In this document: positions 1 through 64,000 of the stretch, piece by piece
Layout: every line of letters starts with the position of its first letter
Position numbering within the stretch: the stretch's first letter is position 1
Source of the DNA: Escherichia coli
Lineage (GTDB): Bacteria > Pseudomonadota > Gammaproteobacteria > Enterobacterales > Enterobacteriaceae
Length of the DNA: 64,000 bases
Assembly: GCF_044324785.1 (NCBI RefSeq)
Contig: NZ_CP172127.1
Reading direction: 5' to 3' (one strand)
The notes under the pieces: generated by a model
Databases searched by the model: none
Told to the model about the DNA's origin: nothing
The model's input: the letters and a program-made list of their open reading frames with translations, nothing else
Position numbers and translations under genes: made by a program

Positions 1-992
1 ACAATGCGGCTGGCAAAGTAATCCATATTGTCGTAAATCTTGCGCAGGGAATCGGCCGAGATTGTCAGGCTGGAGGCGCTGGCCCCGCTGATTTTGCCGG
101 TTTCCAGTAAATGCACCACCGATTCCTGTAGCACTTCCGAATACATCATAAACGGAGGAATTTCCGGGTTTTCCCCCAGACGCGCCATTACCGCATTATT
201 GATATTGCCCACGCCACTTTGCAGCGGCAGAAATTCCGGCGGAATACGCCCATGCGCCATTTCCTGCAACAAGAACGTGACCACGTTATCGGCAATCTGC
301 TGGCACATGGGATTTTGCTTATCCAGCATATTACCGGCGTCGGGCAAGTTGGTTTCCACGACGGCGACAATCTTTTTCGGATCGATTTGCACATAGCGGG
401 TACCGACGCGATCCATTGCATGGAAGATCGACACGCTATTGCGCCGCGGTGGCGCGCCAGGAATCACAATATCTGCCAGTTCTGCAACGCGCGGATCGTG
501 ATAGTGATTGAGTTCAATGATCACTTTCTTCGCCCGCAGCAGCCAGGTCGGCGCATTACCGATCCCGCTGGTTAACCAGACTCGACCATCCGGTGCCAGT
601 GCCGATGCTTCAATGACGGCAACATCAATGTCGCCGAAGAAACCGTAATTGACCATTTGCGCCACTTCGCTCAAATGCAGGTCAACGAAACTCACCGCGC
701 CCTGATTGATCTTTTTACGTAAACCGGACGATGTTTGATATGGCGCACGCCAGGAAACAGCATCGGCGTCAGAAAGTACATCGTCAGCGGCGGCGCTGAT
801 TGACGCACCCGTCAGCAGGCGAATTTGATACGGCTTTTTGGCCTCATGCTGTTCGTTAGCTCTGCGGGCAATCGCGGTGGGTAAGGCTTTCGGCGAACCC
901 GCTGGGGTAAAGCCGCTAAATGCCACCATGTCGTTATGCTGGATAATTTCTGCCGCTTCATCGGCGGTCATCCTTGTCCACTGAGTTTCCAT
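1..992 (-). CDS. scpC: propionyl-CoA:succinate CoA-transferase; 5-prime ~330 codons only, the 3-prime end runs off the window start
   Basis: Minus-strand frame open from window edge to ATG at 990-992; translation begins METQWTRMTADEAAEIIQHNDMVAFSGF; AAGGAG RBS just upstream; directly downstream of scpB. Confidence 0.85.
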   Translation of the reverse strand, partial: METQWTRMTADEAAEIIQHNDMVAFSGFTPAGSPKALPTAIARRANEQHEAKKPYQIRLLTGASISAAADDVLSDADAVSWRAPYQTSSGLRKKINQGAVSFVDLHLSEVAQMVNYGFFGDIDVAVIEASALAPDGRVWLTSGIGNAPTWLLRAKKVIIELNHYHDPRVAELADIVIPGAPPRRNSVSIFHAMDRVGTRYVQIDPKKIVAVVETNLPDAGNMLDKQNPMCQQIADNVVTFLLQEMAHGRIPPEFLPLQSGVGNINNAVMARLGENPEIPPFMMYSEVLQESVVHLLETGKISGASASSLTISADSLRKIYDNMDYFASRI

Positions 993-1015
993 TTTTACTC
1001 CTTCGTTCGCAGGGA

Positions 1016-1801
1016 TTAATGACCAACGAAATTAGGTTTACGTTTTTCGAGGAAAGCGTTCATCCCTTCCTGGTAATCTTCGCTGTCATAAACGGCGCGG
1101 CGCATCCCCTGAATACGTTCAAATTCATCGGAGTTCATGGTGTGCGCTTCGCCCAGTACACGCAGCTCTTCTTTGATAACGGCAATGGCTAACGGCGCTT
1201 TCTCAGAGATGTGGTGCGCCATTTGTAAGGTGAAATCTTCCAGTTCTTCCACTTCCACAACATGGTTGAGAATGCCGACAGCCAGCGCGCGCTGGGCTGT
1301 GATTGGCGAAGCGGTAAAAATCAGCTCTTTGACAATGTGGAAGCCCGCGTCGCGGGTCAGGTTGTGAATGCCGACCAGGTTATACGGGACGCCGAGGTTT
1401 ACAGGTGTCATTGAGAAGGTTGAGGTACTGGCGGCGATGATCAGATCGGAACTCATGATCATTTCAAATGCGCCACCCCAGACACTACCTTCCACCATCG
1501 AAATGATCGGTTTCGGGAATTTTTGGATCATGCGGGTGATTTGACGCAACGGATCATCATAGGAGAGCGGATCGCGACCGCCAGACGGTAGTTCGTGAAT
1601 ATCGTGACCTGCGGAGAAGACTTTGGATCCACTCGGCGCGCGCAAAATGATACAGCGAATTTCCGGCCGGTTGAGATCGCTTAACGCCTGCATAAGATCA
1701 TCAATAAAGACTTTACTTAAGGCATTAAGTTTTCGGCCATAGTTAAACTCAATGACCGCCACTTTGTTGATAGTGGCAACGTTCACATACTGATAAGACA
1801 T
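1016..1801 (-). CDS. scpB: methylmalonyl-CoA decarboxylase (enoyl-CoA hydratase/crotonase fold), 261 aa
   Basis: ORF track 1016..1843; start moved to internal ATG (MSYQYVNVATINKVAV) matching recalled N-terminus; crotonase-like sequence. Confidence 0.85.
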   Translation of the reverse strand: MSYQYVNVATINKVAVIEFNYGRKLNALSKVFIDDLMQALSDLNRPEIRCIILRAPSGSKVFSAGHDIHELPSGGRDPLSYDDPLRQITRMIQKFPKPIISMVEGSVWGGAFEMIMSSDLIIAASTSTFSMTPVNLGVPYNLVGIHNLTRDAGFHIVKELIFTASPITAQRALAVGILNHVVEVEELEDFTLQMAHHISEKAPLAIAVIKEELRVLGEAHTMNSDEFERIQGMRRAVYDSEDYQEGMNAFLEKRKPNFVGH

Positions 1802-1811
1802 AAAAATTCCT

Positions 1812-2807
1812 TTAATCAAAATATTGCGTCTGGATAAATTCACTGAGCTGTCGCAGGCCGGTGCGCGGTGAGAGCGTATTGTTTTTGACCGCTAAAAGCG
1901 TCTGGCGGTAATAGCGATCGAAATCTTCATTCGCGAACAGGTGATTCAGTACTTCTTCTTCGGTTTGTTTACGCAGCCATTCCACCGATTGTTGTTGCCG
2001 CACTTGTTGTAATCGACCACTGGCAGTTAGCGCGGTTTTGAAGTCGATGATGGCGTGCCAGATCTCATCGATTCCACGTTTTTCCAGTGCGCTACAAGTC
2101 AGAACCCGTGGCTGCCATTCGTCGTATTTACGTCGCAGAATATGCAGGGCACTCTCGTACATATGCCGGGCAATGGCGATATTGGTATGGTTATCGCCAT
2201 CGTCTTTGTTGATAACGATCAGATCTGCCACTTCCATCAGCCCCTTTTTAATGCCCTGCAGATCATCGCCGCCACCGGCAATTTGCAACGAGATAAAACA
2301 GTCCACCATGCGGGCGACTTCCGTTTCTGACTGCCCGACGCCAACCGTTTCGACAATCACTACGTCATAACCCGCCGCTTCGCATAACAGCATTAATTCC
2401 CGCGCTCGCTGACTGGCACCGCCCAGATGGCCGGAGGAGGGTACCGGGCGAATAAACGCCGCCTCGGCACGCGCCAGGTCATTCATGCGGGTTTTATCCC
2501 CGAGGATGCTACCGCCAGTGACCGGGCTGCTAGGATCGACCGCAATAACCGCAACCTTTAGTCCCTCACGAATCAACAACATGCCAAAGGCTTCAAGAAA
2601 GGTACTTTTCCCCGCGCCGGGTGTGCCGGTAACACCCAGTCGCAGGGCGTTACCACAGAACGGCATAATGGCATCAAGCAGCTGCGTACTTAGCGCCTGA
2701 TGACGCGGGTGACGGCTTTCCACCAGCGTCATGGCCTGGGCGAGCGTGGCACGCTCACCCTGACGTAAGCGGCGAATACTTTCTGCCAGCGTGGCTTCAT
2801 TAATCAT
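1812..2807 (-). CDS. argK: MeaB-like GTPase accessory protein of methylmalonyl-CoA mutase, 331 aa
   Basis: P-loop GTPGAGKST visible; overlaps scpA stop by 8 nt; operon position. Confidence 0.9.
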
Positions 2808-4944
2808 GATGCTGGCTTATTAGATTCAGTACGTCGCGCACGCTGTCGAGCATAGGCGTACCTGGACCATAAATCGCCGCCACGCCGCGCTCTTGCAGGA
2901 AGGCGTAATCCTGCGGCGGAATGACGCCACCGGCGACTACGCAGATATCTTCGCGTCCCCATTTTTTCAGCGCTTCGACCAGTTCCGGGATCAGCGTTTT
3001 ATGGCCGGCAGCCAGTGAGGATGCGCCCACTACGTGAACATCATTTTCTACTGCCAGGCGGGCGATCTCTTCAGGTGTAGAGAACATCGGGCTTAAATCT
3101 ACGTCGAAACCGAGATCGGAATAGGCGCTGGCGATCACTTTCGCGCCGCGATCGTGCCCATCCTGGCCCATTTTGGCGATCAGAATGCGCGGGCGACGAC
3201 CATTGTCGGCAAGGAACTGCTCCGTTTGCGCAACAATGGCATCGAACTCGGTGGCCGATTTCTCAGACTGATGATAGCTTTGCGCAATCACGCCGGTAAC
3301 ACACTGGCTTGGCACCAGATAACGGTCAAATGCCGCTTCCAGCGCATCGGAAATTTCACCAAGCGTTGCGCGAACGCGAGCGGCATTAACAGCGGCAGCC
3401 AGCAGGTTTTCGTTATGCTGTGCGGCGTGAGTCAGGGCGTTCAACGTGGCGGTTACGGCGGCATCATCACGGGTGGCGCGAATGCGTTCCAGTGAAGCAA
3501 TCTGCTCGTTACGCACCATCACGTTGTCGATCTCAAGTACATCGGTTTCGTCTTCGTGATCCAGTTTGTACTTATTGACACCAACGATGACACGCTTGCC
3601 CTGGTCGATCAACGACTGTTCGCGCGCGGAGGCCTCTTCGATCATTCGTTTTGGCAGACCTGCTTCGATCGCTTTCGCCATGCCACCGGCTTCGTCGATC
3701 TGTTGGATAATGGCTCTGGCTTGTTTGACGATTTGATCGGTCAGTGATTCAACGTAATAGGATCCGGCCAGTGGATCGACGGTGCGGCAGAGTTCTGATT
3801 CTTCCTGAATGATGATCTGGGTATTGCGGGCAATGCGTGCTGAGAAATCGGTAGGCAAACCAAGCGCTTCATCAAAGGCGTTGGTATGCAGTGACTGAGT
3901 ACCGCCCAGCGTTGCAGCCAGTGCTTCAATGGTGGTGCGGATAACGTTGTTATACGGATCCTGTTCAGTCAGGCTCCAGCCTGAGGTCTGGCAGTGGGTA
4001 CGCAGCGCCAGTGATTTAGGATCCTGTGCGCCAAATCCACTGACCGCTTCGCTCCATAAAAAACGTGCCGCACGCAACATGGCGACGTTCATAAACAGAT
4101 CCATGCCGATGCCGAAGAAGAACGACAGGCGAGGAGCGAAGTCATCAATTTTCAGCCCAGCGGATATTGCTGCTTTGATGTACTCAATCCCATCGGCGAG
4201 CGTAAATGCTACCTGCTGCACGCAGTTGGCACCCGCTTCACCCATGTGGTAACCGCTGATACTGATGGTATTAAATCGCGGCATGTTGCCGGAACACCAG
4301 GCGATGATGTCGGCGATAATGCGCATTGACGGTTTTGGCGGGTAAATATAGGTGTTGCGGCAGAGGTACTCTTTGAGGATATCGTTTTGAATGGTGCCGG
4401 TCAGTTTATCAGGTGTAACACCTTGCTCTTCCGCGGCGACGATATAAAACGCCAGTACTGGTAGCACTGCGCCATTCATGGTCATCGAAACCGACATTTT
4501 ATCCAGCGGGATCTGGTCGAACAGGACTTTCATATCTTCCACGGTGTCGATAGCGACGCCCGCTTTGCCGACGTCGCCCGCCACGCGTGGGTTATCGGAG
4601 TCGTAGCCTCGGTGGGTGGCAAGGTCAAACGCAACGGAAAGACCTTTTTGCCCGGCGGCCAGGTTACGGCGATAAAAAGCGTTGGACTCTTTTGCTGTTG
4701 AAAAACCAGCATACTGACGGATGGTCCACGGTTGGGCGGTATACATAGTGGCACGCGGGCCACGAACGTAGGGAGGCAAACCAGGAAGGGTACCTGTCAC
4801 CTCCAGATTATCGAGATCGGCTTCGGTATACAGCGGCTTGATGGCGATCCCTTCCGCGGTTTGCTGAACCAGCGAGTCGACAGTTTTCTCCCGACGGCTC
4901 AATTCCTTGTTGGCAAGCTGTTGCCACTCCTGCACGTTAGACAT
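2800..4944 (-). CDS. scpA: B12-dependent methylmalonyl-CoA mutase (Sbm), 714 aa
   Basis: ORF 2800..4965 trimmed to ATG giving [16 protein letters not shown]12-binding DxHxxG motif (GQDGHDRG) near C-terminus. Confidence 0.9.
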
Positions 4945-5112
4945 TATTTGCTCCGTAAAACGCAATCAAAATGAGGGTATTTGCGCCTACGGTGAGCTTT
5001 TTACGTGGGTTTGTCGCCAGCAAAAAAAATGCATTCAGACGTCGTTTTTTGCCGCCTGAGATTTGTCTATTTTGTGATGTGATTCAAGGAATACAAAAAG
5101 AAGTGAGGACAA

Positions 5113-5133
5113 CGCCTGATATGTGCTATCAGG
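5113..5133 (-). terminator. stem-loop (GCCTGATA/TATCAGGC arms) just downstream of argP stop
   Basis: Inverted repeat gcctgatatgtgctatcaggc read directly; no strong U-tract. Confidence 0.4.
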
Positions 5134-5147
5134 CATTATTTGATGGA

Positions 5148-6041
5148 TTAATCCTGACGAAGGACTTTGTGACCATAATCGAGTAACGCATCAGTGACTT
5201 TACGCATCATGCGGCTTTCAGGAGCAAAGCGGTGCCAGTAGAGCATCCGTCGTTGAAATAGCCCAGGCGTTAAGTCAATCAGTTCACCGCTGGCCAGCTC
5301 TTTCTCGATTTGCAGGTGCGGGATCATACAGCAGGTGGTGCCCTGGCGAGCAAGTTGCACGAACGCTTCTGAAGAATTAACGATATGGCACGGTACGCTG
5401 CCTGGGGGCAGATCGAAGTTTTGCTGCAAAAAGGCCTGGTGCATATCGTCAAGATGGTCAAAGGCGACCACTGGCGCTTTTAGCAGAGCCGAACGCGTTA
5501 CGCCGTTAGGGAAATATTTTTCGGCAAACGGTTTTGAGCTGACGAACAGATAGTCGAGCGCACCGAGCTTATCGACAAGACAACTCGGCAGCGCCTGATG
5601 TTGAATACTCACCGCGCCGACCACTTCGCCGCGGCGCAGACGTTCCTGAGTGCGGGTTTCATCTTCTACCTGCAAGTTGAGGCGGATAGGCGAATCAGCC
5701 AACACAGGAGCCAGCGCCGGAAGCAACCACGTCGCCAGACTGTCGGCGTTGACCGCCAGTGAAAGCAGCAGCGGAGTCGAACCGGTTTGTTCATCGCCCA
5801 GCCACTCTTCTTCCAGCAACTCCACCTGGCGTAGCAGTGCCAGCAGTTTTTGCCCTTGTTCTGTCGGGCGCGGTGGTACGGTACGCACCAACAGCGGCTG
5901 CCCGAACATATTTTCCAGTTGCTTAATGCGCTGTGAGACGGCTGATTGTGTAATGCACAGCTTTTGTGCCGCGCGCTCAAATCCTCGTTCACGTATCACC
6001 GCATCCAGTGCCTGTAATGTTCTGTAGTCCGGGCGTTTCAT
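5148..6041 (-). CDS. argP: LysR-family transcriptional regulator ArgP/IciA, 297 aa
   Basis: ORF 5148..6107 trimmed to ATG giving [43 protein letters not shown] (HTH). Confidence 0.9.
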
Positions 6042-6423
6042 TGCTGTTGTCTGCTCCTGGTAAATGCTTTTTCCTGCACTATGACACAATTTTGTGTCAG
6101 GTTGCATATACCGAAGCCGTCGGCGGGTAACATTTGTATTCGTGGTTAAACGCGCAGCTTAAAAGATCAGGGATTTGCGCTAATGCATTTCGCTCAGCGA
6201 GTTCGCGCCCTGGTTGTGTTGAATGGCGTGGCGTTATTGCCTCTGTTCGCACCGTGGAGCGGCATACCCAGACCGTTGTATGCTTTATTTGCCGGGCGAA
6301 AGGGGATGCCCGCCATTGCGCGATATTTTATGGATGAGTTAACCATGCGGCTTGCCAACGGGGTCTGAATCGCTTTTTTTGTATATAATGCGTGTGAAAT
6401 TTCATACCACAGGCGAAACGATC

Positions 6424-7083
6424 ATGACGCAGGATGAATTGAAAAAAGCAGTAGGATGGGCGGCACTTCAGTATGTTCAGCCCGGCACCATTGTTGGTGT
6501 AGGTACAGGTTCCACCGCCGCACACTTTATTGACGCGCTCGGTACAATGAAAGGCCAGATTGAAGGGGCCGTTTCCAGTTCAGATGCTTCCACTGAAAAA
6601 CTGAAAAGCCTCGGCATTCACGTTTTTGATCTCAACGAAGTCGACAGCCTTGGCATCTACGTTGATGGCGCAGATGAAATCAACGGCCACATGCAAATGA
6701 TCAAAGGCGGCGGCGCGGCGCTGACCCGTGAAAAAATCATTGCTTCGGTTGCGGAAAAATTTATTTGTATTGCCGACGCCTCCAAGCAGGTTGATATTCT
6801 GGGCAAATTCCCGCTGCCAGTAGAAGTTATCCCGATGGCACGTAGTGCAGTGGCGCGCCAGCTGGTGAAACTGGGCGGTCGTCCGGAATACCGTCAGGGC
6901 GTGGTGACCGATAATGGCAACGTGATCCTCGACGTCCACGGCATGGAAATCCTTGACCCGATAGCGATGGAAAACGCCATAAATGCGATTCCTGGCGTGG
7001 TGACTGTTGGCTTGTTTGCTAACCGTGGCGCGGACGTTGCGCTGATTGGTACACCTGACGGTGTCAAAACCATTGTGAAATGA
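6424..7083 (+). CDS. rpiA: ribose-5-phosphate isomerase A, 219 aa
   Basis: ORF 6352..7083 trimmed to ATG giving [31 protein letters not shown]. Confidence 0.9.
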
Positions 7084-7087
7084 TCTG

Positions 7088-7106
7088 ACGGGGGAACCTC
7101 CCCCGT
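7088..7106 (+). terminator. perfect 8-bp GC stem-loop (ACGGGGGA/TCCCCCGT) immediately after rpiA stop
   Basis: Inverted repeat read directly; followed by A-run not U-run, so terminator function uncertain. Confidence 0.4.
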
Positions 7107-7338
7107 TAAAAAAATTCTCTTCATTAAATTTGGTGACATGTGTCACGTTTTTACCTGGCTATTGTCGATTGCTCTAAATAAACCCTCTAAACCAGCATAT
7201 TCATCCAAGAAATACCTTTGCGTGATATTTCCTCAACATCGCGACGCAAACGTTCATATTGCCGCAATATTATTTTTTGATATGTTGAAAGGCGGATGCA
7301 AATCCGCACACAACATTTCAAAAGACAGGATTGGGTAA

Positions 7339-8571
7339 ATGGCAAAGGTATCGCTGGAGAAAGACAAGATTAAGTTTCTGCTGGTAGAAGGCGTGCACCA
7401 AAAGGCGCTGGAAAGCCTTCGTGCAGCGGGTTACACCAACATCGAATTTCACAAAGGCGCGCTGGATGATGAACAATTAAAAGAATCCATCCGCGATGCC
7501 CACTTCATCGGCCTGCGATCCCGTACCCATCTGACTGAAGACGTGATCAACGCCGCAGAAAAACTGGTCGCTATTGGCTGTTTCTGTATCGGAACAAACC
7601 AGGTTGATCTGGATGCGGCGGCAAAACGCGGTATCCCGGTATTTAACGCACCGTTCTCAAATACGCGCTCTGTTGCGGAGCTGGTGATTGGCGAACTGCT
7701 GCTGCTATTGCGCGGCGTGCCGGAAGCCAATGCTAAAGCGCACCGTGGCGTGTGGAACAAACTGGCGGCGGGTTCTTTTGAAGCGCGCGGCAAAAAGCTG
7801 GGTATCATCGGCTACGGTCATATTGGTACGCAATTGGGCATTCTGGCTGAATCGCTGGGAATGTATGTTTACTTTTATGATATTGAAAATAAACTGCCGC
7901 TGGGTAACGCCACTCAGGTACAGCATCTTTCTGACCTGCTGAATATGAGCGATGTGGTGAGTCTGCATGTACCAGAGAATCCGTCCACCAAAAATATGAT
8001 GGGCGCGAAAGAAATTTCACTAATGAAGCCCGGCTCGCTGCTGATTAATGCTTCGCGCGGTACTGTGGTGGATATTCCGGCGCTGTGTGACGCGCTGGCG
8101 AGCAAACATCTGGCGGGGGCGGCAATCGACGTATTCCCGACGGAACCGGCGACCAATAGCGATCCATTTACCTCTCCGCTGTGTGAATTCGACAACGTCC
8201 TTCTGACGCCACACATTGGCGGTTCGACTCAGGAAGCGCAGGAGAATATTGGCCTGGAAGTTGCGGGTAAATTGATCAAGTATTCTGACAATGGCTCAAC
8301 GCTCTCTGCGGTGAACTTCCCGGAAGTCTCGCTGCCACTGCACGGTGGGCGTCGTCTGATGCACATCCACGAAAACCGTCCGGGCGTGCTAACTGCGCTG
8401 AACAAAATCTTCGCCGAGCAGGGCGTCAACATCGCCGCGCAATATCTACAAACTTCCGCCCAGATGGGTTATGTGGTTATTGATATTGAAGCCGACGAAG
8501 ACGTTGCCGAAAAAGCTCTGCAGGCAATGAAAGCTATTCCGGGTACCATTCGCGCCCGCCTGCTGTACTAA
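7339..8571 (+). CDS. serA: D-3-phosphoglycerate dehydrogenase, 410 aa
   Basis: Full-length ORF; NAD-binding GIIGYGHIGTQLG; C-terminal ACT-like region. Confidence 0.95.
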   Translation: MAKVSLEKDKIKFLLVEGVHQKALESLRAAGYTNIEFHKGALDDEQLKESIRDAHFIGLRSRTHLTEDVINAAEKLVAIGCFCIGTNQVDLDAAAKRGIPVFNAPFSNTRSVAELVIGELLLLLRGVPEANAKAHRGVWNKLAAGSFEARGKKLGIIGYGHIGTQLGILAESLGMYVYFYDIENKLPLGNATQVQHLSDLLNMSDVVSLHVPENPSTKNMMGAKEISLMKPGSLLINASRGTVVDIPALCDALASKHLAGAAIDVFPTEPATNSDPFTSPLCEFDNVLLTPHIGGSTQEAQENIGLEVAGKLIKYSDNGSTLSAVNFPEVSLPLHGGRRLMHIHENRPGVLTALNKIFAEQGVNIAAQYLQTSAQMGYVVIDIEADEDVAEKALQAMKAIPGTIRARLLY

Positions 8572-8591
8572 TTCCCCTTCTCTGAAAATCA

Positions 8592-8623
8592 ACGGGCAGG
8601 TCACTGACTTGCCCGTTTTTTTA
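8592..8623 (+). terminator. rho-independent terminator of serA
   Basis: ACGGGCA...TGCCCGT stem followed by TTTTTTT. Confidence 0.75.
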
Positions 8624-8757
8624 TCGCTTCTCCACACCGTTGCCGCGTTGTGCATTCGGCTTTGCGAGTCTGCTCCAGAAAATAAATCAAAGTCAGATCA
8701 ATGCGTTGTGTTTATTTAATGGGGATTTACGATGGCAGGGCAGCATGGGGCTGTAAC

Positions 8758-8899
8758 GGTAAAGCCCTCACCGAAGCGAGGGCTTGAAGGAGAAGGGTTA
8801 TGATGCGACTTGTCATCATACTGATTGTACTGTTACTCATAAGTTTCCCAGCTTATTAACAGTCAGTCTCAGGGGAGGAGTCATCCTCCCTTACCCTTA
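8758..8899 (-). ncRNA. sibC: SibC antisense sRNA (antitoxin of ibsC); boundaries approximate
   Basis: Minus-strand TTGACA (8929-8934) - 17 nt - TAATTT (8906-8911) promoter; GCCCTC..GAGGGC hairpin plus UUU at 8764-8783; ~140 nt fully overlapping ibsC on opposite strand. Confidence 0.65.
8800..8859 (+). CDS. ibsC: type I toxin, 19-aa hydrophobic peptide IbsC (MMRLVIILIVLLLISFPAY)
   Basis: ATG ATG CGA CTT GTC ... TAT TAA read directly; GAAGGAGAAGG RBS 4-14 nt upstream; location in serA-ygfA intergenic region. Confidence 0.8.
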   Translation: MMRLVIILIVLLLISFPAY

Positions 8900-8959
8900 C
8901 TCACTAAATTAGGTTAAAGAATCAACGATGTCAATCAGGGCGATGCAGGTGTGTCGCCC

Positions 8960-9508
8960 TTACCACTCCCAGACTTTCGACGGTGTAACCACCGCAGGAA
9001 GTGGGATATCCCACTCTTCAACGGGGAGTTTTTCCACCAACTGACAATCATGCGCATAACCCACCGGTTGCATTTGATAGCGCTGCCAGTTTTGTAAGGT
9101 CCGATCATAAAAACCACCGCCCATTCCCAGGCGCTGACCGTACTCATCAAAGGCGACCAGCGGTGTGATCAACACGTCTAATCGGGAAAGGGGTAGCACG
9201 TCACGCACATCCAGTTTTGGCTCATGGATCTTCAACCTGTTCATCACCAGTTCGCTTTGCGGATGGTAATTCAGGAACAGCAAATTACCGGCACTAAAGG
9301 GATGCAAAACTGGAAGATATACGCGCTTACCGGCGCGCCAGAGTTGTTCTATGAGTGGCTGGGTGTCGAGTTCGCCATCAAAAGAGAGGAATACAGCGAC
9401 CGTATGCGCCATCACCACTGGGGGATACGTCATCATCCGGGTAGCGGCTTGTTGACCCATTTCCTGCTGTTGTTCCGGCGTTAACGCACGACGACGTTGC
9501 CGAATCAT
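8960..9508 (-). CDS. ygfA: 5-formyltetrahydrofolate cyclo-ligase family protein, 182 aa (alternative ATG at 9562 would give 200 aa)
   Basis: ORF 8960..9706 trimmed because its 5-prime 66 codons overlap the 6S RNA gene; MIRQRRRALTPEQQQEMGQQAATR N-terminus. Confidence 0.8.
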   Translation of the reverse strand: MIRQRRRALTPEQQQEMGQQAATRMMTYPPVVMAHTVAVFLSFDGELDTQPLIEQLWRAGKRVYLPVLHPFSAGNLLFLNYHPQSELVMNRLKIHEPKLDVRDVLPLSRLDVLITPLVAFDEYGQRLGMGGGFYDRTLQNWQRYQMQPVGYAHDCQLVEKLPVEEWDIPLPAVVTPSKVWEW

Positions 9509-9582
9509 TTTGCGGATTTCTTGTCGGGATAATGTCAGTGGGAGTTCTGGTAGTTGCGTCATGGCTGGTGCCAGATAAGAAG

Positions 9583-9766
9583 GGAATCTCCGAGATGCCG
9601 CCGCAGGCTGTAACCCTTGAACCCTTGGTTCAAGGTGAATGTGTCGTCGCAGTTTTAAGGCTTCTCGGACGGACCGAGCATGCTCACCAACCGCGGAGCG
9701 CCACATTCTTGTGGTATGAAATATCGGCTCAGGGGACTGGCCCGCTTGCGAACATCTCAGAGAAAT
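9583..9766 (-). ncRNA. ssrS: 6S RNA (RNA polymerase sigma70-holoenzyme regulator), ~184 nt
   Basis: Reverse complement reads ATTTCTCTGAGATGTTCGCAAGCGGGCCAGTCCCCTGAGCCGATATTTCATACCACAAGAATGTGGCGCTCCGCGGTTGGTGAGCATGCTCGGTCCGTCCGAGAAGCC..., matching the 6S RNA sequence as I recall it; immediately upstream of ygfA. Confidence 0.9.
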
Positions 9767-9807
9767 TTTGTCTTCACGGTTACTCTACCACAGTAAACCG
9801 AAAAGTG

Positions 9808-10203
<396 letters not shown>

Positions 10204-10304
10204 CTATAGCTACCCTGATGAGAAGAGACAAGCCCTTTTCTGGTCCACCAGGGCCCAAAGTGGTAGCATATCATGAATATTCCTCCCTTTGACGACGAAT
10301 GCTT

Positions 10305-10883
10305 ATGTCTATACAGAACGAAATGCCTGGTTACAACGAAATGAACCAGTATCTGAACCAACAAGGGACGGGTCTGACCCCTGCTGAGATGCATGGTTTA
10401 ATCAGCGGGATGATATGTGGCGGTAACGATGACAGCTCATGGCTGCCGCTACTTCACGACCTGACGAACGAAGGCATGGCTTTCGGTCATGAGCTGGCAC
10501 AGGCACTGCGTAAAATGCACTCTGCCACCAGCGATGCCCTGCAGGATGACGGCTTCCTTTTTCAGCTTTATCTGCCTGATGGCGATGATGTCAGCGTTTT
10601 CGATCGGGCTGATGCGCTGGCAGGTTGGGTCAATCACTTCCTGCTTGGTCTTGGCGTTACGCAACCGAAGCTGGACAAAGTGACCGGCGAAACCGGTGAA
10701 GCCATCGACGATCTGCGTAACATCGCGCAGCTGGGCTACGACGAAGACGAAGATCAGGAAGAGCTTGAAATGTCGCTTGAAGAGATCATCGAATACGTTC
10801 GTGTTGCCGCGCTGTTATGCCACGACACCTTTACTCATCCGCAACCGACCGCGCCAGAAGTACAAAAACCGACTCTACACTAA
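10305..10883 (+). CDS. ygfB: UPF0149 family protein YgfB, 192 aa
   Basis: ORF 10299..10883, start at second ATG ([17 protein letters not shown]). Confidence 0.85.
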
Positions 10884-10908
10884 AAACAAAAAACGTAAGG
10901 AGAGTGTT

Positions 10909-12234
10909 ATGAGTGAGATATCCCGGCAAGAGTTTCAGCGTCGCCGTCAGGCCCTGGTGGAGCAAATGCAACCCGGCAGCGCCGCGCTGATTTTTGCAGC
11001 ACCAGAAGTAACACGTAGCGCCGACAGCGAATACCCCTATCGTCAGAACAGTGACTTCTGGTACTTCACAGGCTTTAACGAACCGGAAGCGGTGCTGGTG
11101 CTGATTAAAAGCGACGACACTCATAACCACAGCGTTTTGTTTAACCGCGTTCGCGACCTGACGGCAGAGATCTGGTTTGGTCGTCGCTTAGGCCAGGATG
11201 CCGCGCCAGAGAAACTGGGCGTTGACCGCGCACTGGCATTCAGCGAAATTAATCAGCAACTTTATCAACTGCTTAATGGTCTGGATGTGGTTTACCACGC
11301 CCAGGGCGAATATGCGTATGCTGATGAAATCGTGAACAGTGCGCTGGAAAAACTGCGTAAAGGCTCGCGACAGAATCTCACCGCCCCGGCAACGATGATC
11401 GACTGGCGTCCCATGGTACATGAAATGCGCCTGTACAAATCACCAGAAGAGATTGCCGTACTTCGCCGCGCGGGGGAAATCACCGCCCTGGCGCATACCC
11501 GGGCGATGGAAAAATGCCGTCCGGGAATGTTCGAGTACCACCTGGAAGGCGAAATTCACCACGAATTTAACCGCCACGGCGCGCGCTATCCTTCCTATAA
11601 CACCATTGTCGGCAGCGGTGAAAACGGCTGCATTCTGCACTACACCGAAAACGAGTGTGAACTGCGTGACGGTGACCTGGTGTTGATTGACGCGGGTTGT
11701 GAATACAAAGGTTACGCTGGCGATATTACCCGCACCTTCCCGGTCAACGGCAAATTCACTCAGGCCCAGCGTGAAATCTACGACATTGTGCTGGAGTCTC
11801 TCGAAACCAGCCTGCGCCTGTATCGCCCGGGAACTTCCATTCAGGAAGTCACCGGTGAAGTGGTGCGTATCATGGTTAGCGGCCTGGTAAAACTCGGCAT
11901 CCTGAAAGGTGATGTTGATGAACTGATCGCTCAGAACGCCCATCGTCCTTTCTTTATGCATGGCCTTAGCCACTGGTTAGGACTGGATGTCCATGACGTT
12001 GGCGTTTATGGCCAGGATCGCTCGCGCATTTTGGAACCGGGCATGGTACTGACCGTAGAGCCAGGTCTGTATATCGCGCCGGATGCAGATGTGCCAGAAC
12101 AATATCGCGGTATCGGCATTCGTATTGAAGACGACATTGTGATTACCGAAACCGGCAACGAAAACCTCACCGCTAGCGTGGTGAAAAAGCCGGAAGAAAT
12201 CGAAGCGTTGATGGCAGCTGCGAGAAAGCAATGA
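10909..12234 (+). CDS. pepP: Xaa-Pro aminopeptidase (aminopeptidase P II), 441 aa
   Basis: ORF 10696..12234 trimmed to ATG at 10909 with AAGGAG RBS; MSEISRQEFQRRRQALVEQ; metal-binding HGLSHWLGLDVHD. Confidence 0.9.
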   Translation: MSEISRQEFQRRRQALVEQMQPGSAALIFAAPEVTRSADSEYPYRQNSDFWYFTGFNEPEAVLVLIKSDDTHNHSVLFNRVRDLTAEIWFGRRLGQDAAPEKLGVDRALAFSEINQQLYQLLNGLDVVYHAQGEYAYADEIVNSALEKLRKGSRQNLTAPATMIDWRPMVHEMRLYKSPEEIAVLRRAGEITALAHTRAMEKCRPGMFEYHLEGEIHHEFNRHGARYPSYNTIVGSGENGCILHYTENECELRDGDLVLIDAGCEYKGYAGDITRTFPVNGKFTQAQREIYDIVLESLETSLRLYRPGTSIQEVTGEVVRIMVSGLVKLGILKGDVDELIAQNAHRPFFMHGLSHWLGLDVHDVGVYGQDRSRILEPGMVLTVEPGLYIAPDADVPEQYRGIGIRIEDDIVITETGNENLTASVVKKPEEIEALMAAARKQ

Positions 12235-13409
12235 GCGTAATCATCGTCGGTGGCGGCATGGCGGGCGCGACGCTGGCGCTGGCTATTTCCCGGTTAAGTC
12301 ACGGGGCGCTGCCGGTACATTTGATTGAAGCGACTGCGCCAGAGTCACATGCTCATCCGGGCTTTGATGGACGAGCTATTGCGTTGGCGGCGGGCACTTG
12401 TCAGCAACTGGCGCGCATCGGCGTCTGGCAATCTCTGGCTGATTGCGCAACCGCCATCACTACCGTGCATGTCAGCGATCGTGGTCATGCCGGATTCGTC
12501 ACCCTCGCCGCAGAAGATTACCAACTGGCGGCGCTGGGGCAGGTTGTCGAATTGCACAATGTCGGGCAACGGCTGTTTGCATTGCTGCGCAAAGCACCTG
12601 GCGTAACGCTGCATTGTCCTGATCGCGTGGCTAACGTTGCCCGTACTCAGAGTCACGTTGAAGTGACGCTGGAGAGTGGCGAGACGCTGACGGGCTGCTT
12701 GCTGGTAGCCGCTGATGGCACCCATTCAGCGTTAGCCACTGTGTGCGGCGTTGACTGGCAGCAGGAGCCTTACGAACAACTGGCTGTGATTGCCAACGTT
12801 GCGACTTCCGTTGCGCACGAAGGGCGCGCTTTTGAACGCTTTACGCAACATGGCCCGCTGGCGATGTTGCCGATGTCTGACGGACGCTGTTCGCTGGTCT
12901 GGTGTCATCCACTGGAACGGCGCGAAGAGGTACTGTCTTGGAGCGACGAGAAGTTTTGCCGTGAACTCCAGTCGGCCTTTGGTTGGCGACTTGGGAAAAT
13001 TACCCACGCTGGTAAACGCAGTGCTTATCCGCTGGCGTTAACCCGCGCCGCCAGACCTATTACCCATCGTACCGTGCTGGTGGGCAATGCGGCGCAAACT
13101 CTGCACCCGATTGCCGGGCAAGGGTTCAACCTCGGTATGCGAGATGTCATGAGCCTTGCGGAAACCCTGACTCAGGCGCAGGAGCGCGGAGAAGACATGG
13201 GTGATTACGGCGTATTGTGCCGTTATCAGCAGCGTCGACAGAGCGATCGCGAAGCAACCATCGGTGTCACGGACAACCTTGTACATCTTTTTGCCAACCG
13301 TTGGACGCCGCTGGTTGTCGGGCGCAACATCGGGCTGATGGCAATGGAATTATTTACCCCGGCACGCGATGTGTTGGCGCAGCGCACCCTCGGTTGGGTC
13401 GCGCGTTGA
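12231..13409 (+). CDS. ubiH: 2-octaprenyl-6-methoxyphenol hydroxylase (FAD monooxygenase), 392 aa
   Basis: ATGA overlap with pepP stop; FAD fingerprint VIIVGGGMAGATLA. Confidence 0.9.
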   Translation: MSVIIVGGGMAGATLALAISRLSHGALPVHLIEATAPESHAHPGFDGRAIALAAGTCQQLARIGVWQSLADCATAITTVHVSDRGHAGFVTLAAEDYQLAALGQVVELHNVGQRLFALLRKAPGVTLHCPDRVANVARTQSHVEVTLESGETLTGCLLVAADGTHSALATVCGVDWQQEPYEQLAVIANVATSVAHEGRAFERFTQHGPLAMLPMSDGRCSLVWCHPLERREEVLSWSDEKFCRELQSAFGWRLGKITHAGKRSAYPLALTRAARPITHRTVLVGNAAQTLHPIAGQGFNLGMRDVMSLAETLTQAQERGEDMGDYGVLCRYQQRRQSDREATIGVTDNLVHLFANRWTPLVVGRNIGLMAMELFTPARDVLAQRTLGWVAR

Positions 13410-13431
13410 AGGCGGTTTTAAGGAATAAACA

Positions 13432-14634
13432 ATGCAAAGTGTTGATGTAGCCATTGTTGGCGGCGGCATGGTGGGGCTGGCGGTTGCCTGCGGCTTGCAG
13501 GGTAGTGGCTTACGCGTTGCCGTACTGGAGCAGCGCGTACCGGAACCTCTGGCGGCGGATGCACCACCACAACTGCGCGTTTCGGCTATCAATGCCGCCA
13601 GCGAAAAATTACTCACCCGTCTTGGCGTCTGGCAGGACATTCTCTCTCGTAGGGCCAGCTGTTATCACGGTATGGAAGTGTGGGACAAAGACAGCTTTGG
13701 TCACATTTCGTTTGACGATCAAAGCATGGGCTATAGCCATCTTGGGCATATCGTTGAAAATTCAGTGATTCACTACGCGCTGTGGAACAAAGCGCAGCAG
13801 TCGTCAGATATCACTCTGTTAGCCCCCGCAGAATTACAGCAGGTCGCCTGGGGAGAAAATGAAACCTTCCTGACGCTGAAAGATGGCAGCATGTTAACGG
13901 CGCGTCTGGTGATTGGCGCGGACGGCGCTAATTCCTGGTTGCGCAACAAAGCCGATATTCCGCTGACTTTCTGGGATTATCAGCATCACGCGCTGGTAGC
14001 GACCATTCGCACGGAAGAACCGCATGATGCGGTGGCGCGGCAGGTTTTCCATGGCGAAGGCATTCTGGCCTTTTTACCGCTTAGCGATCCGCATCTTTGC
14101 TCGATTGTCTGGTCACTGTCGCCAGAGGAAGCGCAGCGGATGCAGCAGGCAAGTGAAGACGAATTTAATCGCGCGTTAAATATCGCTTTTGATAATCGCC
14201 TGGGCTTATGCAAGGTTGAGAGCGAGCGTCAGGTGTTCCCGCTGACGGGGCGTTATGCCCGCCAGTTTGCCGCACACCGTCTGGCGTTGGTGGGCGACGC
14301 CGCGCATACTATTCACCCGCTCGCGGGGCAGGGCGTTAATCTCGGCTTTATGGATGCCGCAGAGCTGATTGCCGAACTGAAACGGTTGCATCGTCAGGGT
14401 AAAGACATCGGGCAGTACATTTACCTGCGTCGCTATGAGCGTAGCCGTAAGCACAGTGCGGCGCTGATGCTGGCTGGTATGCAGGGATTTCGCGATCTGT
14501 TTTCCGGTACCAATCCGGCGAAAAAACTGCTGCGTGATATTGGTCTGAAACTGGCCGACACGCTTCCTGGCGTTAAACCACAACTTATCCGCCAGGCAAT
14601 GGGATTAAACGATTTGCCTGAATGGCTGCGTTAA
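13432..14634 (+). CDS. ubiI: 2-octaprenylphenol hydroxylase (FAD monooxygenase), 400 aa
   Basis: FAD fingerprint VAIVGGGMVGLAVA; paralog of and adjacent to ubiH. Confidence 0.9.
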   Translation: MQSVDVAIVGGGMVGLAVACGLQGSGLRVAVLEQRVPEPLAADAPPQLRVSAINAASEKLLTRLGVWQDILSRRASCYHGMEVWDKDSFGHISFDDQSMGYSHLGHIVENSVIHYALWNKAQQSSDITLLAPAELQQVAWGENETFLTLKDGSMLTARLVIGADGANSWLRNKADIPLTFWDYQHHALVATIRTEEPHDAVARQVFHGEGILAFLPLSDPHLCSIVWSLSPEEAQRMQQASEDEFNRALNIAFDNRLGLCKVESERQVFPLTGRYARQFAAHRLALVGDAAHTIHPLAGQGVNLGFMDAAELIAELKRLHRQGKDIGQYIYLRRYERSRKHSAALMLAGMQGFRDLFSGTNPAKKLLRDIGLKLADTLPGVKPQLIRQAMGLNDLPEWLR

Positions 14635-14678
14635 AAATTTCTCCTCTGTTGTTTATTTGATACCCATCACACTTTCAT

Positions 14679-14706
14679 CTCCCGGTTTTTTCGCCGGGAG
14701 ATTTTC
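14679..14706 (+). terminator. rho-independent terminator after ubiI
   Basis: CTCCCGG...CCGGGAG stem followed by ATTTTCC. Confidence 0.55.
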
Positions 14707-14719
14707 CTCATTTGAAATA

Positions 14720-15081
14720 AACTAATTTCACCTCCGTTTTCGCATTATATTTTCTAATGTCACGAATTTTTGATTTAGTGTTTTTTGACATTTTTTCAGT
14801 TCTTAATATTGCTTTATTCAAATTAAGTTTCTCATCACATCATCTTTGTATAGAAACTGGAATGTTTTTTGGTTTTTTATTCTGTTGCTATTCTGGCGTT
14901 TTTTAACCATAAGCTAATGTGATGATCAATTTTACCTTATGGTTAACAGTCTGTTTCGGTGGTAAGTTCAGGCAAAAGAGAACGATTGCGTTGGGGACCG
15001 GGAGTGGCTCCGATGCTGGGTTTCGTGGTGATAATTTCGCCATGGAAAAGTTGTCAGCCCCGCTTATTCAATGAGGACAAG
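14720..15081 (+). promoter_or_regulatory. gcvTHP control region (AT-rich, CTAAT-containing)
   Basis: ~360-bp AT-rich leader upstream of gcvT with CTAAT motifs at 14722-14726 and 14754-14758; exact promoter not mapped. Confidence 0.45.
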
Positions 15082-16176
15082 ATGGCACAACAGACTCCTT
15101 TGTACGAACAACACACGCTTTGCGGCGCTCGCATGGTGGATTTCCACGGCTGGATGATGCCGCTGCATTACGGTTCGCAAATCGACGAACATCATGCGGT
15201 ACGTACCGATGCCGGAATGTTTGATGTGTCACATATGACCATCGTCGATCTTCGCGGCAGCCGCACCCGGGAGTTTTTGCGTTATCTGCTGGCGAACGAT
15301 GTGGCGAAGCTCACCAAAAGCGGCAAAGCCCTTTACTCGGGGATGTTGAATGCCTCTGGCGGTGTGATAGATGATCTCATCGTCTACTATTTTACTGAAG
15401 ATTTCTTCCGCCTCGTTGTTAACTCCGCCACCCGCGAAAAAGACCTCTCCTGGATCACCCAACACGCTGAACCTTTCGGCATCGAAATTACCGTTCGTGA
15501 TGACCTTTCCATGATTGCCGTGCAAGGGCCGAATGCGCAGGCAAAAGCTGCCACACTGTTTAATGACGCTCAGCGTCAGGCGGTGGAAGGGATGAAACCG
15601 TTCTTTGGCGTGCAGGCGGGCGATCTGTTTATTGCCACCACTGGTTATACCGGTGAAGCGGGCTATGAAATTGCGCTGCCCAATGAAAAAGCGGCCGATT
15701 TCTGGCGTGCGCTGGTGGAAGCGGGCGTTAAGCCATGCGGCCTGGGCGCGCGTGACACGCTGCGTCTGGAAGCGGGTATGAATCTTTATGGTCAGGAGAT
15801 GGACGAAACCATCTCTCCGTTAGCCGCCAACATGGGCTGGACTATCGCTTGGGAACCGGCAGATCGTGACTTTATCGGTCGTGAAGCCCTGGAAGTGCAG
15901 CGTGAGCATGGCACAGAAAAACTGGTTGGTCTGGTGATGACCGAAAAAGGCGTGCTGCGTAATGAACTGCCGGTACGCTTTACCGATGCGCAGGGCAACC
16001 AGCATGAAGGCATTATCACCAGCGGTACTTTCTCTCCGACGCTGGGTTACAGCATTGCGCTGGCGCGCGTGCCGGAAGGTATTGGTGAAACAGCGATTGT
16101 GCAAATTCGCAACCGTGAAATGCCGGTTAAAGTGACGAAACCTGTTTTTGTGCGTAACGGTAAAGCCGTCGCGTGA
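15082..16176 (+). CDS. gcvT: glycine cleavage system T protein (aminomethyltransferase), 364 aa
   Basis: ORF 14959..16176 trimmed to ATG at 15082 with [32 protein letters not shown]. Confidence 0.9.
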
Positions 16177-16199
16177 TTTACTTTTTTGGAGATTGATTG

Positions 16200-16589
16200 A
16201 TGAGCAACGTACCAGCAGAACTGAAATACAGCAAAGAACACGAATGGCTGCGTAAAGAAGCCGACGGCACTTACACCGTTGGTATCACCGAACATGCCCA
16301 GGAGCTGTTAGGCGATATGGTGTTTGTTGACCTGCCGGAAGTGGGCGCAACGGTTAGCGCGGGCGATGACTGCGCGGTTGCCGAATCAGTAAAAGCGGCG
16401 TCAGACATTTATGCGCCAGTAAGCGGTGAAATCGTGGCGGTAAACGACGCACTGAGCGATTCCCCGGAACTGGTGAACAGCGAACCGTATGCAGGCGGCT
16501 GGATCTTTAAAATCAAAGCCAGCGATGAAAGCGAACTGGAATCACTGCTGGATGCGACCGCATACGAAGCATTGTTAGAAGACGAGTAA
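16200..16589 (+). CDS. gcvH: glycine cleavage system H protein (lipoyl carrier), 129 aa
   Basis: [20 protein letters not shown]; lipoyl-lysine context [12 protein letters not shown]. Confidence 0.9.
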
Positions 16590-16707
16590 CGGCTTTATTC
16601 CTCTTCTGCGGGAGAGGATCAGGGTGAGGAACTTTTACGCCTCACCCTCACTCTCTTCGCAAGGAGAGAGGTTCACAATTCACTGCACGTTTCAGGAACC
16701 ATCGCTC

Positions 16708-19581
16708 ATGACACAGACGTTAAGCCAGCTTGAAAACAGCGGCGCTTTTATTGAACGCCATATCGGACCGGACGCCGCGCAACAGCAAGAAATGCTGAAT
16801 GCCGTTGGCGCACAATCGTTAAACGCGCTGACCGGCCAGATTGTGCCGAAAGATATTCAGCTTGCGACCCCGCCGCAGGTTGGCGCACCGGCGACCGAAT
16901 ACGCCGCGCTGGCGGAACTCAAGGCTATTGCCAGTCGCAATAAACGCTTCACGTCTTACATCGGCATGGGTTACACCGCCGTGCAGCTACCGCCGGTTAT
17001 TCTGCGTAACATGCTGGAAAATCCGGGCTGGTATACCGCGTATACTCCGTATCAACCTGAAGTCTCCCAGGGCCGCCTTGAAGCACTGCTCAACTTCCAG
17101 CAGGTAACGCTGGATTTGACCGGGCTGGATATGGCCTCTGCTTCTCTTCTGGACGAGGCCACTGCTGCCGCCGAAGCAATGGCGATGGCGAAACGCGTCA
17201 GCAAACTGAAAAATGCCAACCGCTTCTTCGTTGCTACTGACGTCCATCCGCAAACGTTGGATGTGGTACGTACTCGTGCCGAAACCTTTGGTTTTGAAGT
17301 GATTGTCGATGACGCGCAAAAAGTGCTCGACCATCAGGACGTCTTCGGCGTGCTGTTACAGCAGGTTGGCACAACCGGTGAAATCCACGACTACACTGCG
17401 CTCATCAGCGAACTGAAATCACGCAAAATTGTGGTCAGTGTCGCCGCCGATATTATGGCGCTGGTGCTGTTAACTGCGCCGGGTAAACAGGGCGCGGATA
17501 TTGTTTTTGGTTCGGCGCAACGCTTTGGCGTACCGATGGGTTACGGTGGCCCACACGCGGCATTCTTTGCGGCGAAAGACGAATACAAACGCTCAATGCC
17601 GGGCCGTATTATCGGTGTATCGAAAGATGCAGCTGGCAACACCGCTCTGCGCATGGCGATGCAGACTCGCGAGCAACATATTCGTCGTGAGAAAGCGAAC
17701 TCCAACATTTGTACTTCCCAGGTGCTGCTGGCAAACATCGCCAGCCTGTATGCCGTTTATCACGGCCCGGTTGGCCTGAAACGTATCGCTAACCGCATTC
17801 ACCGTCTGACCGATATCCTGGCGGCGGGCCTGCAACAAAAAGGTCTGAAACTGCGTCATGCGCACTATTTCGACACCTTGTGTGTGGAAGTGGCCGACAA
17901 AGCGGGCGTACTGACGCGTGCCGAAGCGGCTGAAATCAACCTGCGTAGCGATATCCTGAACGCGGTTGGGATCACCCTTGATGAAACCACCACGCGCGAA
18001 AACGTGATGCAGCTTTTCAGCGTGCTGCTGGGCGATAACCACGGGCTGGAGATCGACACGCTGGACAAAGACGTGGCTCACGACAGCCGCTCTATTCAGC
18101 CTGCGATGCTGCGCGACGACGAAATCCTCACCCATCCGGTGTTTAATCGCTACCACAGCGAAACCGAAATGATGCGCTATATGCACTCGCTGGAGCGTAA
18201 AGATCTGGCGCTGAATCAGGCGATGATCCCGCTGGGTTCCTGCACCATGAAACTGAACGCCGCCGCCGAGATGATCCCAATCACCTGGCCGGAATTTGCC
18301 GAACTGCACCCGTTCTGCCCGCCGGAACAGGCAGAAGGTTATCAGCAGATGATTGCGCAGTTGGCTGACTGGCTGGTGAAACTGACCGGTTACGACGCCG
18401 TTTGTATGCAGCCGAACTCTGGCGCACAGGGCGAATACGCGGGCCTGCTGGCGATTCGTCATTATCATGAAAGCCGCAACGAAGGGCATCGCGATATCTG
18501 CCTGATCCCTGCCTCTGCGCACGGCACTAACCCGGCTTCCGCGCATATGGCAGGCATGCAGGTGGTGGTTGTGGCGTGTGATAAAAACGGCAACATCGAT
18601 CTGACTGATCTGCGCGCGAAAGCAGAACAAGCGGGCGATAACCTCTCCTGTATCATGGTGACCTATCCTTCCACCCACGGCGTGTATGAAGAAACGATCC
18701 GTGAAGTGTGTGAAGTCGTGCATCAGTTCGGCGGTCAGGTTTACCTTGATGGCGCGAACATGAACGCCCAGGTCGGCATCACCTCACCGGGCTTTATTGG
18801 CGCGGACGTCTCGCACCTTAACCTGCATAAAACTTTCTGCATTCCGCACGGTGGCGGCGGCCCTGGTATGGGACCGATCGGCGTGAAAGCGCATCTGGCA
18901 CCGTTTGTGCCAGGTCATAGCGTGGTACAAATTGAAGGCATGTTAACCCGTCAGGGCGCGGTTTCTGCGGCACCGTTCGGTAGCGCCTCTATCCTGCCAA
19001 TCAGCTGGATGTACATCCGCATGATGGGCGCAGAAGGGCTGAAAAAAGCAAGCCAGGTGGCAATTCTTAACGCCAACTATATTGCCAGCCGCCTGCAGGA
19101 TGCCTTCCCGGTGCTGTATACCGGTCGTGACGGTCGCGTGGCGCACGAATGTATTCTCGATATTCGTCCGCTGAAAGAAGAAACCGGCATCAGCGAACTG
19201 GATATTGCCAAGCGTCTGATCGACTACGGTTTCCACGCGCCGACCATGTCATTCCCGGTGGCGGGTACGCTGATGGTTGAACCGACCGAATCCGAAAGCA
19301 AAGTGGAACTGGATCGCTTTATCGACGCGATGCTGGCTATCCGCGCAGAAATTGACCAGGTGAAAGCCGGTGTCTGGCCGCTGGAAGATAACCCGCTGGT
19401 GAACGCGCCGCACATTCAGAGCGAACTGGTCGCCGAGTGGGCGCATCCGTACAGCCGTGAAGTTGCGGTATTCCCGGCAGGCGTGGCAGACAAATACTGG
19501 CCGACAGTGAAACGTCTGGATGATGTTTACGGCGACCGTAACCTGTTCTGCTCCTGCGTACCGATTAGCGAATACCAGTAA
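16708..19581 (+). CDS. gcvP: glycine dehydrogenase (decarboxylating) P protein, 957 aa
   Basis: ORF 16624..19581 trimmed to ATG at 16708 ([21 protein letters not shown]); PLP-enzyme length and composition. Confidence 0.9.
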
Positions 19582-19603
19582 TTCACTGATTCGACTATTT
19601 TCT

Positions 19604-19626
19604 AAAGGCGCTTCGGCGCCTTTTTA
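19604..19626 (+). terminator. rho-independent terminator of gcvTHP
   Basis: AAAGGCGC-TTCG-GCGCCTTT hairpin with UUCG tetraloop followed by TTTTT. Confidence 0.8.
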
Positions 19627-19659
19627 GCTTGTTAATAAAGTGCGCTTTGTGTGTCGGAT

Positions 19660-19735
19660 GAAGCGTAAATATAAACTCCTGGAGTTCAATATATGACAGG
19701 AGCGCCAGGCCTGATGAGCGGGGCGCATCAGGCAC
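19660..19735. repeat. REP/BIME-like palindromic element between gcvP and bglA
   Basis: CGGATGAAGCGTAAA resembles REP consensus; perfect 8-bp inverted repeat GCCTGATG...CATCAGGC at 19709-19733. Confidence 0.45.
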
Positions 19736-19744
19736 ATCGGGTAA

Positions 19745-21205
<1,461 letters not shown>

Positions 21206-21222
21206 TTACAGGAAATAGTACC

Positions 21223-21534
21223 ATGCAGCCAAACGACATCACTTTTTTTCAACGTTTCCAGGATGACATTCTGGCTGGGCGTAAAACCATCACCATCCGC
21301 GACGAGTCTGAATCGCACTTCAAAACGGGTGATGTGCTTCGTGTCGGACGTTTTGAAGATGACGGTTATTTTTGCACGATTGAAGTCACCGCAACCTCAA
21401 CCGTAACGCTGGATACGCTGACGGAAAAACATGCAGAGCAGGAGAATATGACCCTGCCTGAACTGAAAAAGGTTATTGCTGACATCTATCCCGGCCAGAC
21501 ACAGTTTTATGTGATTGAATTTAAATGCCTTTAA
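21223..21534 (+). CDS. yqfB: ASCH-domain protein YqfB, 103 aa
   Basis: Full [31 protein letters not shown]; divergent from bglA with only 38 bp between start codons. Confidence 0.85.
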
Positions 21535-21694
21535 ATTGAACTCACGCCTGTTAGTTGAAATTTCGCATTTAATTTCATGATTTTTCGGAGATTAGTCTCA
21601 AATCAGAATTTATTTTAGCTAACAGGTGTTCACTGGAACTATTCTCAGTTACGCTGGAGAGGTATACATGTGCGTGTACGTTTCTCCGGAGTAA

Positions 21695-22357
<663 letters not shown>

Positions 22358-22393
22358 TGGGGGTACCTTTGTAGGCCTGAAAAGACACACCCG

Positions 22394-22428
22394 TGTCGCA
22401 TCAGGCGATAAATGCCTGATGCGACACA
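22394..22428. repeat. REP-like palindrome / bidirectional terminator between convergent yqfA and ygfZ
   Basis: GTGTCGCATCAGGC - gataaat - GCCTGATGCGACAC perfect 14-bp arms. Confidence 0.55.
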
Positions 22429-22433
22429 GAGAT

Positions 22434-23414
22434 TTACTCTTCGAGCGAATACGGCAGCGGCTCGATATGCAATGTATTCGCATCGTCACGCACGCGGAAG
22501 ATGCTGTCCGGTTCCATATCGTTATTCATGACGACCTGTACCACGACCTGACCATCTTCCAGTTTTACCGCAGCCAGCACGGTTCCGGTACGACGCCAGT
22601 TCTCGCCCATTTTCAGCTCTAAATCTTCACCAGCTTCCGGCAGTCGGCTGGCACTACCTGTCAGCAACCAGAGCGCGCGTTTGTTGGCACCACGGAATTT
22701 TGCTCGCGCCACCATCTCTTGTCCGGTATAGCAGCCTTTTTTAAAGCTGATGCCGCCCAGCGCCTGGAGGTTGGTCGCCTGTGGGATAAACTGCCCGCTG
22801 TTGGCGGCATCAATCACCGGGAAACCCGCTTCAATGTTTAATGCCAGCCACTGTTGGCTATTGTTCAGTTCCGCTTCACCGCGCAGTTTATCGGTCAGCA
22901 TATTGGCAGTAGCTTCATCGGTTACGATCAGGAAACGTTCTGCCGGGTGTTCGAACCATAGCAAAGTGGTCGCGCCTTCTTTAACTACCTGTTTTTCTTT
23001 CGAAGGCAGTTCACTAAAGATATTTGCCAGCGCGGCGCGCGCCTGAAAACCGGCAACACCAAGCAGCACACGCTCGTCGTCTGGCGCGATTGTCACTTTA
23101 GAGAACACCGCATATTTTTTCAGTTCAGTCAGCTGCGGTTCACGCACGCTGCGCCGTTCAATCCATGCAAAGCCATCGCCGTCGCGGAACAGACGTAAGT
23201 TGCTCCACATTTTGCCTTTGGCGTCGCAATGGGCGGCGAGCAGGTGCTGATCTTCTGTCATCTGGCTGACATCTGCTGTCACTTGACCCTGCATATATTT
23301 TTCGCTGTCCGCGCCAGTAATGTTGGCAAGCGCCCAGTCATCAAGCGTCATCAGCGTCAGTGGCAAACGGGCAGAAGCCGTAGGCTGACGGGGAGGAAAA
23401 GGTGTAAAAGCCAT
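22434..23414 (-). CDS. ygfZ: tRNA-modifying / Fe-S cluster repair folate-binding protein YgfZ, 326 aa
   Basis: Full [48 protein letters not shown]. Confidence 0.9.
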
Positions 23415-23644
23415 AATAGAGTCCTGAGTTGCTTAACGGCGTATTAATGACTAATGGTAAAAGAGCTATGAGGCAATGCAAGTGCTTTCACTACGCGATC
23501 TGTGCCTTCTGCGAGGCGACTTCCAAAAAAATGAAGCCCTTGAATTGTTGTGAATTAATTTCGCGATCGCGATTGTGTTTACTGATATTCCCGCAAAAGA
23601 AGTCGAAAAACACGTTACAATAGCGGGGTACTGGATTTTCGTGA

Positions 23645-24311
<667 letters not shown>

Positions 24312-24350
24312 AGATGACGGCAAAGCATATGCGCTAAGCCGTCAGTGACA

Positions 24351-24872
24351 TCAGGCGTAATGCTCTGCCATTTCGTTGAGGATTTGCTCGCACCAGTTCT
24401 GAATACGCTCGTCGCTAAGGTCATACTGATTGGTTTCGTCCAGCGCCAGGCCCACGAACAGTTGCCCGTCAGCTATCACCGGTTTCGGGCTGGTAAACTC
24501 ATATCCTTCCGTTGGCCAGTAGCCGACGAACTTCACGCCTTTGGTCGAGAGCTTTTCATGCAGCATACCGAGCGCATCGAGGAACCACTCGCCGTATCCC
24601 AGTTGATCGCCAAGCCCATACAGCGCAACAATTTTACCTTCAAGGTTCAGGTCGTCGAGCTGATCCCAGACGGCTTCCCAGTCTTCCTGGATTTCACCAA
24701 AATCCCAGGTCGGGATACCCAGAATGAGCACATCGTACTGCTCCATTAATTTCGGGGAGTCGTCCTTGAGGTTATGTAAGGTCACCAGTTCTGGGCCGAT
24801 AATATCGCGGATTTTTTCTGCCGCCATTTCGGTGTAACAGGTGCTGGAACCGTAAAAAAGACCCATATTCAT
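24351..24872 (-). CDS. fldB: flavodoxin 2, 173 aa
   Basis: Full [27 protein letters not shown]; flavodoxin FMN-binding N-terminus. Confidence 0.9.
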
Positions 24873-24983
24873 AACGTAAGCTTCTCGATTCTGCTGTGGC
24901 TTTTGTGGCTAGTGTATCAGAATCGCTTTAGTCACGGCACAATAAGGCATAATGGATCAAATGAGTGACCATAAGGGGCGCAA

Positions 24984-25880
24984 GTGAAACAGGATCTGGC
25001 ACGCATCGAGCAGTTTCTTGATGCTCTGTGGCTGGAAAAAAATCTGGCTGAAAATACGTTGAACGCTTACCGTCGCGATCTGTCAATGATGGTGGAGTGG
25101 TTGCATCACCGCGGGTTGACGCTGGCGACGGTGCAAAGTGACGATTTGCAGGCATTACTGGCAGAAAGGCTGGAGGGCGGGTATAAAGCCACCAGCTCAG
25201 CGCGTTTGCTGAGTGCAGTGCGTCGATTGTTCCAGTATCTTTATCGCGAAAAGTTTCGTGAAGACGATCCCAGTGCGCATCTCGCTTCACCGAAATTGCC
25301 ACAGCGTTTGCCAAAAGATTTAAGCGAAGCGCAGGTCGAACGTTTATTACAGGCACCATTAATTGATCAGCCACTGGAGCTACGCGATAAAGCCATGCTT
25401 GAAGTGTTGTATGCTACAGGGCTGCGTGTCTCTGAACTGGTCGGGCTGACAATGAGTGATATCAGCCTGCGTCAGGGCGTAGTGCGGGTCATTGGTAAAG
25501 GCAACAAAGAGCGCCTGGTACCGTTAGGTGAAGAGGCGGTTTACTGGCTGGAAACGTATCTCGAGCATGGGCGACCGTGGTTGTTGAACGGTGTCTCTAT
25601 TGATGTGTTGTTCCCCAGCCAGCGTGCGCAGCAGATGACGCGACAGACCTTCTGGCACCGCATTAAACATTATGCCGTGCTGGCGGGTATCGACAGCGAA
25701 AAGCTGTCACCGCATGTGTTGCGTCACGCTTTTGCCACTCACTTATTAAATCATGGTGCGGATTTACGCGTGGTGCAGATGCTACTGGGCCACAGCGATC
25801 TCTCCACCACGCAAATTTATACGCATGTCGCTACCGAGCGTCTGCGGCAACTTCATCAACAGCATCACCCGCGGGCGTGA
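24984..25880 (+). CDS. xerD: site-specific tyrosine recombinase XerD, 298 aa
   Basis: GTG start; C-terminal catalytic region HVLRHAFATHLL...LLGHSDLSTTQIYTH. Confidence 0.9.
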   Translation: MKQDLARIEQFLDALWLEKNLAENTLNAYRRDLSMMVEWLHHRGLTLATVQSDDLQALLAERLEGGYKATSSARLLSAVRRLFQYLYREKFREDDPSAHLASPKLPQRLPKDLSEAQVERLLQAPLIDQPLELRDKAMLEVLYATGLRVSELVGLTMSDISLRQGVVRVIGKGNKERLVPLGEEAVYWLETYLEHGRPWLLNGVSIDVLFPSQRAQQMTRQTFWHRIKHYAVLAGIDSEKLSPHVLRHAFATHLLNHGADLRVVQMLLGHSDLSTTQIYTHVATERLRQLHQQHHPRA

Positions 25881-25904
25881 TGTCTGAAAAGAACGGGAAG
25901 ATTT

Positions 25905-26615
25905 ATGAAGAAAGGTTTTATGTTGTTTACTTTGTTGGCGGCGTTTTCAGGCTTTGCTCAGGCTGATGACGCGGCAATTCAACAAACGTTAGCCAAAATG
26001 GGCATCAAAAGCAGCGATATTCAGCCTGCGCCCGTAGCGGGCATGAAGACAGTTCTGACTAACAGCGGTGTGTTGTACATCACCGATGATGGTAAACATA
26101 TCATTCAGGGGCCAATGTATGACGTTAGCGGCACGGCTCCGGTCAATGTCACCAATAAGATGCTGTTAAAGCAGTTGAATGCGCTTGAAAAAGAGATGAT
26201 CGTTTATAAAGCGCCTCAGGAAAAACACGTCATCACCGTGTTTACTGATATTACCTGTGGTTACTGCCACAAACTGCATGAGCAAATGGCAGACTACAAC
26301 GCGCTGGGGATCACCGTGCGTTATCTTGCTTTCCCGCGCCAGGGGCTGGACAGCGATGCAGAGAAAGAAATGAAAGCTATCTGGTGTGCGAAAGATAAAA
26401 ACAAAGCGTTTGATGATGTGATGGCCGGTAAAAGCGTCGCACCAGCCAGTTGCGACGTGGATATTGCCGACCATTACGCACTTGGCGTCCAGCTTGGCGT
26501 TAGCGGTACTCCGGCAGTTGTGCTGAGCAATGGCACACTTGTTCCGGGTTACCAGCCGCCGAAAGACATGAAGGAATTCCTCGACGAACACCAAAAAATG
26601 ACCAGCGGTAAATAA
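25905..26615 (+). CDS. dsbC: periplasmic disulfide isomerase DsbC, 236 aa
   Basis: Signal peptide MKKGFMLFTLLAAFSGFAQA; active site CGYC. Confidence 0.9.
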   Translation: MKKGFMLFTLLAAFSGFAQADDAAIQQTLAKMGIKSSDIQPAPVAGMKTVLTNSGVLYITDDGKHIIQGPMYDVSGTAPVNVTNKMLLKQLNALEKEMIVYKAPQEKHVITVFTDITCGYCHKLHEQMADYNALGITVRYLAFPRQGLDSDAEKEMKAIWCAKDKNKAFDDVMAGKSVAPASCDVDIADHYALGVQLGVSGTPAVVLSNGTLVPGYQPPKDMKEFLDEHQKMTSGK

Positions 26616-26620
26616 TTCGC

Positions 26621-28354
26621 GTGAAACAACAGATACAACTTCGTCGCCGTGAAGTCGATGAAACGGCAGACTTGCCCGCGGAATTGCCTCCCTTGCTGCG
26701 CCGTTTATACGCCAGCCGGGGAGTACGCAGTGCGCAGGAACTGGAACGCAGTGTTAAAGGGATGCTGCCCTGGCAGCAACTGAGCGGCGTCGAAAAGGCC
26801 GTTGAGATCCTTTACAACGCCTTTCGCGAAGGAACGCGGATTATTGTGGTCGGTGATTTCGACGCCGACGGTGCCACCAGCACGGCTCTAAGCGTGCTGG
26901 CGATGCGCTCGCTTGGTTGCAGCAATATCGACTACCTGGTTCCAAACCGTTTCGAAGACGGTTACGGCTTAAGCCCGGAAGTGGTCGATCAGGCCCATGC
27001 CCGTGGCGCGCAGTTAATTGTCACGGTGGATAACGGTATTTCCTCCCATGCGGGGGTTGAACACGCTCGCTCGTTGGGCATCCCGGTTATTGTTACCGAT
27101 CACCATTTGCCGGGCGACACATTACCCGCAGCGGAAGCGATCATTAACCCTAACTTGCGCGACTGTAATTTCCCGTCGAAATCACTGGCAGGCGTGGGTG
27201 TGGCGTTTTATCTGATGCTGGCGCTGCGCACCTTTTTGCGCGATCAGGGCTGGTTTGATGAGCGCGGCATCGCAATTCCTAACCTGGCAGAACTGCTGGA
27301 TCTGGTCGCGCTGGGGACAGTGGCGGACGTCGTGCCGCTGGACGCCAATAACCGCATCCTCACCTGGCAGGGGATGAGTCGCATCCGTGCCGGTAAGTGC
27401 CGTCCGGGGATTAAAGCGCTGCTGGAAGTGGCAAATCGCGATGCGCAAAAACTCGCCGCCAGCGATTTAGGTTTTGCGCTGGGGCCACGTCTTAATGCCG
27501 CCGGACGACTGGATGATATGTCCGTTGGTGTGGCGCTGTTGCTGTGCGACAACATCGGCGAAGCGCGCGTGCTGGCAAATGAACTCGATGCGCTAAACCA
27601 GACGCGAAAAGAGATCGAACAAGGAATGCAGGTTGAAGCCCTGACCCTGTGCGAGAAACTGGAGCGCAGCCGTGACACGCTACCCGGTGGGCTGGCAATG
27701 TATCACCCCGAATGGCATCAGGGCGTGGTCGGCATTCTGGCTTCGCGCATTAAAGAGCGTTTTCACCGCCCGGTTATCGCTTTTGCGCCAGCGGGCGACG
27801 GTACGTTAAAAGGTTCTGGTCGCTCGATTCAGGGGCTACACATGCGCGATGCGCTGGAGCGGTTAGACACGCTCTACCCTGGCATGATGCTCAAGTTTGG
27901 CGGTCATGCGATGGCGGCTGGTTTGTCGCTGGAAGAGGATAAATTCGAACTCTTTCAACAACGGTTTGGCGAACTGGTTACTGAGTGGCTGGACCCTTCG
28001 CTATTGCAAGGCGAAGTGGTGTCAGACGGCCCGTTAAGCCCGGCCGAAATGACCATGGAAGTGGCGCAGCTGCTGCGCGATGCTGGCCCGTGGGGGCAGA
28101 TGTTCCCGGAGCCGCTGTTTGACGGTCATTTCCGTCTGCTGCAACAGCGGCTGGTGGGCGAGCGTCATTTGAAGGTGATGGTCGAACCGGTCGGCGGCGG
28201 TCCACTGCTGGATGGTATTGCTTTTAATGTCGATACCGCCCTCTGGCCGGATAACGGCGTGCGCGAAGTGCAACTGGCTTACAAGCTCGATATCAACGAG
28301 TTTCGCGGCAACCGCAGCCTGCAAATTATCATCGACAATATCTGGCCAATTTAG
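26621..28354 (+). CDS. recJ: single-strand DNA-specific 5-prime-3-prime exonuclease RecJ, 577 aa
   Basis: GTG start; DHH motifs (VVGDFDADGATS, TDHH). Confidence 0.9.
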   Translation: MKQQIQLRRREVDETADLPAELPPLLRRLYASRGVRSAQELERSVKGMLPWQQLSGVEKAVEILYNAFREGTRIIVVGDFDADGATSTALSVLAMRSLGCSNIDYLVPNRFEDGYGLSPEVVDQAHARGAQLIVTVDNGISSHAGVEHARSLGIPVIVTDHHLPGDTLPAAEAIINPNLRDCNFPSKSLAGVGVAFYLMLALRTFLRDQGWFDERGIAIPNLAELLDLVALGTVADVVPLDANNRILTWQGMSRIRAGKCRPGIKALLEVANRDAQKLAASDLGFALGPRLNAAGRLDDMSVGVALLLCDNIGEARVLANELDALNQTRKEIEQGMQVEALTLCEKLERSRDTLPGGLAMYHPEWHQGVVGILASRIKERFHRPVIAFAPAGDGTLKGSGRSIQGLHMRDALERLDTLYPGMMLKFGGHAMAAGLSLEEDKFELFQQRFGELVTEWLDPSLLQGEVVSDGPLSPAEMTMEVAQLLRDAGPWGQMFPEPLFDGHFRLLQQRLVGERHLKVMVEPVGGGPLLDGIAFNVDTALWPDNGVREVQLAYKLDINEFRGNRSLQIIIDNIWPI

Positions 28355-28444
28355 CGTCATCTTCTCTATAAAAAAGAGCGTGGATTGGGTACAATCCCGC
28401 TCTTATCACCGCATTTTGACTAGCTCAATAAAAGAAATCAGACC

Positions 28445-29543
28445 ATGTTTGAAATTAATCCGGTAAATAATCGCATTCAGGACCTCACGGAACGCTCCGA
28501 CGTTCTTAGGGGGTATCTTTGACTATGACGCCAAGAAAGAGCGTCTGGAAGAAGTAAACGCCGAGCTGGAACAGCCGGATGTCTGGAACGAACCCGAACG
28601 CGCACAGGCGCTGGGTAAAGAGCGTTCCTCCCTCGAAGCCGTTGTCGATACCCTCGACCAAATGAAACAGGGGCTGGAAGATGTTTCTGGTCTGCTGGAA
28701 CTGGCTGTAGAAGCTGACGACGAAGAAACCTTTAACGAAGCCGTTGCTGAACTCGACGCTCTGGAAGAAAAACTGGCGCAGCTTGAGTTCCGCCGTATGT
28801 TCTCTGGCGAATATGACAGCGCCGACTGCTACCTCGATATTCAGGCAGGCTCTGGCGGTACGGAAGCACAGGACTGGGCGAGCATGCTTGAGCGTATGTA
28901 TCTGCGCTGGGCAGAATCGCGTGGTTTCAAAACTGAAATCATCGAAGAGTCGGAAGGTGAAGTGGCGGGTATTAAATCCGTGACGATCAAAATCTCCGGC
29001 GATTACGCTTACGGCTGGCTGCGTACAGAAACTGGCGTTCACCGCCTGGTGCGTAAGAGCCCGTTTGACTCCGGCGGTCGTCGCCACACGTCGTTCAGCT
29101 CTGCGTTTGTTTACCCGGAAGTTGATGATGATATTGATATCGAAATCAACCCGGCGGATCTGCGCATTGACGTTTATCGCGCGTCCGGCGCGGGCGGTCA
29201 GCACGTTAACCGTACCGAATCTGCGGTGCGTATTACTCACATCCCAACTGGGATCGTGACCCAGTGCCAGAACGACCGTTCCCAGCACAAGAACAAAGAC
29301 CAGGCCATGAAGCAGATGAAAGCGAAGCTTTATGAACTGGAGATGCAGAAGAAAAATGCCGAGAAGCAGGCGATGGAAGATAACAAATCCGACATCGGCT
29401 GGGGCAGCCAGATTCGTTCTTATGTCCTTGATGACTCCCGCATTAAAGATCTGCGCACCGGGGTAGAAACCCGCAACACGCAGGCCGTGCTGGACGGCAG
29501 CCTGGATCAATTTATCGAAGCAAGTTTGAAAGCAGGGTTATGA
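28445..29543 (+). CDS. prfB: peptide chain release factor 2, 365 aa, made by programmed +1 frameshift at codon 25/26 (CTT TGA C at 28517-28523)
   Basis: Frame 0 ATG 28445 [25 protein letters not shown] then in-frame TGA; +1 frame continues [18 protein letters not shown]... to 29543; SPF and GGQ motifs present. Confidence 0.9.
28508..28523 (+). promoter_or_regulatory. prfB autoregulatory frameshift site: internal Shine-Dalgarno AGGGGG then CTT TGA C
   Basis: Read directly: agggggtatctttgac. Confidence 0.9.
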
Positions 29544-29552
29544 GGAACCAAC

Positions 29553-31070
29553 ATGTCTGAACAACACGCACAGGGCGCTGACGCGGTAGTCGATCTTAAC
29601 AATGAACTGAAAACGCGTCGTGAGAAGCTGGCGAACCTGCGCGAGCAGGGGATTGCCTTCCCGAACGATTTCCGTCGCGATCATACCTCTGACCAATTGC
29701 ACGCAGAATTCGACGGTAAAGAGAACGAAGAACTGGAAGCGCTGAACATCGAAGTTGCCGTTGCTGGCCGCATGATGACCCGTCGTATTATGGGTAAAGC
29801 GTCTTTCGTTACCCTGCAGGATGTGGGTGGCCGCATTCAGCTGTACGTTGCCCGTGACGATCTGCCGGAAGGCGTTTACAACGAGCAGTTCAAAAAATGG
29901 GACCTCGGCGATATCCTCGGCGCGAAAGGTAAACTGTTCAAAACCAAAACTGGCGAACTGTCTATCCACTGCACCGAGCTGCGTCTGCTGACCAAAGCAC
30001 TGCGTCCGCTGCCGGATAAATTCCACGGCTTGCAGGATCAGGAAGCGCGCTATCGTCAGCGTTATCTGGATCTCATCTCTAACGATGAATCCCGCAACAC
30101 CTTTAAAGTGCGCTCGCAGATCCTCTCTGGTATTCGCCAGTTCATGGTGAACCGCGGCTTTATGGAAGTTGAAACGCCGATGATGCAGGTGATCCCTGGC
30201 GGTGCCGCTGCGCGTCCGTTCATCACCCACCATAATGCGCTGGATCTCGACATGTACCTGCGTATCGCGCCGGAACTGTACCTCAAGCGTCTGGTGGTCG
30301 GTGGCTTCGAGCGTGTATTCGAAATCAACCGTAACTTCCGTAACGAAGGTATTTCCGTACGTCATAACCCAGAGTTCACCATGATGGAACTCTATATGGC
30401 TTACGCAGATTACAAAGATCTGATCGAGCTGACCGAATCGCTGTTCCGTACTCTGGCACAGGATATTCTCGGTAAGACGGAAGTGACCTACGGCGACGTA
30501 ACGCTGGACTTCGGTAAGCCGTTCGAAAAACTGACCATGCGTGAAGCGATCAAGAAATATCGCCCGGAAACCGACATGGCGGATCTGGACAACTTCGACT
30601 CTGCGAAAGCGATTGCTGAATCTATCGGTATCCACGTTGAGAAGAGCTGGGGTCTGGGCCGTATCGTTACCGAGATCTTCGAAGAAGTGGCAGAAGCACA
30701 TCTGATTCAGCCGACCTTCATTACTGAATATCCGGCAGAAGTTTCTCCGCTGGCGCGTCGTAACGACGTTAACCCGGAAATCACTGACCGCTTTGAGTTC
30801 TTTATCGGTGGTCGTGAAATCGGTAACGGCTTTAGCGAGCTGAATGACGCGGAAGATCAGGCGCAGCGCTTCCTGGATCAGGTTGCCGCGAAAGACGCAG
30901 GTGACGACGAAGCGATGTTCTACGATGAAGATTATGTCACCGCACTGGAACACGGCTTACCGCCGACAGCAGGTCTGGGAATTGGTATCGACCGTATGGT
31001 AATGCTGTTCACCAACAGCCATACCATCCGCGACGTTATTCTGTTCCCGGCGATGCGTCCGGTGAAATAA
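29553..31070 (+). CDS. lysS: lysyl-tRNA synthetase (constitutive), 505 aa
   Basis: Full [36 protein letters not shown]; class II aaRS. Confidence 0.95.
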
Positions 31071-31090
31071 GCATTACGTTATGCTCACAA

Positions 31091-31116
31091 CCCCGGCAAA
31101 TGTCGGGGTTTTTTAT
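31091..31116. terminator. bidirectional terminator between convergent lysS and idi
   Basis: CCCCGGCAAATGTCGGGG hairpin followed by TTTTTTATTT. Confidence 0.75.
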
Positions 31117-31661
31117 TTAAGCTGGGCAAATGCAGATAATCGTTTTCTGGCTTCGCGATTTGTCGCCTGCATCACCATCCACGGACTGAACGCCCACGGT
31201 GTGGCATCAATACCGTGTAATACATCTGCTAAATCACACCATTGATAATCCATCACTTCATCATCGTTGATCTGTAACGCACTGGTCGTGCGTGCGGCAA
31301 ATACCGGACACACTTCATTTTCCACAATGCCATTCGGATCGGTGGCGCGGTAGCGAAAGTCAGGATAGACCAGTTCTGGTGCTGTTATTTCCACACCAAG
31401 CTCATAACGGCAACGGCGGATCACCGCGTCTTTGTTGCTTTCTCCCAGTTGTGGGTGCCCACAAACCGAGTTAGTCCACACGCCCGGCCACGCTTTTTTG
31501 CTAAGGGCGCGGCGGGTAACTAATAATTGCCCTTTGGCATTAAACAGCCAACTGGAGAACGCGAGATGTAAGAGAGTGTCTGCCGTGTGTGCGGCATACT
31601 TTTCCAACGTACCCGTGGGAACTCCCTGTGCATTCAATAAAATGACGTGTTCCGTTTGCAT
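31113..31661 (-). CDS. idi: isopentenyl-diphosphate delta-isomerase (Nudix), 182 aa
   Basis: Full [44 protein letters not shown]. Confidence 0.9.
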
Positions 31662-31910
31662 AATTTCTCACATGTAATTCTAATCACTCATCATTATAGA
31701 TAATTGAAGAGTGAAATGATTAACCAAGTGAGCGTTTATCGACAACCGCCCGTTTTGAGCGGATGTCGACAGGTAAAAACCATTTAAAAAAGCAGCATCA
31801 TATATTTGAAGCGACTTTCAATGGCCATTGCAACACAGTCAGAAATGACAGGAATAGAGAGAGTAAAAAGCAACAACAGACTGAATATAGCGCGCATTAA
31901 AAGATTCATA

Positions 31911-33359
31911 TTATTCTCCATGCTCATTTTTCTTCAGCTTGCGCATCAGAAGCCACATACGTACTGTCCTGACTTTTAAATCTTTATCAGAGACGGATTC
32001 CTTCACCAGATCAGCATGATGCTGATAGCCATTAAAGAAGACGTTCAGCACAACGGCGCTAAGGGTTGCGAGCATAATGCCGCTATGCAGCAACGGTTGC
32101 AGTACGGCCGGTAACTTAGAAAAGAAATCGTGAGAGAGCGTCGGAGTCATGCCAACGCCGAGACTGATCGCTACAATATAGAGGTTGTAACGGTTAGTGG
32201 TGTAGTTACAGCGCGACAGAATTCGAATCCCTGTCGCCAGTACCATGCCGAACATCACCAGCCCAGCGCCGCCCAGCACAAATTGCGGAATGGAGGCGAC
32301 CAGCACCGCCATTTTTGGCACCATGCCAAACAGGATTAATATAATTCCCGAAGAAATACACACCCAGCGGCTATGAACGCGCGTCACGCTAACCAGGCCA
32401 ACGTTTTGTGAAAATGACGTGTGGGGGAAGCTGTTAAACGTTCCGCCTATCATTGTTCCTACGCCATCGACACGCAGCCCGCGAATAATATCGTGTGAAG
32501 AGAGTTTACGACCGACTATTTCACCCAGTGCCAGGAACATCCCCATCGACTCGATAAACACGATGATTAACACGGCAGTCATGGTCAGAATGGAAACGGG
32601 ATCGAAAATCGGCATACCAAATGACATCGGCGTGACAATCGCAAACCATGAAGCATCATGTAGCCCGGATAAATTGACTTCATTCATCATCCACGAAAGT
32701 AAAAAGCCAAATACAATCCCCAGTAATACGGCGACGTTGGACATAAATCCTTTCGCATAGCGAGTAATGAGCAAGATAAAAATTAAGACGGCAAAGGAGA
32801 TCCCCAAATAAACGGGATTACCATATTGCGGATTCCCTTTACCTCCGGCGGCCCAGTCAATACCCACCTGAATGATGCTAAGTCCGATAGAAGTAATAAC
32901 CACACCGGTAACCAGTGGCGGGAATAAAGGCATCAAGCGACCGATAAGTGGCGCTAATAATGTGGTGATAAAACCCGCGGCGATAGTGGCACCAAATATC
33001 CCCAGCAGGCCGATATCCGGGTTCATCCCAATGGCTATCATTGGTGTTACAGCGGCGAAGGTCACCGACATAATCACCGGCAGGCGGATCCCCATAAAGC
33101 GGCCGATACCGATACATTGCAATAATGTGACGATTCCGCAGCAAAAGAGATCCGAGCTAATGAGCATCGCAATAGCTTCTTTTGAGAGGCCCAGTCGGTC
33201 ACCAATCATAAGAGGAACAGCGACTGCACCTGCGTACATGACAAGGACGTGTTGCAGACCGAGTATGATCAGCTTTCCTGGTGATAATATGCGGTCAACC
33301 TCATCAGTTGGGCGGTCTTGCCCTGAAGATGAGGAAAGTTGGGAATCTATGGCGCTCAT
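31911..33359 (-). CDS. uacT: NCS2-family uric acid permease, 482 aa
   Basis: ORF 31911..33488 trimmed to ATG with AGGAGA RBS (MSAIDSQLSSSSGQDRPTDE); ~12 hydrophobic segments. Confidence 0.85.
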   Translation of the reverse strand: MSAIDSQLSSSSGQDRPTDEVDRILSPGKLIILGLQHVLVMYAGAVAVPLMIGDRLGLSKEAIAMLISSDLFCCGIVTLLQCIGIGRFMGIRLPVIMSVTFAAVTPMIAIGMNPDIGLLGIFGATIAAGFITTLLAPLIGRLMPLFPPLVTGVVITSIGLSIIQVGIDWAAGGKGNPQYGNPVYLGISFAVLIFILLITRYAKGFMSNVAVLLGIVFGFLLSWMMNEVNLSGLHDASWFAIVTPMSFGMPIFDPVSILTMTAVLIIVFIESMGMFLALGEIVGRKLSSHDIIRGLRVDGVGTMIGGTFNSFPHTSFSQNVGLVSVTRVHSRWVCISSGIILILFGMVPKMAVLVASIPQFVLGGAGLVMFGMVLATGIRILSRCNYTTNRYNLYIVAISLGVGMTPTLSHDFFSKLPAVLQPLLHSGIMLATLSAVVLNVFFNGYQHHADLVKESVSDKDLKVRTVRMWLLMRKLKKNEHGE

Positions 33360-33428
33360 CAGTGTTTCTCCTTTCGCCCGCCAGAGTAAAAAGCAACCGT
33401 TTACGTTAATGAAACTGTCTAAACACAT

Positions 33429-33443
33429 GCTCGTGGAGTGCCA
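33429..33443 (-). promoter_or_regulatory. candidate sigma54 promoter upstream of uacT (TGGCAC-N5-GAGCA)
   Basis: Minus-strand CTGGCACTCCACGAGCA read by eye; GG and GC at correct 10-bp spacing; ~70 nt upstream of uacT ATG. Confidence 0.35.
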
Positions 33444-33794
33444 GTTTTTGCGAGGAAGGGGAGTTAGAGACAGGAATTGCGGAGGCAATCACATAATCGT
33501 GGTTAAACCACGAAAATGAGAAGAGAACCTGACAATGGAATTATCTGTAATTTTCTCATATTGATATTTCATTAATCATTCTGGCATGTCGCACTCTCGC
33601 TTTTAATCGTTTTTATCTGGATAGCGCTCTTTTGGTCGGCAATGTTGAAATAATGAAAGCGGCACAGATTGAGGGGCAATAATTTGAACTCAGTCGCAAA
33701 ATTATAATTAAAACGGTCATGCTACCTAATATATGCCCGTTTATTGCATCGCGAAATTTGAGAAGACATAACTCATTAAATGAAAGGGATGCAA

Positions 33795-35714
33795 ATGAAT
33801 AAGTTTATCGCTGCTGAAGCTGCGGAATGTATAGGCTGTCATGCTTGTGAAATTGCCTGTGCGGTGGCACATAATCAAGAAAACTGGCCGCTGAGTCACA
33901 GTGACTTTCGACCGCGTATCCACGTTGTAGGGAAAGGCCAGGCTGCGAATCCGGTGGCCTGCCATCACTGCAACAATGCTCCTTGCGTTACGGCTTGTCC
34001 GGTTAATGCTCTGACTTTCCAGCCCGATAGCGTACAACTGGACGAGCAAAAATGTATTGGTTGTAAAAGATGCGCAATCGCTTGCCCCTTTGGCGTCGTT
34101 GAGATGGTCGATACGATTGCGCAGAAATGCGACCTTTGTAACCAGCGCAGTTCCGGCACGCAAGCCTGTATTGAAGTCTGCCCAACACAGGCGTTACGGC
34201 TGATGGACGATAAAGGGTTGCAGCAGATAAAGGTGGCCCGCCAGCGCAAAACGGCAGCAGGAAAAGCGTCATCAGACGCTCAGCCATCTCGCAGTGCAGC
34301 GTTGCTCCCCGTTAACTCGCGTAAAGGCGCAGATAAAATTTCAGCGAGTGAACGGAAAACCCACTTTGGCGAAATTTATTGCGGGCTGGATCCACAACAA
34401 GCGACTTTTGAGAGTGACCGCTGTGTTTATTGCGCCGAAAAAGCTAACTGCAACTGGCATTGCCCGCTGCATAACGCTATTCCGGATTACATCCGTCTGG
34501 TGCAGGAAGGAAAGATTATTGAAGCGGCAGAACTTTGCCACCAGACCAGTTCCTTGCCAGAAATCTGCGGCAGAGTTTGCCCACAGGACCGTCTTTGTGA
34601 AGGCGCATGTACTTTGAAAGATCACTCTGGCGCAGTCTCTATCGGGAATCTGGAACGCTACATCACCGATACCGCGCTGGCGATGGGCTGGCGTCCCGAT
34701 GTCAGCAAAGTTGTTCCCCGTAGCGAAAAAGTGGCGGTGATTGGCGCAGGGCCTGCAGGGTTAGGGTGTGCTGATATTCTGGCGCGCGCAGGAGTTCAGG
34801 TTGATGTCTTTGATCGCCATCCAGAAATTGGCGGTATGCTGACTTTTGGCATACCTCCTTTCAAACTCGATAAAACGGTATTAAGCCAGCGGCGAGAGAT
34901 ATTCACCGCAATGGGAATCGACTTTCATCTTAACTGTGAAATTGGCCGCGATATTACCTTTAGCGATTTAACTTCTGAATATGATGCAGTTTTCATCGGC
35001 GTGGGGACTTACGGGATGATGCGAGCAGATCTGCCGCATGAAGATGCGCCCGGTGTCATTCAGGCTCTACCGTTCCTGACTGCCCATACCCGCCAGCTCA
35101 TGGGGTTGCCGGAGTCTGAAGAGTATCCGCTGACGGATGTGGAAGGTAAGCGAGTCGTGGTATTGGGCGGTGGCGATACGACCATGGATTGTTTGCGGAC
35201 TTCCATCCGCCTCAATGCCGCCAGCGTGACCTGCGCGTATCGTCGTGATGAAGTCAGTATGCCGGGCTCGCGCAAAGAGGTGGTCAATGCGCGCGAGGAA
35301 GGTGTTGAGTTTCAGTTCAATGTTCAGCCGCAATATATCGCTTGTGACGAAGATGGGCGTTTAACTGCGGTGGGCCTGATTCGTACAGCCATGGGTGAGC
35401 CGGGGCCGGATGGTCGCCGTCGTCCTCGTCCGGTAGCGGGTTCAGAATTTGAATTGCCCGCCGATGTTCTGATTATGGCCTTTGGTTTCCAGGCGCATGC
35501 CATGCCGTGGTTGCAGGGCAGCGGAATTAAACTCGATAAATGGGGCCTGATTCAAACCGGTGACGTTGGGTATTTACCTACCCAGACGCATCTGAAAAAA
35601 GTCTTTGCTGGTGGTGATGCAGTTCATGGCGCGGATCTGGTTGTCACTGCAATGGCCGCAGGAAGGCAGGCGGCGCGCGATATGTTAACTCTGTTTGATA
35701 CGAAGGCATCGTGA
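33795..35714 (+). CDS. ygfT: AegA-like oxidoreductase: N-terminal 4x[4Fe-4S] ferredoxin domain fused to GltD-like FAD/NAD(P) domain, 639 aa
   Basis: Four CxxCxxCxxxCP motifs; dinucleotide fingerprint [21 protein letters not shown]; start at third ATG of ORF 33780..35714. Confidence 0.85.
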
Positions 35715-36202
35715 TGAAATCGTTAATTATCGTTAATCCGGCTGACTGTATTGGCTGCCGTACTTGTGAAGTGGCCTGTGTGGTCGCTCACCCTTCAGAA
35801 CAGGAGTTGAATGCCGATGTCTTTTTACCCCGGCTGAAGGTACAGCGACTGGACTGCATCAGTGCGCCGGTGATGTGCCATCAGTGTGAAAACGCCCCTT
35901 GTGTTGGCGCTTGCCCCGTGGGAGCGCTGACGATGGGCGAGCAGGTGGTGCAGGCCAATTCTGCCCGTTGTATTGGCTGTCAGAGTTGCGTCAGTGCGTG
36001 CCCGTTTGGGATGATAACCATTCAGTCGTTGCCGGGGGATACCCGGCAACAAATTGTGAAATGCGATCTCTGTGAACAGCGGGAAGAGGGGCCTGCCTGC
36101 GTTGAATCTTGCCCGACACAGGCGCTGCAGTTGCTTACTGAAAGAGAACTCAGGCGAGTCCGCCAGCAGCGTATTGTTGCCAGCGGTGAGAATCCTCTCT
36201 GA
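35714..36202 (+). CDS. ygfS: 4x[4Fe-4S] ferredoxin-type electron-transfer protein, 162 aa
   Basis: Four Cys clusters ([55 protein letters not shown]); start overlaps ygfT stop. Confidence 0.85.
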
Positions 36203-36208
36203 AAGAAA

Positions 36209-36232
36209 TCTCCGCGCTGAAAGGCGCGGAGA
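36209..36232. terminator. bidirectional terminator between convergent ygfS and ghxQ
   Basis: Perfect 9-bp stem TCTCCGCGC-tgaaag-GCGCGGAGA; U-run on minus side. Confidence 0.65.
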
Positions 36233-36237
36233 ATCTA

Positions 36238-37605
36238 TTAGATTGCCCAACCACCCGCGTAAAATGCGACCAGTGCGGCAGTAATGATCACCGTACCAAT
36301 ATTCAGCTTTTGCCATTCGCGTGCAAAGACGCGGCCTACGACCAGTGTCACAAAGCCCAGCATAATACCGGTAACGATATTACAAGTCAGAACGATGAAC
36401 ACGGCACACACCAGGCCAGCCATAGCGTCAATAAAATCATTGAAATCCAGCTTCGAGACGTTACTTAACATCAGCAAACCTACGTACATCAGAGCGGGTG
36501 CAGTGGCGTAACCAGGGATCAAAAATGACAGCGGTGATAAGAACAAAATCAGCAGGAATAACGCCCCCACTACGGTTGCGGTCAACCCTGTTTTACCCCC
36601 GGCGGCGGTTCCTGCCGCTGATTCGATATAAACCGCTGCGGGCGCTGCGCCCACCAGGCCGGAGAATATTGAACTTACTGAGTCACTGGTCAGGGCTTTG
36701 CCGCCGTTGATGATCTGGTTGTCTTTATCCAACAAATTCGCCTGACCGGCGACGGCACGGATGGTGCCAGTGGCGTCGAACACTGCGGTCATCACCAATG
36801 CTAGTACACTCGGAAGTACAGTTGGCTGGAGTGCGCCCATAATATCGAGGCTGAAAATCAGAGACTTACCATCTTCGCCAGTCAGGCTTGGCATCGCCAC
36901 CAGACCGTGGTATTTCACCGCTGGATCAAAGATTAAGCCGATGATCGAGATGGCAATAATCACCAACAAGATCCCGCCGGGTACGCGGCACTTTTCCAGA
37001 CCGAAGATGACCGCCAGCCCCAGCAAGCTCATCATCACCGGGAAGGAGGTAAACGCACCGAGCGCCACCGGCAAGCCTTCAATCGGGTTTTTGATAACCA
37101 TTCCCACACCGTTAGCAGCAATCAGCAGCAGAAACAGGCCGATACCGATACCTGTACCGTGAGCGATACCCATGGGCAAATTACGTAAGATCCAGGTACG
37201 CACACCGGTTACGGAAATGGCGGTGAAGATGACGCCCATCAGAAAGACCGCGCCCAGTGCGACAGGAACGCTAATTTGTTGCCCGAGTACCAGACTGAAT
37301 GCGGTAAACGCCGTCAAGGAAATCGCGCAACCAATCGCCATTGGCAAATTGGCCCATAACCCCATCAGCAACGAGCCGAAGCCCGCGACCAGACAGGTGG
37401 CAACAAACACAGCTGCGGGAGGAAAACCTGCTTTGCCCAGCATTCCCGGAACGACGATAACGGAATAAACCATGGCCAGAAAGGTCGTTAAGCCAGCCAG
37501 TACTTCCTGACGAACGGTACTGCCACGAGCGGTAATTTTAAAATAATTATCCAGCGCGCCCTGTGGCTTTGGTGCGTCCGGTGTTTGTAGGATGTCTCCA
37601 GACAT
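36238..37605 (-). CDS. ghxQ: NCS2-family guanine/hypoxanthine permease, 455 aa
   Basis: Full ORF, polytopic membrane protein, AzgA-like; synonym ygfQ. Confidence 0.8.
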
Positions 37606-37640
37606 AATGATGTCCTCACGAGGATGTTAAAGTTTTATTA

Positions 37641-38960
37641 TTAGTTGCGTTCGTACACCAGACGACCATCAACGTAGGTGCGGTAGATCGAACGGTCATC
37701 GCCCAACGTCATCATCACGAACAATTTGTCGACTAAAGAAACAGAGTTGTCATAGCGCAGCTGCTGTAGCGGAGTGGCGGTGGGTTCCATCACCACGAAA
37801 TCAGCCTCTTTGCCAGGTAAAAAGTTGCCAATCAAATCGTCAAGGCCCAGAGATTTCGCTCCGCCGAGCGTGGCCAGGTAAAATGCTTCATATGCCGAGA
37901 GGCGATAGCCTTGTAGTTGCAACACTTTGTAGGCTTCGTTTAGCGTTTGCAGCATGTTGAAAGTTGTTCCGGCACCGATATCCGTTCCCATGCCCACTTT
38001 GACTTTCTTCTGCCATGCTTTTTTCAAGTTGAATAAGCCGCTGCCGAGGTAAAGGTTGGAGGTCGGACAGAAAGCAATGCTGGATTTGGTTTCGCTGAGA
38101 CGATCCCACTCTTTTTCTTCGAGATGGACGCAGTGAGCAAAGACACAGTTTTTACCTGTCAGGCCATACTGGTGATAAACATCCAGATAGCCATCATGTT
38201 CAGGATAAAGTTCTTTCACCCAGGCAATTTCATCTTTGTTTTCACAGAGATGGGTATGTACCCACGTATCCGGATATTCTTCTTTCAGGCGTTGCGCCAT
38301 CGCCATCTGTTCAGGTGACGATGTTGGGGCGAAGCGTGGTGTAATGGCATATAACAGACGGCCATTTTTATGCCAGCGTTCGATCAGTTCTTTGCTTTGG
38401 TGATAGCTACTTTCCGCCGTGTCGAGCAGATAATCTGGCGCATTACGGTCCATCATCACTTTACCGGCAATCATTCGCATATTGATATGACTGGCGGCTT
38501 CAAACAACGCATCCACAGATTGTGGATGAACCGTACCAAACACCAGTGCCGTAGTCGTACCGTTACGTAAAAGCTGCTTGATGAAGAACGCCGACATTTC
38601 GCGGGCGTACTCTAAATCCTCATAACGACGTTCAGTAGGGAAGGTGTGTTTATTCAACCACTCCAGCAATTGCTCACCATAGGCTCCCACCATTTCACTT
38701 TGCGGATAATGGATATGTGTATCGACAAAGCCCGGTACTATCAGTTTGCCGCGATAGTCGCGCACGCGAATGGTGTCAGGAATTTGATGCTTTCCGTTTT
38801 CCCATTCGCCAAACCATTCCACTTTTCCCTGTTTAATAAGTAATAAACCATCCTCAATAAACCGCAGCGCAGAGGCAATCTCTTCCGGGTTATCGACCGT
38901 ACGGGTGACATCAATAAAACTGCCTCGTACCGCTTTTAACGTGTGTTCTCCTGACATCAT
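37641..38960 (-). CDS. guaD: guanine deaminase (amidohydrolase superfamily), 439 aa
   Basis: ORF 37641..39080 trimmed to MMSGEHTLKAVRGSF; metal-binding VDTHIHYPQ. Confidence 0.9.
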   Translation of the reverse strand: MMSGEHTLKAVRGSFIDVTRTVDNPEEIASALRFIEDGLLLIKQGKVEWFGEWENGKHQIPDTIRVRDYRGKLIVPGFVDTHIHYPQSEMVGAYGEQLLEWLNKHTFPTERRYEDLEYAREMSAFFIKQLLRNGTTTALVFGTVHPQSVDALFEAASHINMRMIAGKVMMDRNAPDYLLDTAESSYHQSKELIERWHKNGRLLYAITPRFAPTSSPEQMAMAQRLKEEYPDTWVHTHLCENKDEIAWVKELYPEHDGYLDVYHQYGLTGKNCVFAHCVHLEEKEWDRLSETKSSIAFCPTSNLYLGSGLFNLKKAWQKKVKVGMGTDIGAGTTFNMLQTLNEAYKVLQLQGYRLSAYEAFYLATLGGAKSLGLDDLIGNFLPGKEADFVVMEPTATPLQQLRYDNSVSLVDKLFVMMTLGDDRSIYRTYVDGRLVYERN

Positions 38961-38974
38961 TGACTCCTTTACTG

Positions 38975-40375
38975 TTAATCCATCTCTTCCGCTGAGGTAA
39001 TACCAGGCAGAACGTTTTCCTGTCGGTAGCCACCAGGGAGGATAATATTTAATAAAATCGCAGTTAACCCGCCAGCACAAATAGGGTTTTCAACTAGTAC
39101 ATAAATAGAGGCTGGCAATATTTTAAAAATTTCGGGATCGTAGGAGACGCCAAGCCCTAAACCTAAAGAAGTGGCGACAATAAGTGTTTCTCGGCGCTTT
39201 AAACCGTTGGTGATGATGATGCGAATCCCTGCGATGGCAATCATGGAAAACATCAACGTCATTGCGCCTCCCAGAACTGCCGAGGGAATGGTCGTGAAGA
39301 AGCCGCCAATCATCGGAAACAAACCGAGGATAACCAGCATTACCGCGATGGTTCGCCCGACATAACGTGAAGCGACGCCAGTCATCTGAATAACCCCATT
39401 ATTTTGCGCAAACGTGGTTAAGGGTAATGAACCGACAGCGGAGGCGATAACAGAAACCAGACCATCTGCCAGCACGCCGCCTTTCAGTCGGGACTGATAC
39501 TCTTCCCCCTGAATGGGGCGGCGAGAAACCATTGCCGTGGCGGTGATATCGCCGACAGCTTCCAGCACGCTAAGCAAATAAATCGTGCCAACCACCAGGA
39601 ACTGATGGAAGCTGAAACTAAACCCGTATTTGAACGGATGCGGGATGGTGATTAACGGCAAATTGCGCATACTGCTGAAATCCACCATACCCAGGCATAA
39701 CGACGCGATATAACCGACGCATAGCCCAATGGCGATCCCTCCCATGCGTAGCAACGGACTGCGACAGCAGTTAAAGCCGATCACCACAATCAAAACCAAT
39801 AAACCAACGCCGAGATGTTCGTAATTGCCGAACGTACCGCTGCTTTTGGCTGCAAATCCTCCACCAAAATCGATAATGCCGACTTTAATCAGGCTTAAGC
39901 CGATCATCAGTACCACAATACCGCTGACAGTAGGCGTAATAACCCGACGTAAATAGGGCAGGATAAAAGAAGAGCCGACAACCAGAAATGCGCCAACGAA
40001 GGAGACGCCGAAGAGCGACGACATGATTAACTCTTCGTGAAAACCGTCGCTTTTCATGCTGCTGCCCAGCGCAATCATGACCGTAACAAATGAAAAATTG
40101 ACTGACTGAATTGAGAGAAGACCAGAACCGACGATGCCGTAGCGGTTTACTTGTAACCAGGTACCAATACCAGAGGCGATCATCGCCATAGAAACCAGAT
40201 AAGCGGTTGTTTCAGCGGAAAGCTGTAAGGCCGCACCCACGATTAACGCGGGGGTTACCATCGGAACGAAAATTGCCAACAGATGGGTAATGGCACCAAC
40301 GAGAGCCTGATGAAAGGGAGGGCGATCCTCCAGTTCAAATATAAGGTCAGAACCTGCATGGTTTATATCAGACAT
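38975..40375 (-). CDS. xanQ: NCS2-family xanthine permease, 466 aa
   Basis: ORF 38975..40588 trimmed to ATG at 40373-40375 with AGGAG RBS (MSDINHAGSDLIFELEDRPPFHQAL). Confidence 0.9.
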   Translation of the reverse strand: MSDINHAGSDLIFELEDRPPFHQALVGAITHLLAIFVPMVTPALIVGAALQLSAETTAYLVSMAMIASGIGTWLQVNRYGIVGSGLLSIQSVNFSFVTVMIALGSSMKSDGFHEELIMSSLFGVSFVGAFLVVGSSFILPYLRRVITPTVSGIVVLMIGLSLIKVGIIDFGGGFAAKSSGTFGNYEHLGVGLLVLIVVIGFNCCRSPLLRMGGIAIGLCVGYIASLCLGMVDFSSMRNLPLITIPHPFKYGFSFSFHQFLVVGTIYLLSVLEAVGDITATAMVSRRPIQGEEYQSRLKGGVLADGLVSVIASAVGSLPLTTFAQNNGVIQMTGVASRYVGRTIAVMLVILGLFPMIGGFFTTIPSAVLGGAMTLMFSMIAIAGIRIIITNGLKRRETLIVATSLGLGLGVSYDPEIFKILPASIYVLVENPICAGGLTAILLNIILPGGYRQENVLPGITSAEEMD

Positions 40376-40499
40376 CCCTTCACTCCTTTTAAAGTAAATT
40401 TGATCATCTGAATCAGTAAAATAAATTCCCACGAATTTGGGGCGCAGGACGCCTTGAGAACGGCTTATCTCATTTTCGCAGTCACTATTTAGTCGTCGT

Positions 40500-40530
40500 T
40501 CAAACAGAGAAACAGGCCGCCGAAGCGGCC
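40500..40530 (-). terminator. hairpin GGCCGC-cgaa-GCGGCC just downstream of xdhD stop, U-rich tail on minus strand
   Basis: Inverted repeat read directly; possible partial terminator before xanQ. Confidence 0.4.
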
Positions 40531-40539
40531 ATTTATTAT

Positions 40540-43410
40540 TTATATTTTTTCTAGCGCGGTGAGTATTTTCTCCGGTGTGAAATGCCATTCGCGTAACCAG
40601 ATGCCGCAGGCATCGTGAATTGCGGTAGCAATCGCCGGAGCTGCGCCATTTACACCGATTTCCGAGATCGATTTCGCCCCGAACGGGCCGACTTTATCGT
40701 CGCTCGGCACCAGCACAGCGCGGAAATCACGCGGAATGTCACCAATTTTCGGTGCGCCGTAACTGCGTAAATCACGCGTTAACGGGTGACCTTCGGCGTC
40801 ATAAATGATCTCTTCGCTCATACTGTGGCCGATAGCTCGCAGGGTAGCACCGTAGATTTGTCCCAATGCTAATTCCGGGTTGACCGGTGTACCGCAGTCC
40901 AGCAAGGCGTAGAATTTATCCAGGCGGATTTCACCCGTACGCGTATTGACGGCAACTTCAGCGAAGTTCGCGCCATACGGGAAGGCGAAATCAGGCGTGA
41001 TATAACTGCCAGTTCCCACCAGTGAACCAAAGCCGGTGCCGGTTTCGCCTTTATGGGCAATATCCCCGAAACTAACTTCGCCTTTCTTGCCGCGAACGAC
41101 GCCCGGCGTTGCTAGTTGAACATCTGCCACTGGCTCACCCAACATTTGTGCACCGTGGAACAGAATTTTCTCCCGCAGATTTTCTGCTGCCAAACGCGCC
41201 GCGTTACCCGAGAAGCAAGTACCGGACGAGGCATATGCGCCTTTATCAAACAACGCATGATCGGTATCACCGGAGATAACATGCACGTCCTGCGGTGGGC
41301 AGTGCAGCACTTCTGCTGCCAGTTTCGTCACCACAGTATCCAAACCAGTACCAATATCCGCACCGCCAGAATGAACGATAAAGGTGCCGTCCGATTCCAG
41401 TTTGATCATGCAGTTAGCCTGATCGATATCCGGGATCCCTGATTTCTGCATGATAATGGCGACGCCACGACCGATGTGCCAGTCACCGTTTTGTGGTTTT
41501 GGTGAAGACCATTGGATCATCTCGCGACCCTGACGCAGGATCTCTTCCAGTGCGCAGCTGGCGGCGGAAGGAACGGAGGTCGGCGCTTTACCTTCACCGA
41601 TTGCACCGAGAATTTTCAGCTCTTGCCCTTCGTGTACCCGGTTACGTTCGATAATTTCCAGTTGGTCGATCTGTAACTGTTCAGCCAGTTCCGCTAATGC
41701 CATGGTGATAGCGAAGTTACCTTTCGGTGCGCCATAACCCTGATAAGCACCATTTGGGCAAATGTTGCTGTAGTAGGTGGTGACCTGAAAATCGACGTTA
41801 TCGCACGGATATAACGGCAGCGACAGCGCCGGTCCGTTACACGGTACGGTGAGTGAGTGGTTGCCGTAAGGGCCAGTGTTGGCGCGGAAATCCATCTTCA
41901 CTGCCGTCAGGCGACCATCTTTTTTCGCTCCCAGTTTGACGGTGACTTTCGCGACGTGACGAGAGGTGTTAGCAATAAACTCTTCTTCACGGGTGTAGCG
42001 GAACAGTACCGGACGCCCGGTCACGCAGGTTGCCCAGGCGCACACTTCTTCCAGCAGGATGTCCTGTTTGGAACCAAAACCGCCGCCAACTCGCTCTTTA
42101 ATGACATGAACTTTATGCTGTTTCATGCCCACGAGGCGCGCGACCTGGCGGCGTAAGTGCCATGGTACCTGGGTGGAGGCGTGGATAACCAGACGATCGC
42201 CGTCCATACGGGTAAAGCAGATATGAGTTTCAGTCGGGCACTGCTGCGCCTGCGTTGAGTTATAGGTTCGCTCAATGATCACATCGGCATCGGCAAAGCC
42301 TTTGTCCATATCGCCGATATGACCATGAATACTGGCGGCGATATTTTTACGGGGGCGAGAACCGATCGGGAAGTTGATGATCATATGCTCGCCGCGCTGG
42401 GCTGCATGGCTGTTATCGTCTTCCAGAGTATCTGGCGCACCAGCAACATACACCACCGGTTCATCGTGCACGACAGGCGCATCTTCCGCCATTGCTTCGT
42501 CGATCGACATTACAGGTTTAAGCACTTCATATTCAACGTCGATGAGCTTCAGTGCTTCGAGCGCAATTTCTTCACTTTCTGCGACGACCGCAGCAACGCG
42601 ATCGCCGACGTGACGCATTTTCTTGCCGAACATACGGCGGTCAAGCGGTGACGGTTCCGGTGCGCTCTGACCGCCCGGGGTATAGTAGATATCCGGGCAA
42701 TTCAGGTGAGTAATAACGTGAACAACGCCCGGTAAGGCTTCAGCTTTGCTGACATCCAGATGAGTAATCAGTGCGTGAGCGTGTGGGCTACGTAACATTT
42801 TAATGACGCAGGCGTCAGCCGTTACGCGGTCTTCAACATAGCAGGGTTTCGCCTGCACCATTTTCGCGGCATCAGTTTTAGGATAATGCTTACCAATGAC
42901 TTCAAGGTCATCGCGGAAAGTTGGAGCTATATCAATGGTGGCCTGCGGATTATTTTTACGTGCAACCGCCAGTTCAATGACCTGATAGTATTGTTGCCAG
43001 CCTGCATCGCGGCTGAACAAACCAGAAAGCGCGTCGTCGATCTCTTCGCGGGTCGGTGCGGCAATGCGATCGAGAAGATCGGTGATAATCAGAGCCGCAG
43101 CTGGATCGTTATAACCAGACTGCACCACGCCAACATCAACCATTGCCTGTTGAACCAGACTTAACTCGTTCCATTTGCCCAGAGACTCTGCGGTACGAAT
43201 ATCTGCCTTCTCTAACTGTGCGGCGATAAGCAAGGACGCGTTAACGATATTACCGTTACAGATAATTGCGTCAGAACCGGCAAACCCGAATCCATCATCG
43301 CTGTTGCGTACAGAGTGCATTCCCATGTTAAACAACAGCTTTTGCACGTTTTCGCCTGGATTAACGGTTAGCTCCTGAGGCGCGCCATTTAAAGTAAAGT
43401 GGATGATCAT
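40540..43410 (-). CDS. xdhD: xanthine-dehydrogenase-family molybdopterin subunit with N-terminal degenerate (cysteine-less) 2Fe-2S-like domain, 956 aa
   Basis: Full ORF; N-terminal 150 aa align by eye to XdhC but lack its Cys motifs; large Mo-binding body. Confidence 0.85.
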   Translation of the reverse strand: MIIHFTLNGAPQELTVNPGENVQKLLFNMGMHSVRNSDDGFGFAGSDAIICNGNIVNASLLIAAQLEKADIRTAESLGKWNELSLVQQAMVDVGVVQSGYNDPAAALIITDLLDRIAAPTREEIDDALSGLFSRDAGWQQYYQVIELAVARKNNPQATIDIAPTFRDDLEVIGKHYPKTDAAKMVQAKPCYVEDRVTADACVIKMLRSPHAHALITHLDVSKAEALPGVVHVITHLNCPDIYYTPGGQSAPEPSPLDRRMFGKKMRHVGDRVAAVVAESEEIALEALKLIDVEYEVLKPVMSIDEAMAEDAPVVHDEPVVYVAGAPDTLEDDNSHAAQRGEHMIINFPIGSRPRKNIAASIHGHIGDMDKGFADADVIIERTYNSTQAQQCPTETHICFTRMDGDRLVIHASTQVPWHLRRQVARLVGMKQHKVHVIKERVGGGFGSKQDILLEEVCAWATCVTGRPVLFRYTREEEFIANTSRHVAKVTVKLGAKKDGRLTAVKMDFRANTGPYGNHSLTVPCNGPALSLPLYPCDNVDFQVTTYYSNICPNGAYQGYGAPKGNFAITMALAELAEQLQIDQLEIIERNRVHEGQELKILGAIGEGKAPTSVPSAASCALEEILRQGREMIQWSSPKPQNGDWHIGRGVAIIMQKSGIPDIDQANCMIKLESDGTFIVHSGGADIGTGLDTVVTKLAAEVLHCPPQDVHVISGDTDHALFDKGAYASSGTCFSGNAARLAAENLREKILFHGAQMLGEPVADVQLATPGVVRGKKGEVSFGDIAHKGETGTGFGSLVGTGSYITPDFAFPYGANFAEVAVNTRTGEIRLDKFYALLDCGTPVNPELALGQIYGATLRAIGHSMSEEIIYDAEGHPLTRDLRSYGAPKIGDIPRDFRAVLVPSDDKVGPFGAKSISEIGVNGAAPAIATAIHDACGIWLREWHFTPEKILTALEKI

Positions 43411-44186
43411 ACGGCTTCCTCCCCAGCCTGTTGGCAGTCGGCATACAGGTCGGCTACCAGAACTCCCGTGATATAGCGTTTATAGGCCACGCTGCCCCGC
43501 AAATCTTCCTGCGGGAAAATGGCGTTGGCGACAGCCTGTTCAAGTGCATTGCCTTCCAGATTTTGTTTTTCAACATCGTGCAGACGCAGGGCTTTACTGG
43601 CGACGCCATCCAGCGCAATTCGCATACCGTCGTGGTCTGTCATTGCAACGGCTGCCGTCACGACGGTTAAACCTGCCTGAGAACGGCTAATTTTGCGGGT
43701 CGCACAGGTGCGATACGGATCTTTAATGATAATTTCGGTTAGCAGGCGATCGCATGGGCAGGCCAGGTACTCTTCGATTGACAGTGTTTCGCCATTGCCA
43801 AAAACCAGTTCAGCATCCAGTGCCAGCAGGACGGGAAGCAGCACAGACTCTTCCTGCCGGGCGGCGATTTCACCACCAATGGTCGACTGATTACGAACAT
43901 GGCGAGAGTAGACAAAGCCGAGGGCTTCACGCAGTGCTGCAGGAATAAATCGCGCATCACGCAGTGGCTGCAAGCGAGACATTGCGCCAATCCGCAGTGC
44001 ACCGTTATCCCAGTCAACCCAGTCCAGTTCCAGATCCTGTAAGGAAATGGCAATCTTTTTATCGGTACGGGTTGGTGTAGCGTTGAGTTTGCTGCCCCCG
44101 GCGAACCAGACGGCTTCATCCTGGTAGCGGCGCTTCAGTTCCAGCGCCTGTTCGACAGAGTCGGGCCTGAAAAATTGTTCAATCAT
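43407..44186 (-). CDS. ygfM: FAD-binding subunit (CO-dehydrogenase flavoprotein-like) partner of XdhD, 259 aa
   Basis: Full ORF; 4-nt overlap with xdhD start; FAD-binding fold AVWFAGGSKL. Confidence 0.8.
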   Translation of the reverse strand: MIEQFFRPDSVEQALELKRRYQDEAVWFAGGSKLNATPTRTDKKIAISLQDLELDWVDWDNGALRIGAMSRLQPLRDARFIPAALREALGFVYSRHVRNQSTIGGEIAARQEESVLLPVLLALDAELVFGNGETLSIEEYLACPCDRLLTEIIIKDPYRTCATRKISRSQAGLTVVTAAVAMTDHDGMRIALDGVASKALRLHDVEKQNLEGNALEQAVANAIFPQEDLRGSVAYKRYITGVLVADLYADCQQAGEEAV

Positions 44187-44236
44187 CTTCTTTCCTTATT
44201 TAACCCTCTTCCCAGCGGGAAGAGGGTATTTGTCAT

Positions 44237-45565
44237 TTATGCCAACGCATCCATCCGACGCCACATACTGGCAGCGGCTTTTCTGGCTTGCGCATAAATG
44301 GAATCGCAATCGAAGTTAAACTGACGGTCTTCATAGACCATCACGCCATTGACCATCACGCTATGAACGCTGCCTGAGCCCATACCGAAAGCGATATGCC
44401 CGGCGATATTGTCTGCCAGCAGCGGTGTCGGCGAGTTGTAATCGCAAATGGTTAAATCGGCTTTGTAACCGGCTTCCAGAAGGCCAAATTTCGCGCCAAA
44501 GTTGCGGCTCATCAGTTCGTTGCCGTTAGCCAGTGCTTTGGCAAAACTGTCAGGCCACAGCGGACCACCCGCATCGCGATGTTTAAAGAAGGCAAATTTC
44601 ATCTCTTCAAACATGTCCGAACCAATGCCGTCCGTTCCCAACGCCAGATTGCGGATGTCGCTAAGGTGATGGTTGTAGCCGACATGGTTGTTCATGTTTG
44701 AACGGGCGTTATGCACCAGGAACGCATCGCGCTGATTGAGTAGGGCGATGTCATCTTTCGACAAGTACAGCCCATGAGCGACCAGCGTTTTGCTGTCGAT
44801 GAGATCGAATTGCGCCAGTCGTGCCAGCAGGTCTTTGCCGTACCAGTGGTGACTGTAGGAAACGTCATAAAGGTCTTCCGCAGCGTGAATATGCAAACCA
44901 CGACCTGTGGCTTTCACGGCTTCACGCAGCATCTCCAGACCGGCATCCGGCACGGTAAACGGCGCGTGAGCGCCGATATGTGCTTCCACCAGATACGGCT
45001 CGGTTGCTGCTTTCTTCGCCTCATCAATCTGACGGGCGAAGCGGATGTTTTCTTCTACACCTTCCTGCAACTCTTTGATGCCGTTGTTACGGTCAGTAGT
45101 TTCAAAACAGGTCATCGCGCGCAGGCCAACTTTTAAAAATGCGTTGCGCAATGTGGAGAGCGACCCGCCGATATACGCCGGAGAGGCATGGTGATCGATA
45201 ACCGATGTACATCCGCTCTTAATTGCTTCCAGGGTACAAATCAGTCCGCTGTAATAGAGCGACTCTTCATCAAGGGCGCGATCGAGTCGCCACCAGAGAT
45301 TTTTCAGCGTTGAGATGAAATCCGGGCAGGGGGCGATGTTTGCCATAATTCCGCGGGACAGCCCCGAGTAAAAATGGTTGTGCGAGCAGACAATTCCCGG
45401 CATCACAATCCGACCATGCATCTCTTTGTAGCTGGCATCGGGGTAGCGTTGCGTCAGGGCATCGCCGATAGCGACAATCACATCATTTTCGATGGCGATA
45501 TCAACGCCTTCCTGCACTTTCGCCGGGTGTAACTGCACTGCGGTGACATTCTTCAGAATCAACAT
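44237..45565 (-). CDS. ssnA: amidohydrolase-superfamily hydrolase (chlorohydrolase/aminohydrolase-like), 442 aa
   Basis: Metal-binding HxH (VCSHNHFYSG); full ORF. Confidence 0.85.
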   Translation of the reverse strand: MLILKNVTAVQLHPAKVQEGVDIAIENDVIVAIGDALTQRYPDASYKEMHGRIVMPGIVCSHNHFYSGLSRGIMANIAPCPDFISTLKNLWWRLDRALDEESLYYSGLICTLEAIKSGCTSVIDHHASPAYIGGSLSTLRNAFLKVGLRAMTCFETTDRNNGIKELQEGVEENIRFARQIDEAKKAATEPYLVEAHIGAHAPFTVPDAGLEMLREAVKATGRGLHIHAAEDLYDVSYSHHWYGKDLLARLAQFDLIDSKTLVAHGLYLSKDDIALLNQRDAFLVHNARSNMNNHVGYNHHLSDIRNLALGTDGIGSDMFEEMKFAFFKHRDAGGPLWPDSFAKALANGNELMSRNFGAKFGLLEAGYKADLTICDYNSPTPLLADNIAGHIAFGMGSGSVHSVMVNGVMVYEDRQFNFDCDSIYAQARKAAASMWRRMDALA

Positions 45566-45567
45566 GA

Positions 45568-48500
45568 TTACACCTCCACGCGGCCCAGCAGATAATGATG
45601 ATGCTGGTGGACATGGCTAATGATGCGGCACATATCGTTCAGCTCCGGTGGTACGTTGTTGAACTGACCTTCGCTGTCGATGTTTAACACCCAGCTTTGG
45701 TTATTCAGACGTACTCGTACCCGGCAATCTTCCACAAGGAAGCCTGGGTTGCTGCTGTTATCAAAGTCTTGCGACAGGCTGAAGACGGTGATTTTGTCTT
45801 TGTACGGTTTACCGTTCCACGGACAGAACTGAGCGCAGTTGCCGCATTCGTTACAGTAAGCGTCGAGGTGCAGCGTCTGGAAACGGTTCTGGAAGCCAGG
45901 GACCGCAATGGAGACGTTGGCGCGGTTCGGGCAGACATCCACACACTTGCTGCAAACGTAGTTACATTCAAGGCAGCGAGCAGCTTCCTGCGCGACAAAC
46001 GCATCACGATCGTCACTGTTCACCAGCGTGATAGAGATATCGCCTTTACGTTGATAGATTTCCGCCGGATTGACGTTGTTCCAGTATTTATCGTTCTGGT
46101 GGGAACGGATATTTTCCCGACTAAGGATGGCATCGGTCGCCCGACGCGCGGTTCCGACAGCAGCGACAATGGAGGATGGTCCGCGCTGTACGTCGCCGAT
46201 CATAAAGACGTCAGTCAGACGAGTTTCGCCATTATGGTCGACGTCTGGCCAGCCGTTTTTGTCCAGCGGCACGCCCATCGCATTCAGGGCTTCAGTATCC
46301 TGCTGTTCACCAATGGCGGTGATCAGGCTGTCTACATGCAGTGTTACTGTTTCGTTGGTTTCAACCGGACGGCGACGACCTTTCTCATCAGGTTCGCCAA
46401 GCGACATAACGCGCAAGGTTAAGGTGCCATCAGCATCGAAACGTTCCGGATTATTCAGGAAACGGAACTCCACGCCGTCGTGCAACGCTTCTTCATACTC
46501 TTCGCGCCATGCTGGCATCTCTTGCAGTGAACGACGGTAAACGACCGTTGCTTTTTCTACGCCTGGAACGCGTAACGCCGCACGAGCGCAGTCCATTGCC
46601 GTGTTACCCGCCCCGACAACGACCACATGTTTGCCCAGCTTGAGCGCTGTGCCCTTGTTGTATTCACGCAGGAAGGGGAGTGATTTCCAGACATTTTGGT
46701 TGTCGCCCGCCAGTTTCACACCGCTATTTTTATCAGTGCCGGTGGCAATCAGAACATAGTGGAAGCCCTGATTTTTTAACTGTTCAACGGTCAAATCGGG
46801 TGAGCAGCCATACTCAAATTTCACGCCGTGAGCGGCAACAAAATCGATATCGTGCTGAATTAACTCTGCAGGAATACGGAACTGAGGAATGATATTTTTC
46901 ACCACGCCGCCCGCATTGGCTTCGCGTTCAAACAGCGTAACCGGATGGCCCGCTCTGGCAAGGAAGTAACCTGCTGCCAGACCCGCCGGACCTGCACCAA
47001 TCACGGCAACCGGATGGCGTGAACCAGAACCGGCTGGTTTGTGCCAGCGTTGCTTATATTCATCCCAACCTTTTTCCAGCGCGACTTTTTTCAGTTCGCG
47101 GATATTCAGCGCACTGTCGTAATCCAGGCGGGTACAGTTGTATTGGCACTGGTGATCGCAAATATGACCGGTAATGGCGGGCAGGGCGTTGCGTTGGTAG
47201 ATGAGTTCCAGTGCGTCGGCATAGCGGTGTTCGCCAAGCAGACGGATGTATTCCGGAATATCCTGTTTAATGGCGCAAGCAGTAACGCACGGTGCAACGT
47301 AGCAGTCGGTCAGCGGCAGGTCTTCTGCCACTTCAATACGCTCTTCTGGCTTCCAGTGTTTCTGAGTGTATTCCATGGTTAACGCGTCTGCTGCCAGTTT
47401 GTTCAGTCGTTCGACGTCAACATGGTCAAGCCCCCAGGCGTCGGAGCCTTCCAGCTCGCGCATGCAGGCACTTAAGCGCAGATAGCCGCCAGGTTTCAGC
47501 AGGTCGGTTGCCATCGTGATAGGGCGAATACCAGTATCAAAAATATCGCGGATAGTCAGCTGACTGGCACCACCGGAATAAGAAATGGGCAGTTTGCCGT
47601 CAAAGGCGCGAGAGAGAACTGCTGCAACATTGATGGAGAGCGGGAACAGCGCACGGCCTGACATATACATCTCTTCACCAGGCAGTGCGCCTTTATTGTT
47701 GATGGTGCCGAGAGTGTTAGTCAGTTTTACGCCAAAGCCGAGTGATTTTTCTTTTGCCAGTGCCATCAGACGTTCCAGCATTTCCAGTGCTTGCGTCAGC
47801 TTGAGGTCGTGATCAAATGACTCTTCTTTTAAGCCTATGTAACCGAAACCGCAGACATCGAGGATCTCACGAACACGCGCGTACCCCAGTAAGGTCGGGT
47901 TGAGTTTCACAAAGGTATTGAGCCCTTTTTCTTCCAGCATGTAGCGGCAAATGGCTTCGATTTCATGCGGAGGACAGCCGTGCATGGTGGAGAGGGTGAC
48001 GCCCTGCACCATGCTGGTGGGGATGCGAGCGGGTAAGGCTTGCAAGCTTTCGCGTTTTTCCTGCAATCCGTGGCGGGCTAAAAATGCGTCATCCTGGAGT
48101 AATTTATTCAGCGTATCGCGATATTGAGCGAATTTCGGATGGTCAGATGCGTCCATCATATTGTCGATGAACTGTTGCATCGGCGGTTGCTTAATACCTT
48201 CGAGGTTGTAACCGACGCTCATATTAAAGATGAACGATTTACCGGAATCAGAAGGCTGGAACATCGCTTCGAGAAGGTGCAGGGCAAACCAGGCTTTGAG
48301 GTATTCATCCCAGGCTTTAAGCAGGGTAAATTCGGTGGACCATTCGGTGTTAAAGCACTCGTCTTCGGCATCAATACAGGGCTTTTCCAGCTCCAGGCGG
48401 TCAAGAATTTGGACGGTTTTTAGTTCGATGAAGCGTCCGCCAGTCAGCCAGGAAGTGACAATATTTTGCGCGAGCTGCGTGTGCGGGCCAGCGGCAGGGC

Positions 48501-48666
48501 CGACGGGAGTGGCACAGGTTTCACCGAAGACGCTAACAGTTTTACCTTTTACGGGTGAGTAAAACTGTTGCTCGGGAATACCAAAGATTGAGCGTTGTTG
48601 TTGGTATTCATCAAATATGCGCGTCAAAAGTTCCTCAAACGGAATGGGACGCATAATATCCCCCAT
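45568..48666 (-). CDS. ygfK: large Fe-S flavoprotein oxidoreductase (GltD/dihydropyrimidine-dehydrogenase-like with 4Fe-4S clusters), 1032 aa
   Basis: Dinucleotide fingerprints [28 protein letters not shown] and VVVVGAGNTAMDCARAAL; ferredoxin motifs CLECNYVCSKCVDVCP and CNECGNCAQFCP; AGGAG RBS. Confidence 0.85.
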   Translation of the reverse strand: MGDIMRPIPFEELLTRIFDEYQQQRSIFGIPEQQFYSPVKGKTVSVFGETCATPVGPAAGPHTQLAQNIVTSWLTGGRFIELKTVQILDRLELEKPCIDAEDECFNTEWSTEFTLLKAWDEYLKAWFALHLLEAMFQPSDSGKSFIFNMSVGYNLEGIKQPPMQQFIDNMMDASDHPKFAQYRDTLNKLLQDDAFLARHGLQEKRESLQALPARIPTSMVQGVTLSTMHGCPPHEIEAICRYMLEEKGLNTFVKLNPTLLGYARVREILDVCGFGYIGLKEESFDHDLKLTQALEMLERLMALAKEKSLGFGVKLTNTLGTINNKGALPGEEMYMSGRALFPLSINVAAVLSRAFDGKLPISYSGGASQLTIRDIFDTGIRPITMATDLLKPGGYLRLSACMRELEGSDAWGLDHVDVERLNKLAADALTMEYTQKHWKPEERIEVAEDLPLTDCYVAPCVTACAIKQDIPEYIRLLGEHRYADALELIYQRNALPAITGHICDHQCQYNCTRLDYDSALNIRELKKVALEKGWDEYKQRWHKPAGSGSRHPVAVIGAGPAGLAAGYFLARAGHPVTLFEREANAGGVVKNIIPQFRIPAELIQHDIDFVAAHGVKFEYGCSPDLTVEQLKNQGFHYVLIATGTDKNSGVKLAGDNQNVWKSLPFLREYNKGTALKLGKHVVVVGAGNTAMDCARAALRVPGVEKATVVYRRSLQEMPAWREEYEEALHDGVEFRFLNNPERFDADGTLTLRVMSLGEPDEKGRRRPVETNETVTLHVDSLITAIGEQQDTEALNAMGVPLDKNGWPDVDHNGETRLTDVFMIGDVQRGPSSIVAAVGTARRATDAILSRENIRSHQNDKYWNNVNPAEIYQRKGDISITLVNSDDRDAFVAQEAARCLECNYVCSKCVDVCPNRANVSIAVPGFQNRFQTLHLDAYCNECGNCAQFCPWNGKPYKDKITVFSLSQDFDNSSNPGFLVEDCRVRVRLNNQSWVLNIDSEGQFNNVPPELNDMCRIISHVHQHHHYLLGRVEV

Positions 48667-48748
48667 AACCCTCTCCTTAGCTTATACAGATATCATTGAG
48701 TGACCGGTGTTGAGAAATCCGGTGGTTTAGGGGGATAGAGCAACAATC

Positions 48749-48764
48749 GCACCACTCTTGCCAG
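48749..48764 (-). promoter_or_regulatory. candidate sigma54 promoter upstream of ygfK (CTGGCAAG-N4-GTGC)
   Basis: Minus-strand CTGGCAAGAGTGGTGCG read by eye; GG/GC spacing correct; ~85 nt upstream of ygfK ATG. Confidence 0.35.
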
Positions 48765-48817
48765 GTTTGGCGGGAAATATAAAAAAATGTGAGGCGGCTC
48801 GAAACTTAGGAGCTTTT

Positions 48818-48833
48818 TGTGAATGAACTCACA
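48818..48833. promoter_or_regulatory. perfect CRP core site TGTGA-N6-TCACA
   Basis: tttTGTGAatgaacTCACAgg read directly in ygfK upstream region. Confidence 0.5.
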
Positions 48834-48987
48834 GGTGCCAAATGAGAATTAAAATCACTCCTGAAAATTATTATTGCCAGCCCATTTATCACTTTTTCTC
48901 TTTTCTCAAAATCAGTGATTCCTTATCATTATGATAAAGAGAACTGGAAGGGTTAAATATTTGAACGCAATCGTTTAACTACGTTTT

Positions 48988-49566
48988 CTAAATTTCAGTA
49001 TACCTTTTTTTCGCTGTAATAAAGTCGTCCGGAGTATCAATATCTAAAATTATTTCTGCATTTTCTATTTCGACGGAATAATGTTCTCCCATAAGGAGTG
49101 CCTGACGCATATTGGTGATATTGGGACGCTGGATTGCCTGCATCAGGCATGGCTTTGACACTAAAATCGGATGGCCGGGAATGCCATTATGGAGTGGCAG
49201 TATTGCGCCATCATTTCGTAACGACCAGATTTTCCTAAAAATATCGATGGTGAGGGTAGGCATGTCACCGTGGGTGAGAAAACAATATTCTGTTTGTACC
49301 GCGGGTACTGCGGCCTTTACTGATGTTAGTAAACCCTGTGCATAATCTGGGTTATGGATAATAGTGATATTGCTCTGGTTCGCATAACGCTTGTGCAGTT
49401 CATTACCACGATAGCCGGTGACTAAAATAATTCGGCTACAAAACTGCAACGCATTTTTGATACTTGTATCAAGAATTGTTCCCTGTTGCCAGGGTAACAT
49501 CATTTTCCATTGCCCCATTCTTGATGATAATCCGGCAGCGGTAATTATACAGTCGATGGCTGACAT
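48988..49566 (-). CDS. mocA: molybdenum cofactor cytidylyltransferase (MobA-like nucleotidyltransferase), 192 aa
   Basis: N-terminal ITAAGLSSRMG nucleotidyltransferase motif; full ORF. Confidence 0.85.
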   Translation of the reverse strand: MSAIDCIITAAGLSSRMGQWKMMLPWQQGTILDTSIKNALQFCSRIILVTGYRGNELHKRYANQSNITIIHNPDYAQGLLTSVKAAVPAVQTEYCFLTHGDMPTLTIDIFRKIWSLRNDGAILPLHNGIPGHPILVSKPCLMQAIQRPNITNMRQALLMGEHYSVEIENAEIILDIDTPDDFITAKKRYTEI

Positions 49567-49668
49567 AGTGGTTCCATTATTTATAGGGGCTAATAACGCC
49601 TGATAATTGCGTTACTTCCTGATGGATTAAGTTGGGGATAATTTATCCCAGAGAGGTCATAAAGACTC

Positions 49669-50439
49669 GTGAAAAGTATAGTTGACCCATCGGCATTATT
49701 CATTGATTTAGGCGCGCAGAAACGTCCCACTGTGATTTCTGTTGTTGGGGCTGGGGGGAAAACCAGCTTGCTTTTTTGGCTGGCAGAACTGATCCAGGCT
49801 AGCGGCAGGCGTGTGTTAATCACTACGACGACACATATGTTTATGCCAACGTCTCACTGGCCCGTGGTTTTCTGTCGTGATCCCGCCATGCTTCCTCATG
49901 CGTCTCTTACATCCCCCATTTCATTTTGTTTTCACAGCTGGAAAGCGAACCAGGGAAAAGTGCAGGGATTTATGCCAGAAGCGATTGATGCACTGGTGCA
50001 ACGACCAGAGTGTGACGTAATTCTCATTGAGGCAGATGGCTCGCGTGGAATGCCGTTAAAAGCGCCTGATGAGCACGAACCTTGCATACCCAAAAGCAGT
50101 TGCTGCGTGATTGCTGTGATGGGAGGACATATTTTGGGCGCGAAAGTGAGCACAGAAAATGTCCATCGCTGGTCGCAGTTTGCTGATATTACCGGGTTAA
50201 CACCTGATGCAACCTTGCAACTGAGCGATCTCGTTGCGCTGGTTCGCCACCCTCAGGGCGCATTTAAAAACGTACCGCAAGGTTGTCGGCGAGTCTGGTT
50301 CATTAACCGTTTTTCTCAATGTGAGAATGCGATTGCGCAAAGCGAGCTCCTTCAACCGCTGCAACAACACGACGTAGAGGCAATCTGGCTGGGCGATATA
50401 CAAGAACATCCTGCAATCGCGCGCAGATTTGTGAATTAG
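49669..50439 (+). CDS. yqeC: P-loop protein YqeC (selenium-dependent molybdenum hydroxylase accessory family), 256 aa
   Basis: GTG start; Walker-A-like VVGAGGKTSLL. Confidence 0.8.
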   Translation: MKSIVDPSALFIDLGAQKRPTVISVVGAGGKTSLLFWLAELIQASGRRVLITTTTHMFMPTSHWPVVFCRDPAMLPHASLTSPISFCFHSWKANQGKVQGFMPEAIDALVQRPECDVILIEADGSRGMPLKAPDEHEPCIPKSSCCVIAVMGGHILGAKVSTENVHRWSQFADITGLTPDATLQLSDLVALVRHPQGAFKNVPQGCRRVWFINRFSQCENAIAQSELLQPLQQHDVEAIWLGDIQEHPAIARRFVN

Positions 50440-50486
50440 CGGCCCGGGTATTCCGGGTTACTGAAAGGATATCCATTGAGGTTGGT

Positions 50487-52112
50487 ATGAATATTTTCAC
50501 AGAGGCTGCAAAACTCGAAGAGCAAAATTGTCCGTTTGCGATGGCGCAAATTGTTGATAGCCGAGGCTCGACTCCCCGCCATTCTGCACAAATGTTAGTG
50601 CGCGCCGATGGCTCTATCGTCGGTACAATTGGTGGCGGAATGGTTGAGCGGAAGGTGATTGAAGAGTCGCTTCAGGCATTGCAGGAGCGTAAGCCGCGAT
50701 TATTCCATGGACGTATGGCTCGTAACGGTGCGGATGCTGTCGGGTCAGATTGTGGAGGTGCAATGTCAGTATTTATCAGCGTCCATGGTATGCGTCCACG
50801 TCTGGTGTTGATTGGCGCGGGGCATGTCAACCGGGCGATAGCCCAGAGTGCGGCGCTATTAGGATTTGATATTGCCGTTGCTGATATTTATCGCGAAAGC
50901 CTCAATCCTGAACTATTCCCACCATCAACCACGCTTCTCCATGCTGAGTCGTTTGGTGCAGCAGTGGAAGCACTGGATATTCGCCCTGATAATTTTGTCC
51001 TGATTGCCACGAATAATCAGGATCGTGAAGCCCTCGACAAACTCATTGAACAGCCCATTGCATGGTTGGGGTTGCTGGCAAGTCGTCGCAAGGTTCAGCT
51101 TTTCCTGCGTCAATTGCGTGAGAAAGGCGTGGCTGAAGAACATATTGCCCGTTTACATGCGCCCGTTGGTTACAACATAGGTGCGGAAACGCCGCAGGAG
51201 ATCGCCATCAGCGTGCTGGCAGAAATATTACAGGTGAAAAATAACGCGCCGGGTGGGCTGATGATGAAACCTTCTCATCCTTCCGGACACCAGCTGGTGG
51301 TGATTCGCGGTGCGGGAGATATCGCCAGTGGTGTGGCGCTACGTCTGTATCATGCGGGTTTTAAAGTGATCATGCTGGAAGTGGAAAAACCGACAGTGAT
51401 TCGTTGTACCGTGGCGTTTGCCCAGGCCGTGTTCGATGGCGAAATGACGGTCGAAGGCGTCACTGCCCGCCTGGCAACCAGCTCTGCGGAAGCGATGAAA
51501 CTTACCGAACGCGGATTCATCCCTGTGATGGTAGATCCCGCCTGTTCATTGCTTGATGAACTGAAACCGCTTTGCGTGGTGGACGCTATTCTGGCGAAAC
51601 AGAATTTGGGTACGCGGGCAGATATGGCACCAGTAACAATCGCGCTTGGGCCGGGCTTTACTGCTGGGAAGGATTGCCATGCGGTAATTGAAACAAATCG
51701 CGGGCACTGGCTCGGTCAGGTGATTTACTCTGGTTGTGCGCAGGAGAATACCGGTGTTCCCGGCAATATTATGGGGCATACCACCCGACGGGTGATCCGT
51801 GCTCCTGCTGCAGGCATTATGCGATCCAACGTGAAATTAGGCGATCTGGTGAAAGAGGGCGATGTGATTGCCTGGATTGGTGAGCATGAAATTAAAGCAC
51901 CGTTGACGGGGATGGTGCGTGGCTTGTTGAACGACGGACTGGCGGTGGTCGGTGGTTTTAAAATTGGTGATATCGATCCACGTGGTGAAACGGCTGATTT
52001 CACCAGCGTTTCTGATAAAGCCCGGGCAATTGGCGGCGGCGTACTTGAGGCGTTAATGATGTTGATGCATCAGGGCGTGAAAGCGACAAAAGAAGTGCTG
52101 GAAGTGGCTTAA
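50487..52112 (+). CDS. yqeB: XdhC/CoxI-family maturation protein with two Rossmann-like domains, 541 aa
   Basis: LVLIGAGHVNRAIA and VVIRGAGDIASGVA dinucleotide-like motifs; full ORF. Confidence 0.8.
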   Translation: MNIFTEAAKLEEQNCPFAMAQIVDSRGSTPRHSAQMLVRADGSIVGTIGGGMVERKVIEESLQALQERKPRLFHGRMARNGADAVGSDCGGAMSVFISVHGMRPRLVLIGAGHVNRAIAQSAALLGFDIAVADIYRESLNPELFPPSTTLLHAESFGAAVEALDIRPDNFVLIATNNQDREALDKLIEQPIAWLGLLASRRKVQLFLRQLREKGVAEEHIARLHAPVGYNIGAETPQEIAISVLAEILQVKNNAPGGLMMKPSHPSGHQLVVIRGAGDIASGVALRLYHAGFKVIMLEVEKPTVIRCTVAFAQAVFDGEMTVEGVTARLATSSAEAMKLTERGFIPVMVDPACSLLDELKPLCVVDAILAKQNLGTRADMAPVTIALGPGFTAGKDCHAVIETNRGHWLGQVIYSGCAQENTGVPGNIMGHTTRRVIRAPAAGIMRSNVKLGDLVKEGDVIAWIGEHEIKAPLTGMVRGLLNDGLAVVGGFKIGDIDPRGETADFTSVSDKARAIGGGVLEALMMLMHQGVKATKEVLEVA

Positions 52113-52120
52113 ATGAAAAT

Positions 52121-52146
52121 GGCCGGATGGTATTACCCACCCGGCC
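52121..52146. terminator. hairpin between convergent yqeB and yqeA
   Basis: GGCCGG...CCGGCC inverted repeat flanked by A/T. Confidence 0.45.
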
Positions 52147-52152
52147 TTTAAA

Positions 52153-53085
52153 TTACTGACAAATCACCGTTCCGGTTTTGCCTTCAATCCCTTCTTTCGC
52201 TTTGCTCAATACGGTAATCAGTGCTTCACGACCTGCGCGAGAGCGAGCAAACGAGGCGGCAGCTTCCACTTTAGGCAGCATAGAACCTTTCGCAAAATGA
52301 CCTTCTTCGATAAAGCGTTCAGCATCACTTAATGACAGGCGATCGAGCCACTGTTCATTCTCTTTACCGAAGTTAATGGCCACTTTTTCTACCGCAGTCA
52401 GAATGATCAGCATATCGGCATCAATCATCTCTGCTAAACGGGCGCTGGCCCAGTCTTTATCAATAACCGCGCTGGCACCACGCAGATGGTTACCTTCACG
52501 AATAACAGGAATACCACCACCGCCAACGGTGATCACTACCTGGCCTGCATCTACCAGAGCTTTAACCGTTTCTTTTTCAATGATATCAACCGGTTTTGGC
52601 GAGGCAACAACACGGCGATAGCCGCGACCAGCATCTTCTTTCAGAGTGTAACCCTGTTTTGTCAGTTGCTCTGCTTCCTGCTCGGTAAAGAACGAACCGA
52701 TCGGCTTGGTCGGGTTGAGGAATGCCGGATCGTTAGCATCGACTTCGACCTGGGTAACCAGCGTTGCTACAGGTTTATTAATGCCACGAGAAAGCAGTTC
52801 TTCTCTTAAGGCGTTTTGTAGATCGTAACCAATATAGCCCTGGCTTAAGGCAACACAGACAGACATCGGCAGCATTGGCGAGTGCGCTTCAGTTTTTGCG
52901 GCAGCTTCAAAGGCCTGGTTAATCATGCCCACCTGTGGCCCGTTACCATGAGTGACGATGACCTCATGTCCCTGGGCAATTAAATCAACAATTGCCTGAG
53001 AAGTAATTTTTACCGCTTTCATTTGTCCGGCCAGGTCGTCGCCCAGCGCATTCCCGCCCAGGGCGAGAACAATTTTCTTACTCAT
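52153..53085 (-). CDS. yqeA: carbamate kinase-like protein, 310 aa
   Basis: Amino-acid-kinase family N-terminus MSKKIVLALGGNALG; full ORF. Confidence 0.85.
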   Translation of the reverse strand: MSKKIVLALGGNALGDDLAGQMKAVKITSQAIVDLIAQGHEVIVTHGNGPQVGMINQAFEAAAKTEAHSPMLPMSVCVALSQGYIGYDLQNALREELLSRGINKPVATLVTQVEVDANDPAFLNPTKPIGSFFTEQEAEQLTKQGYTLKEDAGRGYRRVVASPKPVDIIEKETVKALVDAGQVVITVGGGGIPVIREGNHLRGASAVIDKDWASARLAEMIDADMLIILTAVEKVAINFGKENEQWLDRLSLSDAERFIEEGHFAKGSMLPKVEAAASFARSRAGREALITVLSKAKEGIEGKTGTVICQ

Positions 53086-53132
53086 TTTTCCTCACTCATC
53101 ATTCTTGATTGTGTATAGATCCCTGGCAGTGG

Positions 53133-54518
53133 TTAGAGCACGGGAGGGACAAACGGTTTGCGTCGCAGGAATCGACCTCGCCCGGCTTTGCCTGTAAAGG
53201 TGCCGTCACAGAAAATCGTTTCACCACGGGATAAGGTTCTGACAATCGCGCCCTGACAGGTAAAACCCTCCCATGGCGAATAGTCAGCGTTGTCGTGGAG
53301 ATGGCGATGCTGAATTTGTTGGCTCTGACGTGGGTCGATAATCACCACGTCGCCATCGGAACCGGGCGCTAATAATCCTTTTTGCGGCCACAGGCCAAAC
53401 AGCCTGGCGGGCATCGCGCTGGTTAATTCAACAAAACGTTCCGGTGTTATACGTCCCGTCATTACGCCACTGGAAAACAGTAACTGCATGCGGTTTTCCA
53501 CACCGGGTAAGCCATTTGGGCAGCGACTGAAATCGCCTTTAGAAATTTGCAGGCGTTGAGCCATTGAGAACGTGCAGTGATCGGTCGCCACCACGTCAAT
53601 CGCACCATCGCTGATGCCACACCACAGTTTGTCCTGCTCGCGTACGTTACGCAGCGGTGGGCTAAGAATGAACTTCATGCCATCTTCTGTATCGTAACTG
53701 CGTTCGTCCAACAGGAGATATTGTGGGCAGGTTTCAACCCAGACTGGCTGGTGATTCGCACGGGCAAGACGCAGATAATCCAGACCTAAGCCGTTAGACA
53801 GGTGCACGATATAGAGCGGGGCGTTACCGGCAATTTGTGCCAGGTTAATCATGCGGGCGATGGCTTCCGCTTCGCATTCCAGAGGGCGACTCAAGGCGTG
53901 ATAGCGCGGCGCGGTTAACCCTGCGGCGATAAACTCCGCCCGCTTGCTGGCGATAGCTGCATCATTTTCCGGGTGCACGGTGGTCAGCGCGCCGGACTCA
54001 TGCAAGCGGCGTAACGCCTGCAAAACCTCGTCATCGTTGAGTTTGTATTGATAGGTTAAATAGAGTTTAAAACTGCTCAGTCCTTCTTCGACCATCATCG
54101 GAATTTCGTCGAGGATGGCGTGATTAATGTGCTGGATCACACCGTGAAAGCTGTAGTCGATGACCGCCTTATGGGCGGCATAGCCACGATAAACCTCCAG
54201 TTGATGGCGTAACCGACAGCCGTTTGGGCCAAATCCCATATGGTCAATAATGGTTGTTGTACCGCCACACGCAGCTGCGCGGGTACCGGTAAAAAAATCA
54301 TCACAACTGCGCGCGATGCCGACATCAATATTGAAATGCGTATGGACATCCACGCCGCCAGGGAAAACGTAACAGCCAGTGGCATCAATTTCTTCATACG
54401 GGAGCTGCGGCGAAATATTGTTGCCCAACTGGCGAACAATCCCGCTTTCAATCAGCAAATCCTGTTTGGCTTGTCCATCTGCGTTAACGACAGTGCCGTT
54501 TTTGATCAATACGCGCAT
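53133..54518 (-). CDS. hyuA: cyclic amidohydrolase (D-hydantoinase/dihydropyrimidinase family), 461 aa
   Basis: ORF 53133..54530 trimmed to MRVLIKNGTVVNADG with GGAG RBS; metal-binding GGVDVHTHF. Confidence 0.85.
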   Translation of the reverse strand: MRVLIKNGTVVNADGQAKQDLLIESGIVRQLGNNISPQLPYEEIDATGCYVFPGGVDVHTHFNIDVGIARSCDDFFTGTRAAACGGTTTIIDHMGFGPNGCRLRHQLEVYRGYAAHKAVIDYSFHGVIQHINHAILDEIPMMVEEGLSSFKLYLTYQYKLNDDEVLQALRRLHESGALTTVHPENDAAIASKRAEFIAAGLTAPRYHALSRPLECEAEAIARMINLAQIAGNAPLYIVHLSNGLGLDYLRLARANHQPVWVETCPQYLLLDERSYDTEDGMKFILSPPLRNVREQDKLWCGISDGAIDVVATDHCTFSMAQRLQISKGDFSRCPNGLPGVENRMQLLFSSGVMTGRITPERFVELTSAMPARLFGLWPQKGLLAPGSDGDVVIIDPRQSQQIQHRHLHDNADYSPWEGFTCQGAIVRTLSRGETIFCDGTFTGKAGRGRFLRRKPFVPPVL

Positions 54519-54528
54519 AGCAAACTCC

Positions 54529-54553
54529 AAAAACCCTCCGGCGAACCGGAGGG
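54529..54553 (-). terminator. terminator-like hairpin (CCCTCCGG-ttcg-CCGGAGGG + UUUUU) between ygeY and hyuA, U-tract abutting the hyuA RBS
   Basis: Read directly on minus strand: CCCTCCGGTTCGCCGGAGGGTTTTTGGAGTTTGCTATG. Confidence 0.5.
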
Positions 54554-54570
54554 GAATAAGTGAAGAGTAA

Positions 54571-55782
54571 TTATTCGGTTGCCAGCCAGCTTAACGGGAT
54601 TGCAGCGTACATCGCGGCACAGGTCACCAGGTGAGATTTCCAGGTTTTTTCGTTAGGTGCATGCGCTTCAGGTTCTTTACCCGGGCCAAAGCCGATCACC
54701 GGAATGCCGTGACGGCCCATGATAGATACGCCGTTAGTTGAGAAGGTCCACTTATCAACAACCGGCGCTTTGCCAAACAGCCCTTCGTAGGCATTCACCA
54801 GTGCTTTAACGGTGAAGTGATCTTCTTCCACTTTCCAGGTCGGGAAGTAGCATTCGGTTGGGTAAACCAGGCCAGTCCAGGACGGACGGTCGTAGTTGTA
54901 CATAGAAACAACCGCGTTAGCTTTCTGTACTGCAGGCAGGGCGCGGATTTCGTCCAGCGCGCCTTCCCAGGTTTCGCCCCAGGTCAGACGGCGGTCAATA
55001 GAGACGGCGCAGCTATCTGCTACTGCGCAACGGCTTGGGGATGTGAAGAAGATTTCAGAAACGGTGAGGGTGCCTTTGCCGAGGAATTCGTCATAACCCA
55101 GACGTTGGGAGAGTTCTTGTAATTCGCCAAGAATCGGACCCATTTTGAAAATGGCGTTGTCACCGCGTTCTGGTGCAGAACCGTGGCAGCTAACACCCTG
55201 AACATCAATACGAATTTCCATACGACCGCGTTGACCACGGTATACCTGGCAATCAGTCGGTTCAGTACTGACCACAAATTCCGGGCGAATGCCGGATTGT
55301 TCAATAATGTACTGCCAGCACAGACCGTCGCAGTCTTCTTCCTGCACCGTACCGGTAACCAGCAGGGTATATTCATCTTCCAGACCGAGGTCTTTAATGA
55401 TTTTACCGGCATAAACCATAGAGGCCATGCCGCCTTCCTGGTCGGAAGTACCGCGACCACCGATCAGTTCATCAGTTTCCATGCCTTCGTACGGATCGAA
55501 GTCCCAGTTTTTGATGTTGCCAATGCCGACGGTATCAATATGAGCGTCCATTGCCACCAGACGCGGGCCGTGGCCGATATAACCGAGAACGTTGCCCATC
55601 GGGTCGATTTCAACTTTATCGAAGCCGACTTTTTCCATCTCTTCTTTAATACGATGTACTACGCGTTTTTCATCGCAGCTTTCACTGGGAATAGCAACCA
55701 TATCGCGCAGAAAGCGAGTCATGTCTGCCTGGTAATCTTTTGCTTTTTCAAGAATCAGTTTGAATGGAATATTCTTAGCCAT
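54571..55782 (-). CDS. ygeY: M20-family metallopeptidase/deacylase (ArgE/DapE-like), 403 aa
   Basis: Full ORF; M20 family features (e.g. HIDTVG). Confidence 0.85.
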
Positions 55783-55839
55783 TATTTTTCTCCAGATTTT
55801 TTACTCCCCGTTTTGCGGGGAGCAGTTCCAATAGGGTGA

Positions 55840-57036
55840 TTAAGGTGCTACAGCGTGTTTGCCTTCCCAGACAACTTCGCGGTAGTGCTTCACGTCTGTG
55901 TCGCCTTCAGTGCTGATAACCAGCACTACGGCATCTTTGTTCAGCGCCAGTTTTTCCATCAGGCTTTGACGTTGCGGGTGATAATGAACCGCTGCGAGAA
56001 CGCCCAAACCGACAGCGCCAGATTCACCGGAGATGATGCGTGGATCGTTGCCGTACGGATTACCCAGTACGCGCATACCTAATGCGGCAACGCTGTCCTG
56101 GCAGGAGATGAATTGGGTGGCGCAGTTACGTAGGATTTCCCAGCCCAGCGGGTTAGGTTCGCCACAGGCCAGGCCTGCCATGATGGTGGCCATATCACCG
56201 CCAACGTTGACGATGTCGCCTTTGACGCCAGAGCGATAAATACAGTCAGCTTTGTCAGGTTCAACAATAATGCTGTGCAGATTTTGCGGGCTGTAGACGT
56301 CGACCAGATAACCCAGCACACCACCAGCCATTGCACCGACACCGGCTTGCAGCAGAACGTGCGTCGGGGTTACGCCCATTTCACGCATTTGCTCGACGGC
56401 TTCATCTGCCAGTGTTGCGTAGCCTTGCATGATCCAGGTTGGGATTTTGGTGTAACCTTCCCAGGCGGTATCTTGCACCACTTCCCAGCCGTGCTGCTGC
56501 GCGTGTTGCATGGTCAGGCGAACGGTATCGTCATAGTTCATATCCGTGACGATGCACTCGGCACCGAGGTTCAGAATGGCGTCAACGCGTTCCTGAGCAG
56601 AACCTTTCGGCATGTAAATCACCGCATTCTGTCCGAGTTGCTGTGCTGCCCACGCCACACCGCGCCCGTGGTTGCCGTCGGTGGTGGTCGCGAAAGTCAT
56701 TTTTTCGCCGATGGCATTTTTCAGGTGCTCAAATGACAGCGTTTCGATATCAAGATGATATTTTTCGCACAATAATTGAGCGATGGCGTATGCACCGCCG
56801 AGCATTTTGAAGGCGTTCAGACCGAATCGTTTTGATTCGTCTTTGACGAGAATTTTCTTCACACCAAAAAGGTTTGCGAGATCGTCCAGCGCACAAAGCG
56901 GTGTTGGGCGATAACCAGCAATTTTCTGGTGGAACTGGCGCGCCAGTTTGGCCTGGCTTTGCGAAAAGAGCGGTGATGTTTCGCCGTTGAAAAATTTGTT
57001 ATCGGCGATATCAATCTTCAATGAGAAAACGGACAT
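55840..57036 (-). CDS. ygeX: PLP-dependent 2,3-diaminopropionate ammonia-lyase, 398 aa
   Basis: Fold-type-II PLP motif around SKRFGLNAFKMLGG; full ORF; synonym dpaL. Confidence 0.85.
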   Translation of the reverse strand: MSVFSLKIDIADNKFFNGETSPLFSQSQAKLARQFHQKIAGYRPTPLCALDDLANLFGVKKILVKDESKRFGLNAFKMLGGAYAIAQLLCEKYHLDIETLSFEHLKNAIGEKMTFATTTDGNHGRGVAWAAQQLGQNAVIYMPKGSAQERVDAILNLGAECIVTDMNYDDTVRLTMQHAQQHGWEVVQDTAWEGYTKIPTWIMQGYATLADEAVEQMREMGVTPTHVLLQAGVGAMAGGVLGYLVDVYSPQNLHSIIVEPDKADCIYRSGVKGDIVNVGGDMATIMAGLACGEPNPLGWEILRNCATQFISCQDSVAALGMRVLGNPYGNDPRIISGESGAVGLGVLAAVHYHPQRQSLMEKLALNKDAVVLVISTEGDTDVKHYREVVWEGKHAVAP

Positions 57037-57093
57037 ATCCTATCCTTTTGGCCTCTGGAAATAGAGGGCCGACCAGCTGATCGGCCCGAGGGG

Positions 57094-58284
57094 TTATTTC
57101 ACGCGTTCTTGCGCTTCTTTCAGCAGTTGCTCGAGCAGTGCACCTGGTTTGGCGTATTTACGGGACAGGATCATCGCGGCGATGATATAAGGCTTCCAGC
57201 TGGCTTCTTTGTAGGTCGCGATACGGTATTTTTCGAATACGCCTTCAGTCACTTCACCTTCTTTGCAGGATACGCCGCTGATATCAGCTGGCAGGCAGTG
57301 CATGTACAGGGCTTCGCCATCACGGGTCAGTTCCATCATCTCTTCGGTGCAATGCCAGTCTTTGTGCTGAGCGTTCTGCGCCAGACACTGTTTTTCCAGT
57401 GCTTTTAAGCCTTCGTGATCGTTAGCGCGCAGCAATTCAGTACGCTCTTCCATCACTTTGTAAGGTGCCCATGACTTCGGATAAACGATGTCTGCGTCTT
57501 TGAAGGCTTCTTCCATGCTGGTGACCTGACGGAAGCTACCGCCGGAGGCTTTAGCATTGTTTTTAGCGACTTCAACGACATCCGGGATCAGGTCGTAGCC
57601 TTCCGGATGGGCCAGGGTGACATCCATACCGAAGCGAGTCATCAGACCGATGATGCCTTGTGGTACAGAGAGCGGTTTGCCATAGCTTGGGGAGTAGGCC
57701 CAGGTCATGGCGATTTTTTTACCTTTCAGGTTTTCCAGTGAACCAAAGTGTTCACGTAACCATGCGAGGTCAGCCATTGACTGAGTCGGGTGGTCAATAT
57801 CGCATTGCAGGTTCACTAAAGCCGGACGCTGCGGCAGTACGCCCTGCTTGTAGCCGTCATCAAGTGCAGCGCCAACTTCACGCATATAAGCGTTGCCTGC
57901 GCCCAGATACATATCGTCACGAATACCGATGGCATCGGCGCAGAAGGAGATCATATTGGCGGTTTCACGCACGGTTTCGCCGTGAGCGATTTGTGATTTG
58001 CCTTCGTCGAGATCTTGCTGTGCAAGGCCGAGCAGGTTAAGCGCGGAAGCATAAGAGAAGCGGGTACGGGTGGAGTTGTCGCGGAATACGGAAATACCTA
58101 ATCCACTATTAAAGACTTTGGTTGAGATGTTTTCAGCACGCAGTGCTTTTAATGCTGCGGCAACGTCCAGTACTTGTTTCAGTTCATCTGGCGTCTGTTC
58201 CCACGTTAACAAAAAATCTTTCTCGTGAAGGTGAGAGGTCAGCGAATTGATATCCTTAATCAGCTCATTAACAGTTTTCATCAT
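57094..58284 (-). CDS. ygeW: carbamoyltransferase (ATCase/OTCase family) of unknown substrate, 396 aa
   Basis: Carbamoyl-phosphate-binding STRTR motif and HCLP motif both present. Confidence 0.85.
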   Translation of the reverse strand: MMKTVNELIKDINSLTSHLHEKDFLLTWEQTPDELKQVLDVAAALKALRAENISTKVFNSGLGISVFRDNSTRTRFSYASALNLLGLAQQDLDEGKSQIAHGETVRETANMISFCADAIGIRDDMYLGAGNAYMREVGAALDDGYKQGVLPQRPALVNLQCDIDHPTQSMADLAWLREHFGSLENLKGKKIAMTWAYSPSYGKPLSVPQGIIGLMTRFGMDVTLAHPEGYDLIPDVVEVAKNNAKASGGSFRQVTSMEEAFKDADIVYPKSWAPYKVMEERTELLRANDHEGLKALEKQCLAQNAQHKDWHCTEEMMELTRDGEALYMHCLPADISGVSCKEGEVTEGVFEKYRIATYKEASWKPYIIAAMILSRKYAKPGALLEQLLKEAQERVK

Positions 58285-58760
58285 AAAGTCCCGGTAGTGG
58301 AATGACAGGCAAAGAGGTTTATTTCACTGTGACTTGCCAAAAGTGATTGGTCTTTTCACAGCTATACCTGGGACTAACAATAACTATGCCAGAATTATCC
58401 AAGCGGCTGCAAAAGACTAATTTGACGGGTAATGTGTGGGGTTGATCACAAATTGATGCCAGCTTCTGGTTGTTTGTAAAATACGAAAACGTTTGGCTTT
58501 TTTTATCGCGTTATTTATTTGCTGCTAAGTATCAGAAATAAGATAAAGGGGCAGGTTATCCCTCGTCAGTTTGATAAACTCACCGCCGTAATTCTCATAT
58601 TGATATAGAAATGTGATATCTCTTCCATAATTTCATTAGAAAGTGATAAAAATCTTATGTTTTTATCAAAGCCAATTTCGTCTGAGTTAATATCATCATG
58701 ATCTGTGAACCATCAACGTCTTCAATGATCGACTTTTAAGTAAGTCTGGAAGGTAAAGCT

Positions 58761-60539
58761 ATGGAGCTTGCTACTACGCAGTCAGTACTGATGCAAATTC
58801 AACCGACAATTCAGCGTTTTGCCAGAATGCTTGCCAGCGTTTTGCAGCTTGAGGTTGAGATCGTTGATGAAAACTTGTGTCGCGTCGCCGGAACGGGCGC
58901 GTATGGGAAGTTTCTTGGTCGCCAGTTGAGCGGCAACTCACGCCTGCTCCGCCACGTCCTGGAAACGAAAACTGAAAAAGTTGTGACACAATCTCGCTTC
59001 GATCCCCTTTGCGAAGGTTGCGATAGTAAAGAAAATTGCCGTGAAAAAGCATTTCTGGGTACGCCTGTCATTTTACAGGATCGTTGTGTTGGGGTGATAA
59101 GTTTGATTGCCGTTACCCACGAGCAACAAGAACATATCAGTGATAATTTACGCGAATTTTCTGATTACGTTCGCCATATATCCACCATTTTTGTTTCGAA
59201 ACTTCTGGAGGATCAGGGGCCAGGAGATAACATCAGTAAAATATTCGCGACCATGATCGATAATATGGATCAGGGCGTATTAGTTGTTGATGATGAAAGT
59301 CGGGTTCAGTTTGTTAATCAGACTGCCTTAAAAACACTCGGTGTTGTGCAAAATAATATTATTGGGAAACCTATCCGTTTCAGACCATTAACATTTGAGA
59401 GTAATTTTACCCATGGACATATGCAGCATATTGTTTCGTGGGACGATAAAAGTGAATTAATCATTGGTCAATTGCATAACATTCAGGGCCGACAATTATT
59501 TTTAATGGCGTTTCACCAATCGCATACCAGTTTTTCTGTAGCAAATGCACCTGATGAACCGCATATTGAACAATTGGTTGGCGAGTGCCGTGTTATGCGG
59601 CAATTAAAACGACTCATTAGCCGTATTGCACCCAGCCCATCCAGCGTTATGGTGGTTGGTGAAAGCGGCACGGGTAAAGAAGTCGTCGCCCGTGCAATCC
59701 ATAAGTTGAGCGGAAGACGGAATAAACCTTTTATTGCTATCAACTGTGCCGCGATTCCGGAGCAGCTTCTGGAGAGCGAACTGTTCGGTTATGTTAAAGG
59801 CGCATTTACTGGCGCTTCTGCCAACGGTAAAACAGGGTTGATTCAGGCGGCGAATACGGGCACGCTGTTTCTCGATGAAATAGGTGATATGCCATTAATG
59901 TTGCAGGCTAAATTACTGCGCGCTATTGAGGCGCGTGAAATTCTGCCGATTGGTGCCAGTAGCCCAATACAAGTCGACATCCGCATCATTTCTGCAACTA
60001 ATCAGAATTTGGCCCAGTTCATTGCCGAAGGTAAATTCCGCGAAGATCTCTTCTACCGACTTAATGTTATCCCGATAACTCTTCCACCGCTGCGTGAACG
60101 TCAGGAAGATATTGAACTACTAGTGCATTACTTTTTACATCTGCATACCCGTCGTCTGGGATCGGTTTATCCTGGCATTGCTCCTGATGTCGTCGAAATA
60201 TTGCGTAAGCATCGTTGGCCCGGAAACCTGCGCGAGTTAAGCAATTTGATGGAATATCTGGTTAACGTTGTTCCTTCAGGTGAAGTTATCGATAGCACGC
60301 TATTGCCGCCAAATCTGCTGAATAATGGCACAACGGAACAAAGTGATGTAACAGAGGTCAGCGAGGCGCACCTCGCACTCGATGATGCGGGCGGCACGGC
60401 GCTGGAGGAGATGGAAAAGCAAATGATCCGCGAGGCGCTTTCACGTCATAACAGCAAGAAGCAAGTTGCTGATGAACTGGGCATCGGCATTGCTACGCTC
60501 TATCGCAAGATTAAAAAATATGAGTTGTTAAACACATAA
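58761..60539 (+). CDS. ygeV: sigma54-dependent transcriptional activator (bEBP) with N-terminal sensor domain, 592 aa
   Basis: Walker A GESGTGKE, sigma54-contact GAFTGA, C-terminal HTH IGIATLYRKIKKY. Confidence 0.9.
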   Translation: MELATTQSVLMQIQPTIQRFARMLASVLQLEVEIVDENLCRVAGTGAYGKFLGRQLSGNSRLLRHVLETKTEKVVTQSRFDPLCEGCDSKENCREKAFLGTPVILQDRCVGVISLIAVTHEQQEHISDNLREFSDYVRHISTIFVSKLLEDQGPGDNISKIFATMIDNMDQGVLVVDDESRVQFVNQTALKTLGVVQNNIIGKPIRFRPLTFESNFTHGHMQHIVSWDDKSELIIGQLHNIQGRQLFLMAFHQSHTSFSVANAPDEPHIEQLVGECRVMRQLKRLISRIAPSPSSVMVVGESGTGKEVVARAIHKLSGRRNKPFIAINCAAIPEQLLESELFGYVKGAFTGASANGKTGLIQAANTGTLFLDEIGDMPLMLQAKLLRAIEAREILPIGASSPIQVDIRIISATNQNLAQFIAEGKFREDLFYRLNVIPITLPPLRERQEDIELLVHYFLHLHTRRLGSVYPGIAPDVVEILRKHRWPGNLRELSNLMEYLVNVVPSGEVIDSTLLPPNLLNNGTTEQSDVTEVSEAHLALDDAGGTALEEMEKQMIREALSRHNSKKQVADELGIGIATLYRKIKKYELLNT

Positions 60540-60548
60540 CCTCAGTGA

Positions 60549-60576
60549 ATCCGGCCTGAATTCAGGCCGGATATCC
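60549..60576. terminator. perfect palindrome ATCCGGCCTGAATTCAGGCCGGAT followed by CCTTTT between convergent ygeV and xdhC
   Basis: Read directly. Confidence 0.7.
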
Positions 60577-60578
60577 TT

Positions 60579-61058
60579 TTACTTCGTTTTCTCGCAATCC
60601 AGAACTGTATTTACAATCATCTGATACCCCGTGCAGCGACAAAGATTTCCCGCCAGACCGCGACGAATTTCCGTAATGGTTAATGGCTTCTCGCGTGGTT
60701 TCGCCAACATTGCCGTGGTAGCCATAATCAGGCCTGGCGTACAAAACCCGCACTGCACCGCGCCGGATTTCGCATAAGCCTGCTGAACATGAGAAAGTTT
60801 TCCGCCTTTCGCTTCACCTTCCAGCGTGCGGATCTCTTTTCCTTCAGCCCAGGCGGCAAGGTATAAGCAACTGTCTATTGCTGTGCCGTCGACCAGCACC
60901 GTACAGGCACCACATTCACCCACGCAGCACCCTTGTTTGACACTTAACAGTCCTTGATCGCGGAGTAATTCCGAGAGCGGCATGCCTGGTGCGGCGTGAA
61001 GCTGAAAAGGCATCCCGTTAATGGTGCATTCGATGGTAATTGTTTCGCTGTGATTCAT
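60579..61058 (-). CDS. xdhC: xanthine dehydrogenase 2x[2Fe-2S] subunit, 159 aa
   Basis: [18 protein letters not shown] and CRCTGY motifs. Confidence 0.9.
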
Positions 61059-61933
61059 TGCAATTTTCCCCCCGCCGCGGCGACGGCTTCGCTAATCACT
61101 TTTTTGGTCATCGTCTGGATGAGATGCAGACGAAACTCTTTACTGGCCCGCCATGAAGAACGCGGGGCGACATCTTGCAGGACAGATTCGCTGATAGCTT
61201 CCAGCGTTTGCAGGTTTAATGGCGCATTTTGTGCAGTCTGTTCGGCATGTTGGCAGCGAATCGGCGTTGGCGCGGCAACACCAAATGCCAGACGTAATTC
61301 GCTGAAATTGCCGTTATCCAGTCGGCAATGTGCGGCGCAGCCAATCGTTGAAATATCCATTGCGTCGCGCATGGCATATTTAAAATGCGCGCTGCCCGCG
61401 TGTTCTTTCGGCTGGGGCGGAAAATGAAAGGCGACAAGGATTTCGTCATGCTCAAGAGACACTTTGCCCGGCCCAGTGTGAAAGCCATTAATCGGGACGA
61501 AACGAACACCGCGCGGGGAGTGAATCTCCAGTTTCGCGTCATAAATTAGCGTTGGCGTGGCAGAATCTGCGCTGGTAGCACCGTTGCAAATATTTCCACC
61601 GTAGGTAGCGACGTTACGGATCTGCGGTCCGGCAATGGATGAGGCCGCAGCACATAACGCCGGGAGATGACGTTGAGTTACAGGATCTTCAATGAGCTGG
61701 GTAAATGTCGTTGCAGAGCCGATACGTAGCGAGCCATCTTCCGCCAGCGTAATTCCCCGCAGCTCCGCCAGATTGTGAATATCAACAATATGGCGATAAC
61801 GGTCATTGTGATGGTGGAGCTGAATCAGTACGTCAGTGCCACCGGCGAGCAGTTTGGCCTGCGGGTTGTCAGCCAGCAGGTTGATGGCATCGGCAAGGGT
61901 TGCTGCGCGATGGTAAGAAGCAAAATCAAACAT
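61055..61933 (-). CDS. xdhB: xanthine dehydrogenase FAD-binding subunit, 292 aa
   Basis: Full ORF; FAD-binding N-terminus LLAGGTDVL; 4-nt overlap with xdhC. Confidence 0.9.
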
Positions 61934-61943
61934 GATGTTATCC

Positions 61944-64000
61944 TCAAATCAATCCTGCCAGATGGAACTCTTCATATAACCGTTTTGGCGTCAGCGGCAG
62001 TGTATTGATTGCAACACCGGTAGCCATCTTCACCGCGTTACGAATAGCAGCGGCAACAGGAATTATGGGTGGCTCACCCAGTGACTTATGTCCGTATGCG
62101 GATTGCGGCTCATTGATTTCGACGAACGCGCTTTCCAGTTGTGGCAGATCCGGCATGGTCGGCATTTTGTAATCCAGCAGATTGGGGTTACGGACCACGC
62201 CGCTTTTCGCATCAATGATCATCTCTTCAAATAGCGCCCAGCCAATGCCCATTCCCATTCCGCCGTGTACCTGACCTTCTGCCAGTAGCGGATTAAGAAT
62301 ATGGCCCGAATCATGAACGTTGAGGATGCGGTTGATGGTGACTTTGCACAGCGCAATATCGATCGTCAGATCAACAAAGGTACAGCCAAATGCCGGTGGG
62401 TTAGTGGTGGTTTTGATGGAGCTTTCAGCAGAGAGCTGCCCGCCGCGTTCAGGGTGGTAGAAAGCGTCCATCGCCAAATCTTTTAACGACATTAACGGCT
62501 CTTCCGGTCGTTCAATCAGCACGATATGGCCTTTTATCAGGGTCAGATTCATCGCTGACTGATGTAGCATGACTGCGGCGTGAGCGATGATTTTCTCTTT
62601 TAATAACAGTGCCGCACTGCGCAGCGCAGGCGCGGCAACATAGCTCTGGCGTGAGGCAAATGCGCCGGGATCGAACGGCGTAACGTCGGTATCTTGTGTT
62701 GAAATAACGCGAACGTCGCTGACCGGAACCCCCACGGTTTCTGCCACCATTTGCGAGAAGACAGTGTCGGCACCCTGACCGATTTCTGTCGCGCCGCTTT
62801 GCACGTTGATGGTTCCATCCTGATTCATCAACAGGCGCGCGCCTGCTATTTCTACGCCGACAGGCCAGGTGTTAGAGGTGTAGCTAAAACAGGCGACGCC
62901 AACGCCGCGGCGTAAATTGCCTTGCTGGTTCTGGCACTCTGCACGGCGTTTTTCCCATTCAAAGATTTTCCGGCCTTTTTCAAGACACTCCGGCAACCCT
63001 GCGCTGTAAATACGTTTGCCTGTGAGCGGATTAGCATCTCCTTCGCGGGCGGCGTTGCGTAAACGAATTTCAACAGGATCAATACCTAACGCTGTCGCGG
63101 CGTCATCAAGCATAGACTCAACGGCAAATACGACTTGTGGCGCGCCATAACCACGCATCGCACCAGCCGAGGGGAGGTTGGTATAGCAGGTCTTTGAACT
63201 GTAAGCGTAGGCACAACGAGGATAAAGGTAAGCGACTTTATTCCCCCCCGCAGAAGCGATGGAGTGCCCGTGAGATGCATAAGCGCCGGTGTTAGACAGA
63301 ACATCCAGACTATAACCTTTCAATGTTCCGTCGCGGTTCACGCCCATTTGCCCGTCAATAGTGAAAGCGTGGCGGGTTCGGGTTGCGAGGAAACATTCTT
63401 CACGACTAAGGGAAACTTTCACCGGAATGCCGCCAAGCTTGCTGGTCAGGAATGCCGCCATTGGCTCTTCCAGAACATCCTGTTTATTACCAAAACCGCC
63501 ACCGACAAACGGTTTGATAACTCGTACGCATGACCAGGGAATATCCAGCGCCTGACCAACGACGCGGCGAACAATGTGCGGGATCTGGGTGCTGGAAACG
63601 ATGGTAATTCGAGAGTCATCCTCCATCCATGCCAGCGATGTCACGCTTTCCATGTGACAATGTTGAATGACCGGCGTCTGATAGTGCCCCTGTACCTGGT
63701 AGTCGGCGGCATCGATTGTTTGTTGGACATTACCCGTCGACATCGTGCTTTGTTTTAGTAAATTGCCGCCGTTATGGATTGGTGCAGCGTCATCTGCCAG
63801 CGCCGCTTCTGGCGTGGTGATAACGGGTAATTCTTGCCACTCAATGCTGACCAATTGCGCCGCTTTTTCTGCCGTGAGTTCATCACGGGCCACGACGATG
63901 GCAACGGCGTCACCATGATGACGAACATGGCGAGTTAGCAGTGCGCGATCGGCGGTATCGCGCTTGTTTTCGTCAAGTGTCCAGGCATGCCCAGCTGTAG
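61944..64000 (-). CDS. xdhA: xanthine dehydrogenase molybdopterin-binding subunit; 3-prime ~685 codons only, the start lies beyond the window end
   Basis: Frame stays open upstream of the ORF-track start through to position 64000; Mo-hydroxylase family sequence. Confidence 0.85.
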   Translation of the reverse strand, partial: TAGHAWTLDENKRDTADRALLTRHVRHHGDAVAIVVARDELTAEKAAQLVSIEWQELPVITTPEAALADDAAPIHNGGNLLKQSTMSTGNVQQTIDAADYQVQGHYQTPVIQHCHMESVTSLAWMEDDSRITIVSSTQIPHIVRRVVGQALDIPWSCVRVIKPFVGGGFGNKQDVLEEPMAAFLTSKLGGIPVKVSLSREECFLATRTRHAFTIDGQMGVNRDGTLKGYSLDVLSNTGAYASHGHSIASAGGNKVAYLYPRCAYAYSSKTCYTNLPSAGAMRGYGAPQVVFAVESMLDDAATALGIDPVEIRLRNAAREGDANPLTGKRIYSAGLPECLEKGRKIFEWEKRRAECQNQQGNLRRGVGVACFSYTSNTWPVGVEIAGARLLMNQDGTINVQSGATEIGQGADTVFSQMVAETVGVPVSDVRVISTQDTDVTPFDPGAFASRQSYVAAPALRSAALLLKEKIIAHAAVMLHQSAMNLTLIKGHIVLIERPEEPLMSLKDLAMDAFYHPERGGQLSAESSIKTTTNPPAFGCTFVDLTIDIALCKVTINRILNVHDSGHILNPLLAEGQVHGGMGMGIGWALFEEMIIDAKSGVVRNPNLLDYKMPTMPDLPQLESAFVEINEPQSAYGHKSLGEPPIIPVAAAIRNAVKMATGVAINTLPLTPKRLYEEFHLAGLI

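Follow-up and report, generated by a model that had tools for sequence, protein, structure and literature searches.

Dihydropyrimidine dehydrogenase (DPD) of the pig (PDB 1H7W/1GT8) and the bacterial PreT-PreA have five modules in common with YgfK, that is, a Fer4_20 domain, an FAD domain, an NADPH domain, an FMN (beta/alpha)8 barrel and a 2x[4Fe-4S] ferredoxin. DPD performs the NADPH-driven reduction of a uracil-type ring and in this way readies the ring for an amidohydrolase, which is the same chemistry as in YgfK. At the sequence level, residues 63-499 of pig DPD align with residues 436-843 of YgfK (E 2e-30). The modules of the NfnB/GltD/NfnA type (PDB 9N5U, 4YLF, 5JCA, 2VDC) align to residues 441-850 with E values of 1e-70 to 1e-46. 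They share with YgfK the Cys pattern of Fer4_20 and the NADPH-type YRRS motif, and so do YgfT and AegA of E. coli.

YgfK itself (b2878 in E. coli K-12) is also named DOPOR, NADPH:2,8-dioxopurine oxidoreductase, or isoxanthine reductase. Two 2025 preprints showed that it has this activity in anaerobic urate degradation. As shown there, urate loses its 6-oxo group through XdhD-YgfM and becomes 2,8-dioxopurine, whose pyrimidine ring YgfK reduces (dearomatises) and SsnA then opens hydrolytically. HyuA, YgeW, YgeY and YgeX are then reported to lead to pyruvate, ammonia and carbamoyl phosphate. YgfK is the committed dearomatisation step of a pathway by which gut bacteria dispose of host urate, and its relevance for hyperuricaemia, gout and engineered uricolytic probiotics has already been recognised in the 2025 literature.

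In the work of Liu et al., purified K-12 YgfK with NADPH, not NADH, selectively converts 2,8-dioxopurine when offered a mixture of xanthine isomers, and 2,8-dioxopurine accumulates in ygfK mutants. In that of Li et al., YgfK together with SsnA and NAD(P)H turns isoxanthine into ureidomethyl-hydantoin, none of which is obtained from a delta-ygfK strain, and the 4Fe-4S clusters of YgfK are detected by UV-Vis and EPR. The two accounts are at odds: Li et al. obtained no product with YgfK alone and give NAD(P)H in their results and NADH in their discussion, whereas Liu et al. describe turnover by YgfK alone and with NADPH only. The immediate product, UA-3, is described as unstable and its structure as provisional.

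The window, that is, the whole 64-kb stretch of E. coli DNA analysed here, contains the following gene:

45568-48666, minus strand, ygfK coding sequence, 1032 codons and stop (ORF list and translation)

This region is a single ATG-initiated ORF with a Shine-Dalgarno sequence, AAGGAG, 6 nt 5′ of the ATG. The initial annotation had given no strand; a plus-strand reading was ruled out, as the frame is full of stops, and the antisense plus-strand ORFs within the gene (45697-46422 and 46070-46540) are mechanical ORFs without support. The DNA is 99.5% identical to annotated E. coli ygfK. The protein matches the NCBIfam model TIGR03315 (Se_ygfK; IPR017701) over its full length, with residues 2-1027 corresponding to model positions 1-1012 and a score of 1781.8 bits against a curated cutoff of 835.3. 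The K-12 protein, encoded by the same gene in another strain with shared neighbours, sigma-54 promoter and CRP core, is identical at 1025/1032 positions (99.3%). The seven substitutions from the window to K-12 (Q221H, K423R, V627I, V708I, H777L, S964A and E999K) are conservative and none of them falls within an invariant motif. The gene is carried by 5161 of 5426 complete E. coli genomes (~95%). The ORF is E. coli ygfK, a well-known gene with a role already published in 2025.

The initial annotation had described a multi-domain Fe-S flavoprotein of 1032 aa with two dinucleotide-binding fingerprints and at least two ferredoxin motifs, resembling DPD or the glutamate synthase small subunit, and had proposed a domain search as a check. 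The exact ORF, the TIGR03315 match, the Pfam domains, the PDB relatives GltD and DPD and a DPD-like barrel all agree with that description. The modules of the C-terminal part are the following:

47071-47310, minus strand, residues 453-532, Fer4_20 domain (DPD domain I / GltD N-terminus; PF14691, 2.5e-16)
46150-47013, minus strand, residues 552-839, FAD and NADPH Rossmann domains (Pyr_redox_2, PF07992, 1.9e-42)
45802-45987, minus strand, residues 894-955, ferredoxin-type 2x[4Fe-4S] module with nine invariant Cys
45571-45792, minus strand, residues 959-1032, family-specific C-terminal subdomain

Four Cys clusters were found. The six invariant Cys of the Fer4_20 domain form the first two (C455-x4-C460-x3-C464 and C503-x3-C507-x3-C511). 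The other two are C898-x2-C901-x3-C905-x2-C908-x3-C912-P and the canonical C938-x2-C941-x2-C944-x3-C948-P, in a part of the protein with a weak Pfam match to Fer4_7 (residues 900-950). Across 44 full-length homologues (32-57% identity), each of the 15 cluster Cys is kept in 100% of cases, and they are therefore not due to chance. The dinucleotide-binding fingerprints are VIGAGPAG at residue 557 and VVGAGNTA at residue 685, and a third GxGxxG match, at residue 273, lies inside the barrel and outside a Rossmann context. Past the second fingerprint, residues 707-712 read VVYRRS where the NADH-dependent PreT has CVAREE, which fits NADPH as the electron donor. The C-terminal subdomain consists of three or four strands and a long helix with a His-rich end (HVHQHHHY), and the fold search gave no structural match for these ~70 residues. 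The PDB sequence search returned no experimental YgfK structure, and the relatives found there (NfnA, NfnB, GltD and DPD) span only residues 436-892.

47347-48666, minus strand, residues 1-440, (beta/alpha)8 barrel of the DPD/DHODH type, where FMN and the substrate presumably bind (AF2 model and Foldseek)

The N-terminal ~450 residues, termed a domain of unknown function in one of the two preprints, had neither a Pfam match nor a PDB sequence match. With the AF2 model of this barrel (pLDDT 89.1, pTM 0.90), all of the top 39 Foldseek matches were pig DPD chains (E 6e-10 to 4e-8), and class-2 DHODH came next; the identity to DPD is just 14-16%. The modelled fold shows that this region is a DPD-type barrel, in which FMN binding is predicted. 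Its invariant motifs are GPAAGP, ELKTVQ, KPCIDA, STMHGCPP, VKLNPT, KLTNTL, SGRALxP, SYSGG and GIRPIT; distant paralogues lack KPCIDA and STMHGCPP. Cys231, located after strand 4, never varies among close homologues, and its overall conservation is 89%. An hhalign comparison of the N-terminal family alignment with the single sequence of E. coli PreA was weak (E 0.016, probability 2.8%); in it, the motifs line up one by one over the second half of the barrel, and Cys231 stands opposite a non-catalytic PreA position. In pig DPD, the catalytic Cys of the active-site loop is Cys671, to which Cys231 would be a candidate equivalent.

YgfK is very probably the NADPH-dependent 2,8-dioxopurine (isoxanthine) reductase of anaerobic reductive uric-acid degradation. 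Based on its anatomy and on the analogy with DPD, NADPH would reduce FAD in the central Rossmann module, and electrons would travel over as many as four [4Fe-4S] clusters, to which Fer4_20 and the C-terminal ferredoxin module would contribute two each, probably across a dimer as in DPD. From there they would reach the FMN of the N-terminal TIM barrel; the substrate would receive a hydride at this site, and the conserved Cys231 of the beta4-alpha4 loop would probably donate a proton. Both the flavins (FMN and FAD) and the route of the electrons within the molecule are inferred from the modelled fold and this analogy. The initial annotation had anticipated a reductive ring saturation before hydrolytic opening by the adjacent amidohydrolase, and this was demonstrated in the two 2025 studies. 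It had also proposed assays with xanthine, urate or dihydropurines; the substrate in these studies is 2,8-dioxopurine (isoxanthine), not xanthine or urate.

Next to mocA, the genes follow in the order ygfK-ssnA-ygfM-xdhD-xanQ-guaD-ghxQ, all on the minus strand, exactly as initially annotated. The features between ygfK and xanQ are:

44237-45565, minus strand, ssnA, amidohydrolase that opens the reduced pyrimidine ring made by YgfK (annotation and ORF; function from the preprints)
43407-44186, minus strand, ygfM, FAD subunit of the XdhD-YgfM reductase converting urate to 2,8-dioxopurine (annotation; co-purification and activity reported in a preprint)
40540-43410, minus strand, xdhD, Mo/Fe-S subunit making the YgfK substrate (annotation; function from a preprint)
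40515-40530, minus strand, hairpin GGCCGC-TTCG-GCGGCC followed by TGTTTCTCTGTTTG, 10 nt past the xdhD stop (terminator scan and sequence)

Only 2 nt separate the ygfK stop from the ssnA start, with ygfM and xdhD coming next, so that ygfK is linked in the genome to both ssnA and a Mo-hydroxylase gene. The order of YgfK and the Mo enzyme was unforeseen: XdhD-YgfM, although encoded downstream, acts before YgfK in the published scheme. All seven genes had been proposed to form one operon headed by ygfK. A ChIP-seq-mapped sigma-54 promoter of its own indeed puts ygfK at the head of a transcription unit. On the other hand, the hairpin behind xdhD, GC-rich and with a T-rich tail, resembles a terminator and speaks for an operon of four genes, not seven, and a gap of 165 nt precedes xanQ. 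Judged from the sequence, the hairpin is probably the end, possibly leaky, of the ygfK transcription unit, and the unit likely consists of four genes with its boundary after xdhD. As for transcripts across xdhD-xanQ, the literature search gave only a review, which writes the unit as the four-gene operon ygfK-ssnA-ygfM-xdhD.

48739-48755, minus strand, sigma-54 promoter element GTGGTGCGATTGTTGCT (-24 GG / -12 GC) of ygfK (identical to ChIP-seq site OS31, PMC4591121)
48818-48833, no strand assigned, perfect CRP-consensus core TGTGA-N6-TCACA (sole perfect match within the 64-kb window)

The sigma-54 element, whose motif ends 72 nt before the ygfK ATG, is identical in K-12, and the ChIP-seq study assigned site OS31 to ygfK (PMC4591121). 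A generic sigma-54 consensus search with two mismatches gave 12 matches against 15.6 expected, and acquires meaning only through comparison with the motif published from ChIP-seq. Another sigma-54 candidate, TGGCAAG-N4-GTGC, 9 nt upstream, was dropped for the published site. The sigma-70 promoter scan of 36000-49800 was uninformative (14 sites against 14.6 expected). From the CRP core, also identical in K-12, it is ~95-100 nt downstream to the predicted sigma-54 start site, and Li et al. report glucose repression of the urate pathway. Transcription of ygfK would start from this dedicated sigma-54 promoter, with YgeV, the sigma-54 activator encoded nearby, as the presumed activator and CRP as a presumed modulator. 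The motif AGTGATAAA, sought as a shared upstream activator site of YgeV, occurs only 5′ of ygfK and in the ygeV-ygeW spacer (two found against 0.28 expected). It is only a lead as a YgeV site, because the ygfK copy has a mismatch in K-12 and the motif is AT-rich.

RefSeq and NCBIfam name the protein "putative selenate reductase subunit YgfK", and Liu et al. trace this annotation to an earlier report (their ref 25). The genes yqeB and yqeC, of the selenium cofactor, adjoin the ygfK region. The report behind the annotation is said to be a transposon-mutant study, Bebien et al. 2002. There is a slim chance that YgfK, alone or with XdhD-YgfM, also reduces selenate/selenite and supplies reduced Se to the YqeB/YqeC machinery for Se-dependent Mo hydroxylases or, in a milder version, that the permuted DPD layout, Cys905 as the ninth invariant Cys of the ferredoxin module and the unmatched C-terminal subdomain reflect a non-DPD cluster wiring or the docking of a partner. 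Reduction of selenate/selenite by YgfK would explain the old genetic link. That YgfK is a selenate reductase subunit proper, passing electrons to a Mo enzyme which reduces selenate, is very unlikely in spite of its name and neighbours. Pfam and NCBIfam found no molybdopterin-binding domain across its 1032 aa, the predicted FMN barrel is of the substrate type, and the neighbouring selenium genes are accounted for by the Se-dependent Mo hydroxylases of the pathway. Furthermore, selenate was neither required nor stimulatory as an additive in the 2,8-dioxopurine assay (Liu et al.), and the broader reductase chemistry which the initial annotation had derived from selenate is not borne out.

In another view, YgfK would only supply electrons to XdhD-YgfM, as an input module of the NfnB/GltD type, and would leave the purine itself untouched. 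Its closest sequence relatives are indeed electron-transfer subunits (NfnA, an FDH-linked subunit, NfnB and GltD), and YgfT and AegA likewise have Fer4_20 and Pyr_redox_2. This view is even harder to sustain, since XdhD-YgfM reduces urate with NADH in the absence of YgfK and purified YgfK turns over 2,8-dioxopurine, both according to the preprints, and the DPD-type substrate barrel of YgfK carries invariant active-site-like motifs. Least credible is a second, fused dihydropyrimidine dehydrogenase for uracil and thymine, for despite the full set of DPD modules and DPD being the closest structural relative of the barrel, PreT-PreA already performs this reaction in E. coli, the identity of the barrel to DPD is very low, and the gene context and the metabolite of the mutant are purine-specific.

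To the published role of YgfK as a 2,8-dioxopurine reductase, the present analysis adds independent fold-level support for the N-terminal domain as a DPD-type flavin barrel. It also adds the 15 invariant Cys as cluster ligands, the unmatched C-terminal subdomain, the CRP core by the sigma-54 promoter and the likely four-gene boundary.

Compared with the known systems, YgfK works like DPD, yet it is not a DPD orthologue. The domain order of DPD (FeS-FAD-NADPH-barrel-FeS) differs from that of YgfK, in which the barrel is N-terminal, ahead of Fer4_20, whereas in DPD it comes after the Rossmann module. In pig DPD, 15 Cys and one Gln serve as ligands to the four clusters, and DPD has seven Cys in the Fer4_20 domain and eight in the ferredoxin module; the respective numbers in YgfK are six and nine. 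The active-site loop STMHGCPP of YgfK is much shorter than that of DPD, the C-terminal subdomain (~70 aa) is extra and the substrate is a purine. Proteins of the NfnB/GltD/NfnA type pass their electrons to a separate partner, whereas YgfK has the substrate barrel and the ferredoxin module in the same chain. UacX, the clostridial PydA-type isoxanthine reductase of C. difficile, is placed at the same pathway step by comparative assignment and is described as consisting of an FMN barrel only, without FAD or NADPH domains, and as probably ferredoxin-dependent.

The interval 45568-48666 on the minus strand is the E. coli ygfK gene itself, a member of TIGR03315. A 1032-codon ORF with an ATG start occupies it exactly, as the initial annotation had placed it, and a Shine-Dalgarno AAGGAG lies 6 nt 5′ of the start. 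The plus-strand reading was rejected, its translation being riddled with stops. A megablast search of 5426 complete genomes (5185 matching, 5161 with at least 80% of the query) assigned the region to Escherichia coli, with 99.5% identity to strain 19KM1831 and 95-99% to most matching genomes. There, the ORF is annotated ygfK, with mocA upstream and ssnA, ygfM, xdhD, xanQ, guaD and ghxQ downstream, the whole set on one strand. The protein is identical to K-12 MG1655 YgfK at 1025 of 1032 amino acids.

A second in-frame ATG is found at codon 5 (48654-48666, minus strand), and several homologues start at this Met5 position (MRPIPF...); of the two, the annotated Met1 is better spaced from the AAGGAG. 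Over positions 44000-49600, only 3 of the 5185 matching E. coli genomes reach at least 99% identity (the others 95-99%), and thus the window represents a minority lineage for this locus; strain 042 is among the best matches. The window also holds two ordinary E. coli features:
8784-8934, minus strand, Sib antitoxin RNA (Rfam, 136.5 bits)
9583-9766, minus strand, 6S RNA ssrS (Rfam, 139.8 bits)

TIGR03315 (NCBIfam) spans the entire protein (1781.8 bits; cutoff 835.3). The two dinucleotide-binding fingerprints of the initial annotation are located at residues 557 (VIGAGPAG) and 685 (VVGAGNTA), and its "at least two" 4Fe-4S motifs proved to be four Cys clusters. The domain search that it proposed gave three Pfam domains, with no Pfam match in residues 1-450 and 955-1032.

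Domains and Cys clusters of YgfK (residue numbers)
453-532, Fer4_20 (Pfam)
552-839, Pyr_redox_2 (Pfam)
900-950, Fer4_7, weak (Pfam)
C455-x4-C460-x3-C464, cluster 1
C503-x3-C507-x3-C511, cluster 2
C898-x2-C901-x3-C905-x2-C908-x3-C912-P, cluster 3
C938-x2-C941-x2-C944-x3-C948-P, cluster 4, canonical

All 15 cluster Cys are 100% conserved among 44 full-length homologues (32-57% identity), drawn from 3272 matches with E < 1e-30 among the 1.84 billion representative proteins searched; the motif pattern is therefore confirmed, far beyond chance. Cys97 and Cys231 are each 89% conserved in the same set. The distant full-length homologues P0155, P0181, P0198, P0234, P0253 and P0259 (32-38% identity) keep 15/15 cluster Cys and lack the barrel motifs KPCIDA and STMHGCPP; judging from these sequences, they probably reduce a heterocycle other than that of YgfK.

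The sequence search of the PDB showed no deposited YgfK structure, and matches were confined to residues ~436-892: NfnA 9N5U (1.6e-70), the FDH-linked subunit 8OH5_C, NfnI/NfnB, GltD, and residues 63-499 of pig dihydropyrimidine dehydrogenase (DPD; 2e-30). The N-terminal region, called a large domain of unknown function by Liu et al. (bioRxiv 10.1101/2025.04.24.650524), was predicted from a 42-sequence alignment (pLDDT 89.1, pTM 0.90). In Foldseek against the PDB, pig DPD chains filled the first 39 places for this model (E 6e-10 to 4e-8, probability 1.00), and class-2 dihydroorotate dehydrogenases came next. The motifs GPAAGP, ELKTVQ, STMHGCPP, VKLNPT, KLTNTL, SGRALxP, SYSGG and GIRPIT are invariant in the alignment, and a weak hhalign match sets them opposite the motifs at the strand ends of E. 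coli PreA. On the basis of predicted fold, Foldseek and motif alignment, the modelled N-terminal region is a DPD-type FMN/substrate barrel, in agreement with a structural-modelling statement by Li et al. (bioRxiv 10.1101/2025.05.19.654654, PMC12507026).

The function of YgfK is already settled by these two 2025 preprints. In Liu et al., anaerobically purified K-12 YgfK, named DOPOR, needs NADPH and not NADH; 2,8-dioxopurine (isoxanthine) builds up in C. sporogenes ygfK mutants, and E. coli mutants build up a compound of equal mass, initially read as xanthine. In Li et al., XdhD-YgfM converts urate to isoxanthine with NADH, YgfK and SsnA with NAD(P)H then yield ureidomethyl-hydantoin, of which a delta-ygfK strain makes none, and HyuA, YgeW, YgeY and YgeX lead on to pyruvate; 4Fe-4S clusters were seen in reconstituted YgfK by UV-Vis and EPR, as the initial annotation expected. 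The two preprints conflict on a detectable product from YgfK alone and on NADH versus NADPH, and the assignment of the product, UA-3, is only provisional. Since the seven differences between the window protein and the assayed one all lie outside motifs, these results transfer directly. Reductive saturation before hydrolytic opening, as first proposed, has thus been demonstrated by others. The substrate is 2,8-dioxopurine in both preprints, in place of the xanthine, urate or dihydropurines put forward for assay, and the Mo enzyme acts before YgfK and SsnA, a place in the pathway that the initial annotation had not foreseen.

By analogy with DPD, NADPH would reduce FAD, electrons would reach FMN by way of the four clusters, and reduction of the substrate would take place within the barrel. 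VVYRRS follows the second Rossmann strand, where NADH-dependent PreT has CVAREE, which fits the NADPH specificity reported by Liu et al. The obvious candidate proton donor is Cys231, located in the loop that follows strand 4; its equivalence to DPD Cys671 is tentative.

Sigma-54 ChIP-seq (PMC4591121) placed the site OS31, GTGGTGCGATTGTTGCT, upstream of ygfK; in the same list xdhA and ygeW also have sites, and ygfT has a weak one. The 17-mer, unchanged in K-12, is identical at 48739-48755 (minus strand), ending 72 nt 5′ of the ATG; ygfK therefore heads a transcription unit, as initially annotated. The only perfect CRP core (TGTGA-N6-TCACA) of the 64-kb window, TGTGAATGAACTCACA at 48818-48833, is identical in K-12 and lies ~78 nt upstream of the sigma-54 motif and ~95-100 nt upstream of the predicted start; this predicted site is in keeping with Li et al., who describe repression of the pathway by glucose. 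The ygeV-ygeW spacer, for which a native Crp site is mentioned in Li et al., contains a CRP-like site with one mismatch (58435-58450). Two positions distinguish the ygeW sigma-54 element, CTGGCATAGTTATTGTT (58376-58392, minus strand), from CTGGCACACTTATTGTT, the ChIP-seq motif in K-12.

AGTGATAAA occurs just twice in the window (48885-48893, minus strand; 58642-58650, plus strand; 0.28 expected by chance), both times upstream of sigma-54 promoters, of ygfK and in the ygeV-ygeW spacer. The xdhA upstream region (L001) carries TGTGATAAAT, and TGATAA/TTATCA inverted repeats are present in all three regions. AGTGATAAA could be a site of the activator YgeV; against this, the K-12 ygfK copy reads ATTGATAAA and the motif is AT-rich.

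The seven-gene operon initially annotated is less secure, the downstream extent of the unit being uncertain. A hairpin, GGCCGCTTCGGCGGCC (GGCCGC-TTCG-GCGGCC; 40515-40530, minus strand), lies 10 nt after the xdhD stop in the 165-nt xdhD-xanQ gap and is followed by T-rich TGTTTCTCTGTTTG; it is a probable boundary between ygfK-ssnA-ygfM-xdhD and xanQ-guaD-ghxQ. In the literature searched, the only operon-naming paper gives this four-gene form, with xanQ, guaD and ghxQ listed separately. The 50-nt ssnA-ygfM spacer contains a perfect 11-bp stem, ACCCTCTTCCC-GCT-GGGAAGAGGGT (44203-44227), with no sense-strand U-tract, so it could be an mRNA processing/stability or translational-coupling element.

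The name "selenate reductase subunit", and with it the initial hint of selenate reduction, finds no support in domain content, where a molybdopterin domain is absent, nor in published assays: selenate neither is required for nor stimulates the activity (Liu et al.). These assays cover selenate as requirement or stimulant, so a selenate-reducing side activity keeps a low probability. The likeness to DPD and GltD first noted is borne out by the PDB matches and, for DPD, by the barrel fold. All five DPD modules are present in permuted order (barrel, Fer4_20, FAD, NADPH, ferredoxin), the barrel shares just 14-16% identity, the loop at the active site is shorter, and the C-terminus carries an additional subdomain. 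YgfK functions like DPD, yet with these differences is no orthologue of it.

Follow-up and report, generated by a model that had tools for sequence, protein, structure and literature searches.

Register and predicted control region of the known sigma-54 promoter upstream of ygfK in the uric-acid catabolism cluster of Escherichia coli

The prpBCDE promoter of E. coli and Salmonella is driven by sigma-54 with the bEBP PrpR and is subject to CRP-dependent catabolite repression (Lee et al. 2005, J Bacteriol). The promoter upstream of ygfK in E. coli resembles it in several ways: each serves a catabolic, glucose-repressed sigma-54 operon with a bEBP encoded in the cluster and a CRP site, putative in the case of ygfK, in the control region. 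They differ in that IHF is used at prpB, whereas no IHF consensus was found at ygfK and the role of CRP there is presumed. A more distant parallel is the DioR sigma-54 regulon of Clostridiales (Nie et al. 2019, PMC6615313), in which orthologues of ygeW-ygfK-ssnA-ygeY, dpaL and yqeB/yqeC/ygfJ are predicted to be under the control of sigma-54 and a dedicated bEBP, although these bacteria belong to another phylum and the UAS motif is described as 'distinct' (PMC6615313).

The closest described system is the ygfK promoter itself, which is already known from a ChIP-seq catalogue and an EcoCyc flag dating from 2015 or earlier. Table 1 of Bonocora et al. 2015 (PMC4591121) lists a sigma-54 ChIP-seq peak upstream of ygfK, OS31, with an FAT (fold above threshold) of 26, a peak centre at 3014019, a motif centred at 3014001 and a distance to ygfK of 62, and flags it 'P', predicted in EcoCyc. 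From an earlier rpoN microarray list, only five genes were confirmed by ChIP, and ygfK was among them (PMC4591121). Sigma-54 occupancy upstream of ygfK in vivo is thus shown by published ChIP-seq (PMC4591121), though the same authors point out that sigma-54 binding is no proof that transcription is productive. In the RpoN genomic-SELEX study (PMC8743547), the ygeV/ygeW region is listed, but ygfK is nowhere mentioned. Sister promoters upstream of ygeW (OS30), xdhA (OS29) and ygfT (OS32) lie in the same cluster as ygfK and share its candidate activator.

We analysed a window of 64,000 nucleotides of E. coli DNA (NZ_CP172127.1) that holds this purine and uric-acid catabolism region. In the RefSeq annotation of an identical strain, the gene order is xdhABC, ygeV (divergent), ygeW-dpaL-ygeY-hyuA-arcC and yqeB-yqeC (opposite strand), continuing with mocA, ygfK-ssnA-ygfM-xdhD, xanQ-guaD-ghxQ, ygfS-ygfT (opposite) and uacT. 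The genes ygfK-ssnA-ygfM-xdhD encode reductive steps in the anaerobic degradation of uric acid, a pathway now engineered in probiotic E. coli against hyperuricaemia, and uric acid induces ygfK. Of 5,426 complete E. coli genomes, 5,171 match the 801 bases around the promoter, and the annotation there places these bases between mocA and ygfK. The region is identical in K-12, with the motif centre at 3015979 and the ygfK ATG at 3016060 (NC_000913.3). The coordinates of the features discussed below are collected in Table 1.

Table 1. Features of the ygfK control region, its transcription unit and its candidate activator gene, in window coordinates
Feature	Position	Strand	Sequence	Basis and remarks
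Register A, motif of the original prediction	48748..48764	minus	CTGGCAAGAGTGGTGCG	9.08 bits, rank 35; overlaps register B by 8 nt
Register B, functional sigma-54 -24/-12 element	48739..48755	minus	GTGGTGCGATTGTTGCT	12.35 bits, rank 3; published OS31 motif
Predicted transcription start	48728	minus		Motif centre + 19 nt (Bonocora convention); NC_000913.3 3015998
5'-leader stem-loop, +6..+26	48703..48723	minus	ACCGG-N11-CCGGT	RNAalifold and folding z
Second, degenerate CRP-type or TTCG-N10-CGAA element, centre -67.5	48788..48803	minus	TTCGAGCCGCCTCACA	Comparative
Perfect CRP core (TGTGA-N6-TCACA), centre -97.5	48818..48833	minus	TGTGAGTTCATTCACA	Zero-mismatch match
Conserved block, about -116	48840..48857	minus	TGATTTTAATTCTCATTT	Near-invariant in alignment A1
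Degenerate extra half-site, about -179	48903..48911	minus	TTTTGAGAA (TTTTGATAA in other genera)	Comparative
Perfect palindrome, candidate UAS, centre about -202	48923..48937	minus	TTATCATAATGATAA	Comparative counts
ygfK CDS, 1,032 codons	45568..48666	minus		ORF list and RefSeq annotation; heads transcription unit
Terminator-like hairpin and T-rich tail, directly 3' of xdhD stop	40515..40530	minus	GGCCGCTTCGGCGGCC	Terminator scan
ygeV, bEBP gene of the cluster	58761..60539	plus		Pfam and GAFTGA in translation

The original prediction had assigned the sigma-54 promoter of ygfK to the 17-mer CTGGCAAGAGTGGTGCG, and its description of that sequence is accurate. The 17-mer is present at 48764..48748 on the minus strand with canonical GG/GC spacing, its -24 element agrees with the consensus at six of seven positions (TGGCAAG against TGGCACG), and its 3' end lies 81 nt before the ATG at 48666. 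A second register, B, starts 9 bp downstream of this one, A, and both keep the spacing of TGGCACG-N4-TTGCW. Split by element, register B reads GTGGTGCG-ATTG-TTGCT, with GG at 48753/48752 and GC at 48741/48740, and register A reads CTGGCAAG-AGTG-GTGCG, with GG at 48762/48761. Register B is the OS31 motif letter for letter: locus, strand, motif (identical in the window and in K-12) and 62-nt leader are all the same, and we take the two to be the same feature, the sole discrepancy being the upstream offset of the predicted 17-mer. Hence, the claim that a sigma-54 promoter precedes ygfK holds (OS31, FAT 26), but its register does not, as the true elements lie 9 bp further downstream. The published peak is centred 18 bp downstream of the centre of register B, although ChIP-seq resolution alone is too coarse to tell apart registers separated by 9 bp. 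The start predicted from register B gives a leader of 62 nt, reproducing the distance of Bonocora et al.; no experimentally mapped ygfK transcription start was found in the literature searched.

To score the two registers, we built a PWM on Table 1 of Bonocora et al. 2015, taking its intergenic sigma-54 ChIP-seq motifs except that of ygfK, 49 in all, and computed ranks over 127,968 window positions. By this measure, the 17-mer of the original prediction is weak, and its score is not comparable to those of bound sites: it falls below about 45 of 50 validated sites (leave-one-out), that is, below about 90%. Register B is inside the range of the 49 ChIP sites, in the lower third. A random sequence of 64 kb is expected to hold about 16 matches as good as register A and about 3 as good as register B, and the window has 8 copies of the core TGGCA-N7-TGC, where shuffles give 4.66 +/- 2.5 and 15 of 100 shuffles reach 8. 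From the sequence alone, therefore, register A is at chance level and register B is only suggestive. The -24 element of register B (TGGTGC) is non-consensus in Enterobacteriaceae. Here ygfK and ygeW differ, since ygeW combines a consensus -24 (TGGCA) with a -12 of TTGTT, whereas ygfK combines a non-consensus -24 (TGGTG) with a perfect -12 (TTGCT). The known ygeW promoter, at 58376..58392 on the minus strand, is the best PWM match in the window (rank 1, 16.2 bits); it reads CTGGCATAGTTATTGTT in this strain and CTGGCACACTTATTGTT in K-12, with two changes at non-critical positions.

Conservation separates the registers far more clearly. Scanning one genome per species yielded 80 gammaproteobacterial ygfK loci, from genera that include Escherichia, Citrobacter, Klebsiella, Serratia, Edwardsiella, Morganella, Aeromonas, Photobacterium, Vibrio and Shewanella. 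In 77 of the 80, the register-B motif is the best PWM match in the 400 nt before ygfK, scoring 11-19 bits and lying 53-160 nt before the ATG. In Enterobacterales and Aeromonas, it takes the form YTGG[C/T]NYGATTGTTGCT; in Vibrionaceae, the form is TTGGCNNNGTAGTTGCT. All 17 positions of register B are invariant in five Escherichia/Citrobacter sequences, K-12 included. Where register A would fall, by contrast, the 80 loci have a median of -16.4 bits, and just one of them, in the closest Citrobacter isolate, reaches at least 8 bits. Register A is not conserved beyond Escherichia and its closest relatives and is polymorphic within Escherichia itself, with TGGTA in E. whittamii and AAT in place of AAG in E. 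coli E69. Lineages differ in which gene precedes ygfK (mocA, arcC, yqeC, hyuA, ghxQ, uacT, xdhB or ygeV), and therefore the register-B motif travels with ygfK and not with synteny.

Further upstream, we looked for conserved blocks by phylogenetic footprinting of 20 Enterobacterales upstream regions (alignment A1) and inspected distant genera by sigma-54-anchored comparison. One such block is a palindrome, TATCA-N3-TGATA, found with at most one mismatch within 320 nt upstream of the sigma-54 site at 73 of 76 ygfK loci, mostly at -180..-215, where the background expectation is 0.055 per region; in Lonsdalea, it is replaced by the symmetric variant TCTCA-AAA-TGAGA. The same palindrome precedes the sigma-54 promoters of ygeW (28/29), ygfM (5/5) and uacT (6/7), and a palindrome of this type lies about 150-235 bp upstream of the sister promoters of ygeW, xdhA and ygfT. 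For ygfK, ygeW and ygfT, the distance is about 200-235 bp, and the palindrome is conserved across Gammaproteobacteria. Of the six matches in the window (1.32 expected), four are in the cluster's intergenic regions that hold sigma-54 sites: one at ygfK, two between ygeV and ygeW (58593..58605 and 58691..58703) and one between ygfT and uacT (33554..33566), the last at -199 from the predicted ygfT start. The conserved UAS of a bEBP-activated enhancer is expected at about 80-250 bp upstream, and the palindrome has this placement. A degenerate half-site follows about 22 bp promoter-proximal to it; it forms a conserved block in A1 and occurs, with at most one mismatch, at -160..-180 in 40 of 77 loci (0.03 expected). 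Nearer the promoter, 47 of the 77 loci carry TTCTCATTT with at most one mismatch; most copies fall at -115..-120, and the expectation is 0.02.

As the original prediction noted, a bEBP, YgeV, is encoded in the same cluster. The protein is intact, with a PAS/GAF-like N-terminus, a GAFTGA loop and a Fis-type HTH, and its Pfam matches are Sigma54_activat (E = 2e-70), AAA_lid_14, HTH_8 (3e-13) and PAS. Published links to the regulon consist of iModulon co-expression that includes ygfK and an effect of ygeV on ygfT. The palindrome is shared by the cluster's sigma-54 promoters, as a regulon-specific operator would be, and we therefore assign it to YgeV; it is presumably the YgeV operator, and we hypothesize that YgeV controls ygfK. 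We considered a Fur-box reading and rejected it: the E. coli version resembles the GATAAT hexamer, but the cross-lineage consensus, TATCAAAGTGATA, does not, and its place, at -200 and next to each of the cluster's sigma-54 promoters, is one that suits a UAS. A further perfect palindrome, TATCAAGATGATA, lies at 56748..56760 inside the dpaL (ygeX) CDS, about 970 bp upstream of ygeY, and could be either a chance occurrence or an internal operator.

At sigma-54 promoters studied so far, CRP has usually been a repressor, as at glnAp2, which speaks against an activating role at ygfK. The interval between palindrome and promoter at ygfK is occupied by CRP-type sites in place of IHF: no match to the IHF consensus WATCAANNNNTTR was found from -1 to -262 on either strand with at most one mismatch allowed. 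An IHF site in this interval is a frequent feature of bEBP-activated promoters, though not an obligatory one. The site centred at -97.5 is conserved in 38 loci, mainly Enterobacterales, and the element nearer the promoter (TTCGA-N6-TCACA/G) recurs at about -67 in 35 loci with at most two mismatches; a TCACGAAA-type sequence is conserved as far as Vibrio and Photobacterium. Like ygfK, ygeW has a CRP-type site between palindrome and promoter, but its position differs, at -78 rather than -97.5; a site at about -78 is found in 26 of 29 ygeW promoters and falls at 58435..58450 in the window. These positions suggest that CRP may be an architectural element between the palindrome and the sigma-54 promoters. 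CRP genomic-SELEX targets include ygfK, ygeV<>ygeW and ygfT<>ygfU (Shimada et al. 2011, PMC3105977), and a 2025 preprint reports that uricolysis is repressed by glucose and places a CRP site in the ygeV-ygeW spacer. TGTGA-N6-TCACA also reads as TGT-N10-ACA, a UAS of the NifA/FhlA type, and the site at -97.5 could thus belong to a bEBP and not to CRP.

Downstream of the predicted start, a hairpin spans about the first 40 nt of the predicted leader. Across 19 Enterobacteriaceae, RNAalifold predicts five base pairs, and two of these show compensatory series (G:C/G:U/A:U and C:G/U:G/U:A). Unrelated stems stand at the equivalent place in the leaders of Hafnia, Buttiauxella, Edwardsiella, Aeromonas and Photobacterium, and over 37 diverse loci, the leader folds with a mean z of -1.17, whereas an upstream control gives +0.16 (p about 1e-5). 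The hairpin is thus kept as a structure, not as a sequence, across lineages, and it may stabilize the mRNA. A search for Rfam families in the leader and intergenic region gave no family match; a match to mir-184 (E = 0.45) was rejected as spurious.

The original prediction had described a seven-gene operon, which is doubtful. Within it, the intergenic gaps are 2 bp for ygfK-ssnA, 50 bp for ssnA-ygfM, -4 bp for ygfM-xdhD and 164 bp for xdhD-xanQ. The hairpin that follows the xdhD stop has a stem of 6 bp, all G:C, and is probably the 3' end of the ygfK-ssnA-ygfM-xdhD unit. In keeping with this, the YgeV iModulon gene list has ygfK, ssnA, ygfM and xdhD but not xanQ, guaD or ghxQ. Because of this hairpin and the iModulon membership, a unit of four genes, ygfK-ssnA-ygfM-xdhD, is more likely than one of seven. 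In many genera, contiguity is limited to ygfK-ssnA, and ygfM-xdhD have a sigma-54 promoter of their own. A search of the 321-bp mocA-ygfK interval for terminator-like structures found none, and a sigma-70 promoter scan near ygfK returned just two 9-of-12 matches, at chance level and misplaced.

How firmly do these data fix the promoter? If register A were the working element, it would supply a -24 of TGGCA and a -12 of TGC, and transcription would start about 9 nt further upstream, at about 48737. Its spacing is correct and its -24 is the better-looking of the two, yet it scores 9.08 bits to the 12.35 of register B, at rank 35 and at a level expected about 16 times per 64 kb. It lies inside the resolution of the ChIP-seq peak, but the peak centre is 27 bp from its own centre and 18 bp from that of register B, and MEME in the ChIP-seq study (PMC4591121) picked register B. 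Moreover, the element is absent from the equivalent position at 79 of 80 loci, and in E. whittamii, the C of its -24 is a T. We give scarcely any credence to this reading; score, conservation and the published motif led us to reject register A as the true promoter, and it is probably a chance look-alike. Hardly more probable is that, in Escherichia, the sigma-54 holoenzyme binds both registers, which would then be alternatives or competitors, with the extra TGGCA as a lineage-specific modulator of occupancy. Both are intact in K-12 and in this strain, and the motif has a fairly high FAT, 26, considering that its -24 departs from the consensus, but register A is unconserved even among Escherichia species, its score is sub-threshold and no data call for a second site.

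Granting register B, the site might be occupied and yet unproductive, and ygfK might be expressed by read-through from mocA or with the help of a sigma-70 promoter. Transcriptional silence is found at many sigma-54 sites (PMC4591121), but ygfK responded in the rpoN microarray study, and the sigma-54 site and UAS are kept before ygfK whatever the upstream gene. Read-through would meet no terminator-like structure between mocA and ygfK, although the YgeV iModulon list has ygfK and not mocA; the CRP sites could serve a sigma-70 promoter, although the only two candidates are the chance-level, misplaced ones noted above. On balance, we think this explanation improbable, if less so than either use of register A. 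The most credible of the alternatives, though still unlikely in our judgement, is that a bEBP other than YgeV activates the promoter, or that the TGT-N10-ACA sequences at -97.5 and -67.5 are the activator sites and the palindrome at -200 belongs to another regulator. TGT-N10-ACA is a common form of bEBP UAS, but the perfect TGTGA-N6-TCACA is largely confined to Enterobacterales, and CRP binds the ygfK region in vitro (genomic SELEX, PMC3105977). By the same token, the E. coli palindrome is loosely like a Fur-box hexamer, whereas its commonest form, TATCAAAGTGATA, is not, and across lineages, the palindrome stands at UAS-like distances from every type of sigma-54 promoter in the cluster. Finally, ygfT, on which ygeV has an effect, carries this palindrome as well, at -199.

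We favour, then, a promoter at register B that is activated by YgeV from the palindrome. In this model, the sigma-54 (RpoN) holoenzyme binds GTGGTGCGATTGTTGCT (48755..48739, minus) and would start transcription near 48728, giving the 62-nt leader. A bEBP, most likely YgeV, would bind the palindrome about 200 bp upstream and the adjacent half-site, and CRP-cAMP at -97.5, possibly also at -67.5, would take the place of IHF in bending the intervening DNA; comparative genomics is the source of both of these steps. The looped activator hexamer would then open the closed complex using ATP, so that ygfK-ssnA-ygfM-xdhD would be expressed in response both to the YgeV signal (uric acid or related purines) and to a lack of glucose, and the small hairpin at the 5' end of the leader would probably stabilize the mRNA. 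Taken jointly for ygfK, we hold this account, from the register-B element and start to YgeV at the palindrome, CRP-bent DNA and leader hairpin, with good confidence. More tentatively, and as a proposition that falls a little short of an even call, the same arrangement of a palindromic YgeV operator, one or two phased CRP-type sites that bend the DNA and confer positive cAMP-CRP dependence, and a leader hairpin may be a conserved enhancer layout of the uricolytic sigma-54 promoters of Gammaproteobacteria. We found no description of this layout (palindrome as candidate YgeV operator, CRP-type sites, leader hairpin) in the literature searched, and all three parts are predictions, not findings.

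The promoter itself is nothing new; the practical value of the analysis comes from putting its register right and from mapping the control region by comparison. If true, the layout would give the YgeV regulon a defined operator and would explain the glucose repression of uric-acid degradation in the gut by promoter architecture. The exact register, the likely YgeV operator and the CRP sites are also a guide to the bases to mutate or replace.

Several other sequences came to light in the course of these scans. In other genera, strong sigma-54 motifs of their own are present at ygfM-xdhD (loci L064-L068 and L079), uacT (L012-L027) and dpaL (L048, L049, L058 and L076); the regulon is wired differently in each lineage, with the promoter type unchanged. 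A yqeC-internal sequence, TTTGCACGAACCTTGCA, scores 15-16 bits about 380-400 nt upstream of yqeB and was rejected, as it has no GG and lies in a conserved CDS. It is conserved in many genera (L010, L028, L033, L034 and others), which most likely reflects conservation of the coding sequence and not a promoter. Directly after the mocA stop, at 48965..48980 on the minus strand, is a PurR-box-like sequence, AGTTAAACGATTGCGT; its reverse complement, ACGCAATCGTTTAACT, agrees with ACGCAAACGTTTGCGT in 12 of the 16 positions, and nothing relevant on a PurR link to ygfK, ygfJ or mocA was found in the literature searched. The sequence AAACGATTGCGT is found at -243..-247 in 11 of 77 loci (0.003 expected), its carriers being Escherichia, Citrobacter, K. 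indica, Edwardsiella and Buttiauxella. Strain N3 matches the window at 100% identity in the promoter region, and its xdhA is annotated as frameshifted (a pseudogene) at L081 1961..4257, which corresponds to about 61944..64000 of the window and beyond. Finally, the second-best PWM match of the window, CTGGCGAGCAAGTTGCA (13.9 bits; 5343..5359, plus strand), is antisense within a 319-codon minus-strand ORF at 5148..6107 and might be an intragenic sigma-54 site of the kind described by Bonocora et al.

Follow-up and report, generated by a model that had tools for sequence, protein, structure and literature searches.

The ygfK-ssnA-ygfM-xdhD operon of Escherichia coli covers early steps of reductive urate degradation, a recently described pathway of gut bacteria. 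The pathway is the subject of engineering aimed at lowering urate, for which repression by glucose poses a practical difficulty; in wild-type E. coli, urate degradation is repressed by glucose, and an earlier preprint by Liu et al. described a glucose effect on urate use as possible but complex. In front of the operon, a perfect CRP core is located upstream of a promoter bound by sigma-54. The effects of CRP documented for sigma-54 promoters are nearly all negative (dctA, glnAp2, glnHp2, ast, nif and Pu).

The ygfK promoter region

All positions refer to the window, which is the whole stretch of 64,000 nucleotides that was analysed. A 501-bp query from the ygfK operon region (48600-49100) is 100% identical to E. 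coli strain N3 and is present with an identity of at least 95% in 5,167 of 5,426 complete genomes. The elements of the region are listed here from the gene outwards, with negative positions counted from the inferred transcription start.

45568..48666, minus strand: ygfK, with its ATG at 48666 (list of open reading frames and RefSeq annotation of strain N3)
48728, minus strand: inferred ygfK transcription start, 12 nt past the C of the -12 GC; the leader is then 62 nt long
48739..48755, minus strand: ygfK sigma-54 promoter (-24/-12) GTGGTGCGATTGTTGCT, the ChIP-seq motif (window 48755..48739)
48775..48787, minus strand: A/T-rich tract TTTTTTTATATTT, -59..-47, just 3´ of box 2
48788..48803, no strand assigned: CRP box 2, half-consensus, TTCGAGCCGCCTCACA, centre -67.5, the second box in Shimada 2011
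48818..48833, no strand assigned: CRP box 1, the perfect core TGTGAATGAACTCACA (ygfK sense strand TGTGAGTTCATTCACA), an exact TGTGA-N6-TCACA
48843..48859, minus strand: conserved block AGTGATTTTAATTCTCA, a candidate YgeV half-site, -131..-115, directly 5´ of box 1
48901..48911, minus strand: conserved block TTTTGAGAAAA, -183..-173, in which TGAGAA is the reverse complement of TTCTCA
48923..48937, no strand assigned: palindrome TTATCATAATGATAA, a candidate YgeV enhancer (UAS), -209..-195
48988-49566, minus strand: mocA (ygfJ) (annotation)

According to the annotation, the spacer between mocA (ygfJ) and ygfK comprises 321 bp and contains the perfect CRP core, and ygfK is followed by ssnA, ygfM and xdhD, the remaining genes of the operon. 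The YgfK protein has a role in reductive urate degradation. The spacer and leader were also considered as possible sources of a structured RNA, which was rejected, the sole match (mir-184, E = 0.61) being below threshold and due to chance. The xdhA gene of the window (61944-64000) is a frameshifted pseudogene in the annotation of strain N3; the identity between N3 and the window given above covers the 501-bp query.

In Bonocora 2015 (PMC4591121), a sigma-54 ChIP-seq study with glycerol-grown cells, peak OS31 at ygfK is 26-fold above threshold and has the motif GTGGTGCGATTGTTGCT. The -24 element of this motif, TGGTGC, is non-consensus, yet the peak is strong (26). A second candidate, CTGGCAAGAGTGGTGCG (48764..48748), overlaps with it. 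Scored with a position weight matrix (PWM) derived from 41 further motifs of the ChIP-seq study, GTGGTGCGATTGTTGCT reached 12.1 and CTGGCAAGAGTGGTGCG 10.6. In a genome scan with one genome per species, which yielded 80 ygfK loci, the promoter was recognisable in Enterobacterales, Aeromonas, Vibrionaceae and others; outside Escherichia the pattern (C/G)TGGTG(C/T)GA(T/A)TGTTGCT is retained and the candidate CTGGCAAGAGTGGTGCG disappears. A footprint alignment of 32 Enterobacterales promoters (-140..+5), one for each of 32 species, gave a mean column identity of 0.90 for the sigma-54 17-mer and of 0.51-0.57 for the intervening DNA. Because of its lower PWM score and its lack of conservation outside Escherichia, CTGGCAAGAGTGGTGCG was rejected as -24/-12 element. 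It would have placed box 1 at -88.5. The spacing of about 88 bp given in the preliminary description has to be revised accordingly, since the promoter with support from both conservation and ChIP-seq gives -97.5.

The distance values reported by Bonocora 2015 are 62 for ygfK and 73 for glnA (PMC4591121). The leader that follows from our start at 48728 has the same 62 nt. The 73 nt of glnA are presumably the mapped glnAp2 leader. Since the value for ygfK matches and that for glnA corresponds to this leader, our numbering should be comparable with that of Bonocora. The ygfK start is inferred and unmapped, and positions are therefore uncertain by about 1-2 bp; relative to it, box 1 is centred at -97.5 and box 2 at -67.5.

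A parallel had also been drawn between the spacing at ygfK and that of a palindrome upstream of uacT. This parallel is not supported; the -88 candidate at ygfK is absent outside Escherichia. The palindrome in question is TCGTGGTTAAACCACGA; relative to TGGCACTCCACGAGCA, a candidate sigma-54 promoter of uacT, it is located at -88 (33497-33513 and 33428-33443 for the two elements). The PWM score of this candidate promoter is 5.3, lower than that of all 41 training sites, and the candidate is absent from the first part of the intergenic peak table (PMC4591121).

The pair of CRP boxes

The preliminary description had reported a perfect CRP core at 48818-48833, and an exact TGTGA-N6-TCACA is indeed found there, the only one in the 64-kb window. 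Dinucleotide-preserving shuffles yielded on average 0.04 such cores per window, with at least one match in 4 of 100 shuffles. The centre of box 1, at 48825.5, is 159.5 bp upstream of the ygfK ATG.

Box 1 is not a new site but an already published cAMP-CRP binding sequence. Shimada et al. 2011 (PMC3105977) carried out genomic SELEX with purified CRP and cAMP, and nothing was enriched when cAMP was left out. The ygfJ>ygfK spacer ranked third by clone frequency among the 29 cloned loci, with 9 of 160 clones, and the authors took the clone number as tracking affinity (PMC3105977). In their supplementary tables, the entry ygfJ> >ygfK-ssnA contains TGTGAGTTCATTCACA, which is identical to the window sequence read on the other strand, and as second CRP box of this spacer TGTGAGGCGGCTCGAA, which equals window positions 48788-48803 (PMC3105977). 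The predicted CRP targets listed there include ygfK, ygeV<>ygeW and ygfT<>ygfU (PMC3105977).

In the Enterobacterales alignment, box 1 has no mismatch in 17 of the 32 species and one mismatch in nine. Its half-sites are kept while the N6 spacer varies in 26 of the 32 enterobacterial species, and the mean column identity is 0.85 and 0.92 for the half-sites and 0.57 for the spacer of the box. Conservation of the half-sites together with variation of the spacer between species indicates that box 1 is more than a chance match. K. oxytoca, Cedecea neteri, Enterobacter genomosp. O and Raoultella terrigena have lost the box. A comparison of four divergent strains of E. coli showed no SNP of the mocA-ygfK spacer within either box, in the promoter or in the upstream blocks. 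The earlier assignment of the core as a CRP site is thus borne out by the SELEX listing of TGTGAGTTCATTCACA and by the dyad-shaped phylogenetic footprint. With its published in vitro binding (PMC3105977), we lean towards reading box 1 as a high-affinity cAMP-CRP operator, jointly with the role as part of a positioned co-activator that is discussed below.

All 32 species have box 2, in the form TT(A/C)GA-N6-TCAC(A/G), and in none does it reach the consensus. The mean column identity is 0.92 and 0.94 for its half-sites and 0.54 for its spacer. In all 30 species in which both boxes are recognisable, their centres are exactly 30 bp apart, and the distance between the boxes and the -24/-12 elements shifts by only 0-1 bp in Enterobacteriaceae. 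Because box 2 never comes near the consensus and keeps TT(A/C)GA, it may need cooperativity or bind another protein. The weak half (48799-48803, TT(A/C)GA on the ygfK sense strand) shows no drift towards TGTGA in any of the 32 species, and the invariant T at position 2 of the box is the base that separates half-sites of the FNR type (TTGA) from those of the CRP type (GTGA). Selection that keeps the site weak or cooperative could account for this, as could a second protein. The tract directly downstream of box 2 (-59..-47) is A/T-rich in most species, its sequence itself being unconserved; it is possibly contacted by the alpha-CTD or forms curved DNA.

Elements shared within the urate/purine cluster

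Boxes resembling the CRP consensus (CRP-like boxes, with at most two mismatches) were searched from -260 to +20 of each start; the background is 33 such sites in 64 kb. Each of the six cluster sigma-54 promoters, one of them the candidate uacT promoter, has such a box in a narrow range of positions.

48788-48803: CRP-like box of the ygfK promoter, centre -67.5
near 1172-1187 of L002: CRP-like box of the xdhA promoter, centre -67.5
33683-33698: CRP-like box of the ygfT promoter, centre -68.5
33478-33493: CRP-like box of the candidate uacT promoter, centre -68.5
58435-58450: CRP-like box of the ygeW promoter, centre -77.5
50011-50026: CRP-like box of the validated internal yqeC promoter, which drives yqeB, centre -78.5

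The sole extra box between -260 and +20 of these six promoters is the perfect site of ygfK at -97.5. As a control we used 21 other K-12 sigma-54 promoters from the ChIP-seq data. In all 21, the interval between -79 and -67 is free of box centres, and just three have any CRP-like box in -260..+20. The comparison of 6/6 with 0/21 corresponds to a hypergeometric p of about 3e-6 (about 1.5e-5 for 5/5 against 0/21 if the uacT candidate is omitted), values that are indicative only because the interval was picked after inspection of the data. The box positions are 10 or 30 bp apart, which suggests placement on one helix face. According to Bonocora 2015 (PMC4591121), the intragenic sigma-54 promoter in yqeC was shown to drive yqeB; its sequence, TGAGCACGAACCTTGCA (50070-50086, plus strand), is unchanged in the window.

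A second group of elements is located further upstream. Conservation of the palindrome at 48923-48937, in the form T(A/C)TCA-N3-TGA(T/G)A, extends to Aeromonas and Erwinia, and that of the block at 48901-48911, as TTTTGAGAAAT or TTTTGATAA, across Enterobacterales. In the block at 48843-48859 the mean column identity is 0.89 and ATTCTCA is nearly invariant. The palindrome T(A/C)TCA-N3-TGA(T/G)A occurs five times in the window, with 0.15 copies expected. Its match in yqeC (50314-50326) was discarded as upstream enhancer, since it is located 3´ of the internal sigma-54 promoter. The 15-mer TTCTCATATTGATAT is found as an exact copy in the uacT-ygfT spacer (33553-33567) and in the ygeW-ygeV spacer (58592-58606), with three mismatches at 48923-48937 and in two further three-mismatch copies upstream of xdhA (L002 1236-1271). 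In total the window contains nine matches to this 15-mer, compared to 1.3 expected. The family formed by TTCTCATATTGATAT and T(A/C)TCA-N3-TGA(T/G)A is therefore the strongest candidate for the DNA box of YgeV (also named IsrR), the sigma-54 activator of the cluster. In the literature searched, we found neither a description of the YgeV DNA target nor an occurrence of the candidate strings.

The 10-mer TAATTCTCAT has just three copies in the 64 kb, located upstream of the ygfK promoter (48842-48851, minus strand), 52 bp upstream of PyqeC (50018-50027, plus strand) and in the ygeW-ygeV spacer (58589-58598, plus strand). Each copy is near a cluster sigma-54 promoter; the ygfK copy abuts box 1, and the yqeC copy overlaps the CRP-like box TGTGACGTAATTCTCA. 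In the ygeW-ygeV spacer, a CRP-like box with two mismatches, TGTGATATCTCTTCCA (58612-58627), is located 5 bp past the 15-mer and some 140 bp 5´ of the start of ygeV, a layout reminiscent of the one that the TAATTCTCA block forms with box 1 of ygfK.

Possible action of CRP at the ygfK promoter

The closed complex of sigma-54 polymerase needs an enhancer-bound ATPase, which reaches it by DNA looping, often with the help of IHF. At ygfK, the rigid pair of CRP boxes is located between the candidate YgeV enhancer elements (at about -120, -178 and -202) and the sigma-54 promoter. If glucose is absent, cAMP-CRP would fill both boxes and the bound CRP would bend the DNA where an IHF site is present in many sigma-54 promoters. 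In addition, CRP may touch the alpha-CTD of the sigma-54 holoenzyme, possibly via the A/T tract at -59..-47. By the bend or by the alpha-CTD contact, the enhancer-bound ATPase YgeV would reach the closed complex more easily, and with CRP aiding YgeV contact in this way the urate/purine operon would be switched on only by the specific signal together with carbon limitation. The CRP pair at -97.5/-67.5 would then be a positioned co-activator of the ygfK sigma-54 promoter, a reading to which we give a slight preference. We infer that CRP most likely acts at ygfK in vivo, with a positive sign and by the bending or alpha-CTD route. The CRP pair probably links the ygfK operon to carbon supply, and catabolite control of the operon is plausible.

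The activator must come from the side of the DNA that is opposite the holoenzyme, and CRP at -50.5/-51.5 of glnAp2 occupies the holoenzyme face and represses (Mao et al. 2007). The distance to -50.5 is 47 bp (4.5 turns) for box 1 and 17 bp (1.6 turns) for box 2, with the start inferred and the geometry borrowed from glnAp2. Both boxes should thus be nearer to the face opposite the holoenzyme. Against this, box 2 is out of phase with -50.5 by just about 0.6 turn. Bends on this opposite face reportedly stimulate, as is said of the glnAp2 bend-position series of Huo et al. from 2006. The IHF consensus WATCAANNNNTTR (at most one mismatch) was not found in -260..-1 of E. coli ygfK, and no conserved one was found in nine other species. 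What favours the co-activator reading is therefore the lack of an IHF consensus, the helix face, the repression by glucose, the growth on glycerol of the cells used for ChIP-seq and the precedent of prpBCDE, whose sigma-54 promoter is reported to be under direct positive control by CRP.

Full-text literature searches yielded neither crp/cya expression data nor reporter data for ygfK. In the iModulon paper and the carbon atlas we found no direct in vivo evidence of ygfK being controlled by CRP, the Reg-seq preprint merely lists ygfK, and the UPEC alpha-ketoglutarate paper describes no case of CRP at a sigma-54 promoter. The effect of glucose on urate use could also be exerted at other promoters, such as via the CRP site in the ygeV-ygeW spacer, or by ygeV expression or uptake. 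When the ygeV-ygeW spacer alone was swapped for constitutive promoters, glucose repression was relieved. This means that CRP at ygfK is not indispensable, or that it was bypassed by over-production of YgeV.

CRP might also act in the opposite sense, as an anti-activator whose bend or alpha-CTD contact keeps YgeV off the closed complex and lowers ygfK transcription. Published CRP effects at sigma-54 promoters being mostly inhibitory would fit to this, as would the location of the boxes between enhancer and promoter, where a bend can help or hinder looping. However, glucose, and thus low cAMP, represses urate degradation and does not stimulate it, and ygfK belongs to a catabolic operon. Relative to the repressing -50.5, box 1 is out of phase by half a helical turn, and it would be odd if a repressing CRP position were kept at all six promoters of a catabolic cluster; we regard this negative role as unlikely. 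That the boxes serve a sigma-70 promoter instead, of Class I or II for ygfK or for an antisense transcript, could be suspected from a TATATT hexamer 3´ of box 2 in E. coli and from a weak sigma-70-like match that a simple scan detected on the opposite strand, overlapping box 1. But TATATT is unconserved and would bring the boxes to positions near -56.5 and -26.5, not -41.5/-61.5, promoter-like sites are not in excess (2, compared to 1.3 in shuffles), and the conserved distance is that to the -24/-12 elements. We consider this reading very unlikely, and a sigma-70 promoter served by the boxes was rejected on the grounds of the unconserved -10 and the wrong spacing.

Box 1 might have no regulatory role at all and be a high-affinity CRP site that arose as a chance match or is part of a chromosomal CRP reservoir. 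Many CRP sites from SELEX and ChIP are without a measured effect on transcription, and direct ygfK expression data were not found in the literature. In neutral DNA, however, one would expect neither dyad-shaped conservation across genera nor a constant 30-bp pairing of boxes nor a constant distance from them to the promoter, and the chance expectation for a perfect core is 0.04 per window, so that a site without a role is highly improbable here. The preliminary description had offered yet another alternative, in which the inverted repeat is an enhancer site; box 1 would then be the YgeV enhancer (UAS) and CRP binding in vitro would be incidental. Box 1 is about 100 bp 5´ of the sigma-54 promoter, a typical enhancer distance, and the candidate YgeV half-sites TCTCA and TATCA are only one or two bases away from TCACA. 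The position at -97.5 is within the typical UAS range (about 80-200 bp 5´ of -24/-12), but this range is open to CRP boxes as well, so that the position does not decide between the two readings. Moreover, the fragment was strongly selected by purified cAMP-CRP. The motif of the cluster is a palindrome with N3 spacing that is kept to Aeromonas, where box 1 is absent, and four species lose box 1 yet keep the promoter and T(A/C)TCA-N3-TGA(T/G)A. Since the motif common to the cluster promoters is the TTCTCATATTGATAT family and not TGTGA-N6-TCACA, the enhancer reading of box 1 is unsupported. We hold it to be extremely improbable, and the alternative raised at the outset gives way to T(A/C)TCA-N3-TGA(T/G)A as the motif that the cluster promoters share.

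A CRP pair acting as co-activator of ygfK would have its closest counterpart in prpBCDE of E. coli and Salmonella (PrpR, IHF, CRP), which is likewise a catabolic sigma-54 operon with a dedicated enhancer-binding activator. prpBCDE is reported to be directly CRP-dependent and is thus subject to catabolite repression. However, prpBCDE needs IHF, whereas ygfK is without an IHF consensus, and no CRP-like box (at most two mismatches) is present in -260..+20 of prpBCDE, whereas ygfK has two at fixed positions. At glnAp2, glnHp2, R. meliloti dctA and Pu, CRP acts on the sigma-54 closed complex via bending and via AR1/alpha-CTD, and the same route is proposed for ygfK. At these promoters, CRP inhibits from a weak or absent site (at -51.5 in glnAp2) on the holoenzyme face. 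In contrast, ygfK has a conserved consensus site, with positions at -97.5 and -67.5, in front of a glucose-repressed catabolic operon.

Sigma-54 promoters assisted by IHF, such as nifH and Pu, have a sharp bender between enhancer and -24/-12, and by prediction this also applies to ygfK. Here the predicted bender is CRP and not IHF, thus the bend would depend on cAMP. In Class I CRP-dependent sigma-70 promoters, tandem CRP sites are located in helical register 5´ of the polymerase. They share with ygfK a perfect TGTGA-N6-TCACA operator and tandem boxes, but ygfK uses sigma-54 polymerase and an ATPase activator and has no conserved sigma-70 -10/-35.

Beyond the published site, the analysis adds the fixed pairing of the boxes, the positioning of boxes across the cluster and the candidate YgeV box, which are leads and not proofs. 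The CRP pair and the cluster-wide boxes offer a testable cis-regulatory explanation for glucose repression, and ygfK may be a rare example of a positive, position-dependent action of CRP at sigma-54 promoters. With more reserve, we propose that the whole urate/purine cluster might form a regulon that has cAMP-CRP as an integral, stereospecific co-activator of its sigma-54 promoters and in which a box at -67.5/-77.5 (plus -97.5 at ygfK) replaces IHF, making YgeV contact cAMP-dependent. If this is true, a Class-I-like rule would apply to CRP at sigma-54 promoters, the opposite of the inhibitory effects described so far, and T(A/C)TCA-N3-TGA(T/G)A would define the YgeV regulon.

The candidate YgeV box also provides a handle on the DNA targeting of YgeV. 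One sequence that differs from the 15-mer by a single mismatch, TTCGCATATTGATAT (38474-38488), is located within the coding sequence of guaD, 5´ of ghxQ, and may be an internal regulatory site.

Follow-up and report, generated by a model that had tools for sequence, protein, structure and literature searches.

Escherichia coli K-12 carries mocA (b2877), yqeC (b2876) and yqeB (b2875), the same genes in the same order as the trio analyzed here, with few substitutions. K-12 MocA catalyzes CTP-specific cytidylyl transfer to Mo-MPT, according to the account of Neumann et al. 2009 given in PMC2997495. In the literature, YqeB and YqeC mark the 'Se-cofactor' trait (Haft & Self 2008, PMC2276186; Peng et al. 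2016, PMC5029168), as an earlier note on this DNA had correctly stated, and TIGR03309 is found only in selD-positive genomes, clustered with Mo hydroxylases (Haft & Self 2008). A further parallel is MobA/MobB in MGD synthesis, in that MocA, which has the MobA fold, likewise partners a P-loop NTPase, YqeC, to which it is often fused. The two systems differ in that the fold search gave YqeC no specific likeness to MobB and the YqeC family is tied to YqeB and SelD.

In R. capsulatus, Moco bound to XdhC gains its terminal ligand prior to insertion into the enzyme. The XdhC and NifS4 system resembles the N-terminal half of YqeB in its XdhC_CoxI and XdhC_C domains and likely in its logic of holding Moco, exchanging the terminal ligand and inserting the product. 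However, sulfur is supplied there from a persulfide by a cysteine desulfurase, whereas for YqeB we propose selenium from selenophosphate and an EF2563 donor module. The stand-alone TIGR03309 proteins EF2563 and C. difficile YqeB match the C-terminal half of E. coli YqeB at 52-60% identity with the same predicted fold; unlike stand-alone EF2563, E. coli YqeB fuses this module to an XdhC-like chaperone. In C. difficile, genetics has shown that stand-alone YqeB is required for Se-dependent purine use, a yqeB deletion behaving like selD mutants on xanthine and urate. Deletion of yqeC, which there adjoins mocA-like genes rather than yqeB, has no phenotype, and yqeC is not required for urate or xanthine use.

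The enzymes surrounding the trio have also been studied. E. coli XdhD-YgfM reduces urate to 2,8-dioxopurine, which YgfK with SsnA converts onward, and urate accumulates when xdhD is deleted; that work, which names selenium just once, obtained purified, active XdhD-YgfM from E. coli (PMC12507026). C. sporogenes DOPDH, an XdhD orthologue, was inactive when purified from a selD mutant, and all strains with the urate cluster also carried YqeBC and SelD (bioRxiv 2025.04.24.650524). Growth of E. coli on urate required added micromolar Mo and Se (bioRxiv 2022.12.12.520169). YqeB is the sole XdhC-like protein available to XdhABC and XdhD, and Neumann & Leimkuhler suggested that it is perhaps common to both (PMC2997495).

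Results

As shown in Table 1, three intact ORFs span positions 48988-52112 of the window (the entire 64-kb stretch of E. coli DNA analyzed), with the edges of the span at the stops of mocA and yqeB. Divergent mocA and yqeC are separated by a 102-bp spacer, and yqeB follows yqeC in the same direction after a 47-bp gap. Among complete E. coli genomes, 5178 of 5426 contain this stretch. RefSeq uses the same gene names and annotates the trio as Mo/Se cofactor maturation proteins. The genes mocA, yqeC and yqeB are real and conserved rather than chance ORFs. The earlier note had identified the three genes, with mocA divergent, and had described them as wedged between the xdhD/ygfK and ygeW operons. 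The ORFs, NCBIfam scores far above cut-offs and RefSeq names confirm the identities, and the coordinates and strands of both flanks agree with the placement.

Table 1. Features of the mocA-yqeC-yqeB region and its flanks (window coordinates)
Feature	Position	Strand	Description
xdhD	40540-43410	-	TIGR03313, 2119.9 bits
ygfM	43407-44186	-	TIGR03312, 488 bits
ygfK	45568-48666	-	ygfK-ssnA-ygfM-xdhD operon, one flank of the trio
Sigma-54 promoter TGGTGCGATTGTTGCT	48739..48754	-	Drives the ygfK-ssnA-ygfM-xdhD operon; sequence identical to K-12 ChIP-seq site OS31 (PMC4591121)
mocA (ygfJ)	48988..49566	-	192 aa, ATG start; CTP:molybdopterin cytidylyltransferase
Divergent mocA/yqeC spacer	49567..49668		102/102 identical to K-12
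Sigma-70-like hexamer pair facing yqeC	49580-49607	+	Consensus-level match only
yqeC	49669..50439	+	256 aa, GTG start; P-loop NTPase, TIGR03172/PF19842 family
Sigma-54 promoter TGAGCACGAACCTTGCA	50070..50086	+	Inside yqeC, drives yqeB; identical to K-12 site
yqeB	50487..52112	+	541 aa, ATG start; two-module protein
XdhC_CoxI domain	50520-50708	+	YqeB aa 12-74 (Pfam)
XdhC_C Rossmann domain	50802-51227	+	YqeB aa 106-247 (Pfam)
EF2563/TIGR03309 module	51297-52064	+	YqeB aa 271-526 (NCBIfam)
GC-rich terminator-like hairpin	52121..52146		In 40-bp convergent yqeB/yqeA spacer; 10 pairs, 8 G-C, called on - strand
yqeA, hyuA, ygeY, ygeX, ygeW	52153-58284	-	Other flank of the trio
xdhB and xdhC	60579-61933	-	Family assignment
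xdhA	61944..64000	-	Family assignment; continues past window end

The Se-cofactor trait combines SelD, YqeB, YqeC and a Mo hydroxylase. Here, YqeB and YqeC co-occur with xanthine-oxidase-family hydroxylases, with yqeC and yqeB adjacent, xdhD 5.6 kb away and xdhABC also within the window. The 64-kb window lacks selD, which in E. coli is located elsewhere on the chromosome. K-12 differs in carrying a ~180-bp REP-type insert between yqeB and yqeA that is absent from the window. Rfam and tRNA scans of 48988-52112 returned no match. The closest genome (N3) carries xdhA as a pseudogene. We rejected the same reading for this strain, since here the xdhA reading frame is open up to the window end and thus gives no evidence of disruption.

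MocA scored 211 bits against TIGR03310 (NCBIfam; curated equivalog cut-off 186.45) and is syntenic with the characterized K-12 enzyme, with which it shares 186 of 192 residues (96.9%). The GC content of mocA is 0.423 versus 0.517 for the window. By homology, MocA should make the MCD form of the molybdenum cofactor, as cytidylyl transfer has been shown for the K-12 orthologue.

YqeC is 98.4% identical to its K-12 counterpart (252/256) and scored 239 bits against TIGR03172 (NCBIfam; cut-off 73). Its Walker A motif, GAGGKTS, occupies residues 26-32 (nt 49744-49764) and its Walker B motif, ILIEADG, residues 118-124, which bears out the P-loop that had been read from the sequence alone. All of the family-invariant residues are retained: G27, G29, G30, K31, T53-T55, E121, D123, G124, K131, P133, E137, P138 and R167. 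Modelling places the protein among SIMIBI-class P-loop NTPases, with Walker B of the Glu type, and its closest folds include the SIMIBI/G3E metallocentre-assembly NTPases UreG, HypB, CooC and MeaB. Among features of G3E GTPases, YqeC has the Glu-type Walker B, no invariant Cys or His of the kind a metal-binding motif would need, and NRFS in place of the NKxD guanine-specificity motif, which is found in 61 of 145 relatives. The fold search gave no specific structural similarity to MobB. A conserved Cys serving as a perselenide carrier was rejected, with none being invariant in the family. Searching by sequence found no solved structure of YqeC, and the PDB held no whole-domain fold match.

YqeB is identical to K-12 YqeB at all 541 residues and consists of two unlike halves. 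Its N-terminal half contains the Pfam XdhC domains but scored 110.8 bits against the XdhC equivalog model TIGR02964 (cut-off 161.6), which together indicate an XdhC-family relative rather than an XdhC equivalog. Its C-terminal module scored 417 bits against TIGR03309 (cut-off 220) and keeps all 52 columns that do not vary among 25 sequences. Most organisms have the module as a stand-alone protein; fusion to an XdhC-like chaperone was found in only 16 of the 120 top homologue clusters. The previous description of YqeB as a two-Rossmann XdhC/CoxI-type chaperone is too simple, as only the N-terminal half is XdhC-like and the C-terminal half is a separate EF2563/TIGR03309 module.

The C-terminal half of YqeB is predicted to comprise a Rossmann-like domain and a biotinyl-like barrel, with no invariant Cys that could act as a perselenide carrier. 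Its origin as a duplicated XdhC Rossmann domain was suggested by jackhmmer but rejected, since single-pass phmmer and hhalign found only a generic beta-alpha-beta match (hhalign probability 35%). A true biotinyl/lipoyl carrier combines the barrel-sandwich fold with a modifiable Lys in a hairpin (A-M-K-M); the YqeB barrel lacks a conserved Lys and BLASTP did not match it to AccB, and we rejected this assignment. As with YqeC, no solved structure was found by sequence and no whole-domain fold match in the PDB. Its Foldseek family matches come from organisms that include Gottschalkia purinilytica and C. cylindrosporum, both classic for selenium-XDH.

Promoter assignments were restricted to literature-validated sigma-54 sites, and the generic sigma-54 pattern was not enriched in the window (45 matches versus 44 expected). 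The site TGAGCACGAACCTTGCA overlaps the conserved D-E-H-E-P-C-I codons of yqeC, and the K-12 site was validated by ChIP, mutagenesis, qRT-PCR and Western blot (Bonocora et al. 2015, PMC4591121). Its position inside yqeC implies that yqeB expression is partly uncoupled from yqeC and ties yqeB to the sigma-54-controlled catabolic operons on both sides. The TGGTGCGATTGTTGCT promoter sits in a 321-bp AT-rich spacer downstream of mocA. An inverted repeat, TTMTCA-N3-TGAKAA, is common to three sigma-54 promoters of the island, ~170-210 bp upstream, and is, as a side possibility, a candidate YgeV enhancer; sites of this form lie at window positions 33553, 48923, 50313 and 58592. Scans of the region for sigma-70 promoters and terminators gave match counts not above those of shuffled controls.

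We also surveyed gene fusions and found the MocA, YqeC and YqeB modules fused in every pairwise combination. Fusion of YqeC to MocA was the commonest type, occurring in both orders in 16 of 150 YqeC cluster representatives, which also included one YqeC-YqeB fusion and one YqeC-MocA-YqeB triple fusion. MocA-YqeB and XdhC-YqeB fusions exist as well. The triple fusion lies in a co-directional locus (L003) encoding a YedF-like protein, a cysteine-desulfurase-like protein, Se_S_carrier, SelD, the fusion and a Se-dependent XDH (TIGR03311, 1240 bits), such that selD directly adjoins the fused trio. A second locus encodes an XdhD-like enzyme with YqeC and a MocA-YqeB fusion immediately after it.

Discussion

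We consider it likely that the trio is accessory machinery preparing the Mo cofactor for xanthine-oxidase-family hydroxylases of the purine/urate island. MocA would add CMP to Mo-molybdopterin to form the MCD cofactor, as shown for the K-12 orthologue. Following the R. capsulatus XdhC paradigm, the XdhC-like half of YqeB would then bind and protect the cofactor and later insert it into the apo-enzyme. While the cofactor resides on YqeB, the EF2563-type half would install a labile Se ligand on Mo with the help of the SIMIBI-class NTPase YqeC, using selenophosphate made by SelD, a step to which comparative genomics, fusions and clostridial genetics point. The mature cofactor would pass to XdhD-YgfM, which interconverts urate and 2,8-dioxopurine, and possibly to XdhABC.

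The most likely client of the trio is XdhD-YgfM, the urate/2,8-dioxopurine oxidoreductase, and XdhABC, which has no XdhC-type chaperone of its own, may be a second. XdhD had already been put forward in the earlier note, with the caveat that the client was not established. Urate reduction by XdhD-YgfM, the inactive orthologue from a selD mutant and the need for Mo and Se during growth on urate make XdhD a good candidate. Dependence of activity on labile, non-selenocysteine Se has been shown for the clostridial orthologue alone, by way of the selD mutant. The caveat is partly outdated given the first two of these results and the C. difficile yqeB phenotype, and it stands insofar as the literature searched contains neither a Se measurement of E. 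coli XdhD nor its activity in E. coli yqeB, yqeC, mocA or selD mutants.

Some observations count against the explanation we prefer. There is no invariant Cys in YqeC or the C-terminal half of YqeB to carry a perselenide, the C. difficile yqeC deletion is without phenotype, E. coli YqeC has NRFS, selD lies outside the window, and XdhD-YgfM was purified in active form from E. coli in a paper naming selenium once. One alternative is that YqeC acts at the dinucleotide step rather than in Se chemistry, as an NTPase adaptor for MocA like MobB for MobA that channels Mo-MPT or MCD between MocA and YqeB, with the C-terminal half of YqeB alone transferring Se. The predominance of YqeC-MocA fusions in both orders favors such a role, as do the dispensability of C. 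difficile yqeC and its position beside mocA-like genes, and an internal sigma-54 promoter that permits yqeB expression without yqeC. We regard this role for YqeC as possible, albeit rather unlikely. It is more doubtful still that the E. coli trio serves XdhABC and XdhD as ordinary Moco chaperones of the sulfur type, its link to Se an unused correlation inherited from anaerobes. In favor of this, no E. coli Mo hydroxylase has had its Se measured directly in the literature searched, the paper on active XdhD-YgfM names selenium only once, and YqeB is the only XdhC-like protein on hand for both enzymes (PMC2997495). However, urate supported growth of E. coli when micromolar Mo and Se were supplied, as was required (bioRxiv 2022.12.12.520169), the orthologous DOPDH is strictly SelD-dependent (bioRxiv 2025.04.24.650524), and the EF2563 module is 52-60% identical across phyla while restricted to selD-positive genomes (PMC2276186).

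An older annotation of ygfK, ygfM and xdhD would have the trio mature a selenate reductase rather than a purine-pathway enzyme, and it survives in the RefSeq name of YgfK ('putative selenate reductase subunit') and in NCBIfam labels (Se_sel_red). The reconstituted pathway has already largely refuted this reading, which we consider extremely improbable: XdhD-YgfM reduces urate, YgfK and SsnA act on the 2,8-dioxopurine formed (PMC12507026), urate builds up when xdhD is deleted, and the whole island is a urate-to-pyruvate pathway.

Returning to cofactor maturation with selenium, a more specific and speculative version, which we think unlikely, is that Se insertion is physically coupled to MCD synthesis, with MocA, YqeC and both halves of YqeB forming one assembly line. 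SIMIBI-type YqeC may then spend NTP on gating or activating the cofactor. The EF2563 module, which is Cys-less, may draw directly on selenophosphate to exchange the terminal Mo ligand, with no perselenide forming on a protein. If true, this ligand exchange would differ from the persulfide route of sulfurated Moco. In some bacteria, the components of this assembly line are a single polypeptide.

Our results confirm the observation, which is real, ordinary and already known, and support the interpretation, which repeats that of Haft & Self 2008 (PMC2276186). Literature and RefSeq annotation already covered the genes along with their proposed role and likely client, so the finding restates known biology. 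The additions of this analysis are the fusion survey, the triple-fusion locus, the fold class of YqeC, the fold of the YqeB C-terminal half and the placement of a published yqeB promoter inside yqeC. The island encodes anaerobic urate degradation, by which gut bacteria remove about a third of human urate. The first enzyme of the island appears to require labile Se as a ligand of Mo, the least understood biological use of Se. For establishing how YqeB and YqeC put this ligand in place, and for engineering uricolytic probiotics whose enzyme is fully matured, E. coli is the most tractable host.

Gene content and setting of the trio

The span 48988-52112 is bounded at both ends by stop codons, those of mocA and yqeB, and encloses three open reading frames, with mocA divergent from yqeC and yqeB across a 102-bp spacer and yqeC separated from yqeB by 47 bp. 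Against NCBIfam models, MocA scored 211 bits (cut-off 186) on TIGR03310, molybdenum cofactor cytidylyltransferase, YqeC scored 239 bits (cut-off 73) on TIGR03172, and residues 271-526 of YqeB scored 417 bits (cut-off 220) on TIGR03309. The N-terminal half of YqeB carries the Pfam domains XdhC_CoxI (residues 12-74) and XdhC Rossmann domain (106-247). RefSeq uses the same three gene names. Relative to K-12 MG1655, YqeB is identical (541/541), YqeC matches at 252 of 256 residues (98.4%) and MocA, the most divergent, at 186 of 192 (96.9%), while the divergent spacer is unchanged (102/102). The earlier note had described this trio, its layout and its gene identities from the sequence alone, and all of these are fully confirmed. 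Of 5426 complete E. coli genomes, 5178 contain a match to the trio DNA, the best at 99.5% identity.

Features of the trio and other parts of the window
Feature	Position	Strand	Remark
mocA	48988-49566	-	192 aa
yqeC	49669-50439	+	256 aa, GTG start
yqeB	50487-52112	+	541 aa
ygfK, ssnA, ygfM, xdhD	40540-48666	-	one flank of the trio
yqeA/arcC, hyuA, ygeY, ygeX/dpaL, ygeW	52153-58284	-	other flank of the trio
ygfK sigma-54 promoter	48739-48754	-	within the 321-bp AT-rich spacer that follows mocA
Intragenic sigma-54 promoter TGAGCACGAACCTTGCA	50070-50086		unchanged from published site
TTMTCA-N3-TGAKAA	33553-33567, 48923-48937, 50313-50327, 58592-58606		copies in the island
10-mer ATGAGAATTA	48842-48851, 50018-50027, 58589-58598		exact copies
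GC-rich hairpin	52121-52146		takes up 40-bp convergent spacer downstream of yqeB
Site of the K-12 insert	52113-52152		uninterrupted
AT-rich stretch	48667-49668		mocA and both flanking spacers
Sib antitoxin RNA (RF00113)	8784-8934	-	136.5 bits; unrelated to trio
6S RNA (RF00013)	9583-9766	-	139.8 bits; unrelated to trio

The surroundings are the E. coli purine/urate catabolic island. Beyond ygeW lie the sigma-54 activator gene ygeV and then xdhCBA, and the upstream neighbours of xdhD are purine and urate transporter genes, guaD and ygfT. In strain N3, whose complete genome is the closest one (99.5% identity), the annotation gives xdhA a frameshift (L001, 33345-35641); in the window its frame is open as far as the window end. 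Base composition also varies locally: mocA (GC 0.423, GC3 0.415) and its flanking spacers (0.386 and 0.392) fall well below the neighbouring genes and the window as a whole (0.517).

Sigma-54 promoters and candidate control motifs

Sigma-54 promoters have been mapped by ChIP-seq before xdhA, ygeW, ygfK and ygfT (Bonocora et al., PMC4591121). Through mutagenesis, qRT-PCR and Western blot, the same study validated a further sigma-54 promoter within yqeC, and YqeB protein was undetectable without it (PMC4591121). This promoter overlaps the codons of the conserved D-E-H-E-P-C-I segment of YqeC. The TGC codon of Cys139, in the H-E-P-C-I-P motif, supplies part of its -12 element, TTGCA; most non-proteobacterial relatives have Val at this position (HEPVIP). 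In a YqeC homologue of 50% identity (L008), a near-identical site, TGAGCATGAACCTTGCA, is kept at nt 670-686.

The inverted repeat TTMTCA-N3-TGAKAA had six matches with at most one mismatch against 0.43 expected, a statistic inflated because the pattern was derived post hoc. Four of the six lie in the island. Three precede the ChIP-validated promoters of ygfT, ygfK and ygeW by 172-208 bp, and the fourth is within yqeC, 174 bp ahead of the yqeB start. The copy between ygeW and ygeV falls in the longest block of that spacer conserved with Trabulsiella. The repeat makes a candidate enhancer for YgeV. In the whole 64 kb there are just three exact copies of the 10-mer ATGAGAATTA, one upstream of each of three sigma-54 promoters (ygfK, intragenic yqeB and ygeW), and the ygeW copy overlaps the inverted repeat.

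At the yqeB-yqeA junction, an insert of some 180 bp with REP-like sequence is present in K-12 and in many other E. coli (L002, 3714-3932; L007, 95-314), with a copy of the terminator hairpin GGCCGGATGGTATTACCC(A/C)CCCGGCC on either side. Unlike K-12, the window has a single hairpin.

Folds and conserved residues

Neither YqeC nor the C-terminal half of YqeB had a solved structural relative detectable by sequence. Fold matches of YqeC were to FtsY/SRP54/FlhF (10.4-11.7), MinD/ParA (about 10), UreG (10.1), MeaB-type proteins (9.1), HypB (8.8) and CooC (8.6); MobB was absent from the top 60. Invariant in the family are G-x-G-G-K-T/S, T-T-T, E-A-D-G, K-A-P, E-P and one Arg, with E-A-D-G being a Glu-type Walker B like that of G3E GTPases. 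About 42% of relatives carry NKxD at a position where E. coli YqeC has NRFS.

The C-module of E. coli YqeB shares 52-60% identity with those of Moorella and spirochaetes. The top 50 Foldseek matches of this half in AFDB50 were all family members, including proteins of Gottschalkia purinilytica and Clostridium cylindrosporum, classic selenium-dependent XDH organisms. Many Asp, Arg, Lys and His residues are invariant, and no invariant Cys was found in the family alignment, which argues against a perselenide relay of the NifS4-persulfide kind.

Fusions and neighbouring loci of homologues

Of the 120 highest-ranking homologue clusters for the C-module, 103 were stand-alone, one was fused to MocA and 16, like E. 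coli YqeB, were fused to XdhC. Individual fusions include MocA-YqeB(C-module) (P0111) and ModE-HTH-YqeC (P0244). A triple fusion, YqeC-MocA-YqeB(C-module) (P0197, 777 aa), lies on a metagenomic contig (L003) in a co-directional run: a YedF-like selenium-metabolism protein, a cysteine-desulfurase-like protein, a Se_S_carrier protein, SelD, the fusion itself and a protein scoring 1240 bits on TIGR03311, the 'selenium-dependent xanthine dehydrogenase' model. Directly upstream of this run is a 1058-aa protein (773-3949) matching nothing in Pfam or NCBIfam. At a further locus, YqeC and the MocA-YqeB fusion come immediately after an XdhD-like Fe-S/Mo protein. These contexts lend independent support to the view that the E. 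coli trio is a single functional module tied to SelD, and that this module is not restricted to clients of the XdhD type.

Proposed mechanism and alternatives

XdhC-family proteins hold Moco during terminal-ligand exchange before inserting it into the enzyme, selenium-dependent purine use in clostridia requires YqeB and SelD, and the urate reductase is XdhD-YgfM. K-12 MocA makes MCD (Neumann et al. 2009, cited in PMC2997495). The mechanism considered most likely for E. coli has YqeB holding MCD in its XdhC-like half and installing selenium from selenophosphate with its EF2563 half. YqeC may act in NTP-dependent gating or hand-off, possibly at the MocA-YqeB interface, and the matured cofactor would pass to XdhD and perhaps also to XdhABC. 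Neumann & Leimkuhler (PMC2997495) pointed out that these two enzymes have no XdhC-like protein other than YqeB at their disposal.

YqeC might instead be an adaptor of MocA only, which we consider unlikely; the fusions to MocA and the C. difficile yqeC deletion given next speak in its favour. Of the 150 best YqeC cluster representatives, 131 were stand-alone and 16 were fused to a MocA-type transferase (YqeC-MocA 11, MocA-YqeC 5); one each was the triple fusion, a YqeC-YqeB(C-module) fusion (P0225) and a short fragment without a detected domain. Deleting yqeC in C. difficile had no visible effect; deleting yqeB phenocopied selD mutants on xanthine and urate (PMC11448449). A role in E. coli confined to sulfur is improbable: growth on urate required a Mo and Se supplement (bioRxiv 2022.12.12.520169), and the C. 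sporogenes XdhD orthologue, 2,8-dioxopurine dehydrogenase, had no activity when taken from a selD mutant, with YqeBC and SelD found in every urate-cluster strain (bioRxiv 2025.04.24.650524). Maturation of a selenate reductase is very improbable. XdhD of E. coli, co-purified with YgfM, converts urate to 2,8-dioxopurine with NADH as reductant, and urate builds up in an xdhD deletion strain (PMC12507026).

XdhD, which the earlier note had put forward as the candidate client of the trio, has been characterised since; no direct selenium measurement in the E. coli enzyme, nor any test of its activity in yqeB, yqeC, mocA or selD mutants, was found in the literature searched. The note's reading of yqeB and yqeC as markers of labile-selenium molybdenum hydroxylases was essentially right. 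Haft & Self had already proposed this in 2008 (PMC2276186): they described TIGR03309 as a marker of such loci, frequently fused to XdhC-like domains, and counted TIGR03172 (YqeC) and TIGR03310 (YgfJ/MocA) among the accessory families. In later surveys, SelD, YqeB and YqeC together serve as the 'Se-cofactor trait' signature (PMC5029168). The interpretation of the trio repeats this 2008 hypothesis, which has since entered RefSeq product names and been borne out in part by experiment; it is a restatement of known biology rather than a discovery of the scan.

Follow-up and report, generated by a model that had tools for sequence, protein, structure and literature searches.

An intact copy of the known ATP-yielding urate degradation module in an Escherichia coli genome

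The block ygeW-ygeX-ygeY-hyuA-yqeA, found in a 64,000-nucleotide stretch of Escherichia coli DNA (NZ_CP172127.1; hereafter the window), raises the question of what a carbamoyltransferase, a PLP-dependent ammonia-lyase, an M20 amidohydrolase, a hydantoinase-type enzyme and a carbamate kinase accomplish together. An earlier note on the same DNA had proposed an ATP-yielding carbamoyl fermentation in which a cyclic ureide is opened, an N-carbamoyl compound is released, the carbamoyl group is transferred to phosphate, ATP is made from the carbamoyl phosphate and the remaining diamino acid is converted to pyruvate, all with unknown substrates. It appears very probable that the five genes make up the lower half of the pathway by which uric acid is degraded anaerobically (the reductive, "2,8-dioxopurine" route), with the order of steps that is set out below. 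Since this pathway has been shown experimentally by two papers (Li et al. 2025, PMC12507026; Liu et al. 2025, bioRxiv 10.1101/2025.04.24.650524), the five-gene ATP-yielding module is real but already known.

The window's ORF list contains five intact co-directional ORFs on the minus strand at 52153-58284, the outer limits agreeing exactly with those given in the earlier note, and separated, from ygeW to yqeA, by gaps of 57, 57, 52 and 47 nt (Table 1). The gene order given earlier stands, and its description as "operon order" needs the correction that the block, lying on the minus strand, reads from 58284 down to 52153. For hyuA, the mechanical ORF extends beyond the annotated ATG to a TTG at 54530. 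In profile searches all five proteins exceed curated NCBIfam cut-offs, which bears out the five gene identities first proposed.

Table 1. Features of the module and its surroundings in the window
Feature	Coordinates	Strand	Description
xdhD	40540-43410	-	TIGR03313, 2120 bits
ygfM	43407-44186	-	TIGR03312, 488 bits
ssnA	44237-45565	-	TIGR03314, 739 bits
ygfK	45568-48666	-	TIGR03315, 1782 bits
mocA	48988-49566	-	cofactor maturation; TIGR03310, above cut-off
yqeC	49669-50439	+	cofactor maturation; TIGR03172, above cut-off
yqeB	50487-52112	+	cofactor maturation; TIGR03309, above cut-off
Terminator hairpin after yqeA, common to convergent yqeB	52121..52146	-	10-bp stem, -22.6 kcal/mol, z = -4.55, then AUUUUCAUUU
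yqeA/arcC	52153..53085	-	310 aa; carbamate kinase
hyuA	53133..54518	-	461 aa from annotated ATG; D-hydantoinase/dihydropyrimidinase
ygeY/hyuA stem-loop	54534..54553	-	terminator-like; 8-bp stem, then U run (UUUUUGG)
ygeY	54571..55782	-	403 aa; M20 metallo-amidohydrolase
ygeX/ygeY stem-loop	55802..55824	-	9-bp stem, z = -3.35
ygeX/dpaL	55840..57036	-	398 aa; PLP-dependent 2,3-diaminopropionate ammonia-lyase
ygeW/ygeX stem-loop	57066..57087	-	9-bp G+C-rich stem
ygeW	57094..58284	-	396 aa; knotted carbamoyltransferase (predicted fold)
Sigma-54-type -24/-12 element	58376..58391	-	TGGCATAGTTATTGTT; 107 nt upstream of ygeW ATG; putative module promoter
CRP-like site	58435..58450	-	TGTGATCAACCCCACA; upstream of sigma-54 element
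ygeV	58761..60539	+	divergent sigma-54 enhancer-binding activator; presumed module regulator

YgeW scores 825 bits against NF005538 (cut-off 453) and 675 bits against TIGR03316 (cut-off 500), and carries the carbamoyl-phosphate binding motifs STRTR at residue 71, HPTQ (HPxQ) at 165 and HCLP at 329, so that the intact STRTR and HCLP motifs noticed earlier are indeed in place. It matches PDB 3q98 (3q98_A) with 898 bits over residues 1-396, and this match, along with its identity to the K-12 protein, suggests the trefoil-knotted fold that the 3q98 paper announces in its title. Ornithine and aspartate carbamoyltransferase were considered as identities for YgeW and rejected, as the protein falls short of the NCBIfam equivalog cut-offs for ornithine carbamoyltransferase (OTC; 133 bits against 281), aspartate carbamoyltransferase (ATCase; 75 against 263) and N-acetyl-OTC (129 against 288). 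YgeX reaches 651 bits against the diaminopropionate ammonia-lyase model TIGR03528 (cut-off 532) and 912 bits against PDB 4d9g; its motif NAFKMLGG starts at residue 74, and the lysine at residue 77 is presumably the PLP lysine of the family. YgeY (TIGR03526, 722 bits, cut-off 321.5) found no match among solved structures in the structure search (E < 1e-20), and has the motifs AHIDTV at 80, SDQEGG at 113, QEED at 147 and EAHAPNE at 372, which we take to carry the M20 metal ligands. HyuA (TIGR02033, D-hydantoinase/dihydropyrimidinase, 675 bits, cut-off 393) has HTH at 59, SSFKLY at 148, VHPEN at 181, VHLS at 238 and TDHC at 312, presumably the binuclear-metal set of the cyclic amidohydrolases (HxH, carboxylated Lys, His, His and Asp). 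YqeA passes the carbamate kinase model TIGR00746 (386 bits, cut-off 358), has 1b7b as its nearest structure (305 bits) and contains glycine-rich nucleotide/phosphate loops, GNGPQVG at 47 and GGGGIP at 188.

The five-gene block is far beyond chance, and it is present at a coverage of at least 80% in 5161 of 5426 complete E. coli genomes. In K-12 the same genes (b2870-b2874) occupy the same locus in the same order and with the same neighbours, and 109 of 5919 coding bases differ between MG1655 and the strain analyzed here, 108 of them synonymously, the sole amino acid change being I142M in HyuA. The differences from K-12 are of strain level only, namely synonymous nucleotide changes amounting to about 2%, a sigma-54 element altered at two bases and a REP-type insert. 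This last is a newly observed REP-insertion polymorphism beside yqeA, in which an insert of 179 bp found between yqeA and yqeB in K-12 is absent here. Aeromonas and Arsenophonus both show the order ygeW-ygeX-ygeY-hyuA-carbamate kinase and a sigma-54 activator upstream of it. The five genes also occur, in a different order, in one Gram-positive genome, for whose YgeW a global alignment gives 61% identity and the matched stretch 63%. What this strain offers is an intact copy of the published urate module, under strong purifying selection, and otherwise nothing new.

With YgeW, YgeX, YgeY and YqeA 100% identical to their K-12 counterparts and HyuA one residue off, the published MG1655 assays apply directly. 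Both groups reconstituted the pathway with K-12 enzymes (PMC12507026; bioRxiv 10.1101/2025.04.24.650524). In its upper half XdhD-YgfM would reduce urate to 2,8-dioxopurine, and YgfK and SsnA would reduce this product and open its six-membered ring to give 5-(ureidomethyl)hydantoin, in keeping with the formation of 2,8-dioxopurine by XdhD-YgfM and of ureidomethyl-hydantoin by YgfK plus SsnA (PMC12507026). HyuA would then hydrolyse the hydantoin ring to 2,3-diureidopropionate, a product that it has been found to release from ureidomethyl-hydantoin and from 5-ureido-dihydrouracil (PMC12507026; also bioRxiv 10.1101/2025.04.24.650524). The next step would fall to YgeW, which is expected to move one of the two carbamoyl groups onto phosphate, yielding carbamoyl phosphate; a protein identical to the one here attacks 2,3-diureidopropionate in this way at one of its ureido groups (Liu et al. 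2025, bioRxiv 10.1101/2025.04.24.650524; Li et al. 2025, PMC12507026), and HyuA, YgeW and phosphate together give the mono-ureido product (PMC12507026). YqeA would make ATP from carbamoyl phosphate and ADP and would also pull the unfavourable phosphorolysis forward. The enzyme converts carbamoyl phosphate and ADP to ATP, NH3 and CO2, and ATP is made when YgeW and YqeA, supplied with ADP and Mg, turn the diureido into the mono-ureido compound (Liu et al. 2025, bioRxiv 10.1101/2025.04.24.650524). Finally, YgeY would hydrolyse the second ureido group to leave 2,3-diaminopropionate, as both groups report (Liu et al. 2025, bioRxiv 10.1101/2025.04.24.650524; Li et al. 2025, PMC12507026), and YgeX would convert this to pyruvate and two NH3, a reaction that is published, along with its role in the urate pathway, and that proceeds on free diaminopropionate; the latter builds up in ygeX mutants. 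YgeY and YgeX together take albizziin to pyruvate (PMC12507026), and full reconstitution in vitro from urate to pyruvate gives a yield of about 50% (bioRxiv 10.1101/2025.04.24.650524); no kinetic constants have been published for the pathway enzymes. As the second ureido group is hydrolysed by YgeY, just one carbamoyl group out of two is saved in the form of ATP, and it follows from the published diureidopropionate pathway that one ATP per urate comes from the carbamoyl group; more ATP could follow from pyruvate via acetate.

The reactions foreseen in the earlier note have accordingly been found in the literature with named enzymes and substrates: HyuA opens ureidomethyl-hydantoin to the N-carbamoyl compound 2,3-diureidopropionate, YgeW, given phosphate, takes off one ureido group, which supplies the activity on a ureido compound that the note had made decisive, YgeW and YqeA with ADP and Mg yield ATP, and YgeX converts 2,3-diaminopropionate to pyruvate. 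Its mention of unknown substrates has been overtaken by Li et al. 2025 and Liu et al. 2025, who identified them, and its M20 enzyme, correctly recognized as present, belongs after YgeW as the hydrolase of the second ureido group.

The surroundings of the block fit the same pathway. The genes xdhD, ygfM, ssnA and ygfK (40540..48666) are the pathway's upper half and lie a few kb from the module, with mocA, yqeC and yqeB (48988..52112) between the two halves; all of these, upper-pathway and Se/Mo cofactor genes alike, share the window with the module and exceed their cut-offs. Also present and intact in the window are ygeV, ygfT, a urate/xanthine permease gene and xdhABC. Co-induction with the purine genes, on which the earlier note had also staked its proposal, is documented in the literature, in that the YgeV iModulon (co-expression group) joins the module genes with xdhABC, xdhD, ygfK, ssnA, ygfT and uacT, and uric acid induces the ygeW, ygeX and ygeY homologues of C. 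sporogenes, of L. saccharolyticum and of C. aerofaciens, three further gut bacteria, as well as ygfK and ygfT in E. coli.

Upstream of ygeW we newly observe a putative sigma-54-type promoter that lies at a conserved position in three genera; a CRP-like site adjoins it. The element reads TGGCACACTTATTGTT at the same place in K-12, two bases having changed between the strains, TGGCACGCTTATTGAT at -123 in Aeromonas and TGGCATGCTTATTGAT at -104 in Arsenophonus. Its -12 part is non-consensus (TTGTT), and a scan of the whole window for the sigma-54 motif revealed no enrichment (45 matches, 44 expected). The CRP-like site aligns with TGTGATTATTATCACG in Arsenophonus, and Li et al. (PMC12507026) describe a native Crp site in the ygeV-ygeW gap and repression of the pathway by glucose. 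Residues 260-590 of YgeV match sigma-54 activator families in the profile search, and a gene for such an activator stands directly upstream of ygeW both in Aeromonas (same strand) and in Arsenophonus (divergent, as here). Judged from these sequence features, YgeV and sigma-54 probably drive transcription of the module, with CRP contributing. The intergenic stem-loops that keep their position across genera are likewise a new observation: a stem-loop at the ygeW/ygeX position is found in both Aeromonas and Arsenophonus, that at ygeX/ygeY in Aeromonas and not in Arsenophonus, and the ygeY/hyuA position is taken by 12-bp stems in both. The transcript may be partly subdivided by these structures, and because terminator-like hairpins lie at ygeW/ygeX and ygeY/hyuA, the five genes may not form a single operon.

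On the ureido group that YgeW removes the two papers disagree, the mono-ureido intermediate being 3-amino-2-ureidopropanoate according to Liu et al. (bioRxiv 10.1101/2025.04.24.650524) and albizziin according to Li et al. (PMC12507026). We lean slightly toward the latter, with YgeW removing the 2-ureido group. The YgeW product co-elutes with commercial albizziin, which is itself converted to pyruvate by YgeY and YgeX, and in C. difficile the place of YgeW and YqeA is taken by a D-aminoacylase homologue, expected to remove the N-alpha group and leave the 3-ureido group for an orthologous YgeY (Li et al., PMC12507026). The opposite regiochemistry, to which we give somewhat less than an even chance, would have YgeW take the 3-ureido group (C2 of urate) to leave (R)-3-amino-2-ureidopropanoate, with YgeY as an N-alpha-carbamoyl-amino-acid amidohydrolase. 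Liu et al. assigned their compound UA-6 to 3-amino-2-ureidopropanoate by comparing its retention time, mass and fragmentation with those of a synthesised standard, although this standard was an unseparated carbamoylation mixture (bioRxiv 10.1101/2025.04.24.650524). Two likenesses in the profile searches point weakly the same way and against albizziin: YgeW scores nearer to OTC and N-acetyl-OTC, both acting on a distal amine (133 and 129 bits), than to ATCase (75 bits), and the closest families and nearest characterised relatives of YgeY are ArgE/DapE, deacylases that strip N-alpha acyl groups. We consider it unlikely that the order is unfixed, with YgeW and YgeY each able to take either of the ureido groups on the nearly symmetrical 2,3-diureidopropionate, the block serving as a self-contained cassette also for non-urate substrates (albizziin, 5-substituted hydantoins, diaminopropionate) and the position-conserved stem-loops setting enzyme ratios; if true, such an order of removal would account for the contradiction between the two reconstitution papers.

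Two further readings of the block fare much worse. That it serves the general utilisation of D-hydantoins or dihydropyrimidines, or of exogenous diaminopropionate, its purine link being positional only, is what the older labels "phenylhydantoinase" and "DAP ammonia-lyase" would imply, and it might be argued from the annotation of HyuA, still D-phenylhydantoinase, from its passing the dihydropyrimidinase equivalog model and from the published acceptance of free diaminopropionate by YgeX. We regard this as very improbable, given that clustering with urate-pathway genes persists across phyla and that, in published work, diaminopropionate does not support growth of E. coli, mutants in the module genes no longer convert urate to acetate, the pathway intermediates derive from 13C-urate, and the module shares its regulation with xdh, ygfK and ssnA. 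Still more remote is the reading of YgeW and YqeA as the oxamate carbamoyltransferase and carbamate kinase of the anaerobic allantoin (oxalurate) route, an analogy drawn in the earlier note that has in its favour the same enzyme logic and a purine-related location. The E. coli allantoin genes, we assume, lie at another locus with a carbamate kinase of their own, which counts against it. Related catabolic carbamoyltransferases in purine clusters are discussed by Barba et al. 2013 (PMC4016543), but the demonstrated substrate of YgeW is 2,3-diureidopropionate, and neither allantoin nor oxalurate is among the published intermediates.

The urate pathway to which we assign the block lets E. coli and many anaerobes of the gut clear the urate that their host secretes. 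According to published work it supplies ATP and makes its bearers fitter in that habitat, and it is being built into probiotics meant to counter hyperuricaemia and gout. What is left of scientific value here is narrow, comprising the regiochemistry of YgeW, the signal of YgeV and the role of the intergenic stem-loops.

Among known systems, the arginine deiminase pathway (ArcA, the catabolic OTC ArcB and ArcC) shares with the module a ureido phosphorolysis coupled to carbamate kinase, and hence ATP at the substrate level; this parallel, suggested in the earlier note, was also drawn by Liu et al. (bioRxiv 10.1101/2025.04.24.650524). The donor here, in contrast, is the ring-opening product 2,3-diureidopropionate, and the second ureido group is merely hydrolysed. 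Membership in the arginine deiminase pathway was rejected, as the ORF list and NCBIfam searches reveal no arginine deiminase in the five-gene block and YgeW is below the OTC cut-offs; the two only work alike. The Rubrobacter xylanophilus route, with its ureidoglycine carbamoyltransferase and carbamate kinase (Barba et al. 2013, PMC4016543), and the oxalurate/oxamate carbamoyltransferase route likewise place a catabolic carbamoyltransferase beside a carbamate kinase in a purine-degradation cluster, with a (di)ureido acid as donor, but they lie downstream of oxidative uricolysis (allantoin, allantoate), use another carbamoyltransferase subfamily and are without the hydantoinase, M20 hydrolase and diaminopropionate lyase steps. 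Two further systems, the reductive pyrimidine (Pyd) pathway and the industrial "hydantoinase process", which pairs a D-hydantoinase with an N-carbamoyl-amino-acid amidohydrolase, resemble the module in that a reduced ureide ring is opened by a cyclic amidohydrolase and the N-carbamoyl group is then removed by an amidohydrolase; Li et al. (PMC12507026) point out a relationship of SsnA, YgfK and UacX to PydB and PydA. The urate module differs from both systems in that one carbamoyl group is kept as carbamoyl phosphate and ATP, and the skeleton goes on to pyruvate through a PLP lyase.

The five genes are read from the minus strand in the order ygeW-ygeX-ygeY-hyuA-yqeA, and their outermost open reading frames (ORFs) end exactly at the limits that the earlier note had drawn for the module, 52153 and 58284, with intergenic gaps of 57, 57, 52 and 47 nt. 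The enzyme identities proposed for the five products hold throughout, since all 5 of the 5 proteins exceed curated NCBIfam cut-offs: YgeW as a knotted carbamoyltransferase (825 bits vs a cut-off of 453), YgeX as a diaminopropionate ammonia-lyase (651 vs 532 bits), YgeY as a YgeY-family M20 hydrolase (722 vs 321.5 bits), HyuA as a D-hydantoinase/dihydropyrimidinase (675 vs 393 bits) and YqeA as a carbamate kinase (386 vs 358 bits). The STRTR and HCLP motifs of YgeW are intact, as had been claimed, at positions 71 and 329, and are joined by HPTQ at residue 165; the motifs found in YgeX, YgeY, HyuA and YqeA presumably mark the PLP lysine, the metal-binding residues and the kinase loops of their families. 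For YgeW (3q98) and YgeX (4d9g) the structure search found solved structures, for HyuA and YqeA those of close relatives, and for YgeY none at E below 1e-20. By megablast, at least 80% of the module segment is present in 5161 of 5426 complete Escherichia coli genomes, and its top identity to database genomes is 99.2%. The remaining genes of the pathway are also found intact in the window, followed by xdhCBA, which extend past the window end; the reading of xdhA as a pseudogene (only 649 aa from GTG in the ORF list) was rejected, since its in-frame translation is open to the window end.

Genes and predicted elements of the module and its surroundings in the window
Feature	Coordinates	Strand	Remarks
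ygeW	57094-58284	minus	ORF list; RefSeq name
dpaL (ygeX)	55840-57036	minus	ORF list; RefSeq name
ygeY	54571-55782	minus	ORF list; RefSeq name
hyuA	53133-54518	minus	ORF list; RefSeq name
arcC (yqeA)	52153-53085	minus	ORF list; RefSeq name
putative sigma-54-type element TGGCATAGTTATTGTT	58391-58376	minus	107 nt upstream of ygeW ATG
CRP-like site TGTGATCAACCCCACA	58450-58435	minus	~50 nt upstream of the ygeW sigma-54 -24 element
second sigma-54-like element TGGTGCGATTGTTGCT	48754-48739	minus	73 nt upstream of ygfK start (48666)
stem-loop	57066-57087	minus	ygeW-ygeX gap
stem-loop	55802-55824	minus	ygeX-ygeY gap
stem-loop then U run	54534-54553	minus	ygeY-hyuA gap
xdhD, ygfM, ssnA, ygfK	40540-48666		present, intact
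mocA, yqeC, yqeB (molybdenum/selenium cofactor genes)	48988-52112		present, intact
ygeV (sigma-54 activator gene)	58761-60539		present, intact
ygfT and urate/xanthine permease gene			in window; present, intact

YgeW, YgeX, YgeY and YqeA share 100% amino-acid identity with their K-12 MG1655 counterparts, and HyuA differs by a single residue (I142M), so that biochemistry published for the MG1655 enzymes can be applied directly to the window. The coding DNA of the module differs from that of K-12 at 109 of 5919 positions, and 108 of these 109 differences are synonymous, an unusually strict conservation across five genes that reflects strong purifying selection.

The pathway was solved in 2025 by two independent studies, those of Li et al. 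(PMC12507026) and Liu et al. (bioRxiv 10.1101/2025.04.24.650524). According to Li et al., XdhD-YgfM reduces urate to 2,8-dioxopurine ("yanthine"), YgfK and SsnA lead from there to ureidomethyl-hydantoin and to minor amounts of 5-ureido-dihydrouracil, and HyuA converts both of these to 2,3-diureidopropionate; HyuA and YgeW with phosphate then gave a product co-eluting with albizziin, and YgeY and YgeX took albizziin to pyruvate (PMC12507026). Liu et al. observed that ATP is formed when YgeW and YqeA, given ADP and Mg, use up the diureido compound (bioRxiv 10.1101/2025.04.24.650524). Homologues of the module genes are induced by uric acid in three other gut bacteria, and the b2870-b2874 cluster had been tied to purine catabolism by bioinformatic means already in 2013 (PMC4016543). 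The module as observed is confirmed, and the interpretation placed on it, an ATP-yielding carbamoyl logic, is supported by the 2025 biochemistry on the K-12 enzymes; the "unknown substrates" that the earlier note attached to it no longer apply, as both 2025 studies name pathway compounds, 2,3-diureidopropionate among them. The module corresponds to that pathway, published for identical proteins, foreshadowed in 2013 and 2022, and already known.

The two studies differ over the site at which YgeW acts: in the account of Li et al. it removes the 2-ureido group and leaves albizziin (PMC12507026), in that of Liu et al. it removes the 3-ureido group and leaves 3-amino-2-ureidopropanoate (bioRxiv 10.1101/2025.04.24.650524). 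A commentary by Percudani lists this conflict as unsettled, and our literature search found no later paper that decides it. Removal of the 3-ureido group, to which we would give a little under an even chance, draws support from NCBIfam scores, by which YgeW resembles the distal-amine carbamoyltransferases more than it does ATCase and YgeY comes nearest to the N-alpha-deacylases ArgE and DapE. Against it, Li et al. used commercial standards at both steps, and C. difficile has a D-aminoacylase homologue (UacY) in place of YgeW and YqeA, both of which favour albizziin (PMC12507026). Deciding the matter by family affinities was rejected, as that signal is too indirect and conflicts with the UacY argument; we lean mildly towards removal of the 2-ureido group by way of albizziin.

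The same five genes occur in the same order in an Aeromonas and an Arsenophonus locus (protein identities 69-88%), with a sigma-54 activator gene upstream and yqeB, yqeC, mocA and ygfK downstream. In global alignments YgeW is 85-88% identical to the proteins of these two genera, and its best 120 database matches, at 85-92% identity, include Klebsiella, Aeromonas, Morganella, Serratia, Arsenophonus and Salmonella. A further locus (L004), in a genome that neighbouring sortase and pilin genes suggest to be Gram-positive, holds the five genes reordered as X-Y-W-carbamate kinase-(mocA-like)-hyuA, with a YgeW that is 61% identical by global alignment, and retention of the gene set despite the changed order argues for functional coupling. 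In L004 a RidA-family gene (PF01042) follows hyuA at 14927-15313, and its product may clear the reactive enamine/imine from diaminopropionate ammonia-lyase. At 35-47% identity, YgeW homologues lie on short contigs or in unrelated contexts that are uninformative on the module, and probably represent another subfamily; in the loci examined, those at 40% identity or less were outside such clusters. Two metagenomic representatives (P0128 and P0145) are predicted fusions, YgeW-YgeY (963 aa) and SsnA-YgeW (773 aa), which could be genuine, in support of a functional link, or artefacts of gene calling.

Upstream of ygeW, the putative sigma-54-type element has the counterparts TGGCACACTTATTGTT at the same position in K-12, TGGCACGCTTATTGAT at -123 in Aeromonas and TGGCATGCTTATTGAT at -104 in Arsenophonus. 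A consensus scan of the whole window with two mismatches gave 45 matches vs 44 expected, so that what counts is solely the element's place ahead of ygeW, which is conserved across three genera. The candidate CRP-like site aligns with TGTGATTATTATCACG in Arsenophonus and agrees with the Crp site and glucose repression mentioned by Li et al. (PMC12507026). The second sigma-54-like element would be consistent with control of the upper-pathway operon by YgeV and sigma-54 as well, and in published co-expression data the "YgeV iModulon" contains ygeWXY and hyuA along with xdh genes, ygfK, ssnA, ygfT and uacT. The ygeV-ygeW gap, searched for inverted repeats, yielded a single weak palindrome (58478-58503) and no convincing upstream activator site for YgeV, and an Rfam scan of 51900-58900 (E up to 1) had no matches to a known riboswitch or leader.

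Of the four internal gaps, all but that between hyuA and yqeA contain a stable stem-loop, and a strong terminator follows yqeA. With these internal stem-loops and a U run, a single transcript for the five genes is not established. Aeromonas and Arsenophonus also have stem-loops downstream of ygeW and of ygeY, placed alike but unrelated in sequence, which suggests that termination or mRNA stability between the genes is under conserved control. Beyond yqeA, K-12 MG1655 carries an insert of ~179 bp between yqeA and yqeB (10395-10614 of its locus, L008, vs window 52113-52152), which has a copy of the terminator hairpin AGGCCGGGTGGGTAATACCATCCGGCC on either side and which we take to resemble E. coli REP/BIME elements; the window has one such hairpin and no insert, and the same length difference is seen in some other E. 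coli genomes.

Judging by the structures in the literature, it is the purine's imidazolone ring that would become the hydantoin ring, so that after HyuA the 2-ureido group would hold urate C8 and the 3-ureido group urate C2, and the diaminopropionate skeleton would represent urate C4-C5-C6. One carbamoyl group would yield carbamoyl phosphate and then ATP, and the other would be hydrolysed. In the assays of Li et al. the product peak from YgeW was below that from the hydrolase UacY, a difference that they put down to the less favourable thermodynamics of phosphorolysis (PMC12507026); the carbamoyltransferase equilibrium favours carbamoylation, and the catabolic direction needs removal of product, e.g., by carbamate kinase (Barba et al., PMC4016543). 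Both points make coupling to YqeA mechanistically important. The regiochemistry of YgeW, the signal to which YgeV responds and the intercistronic hairpins are still worth following. For the formation of ATP by YgeW and YqeA, Liu et al. drew an explicit comparison with the arginine deiminase pathway.
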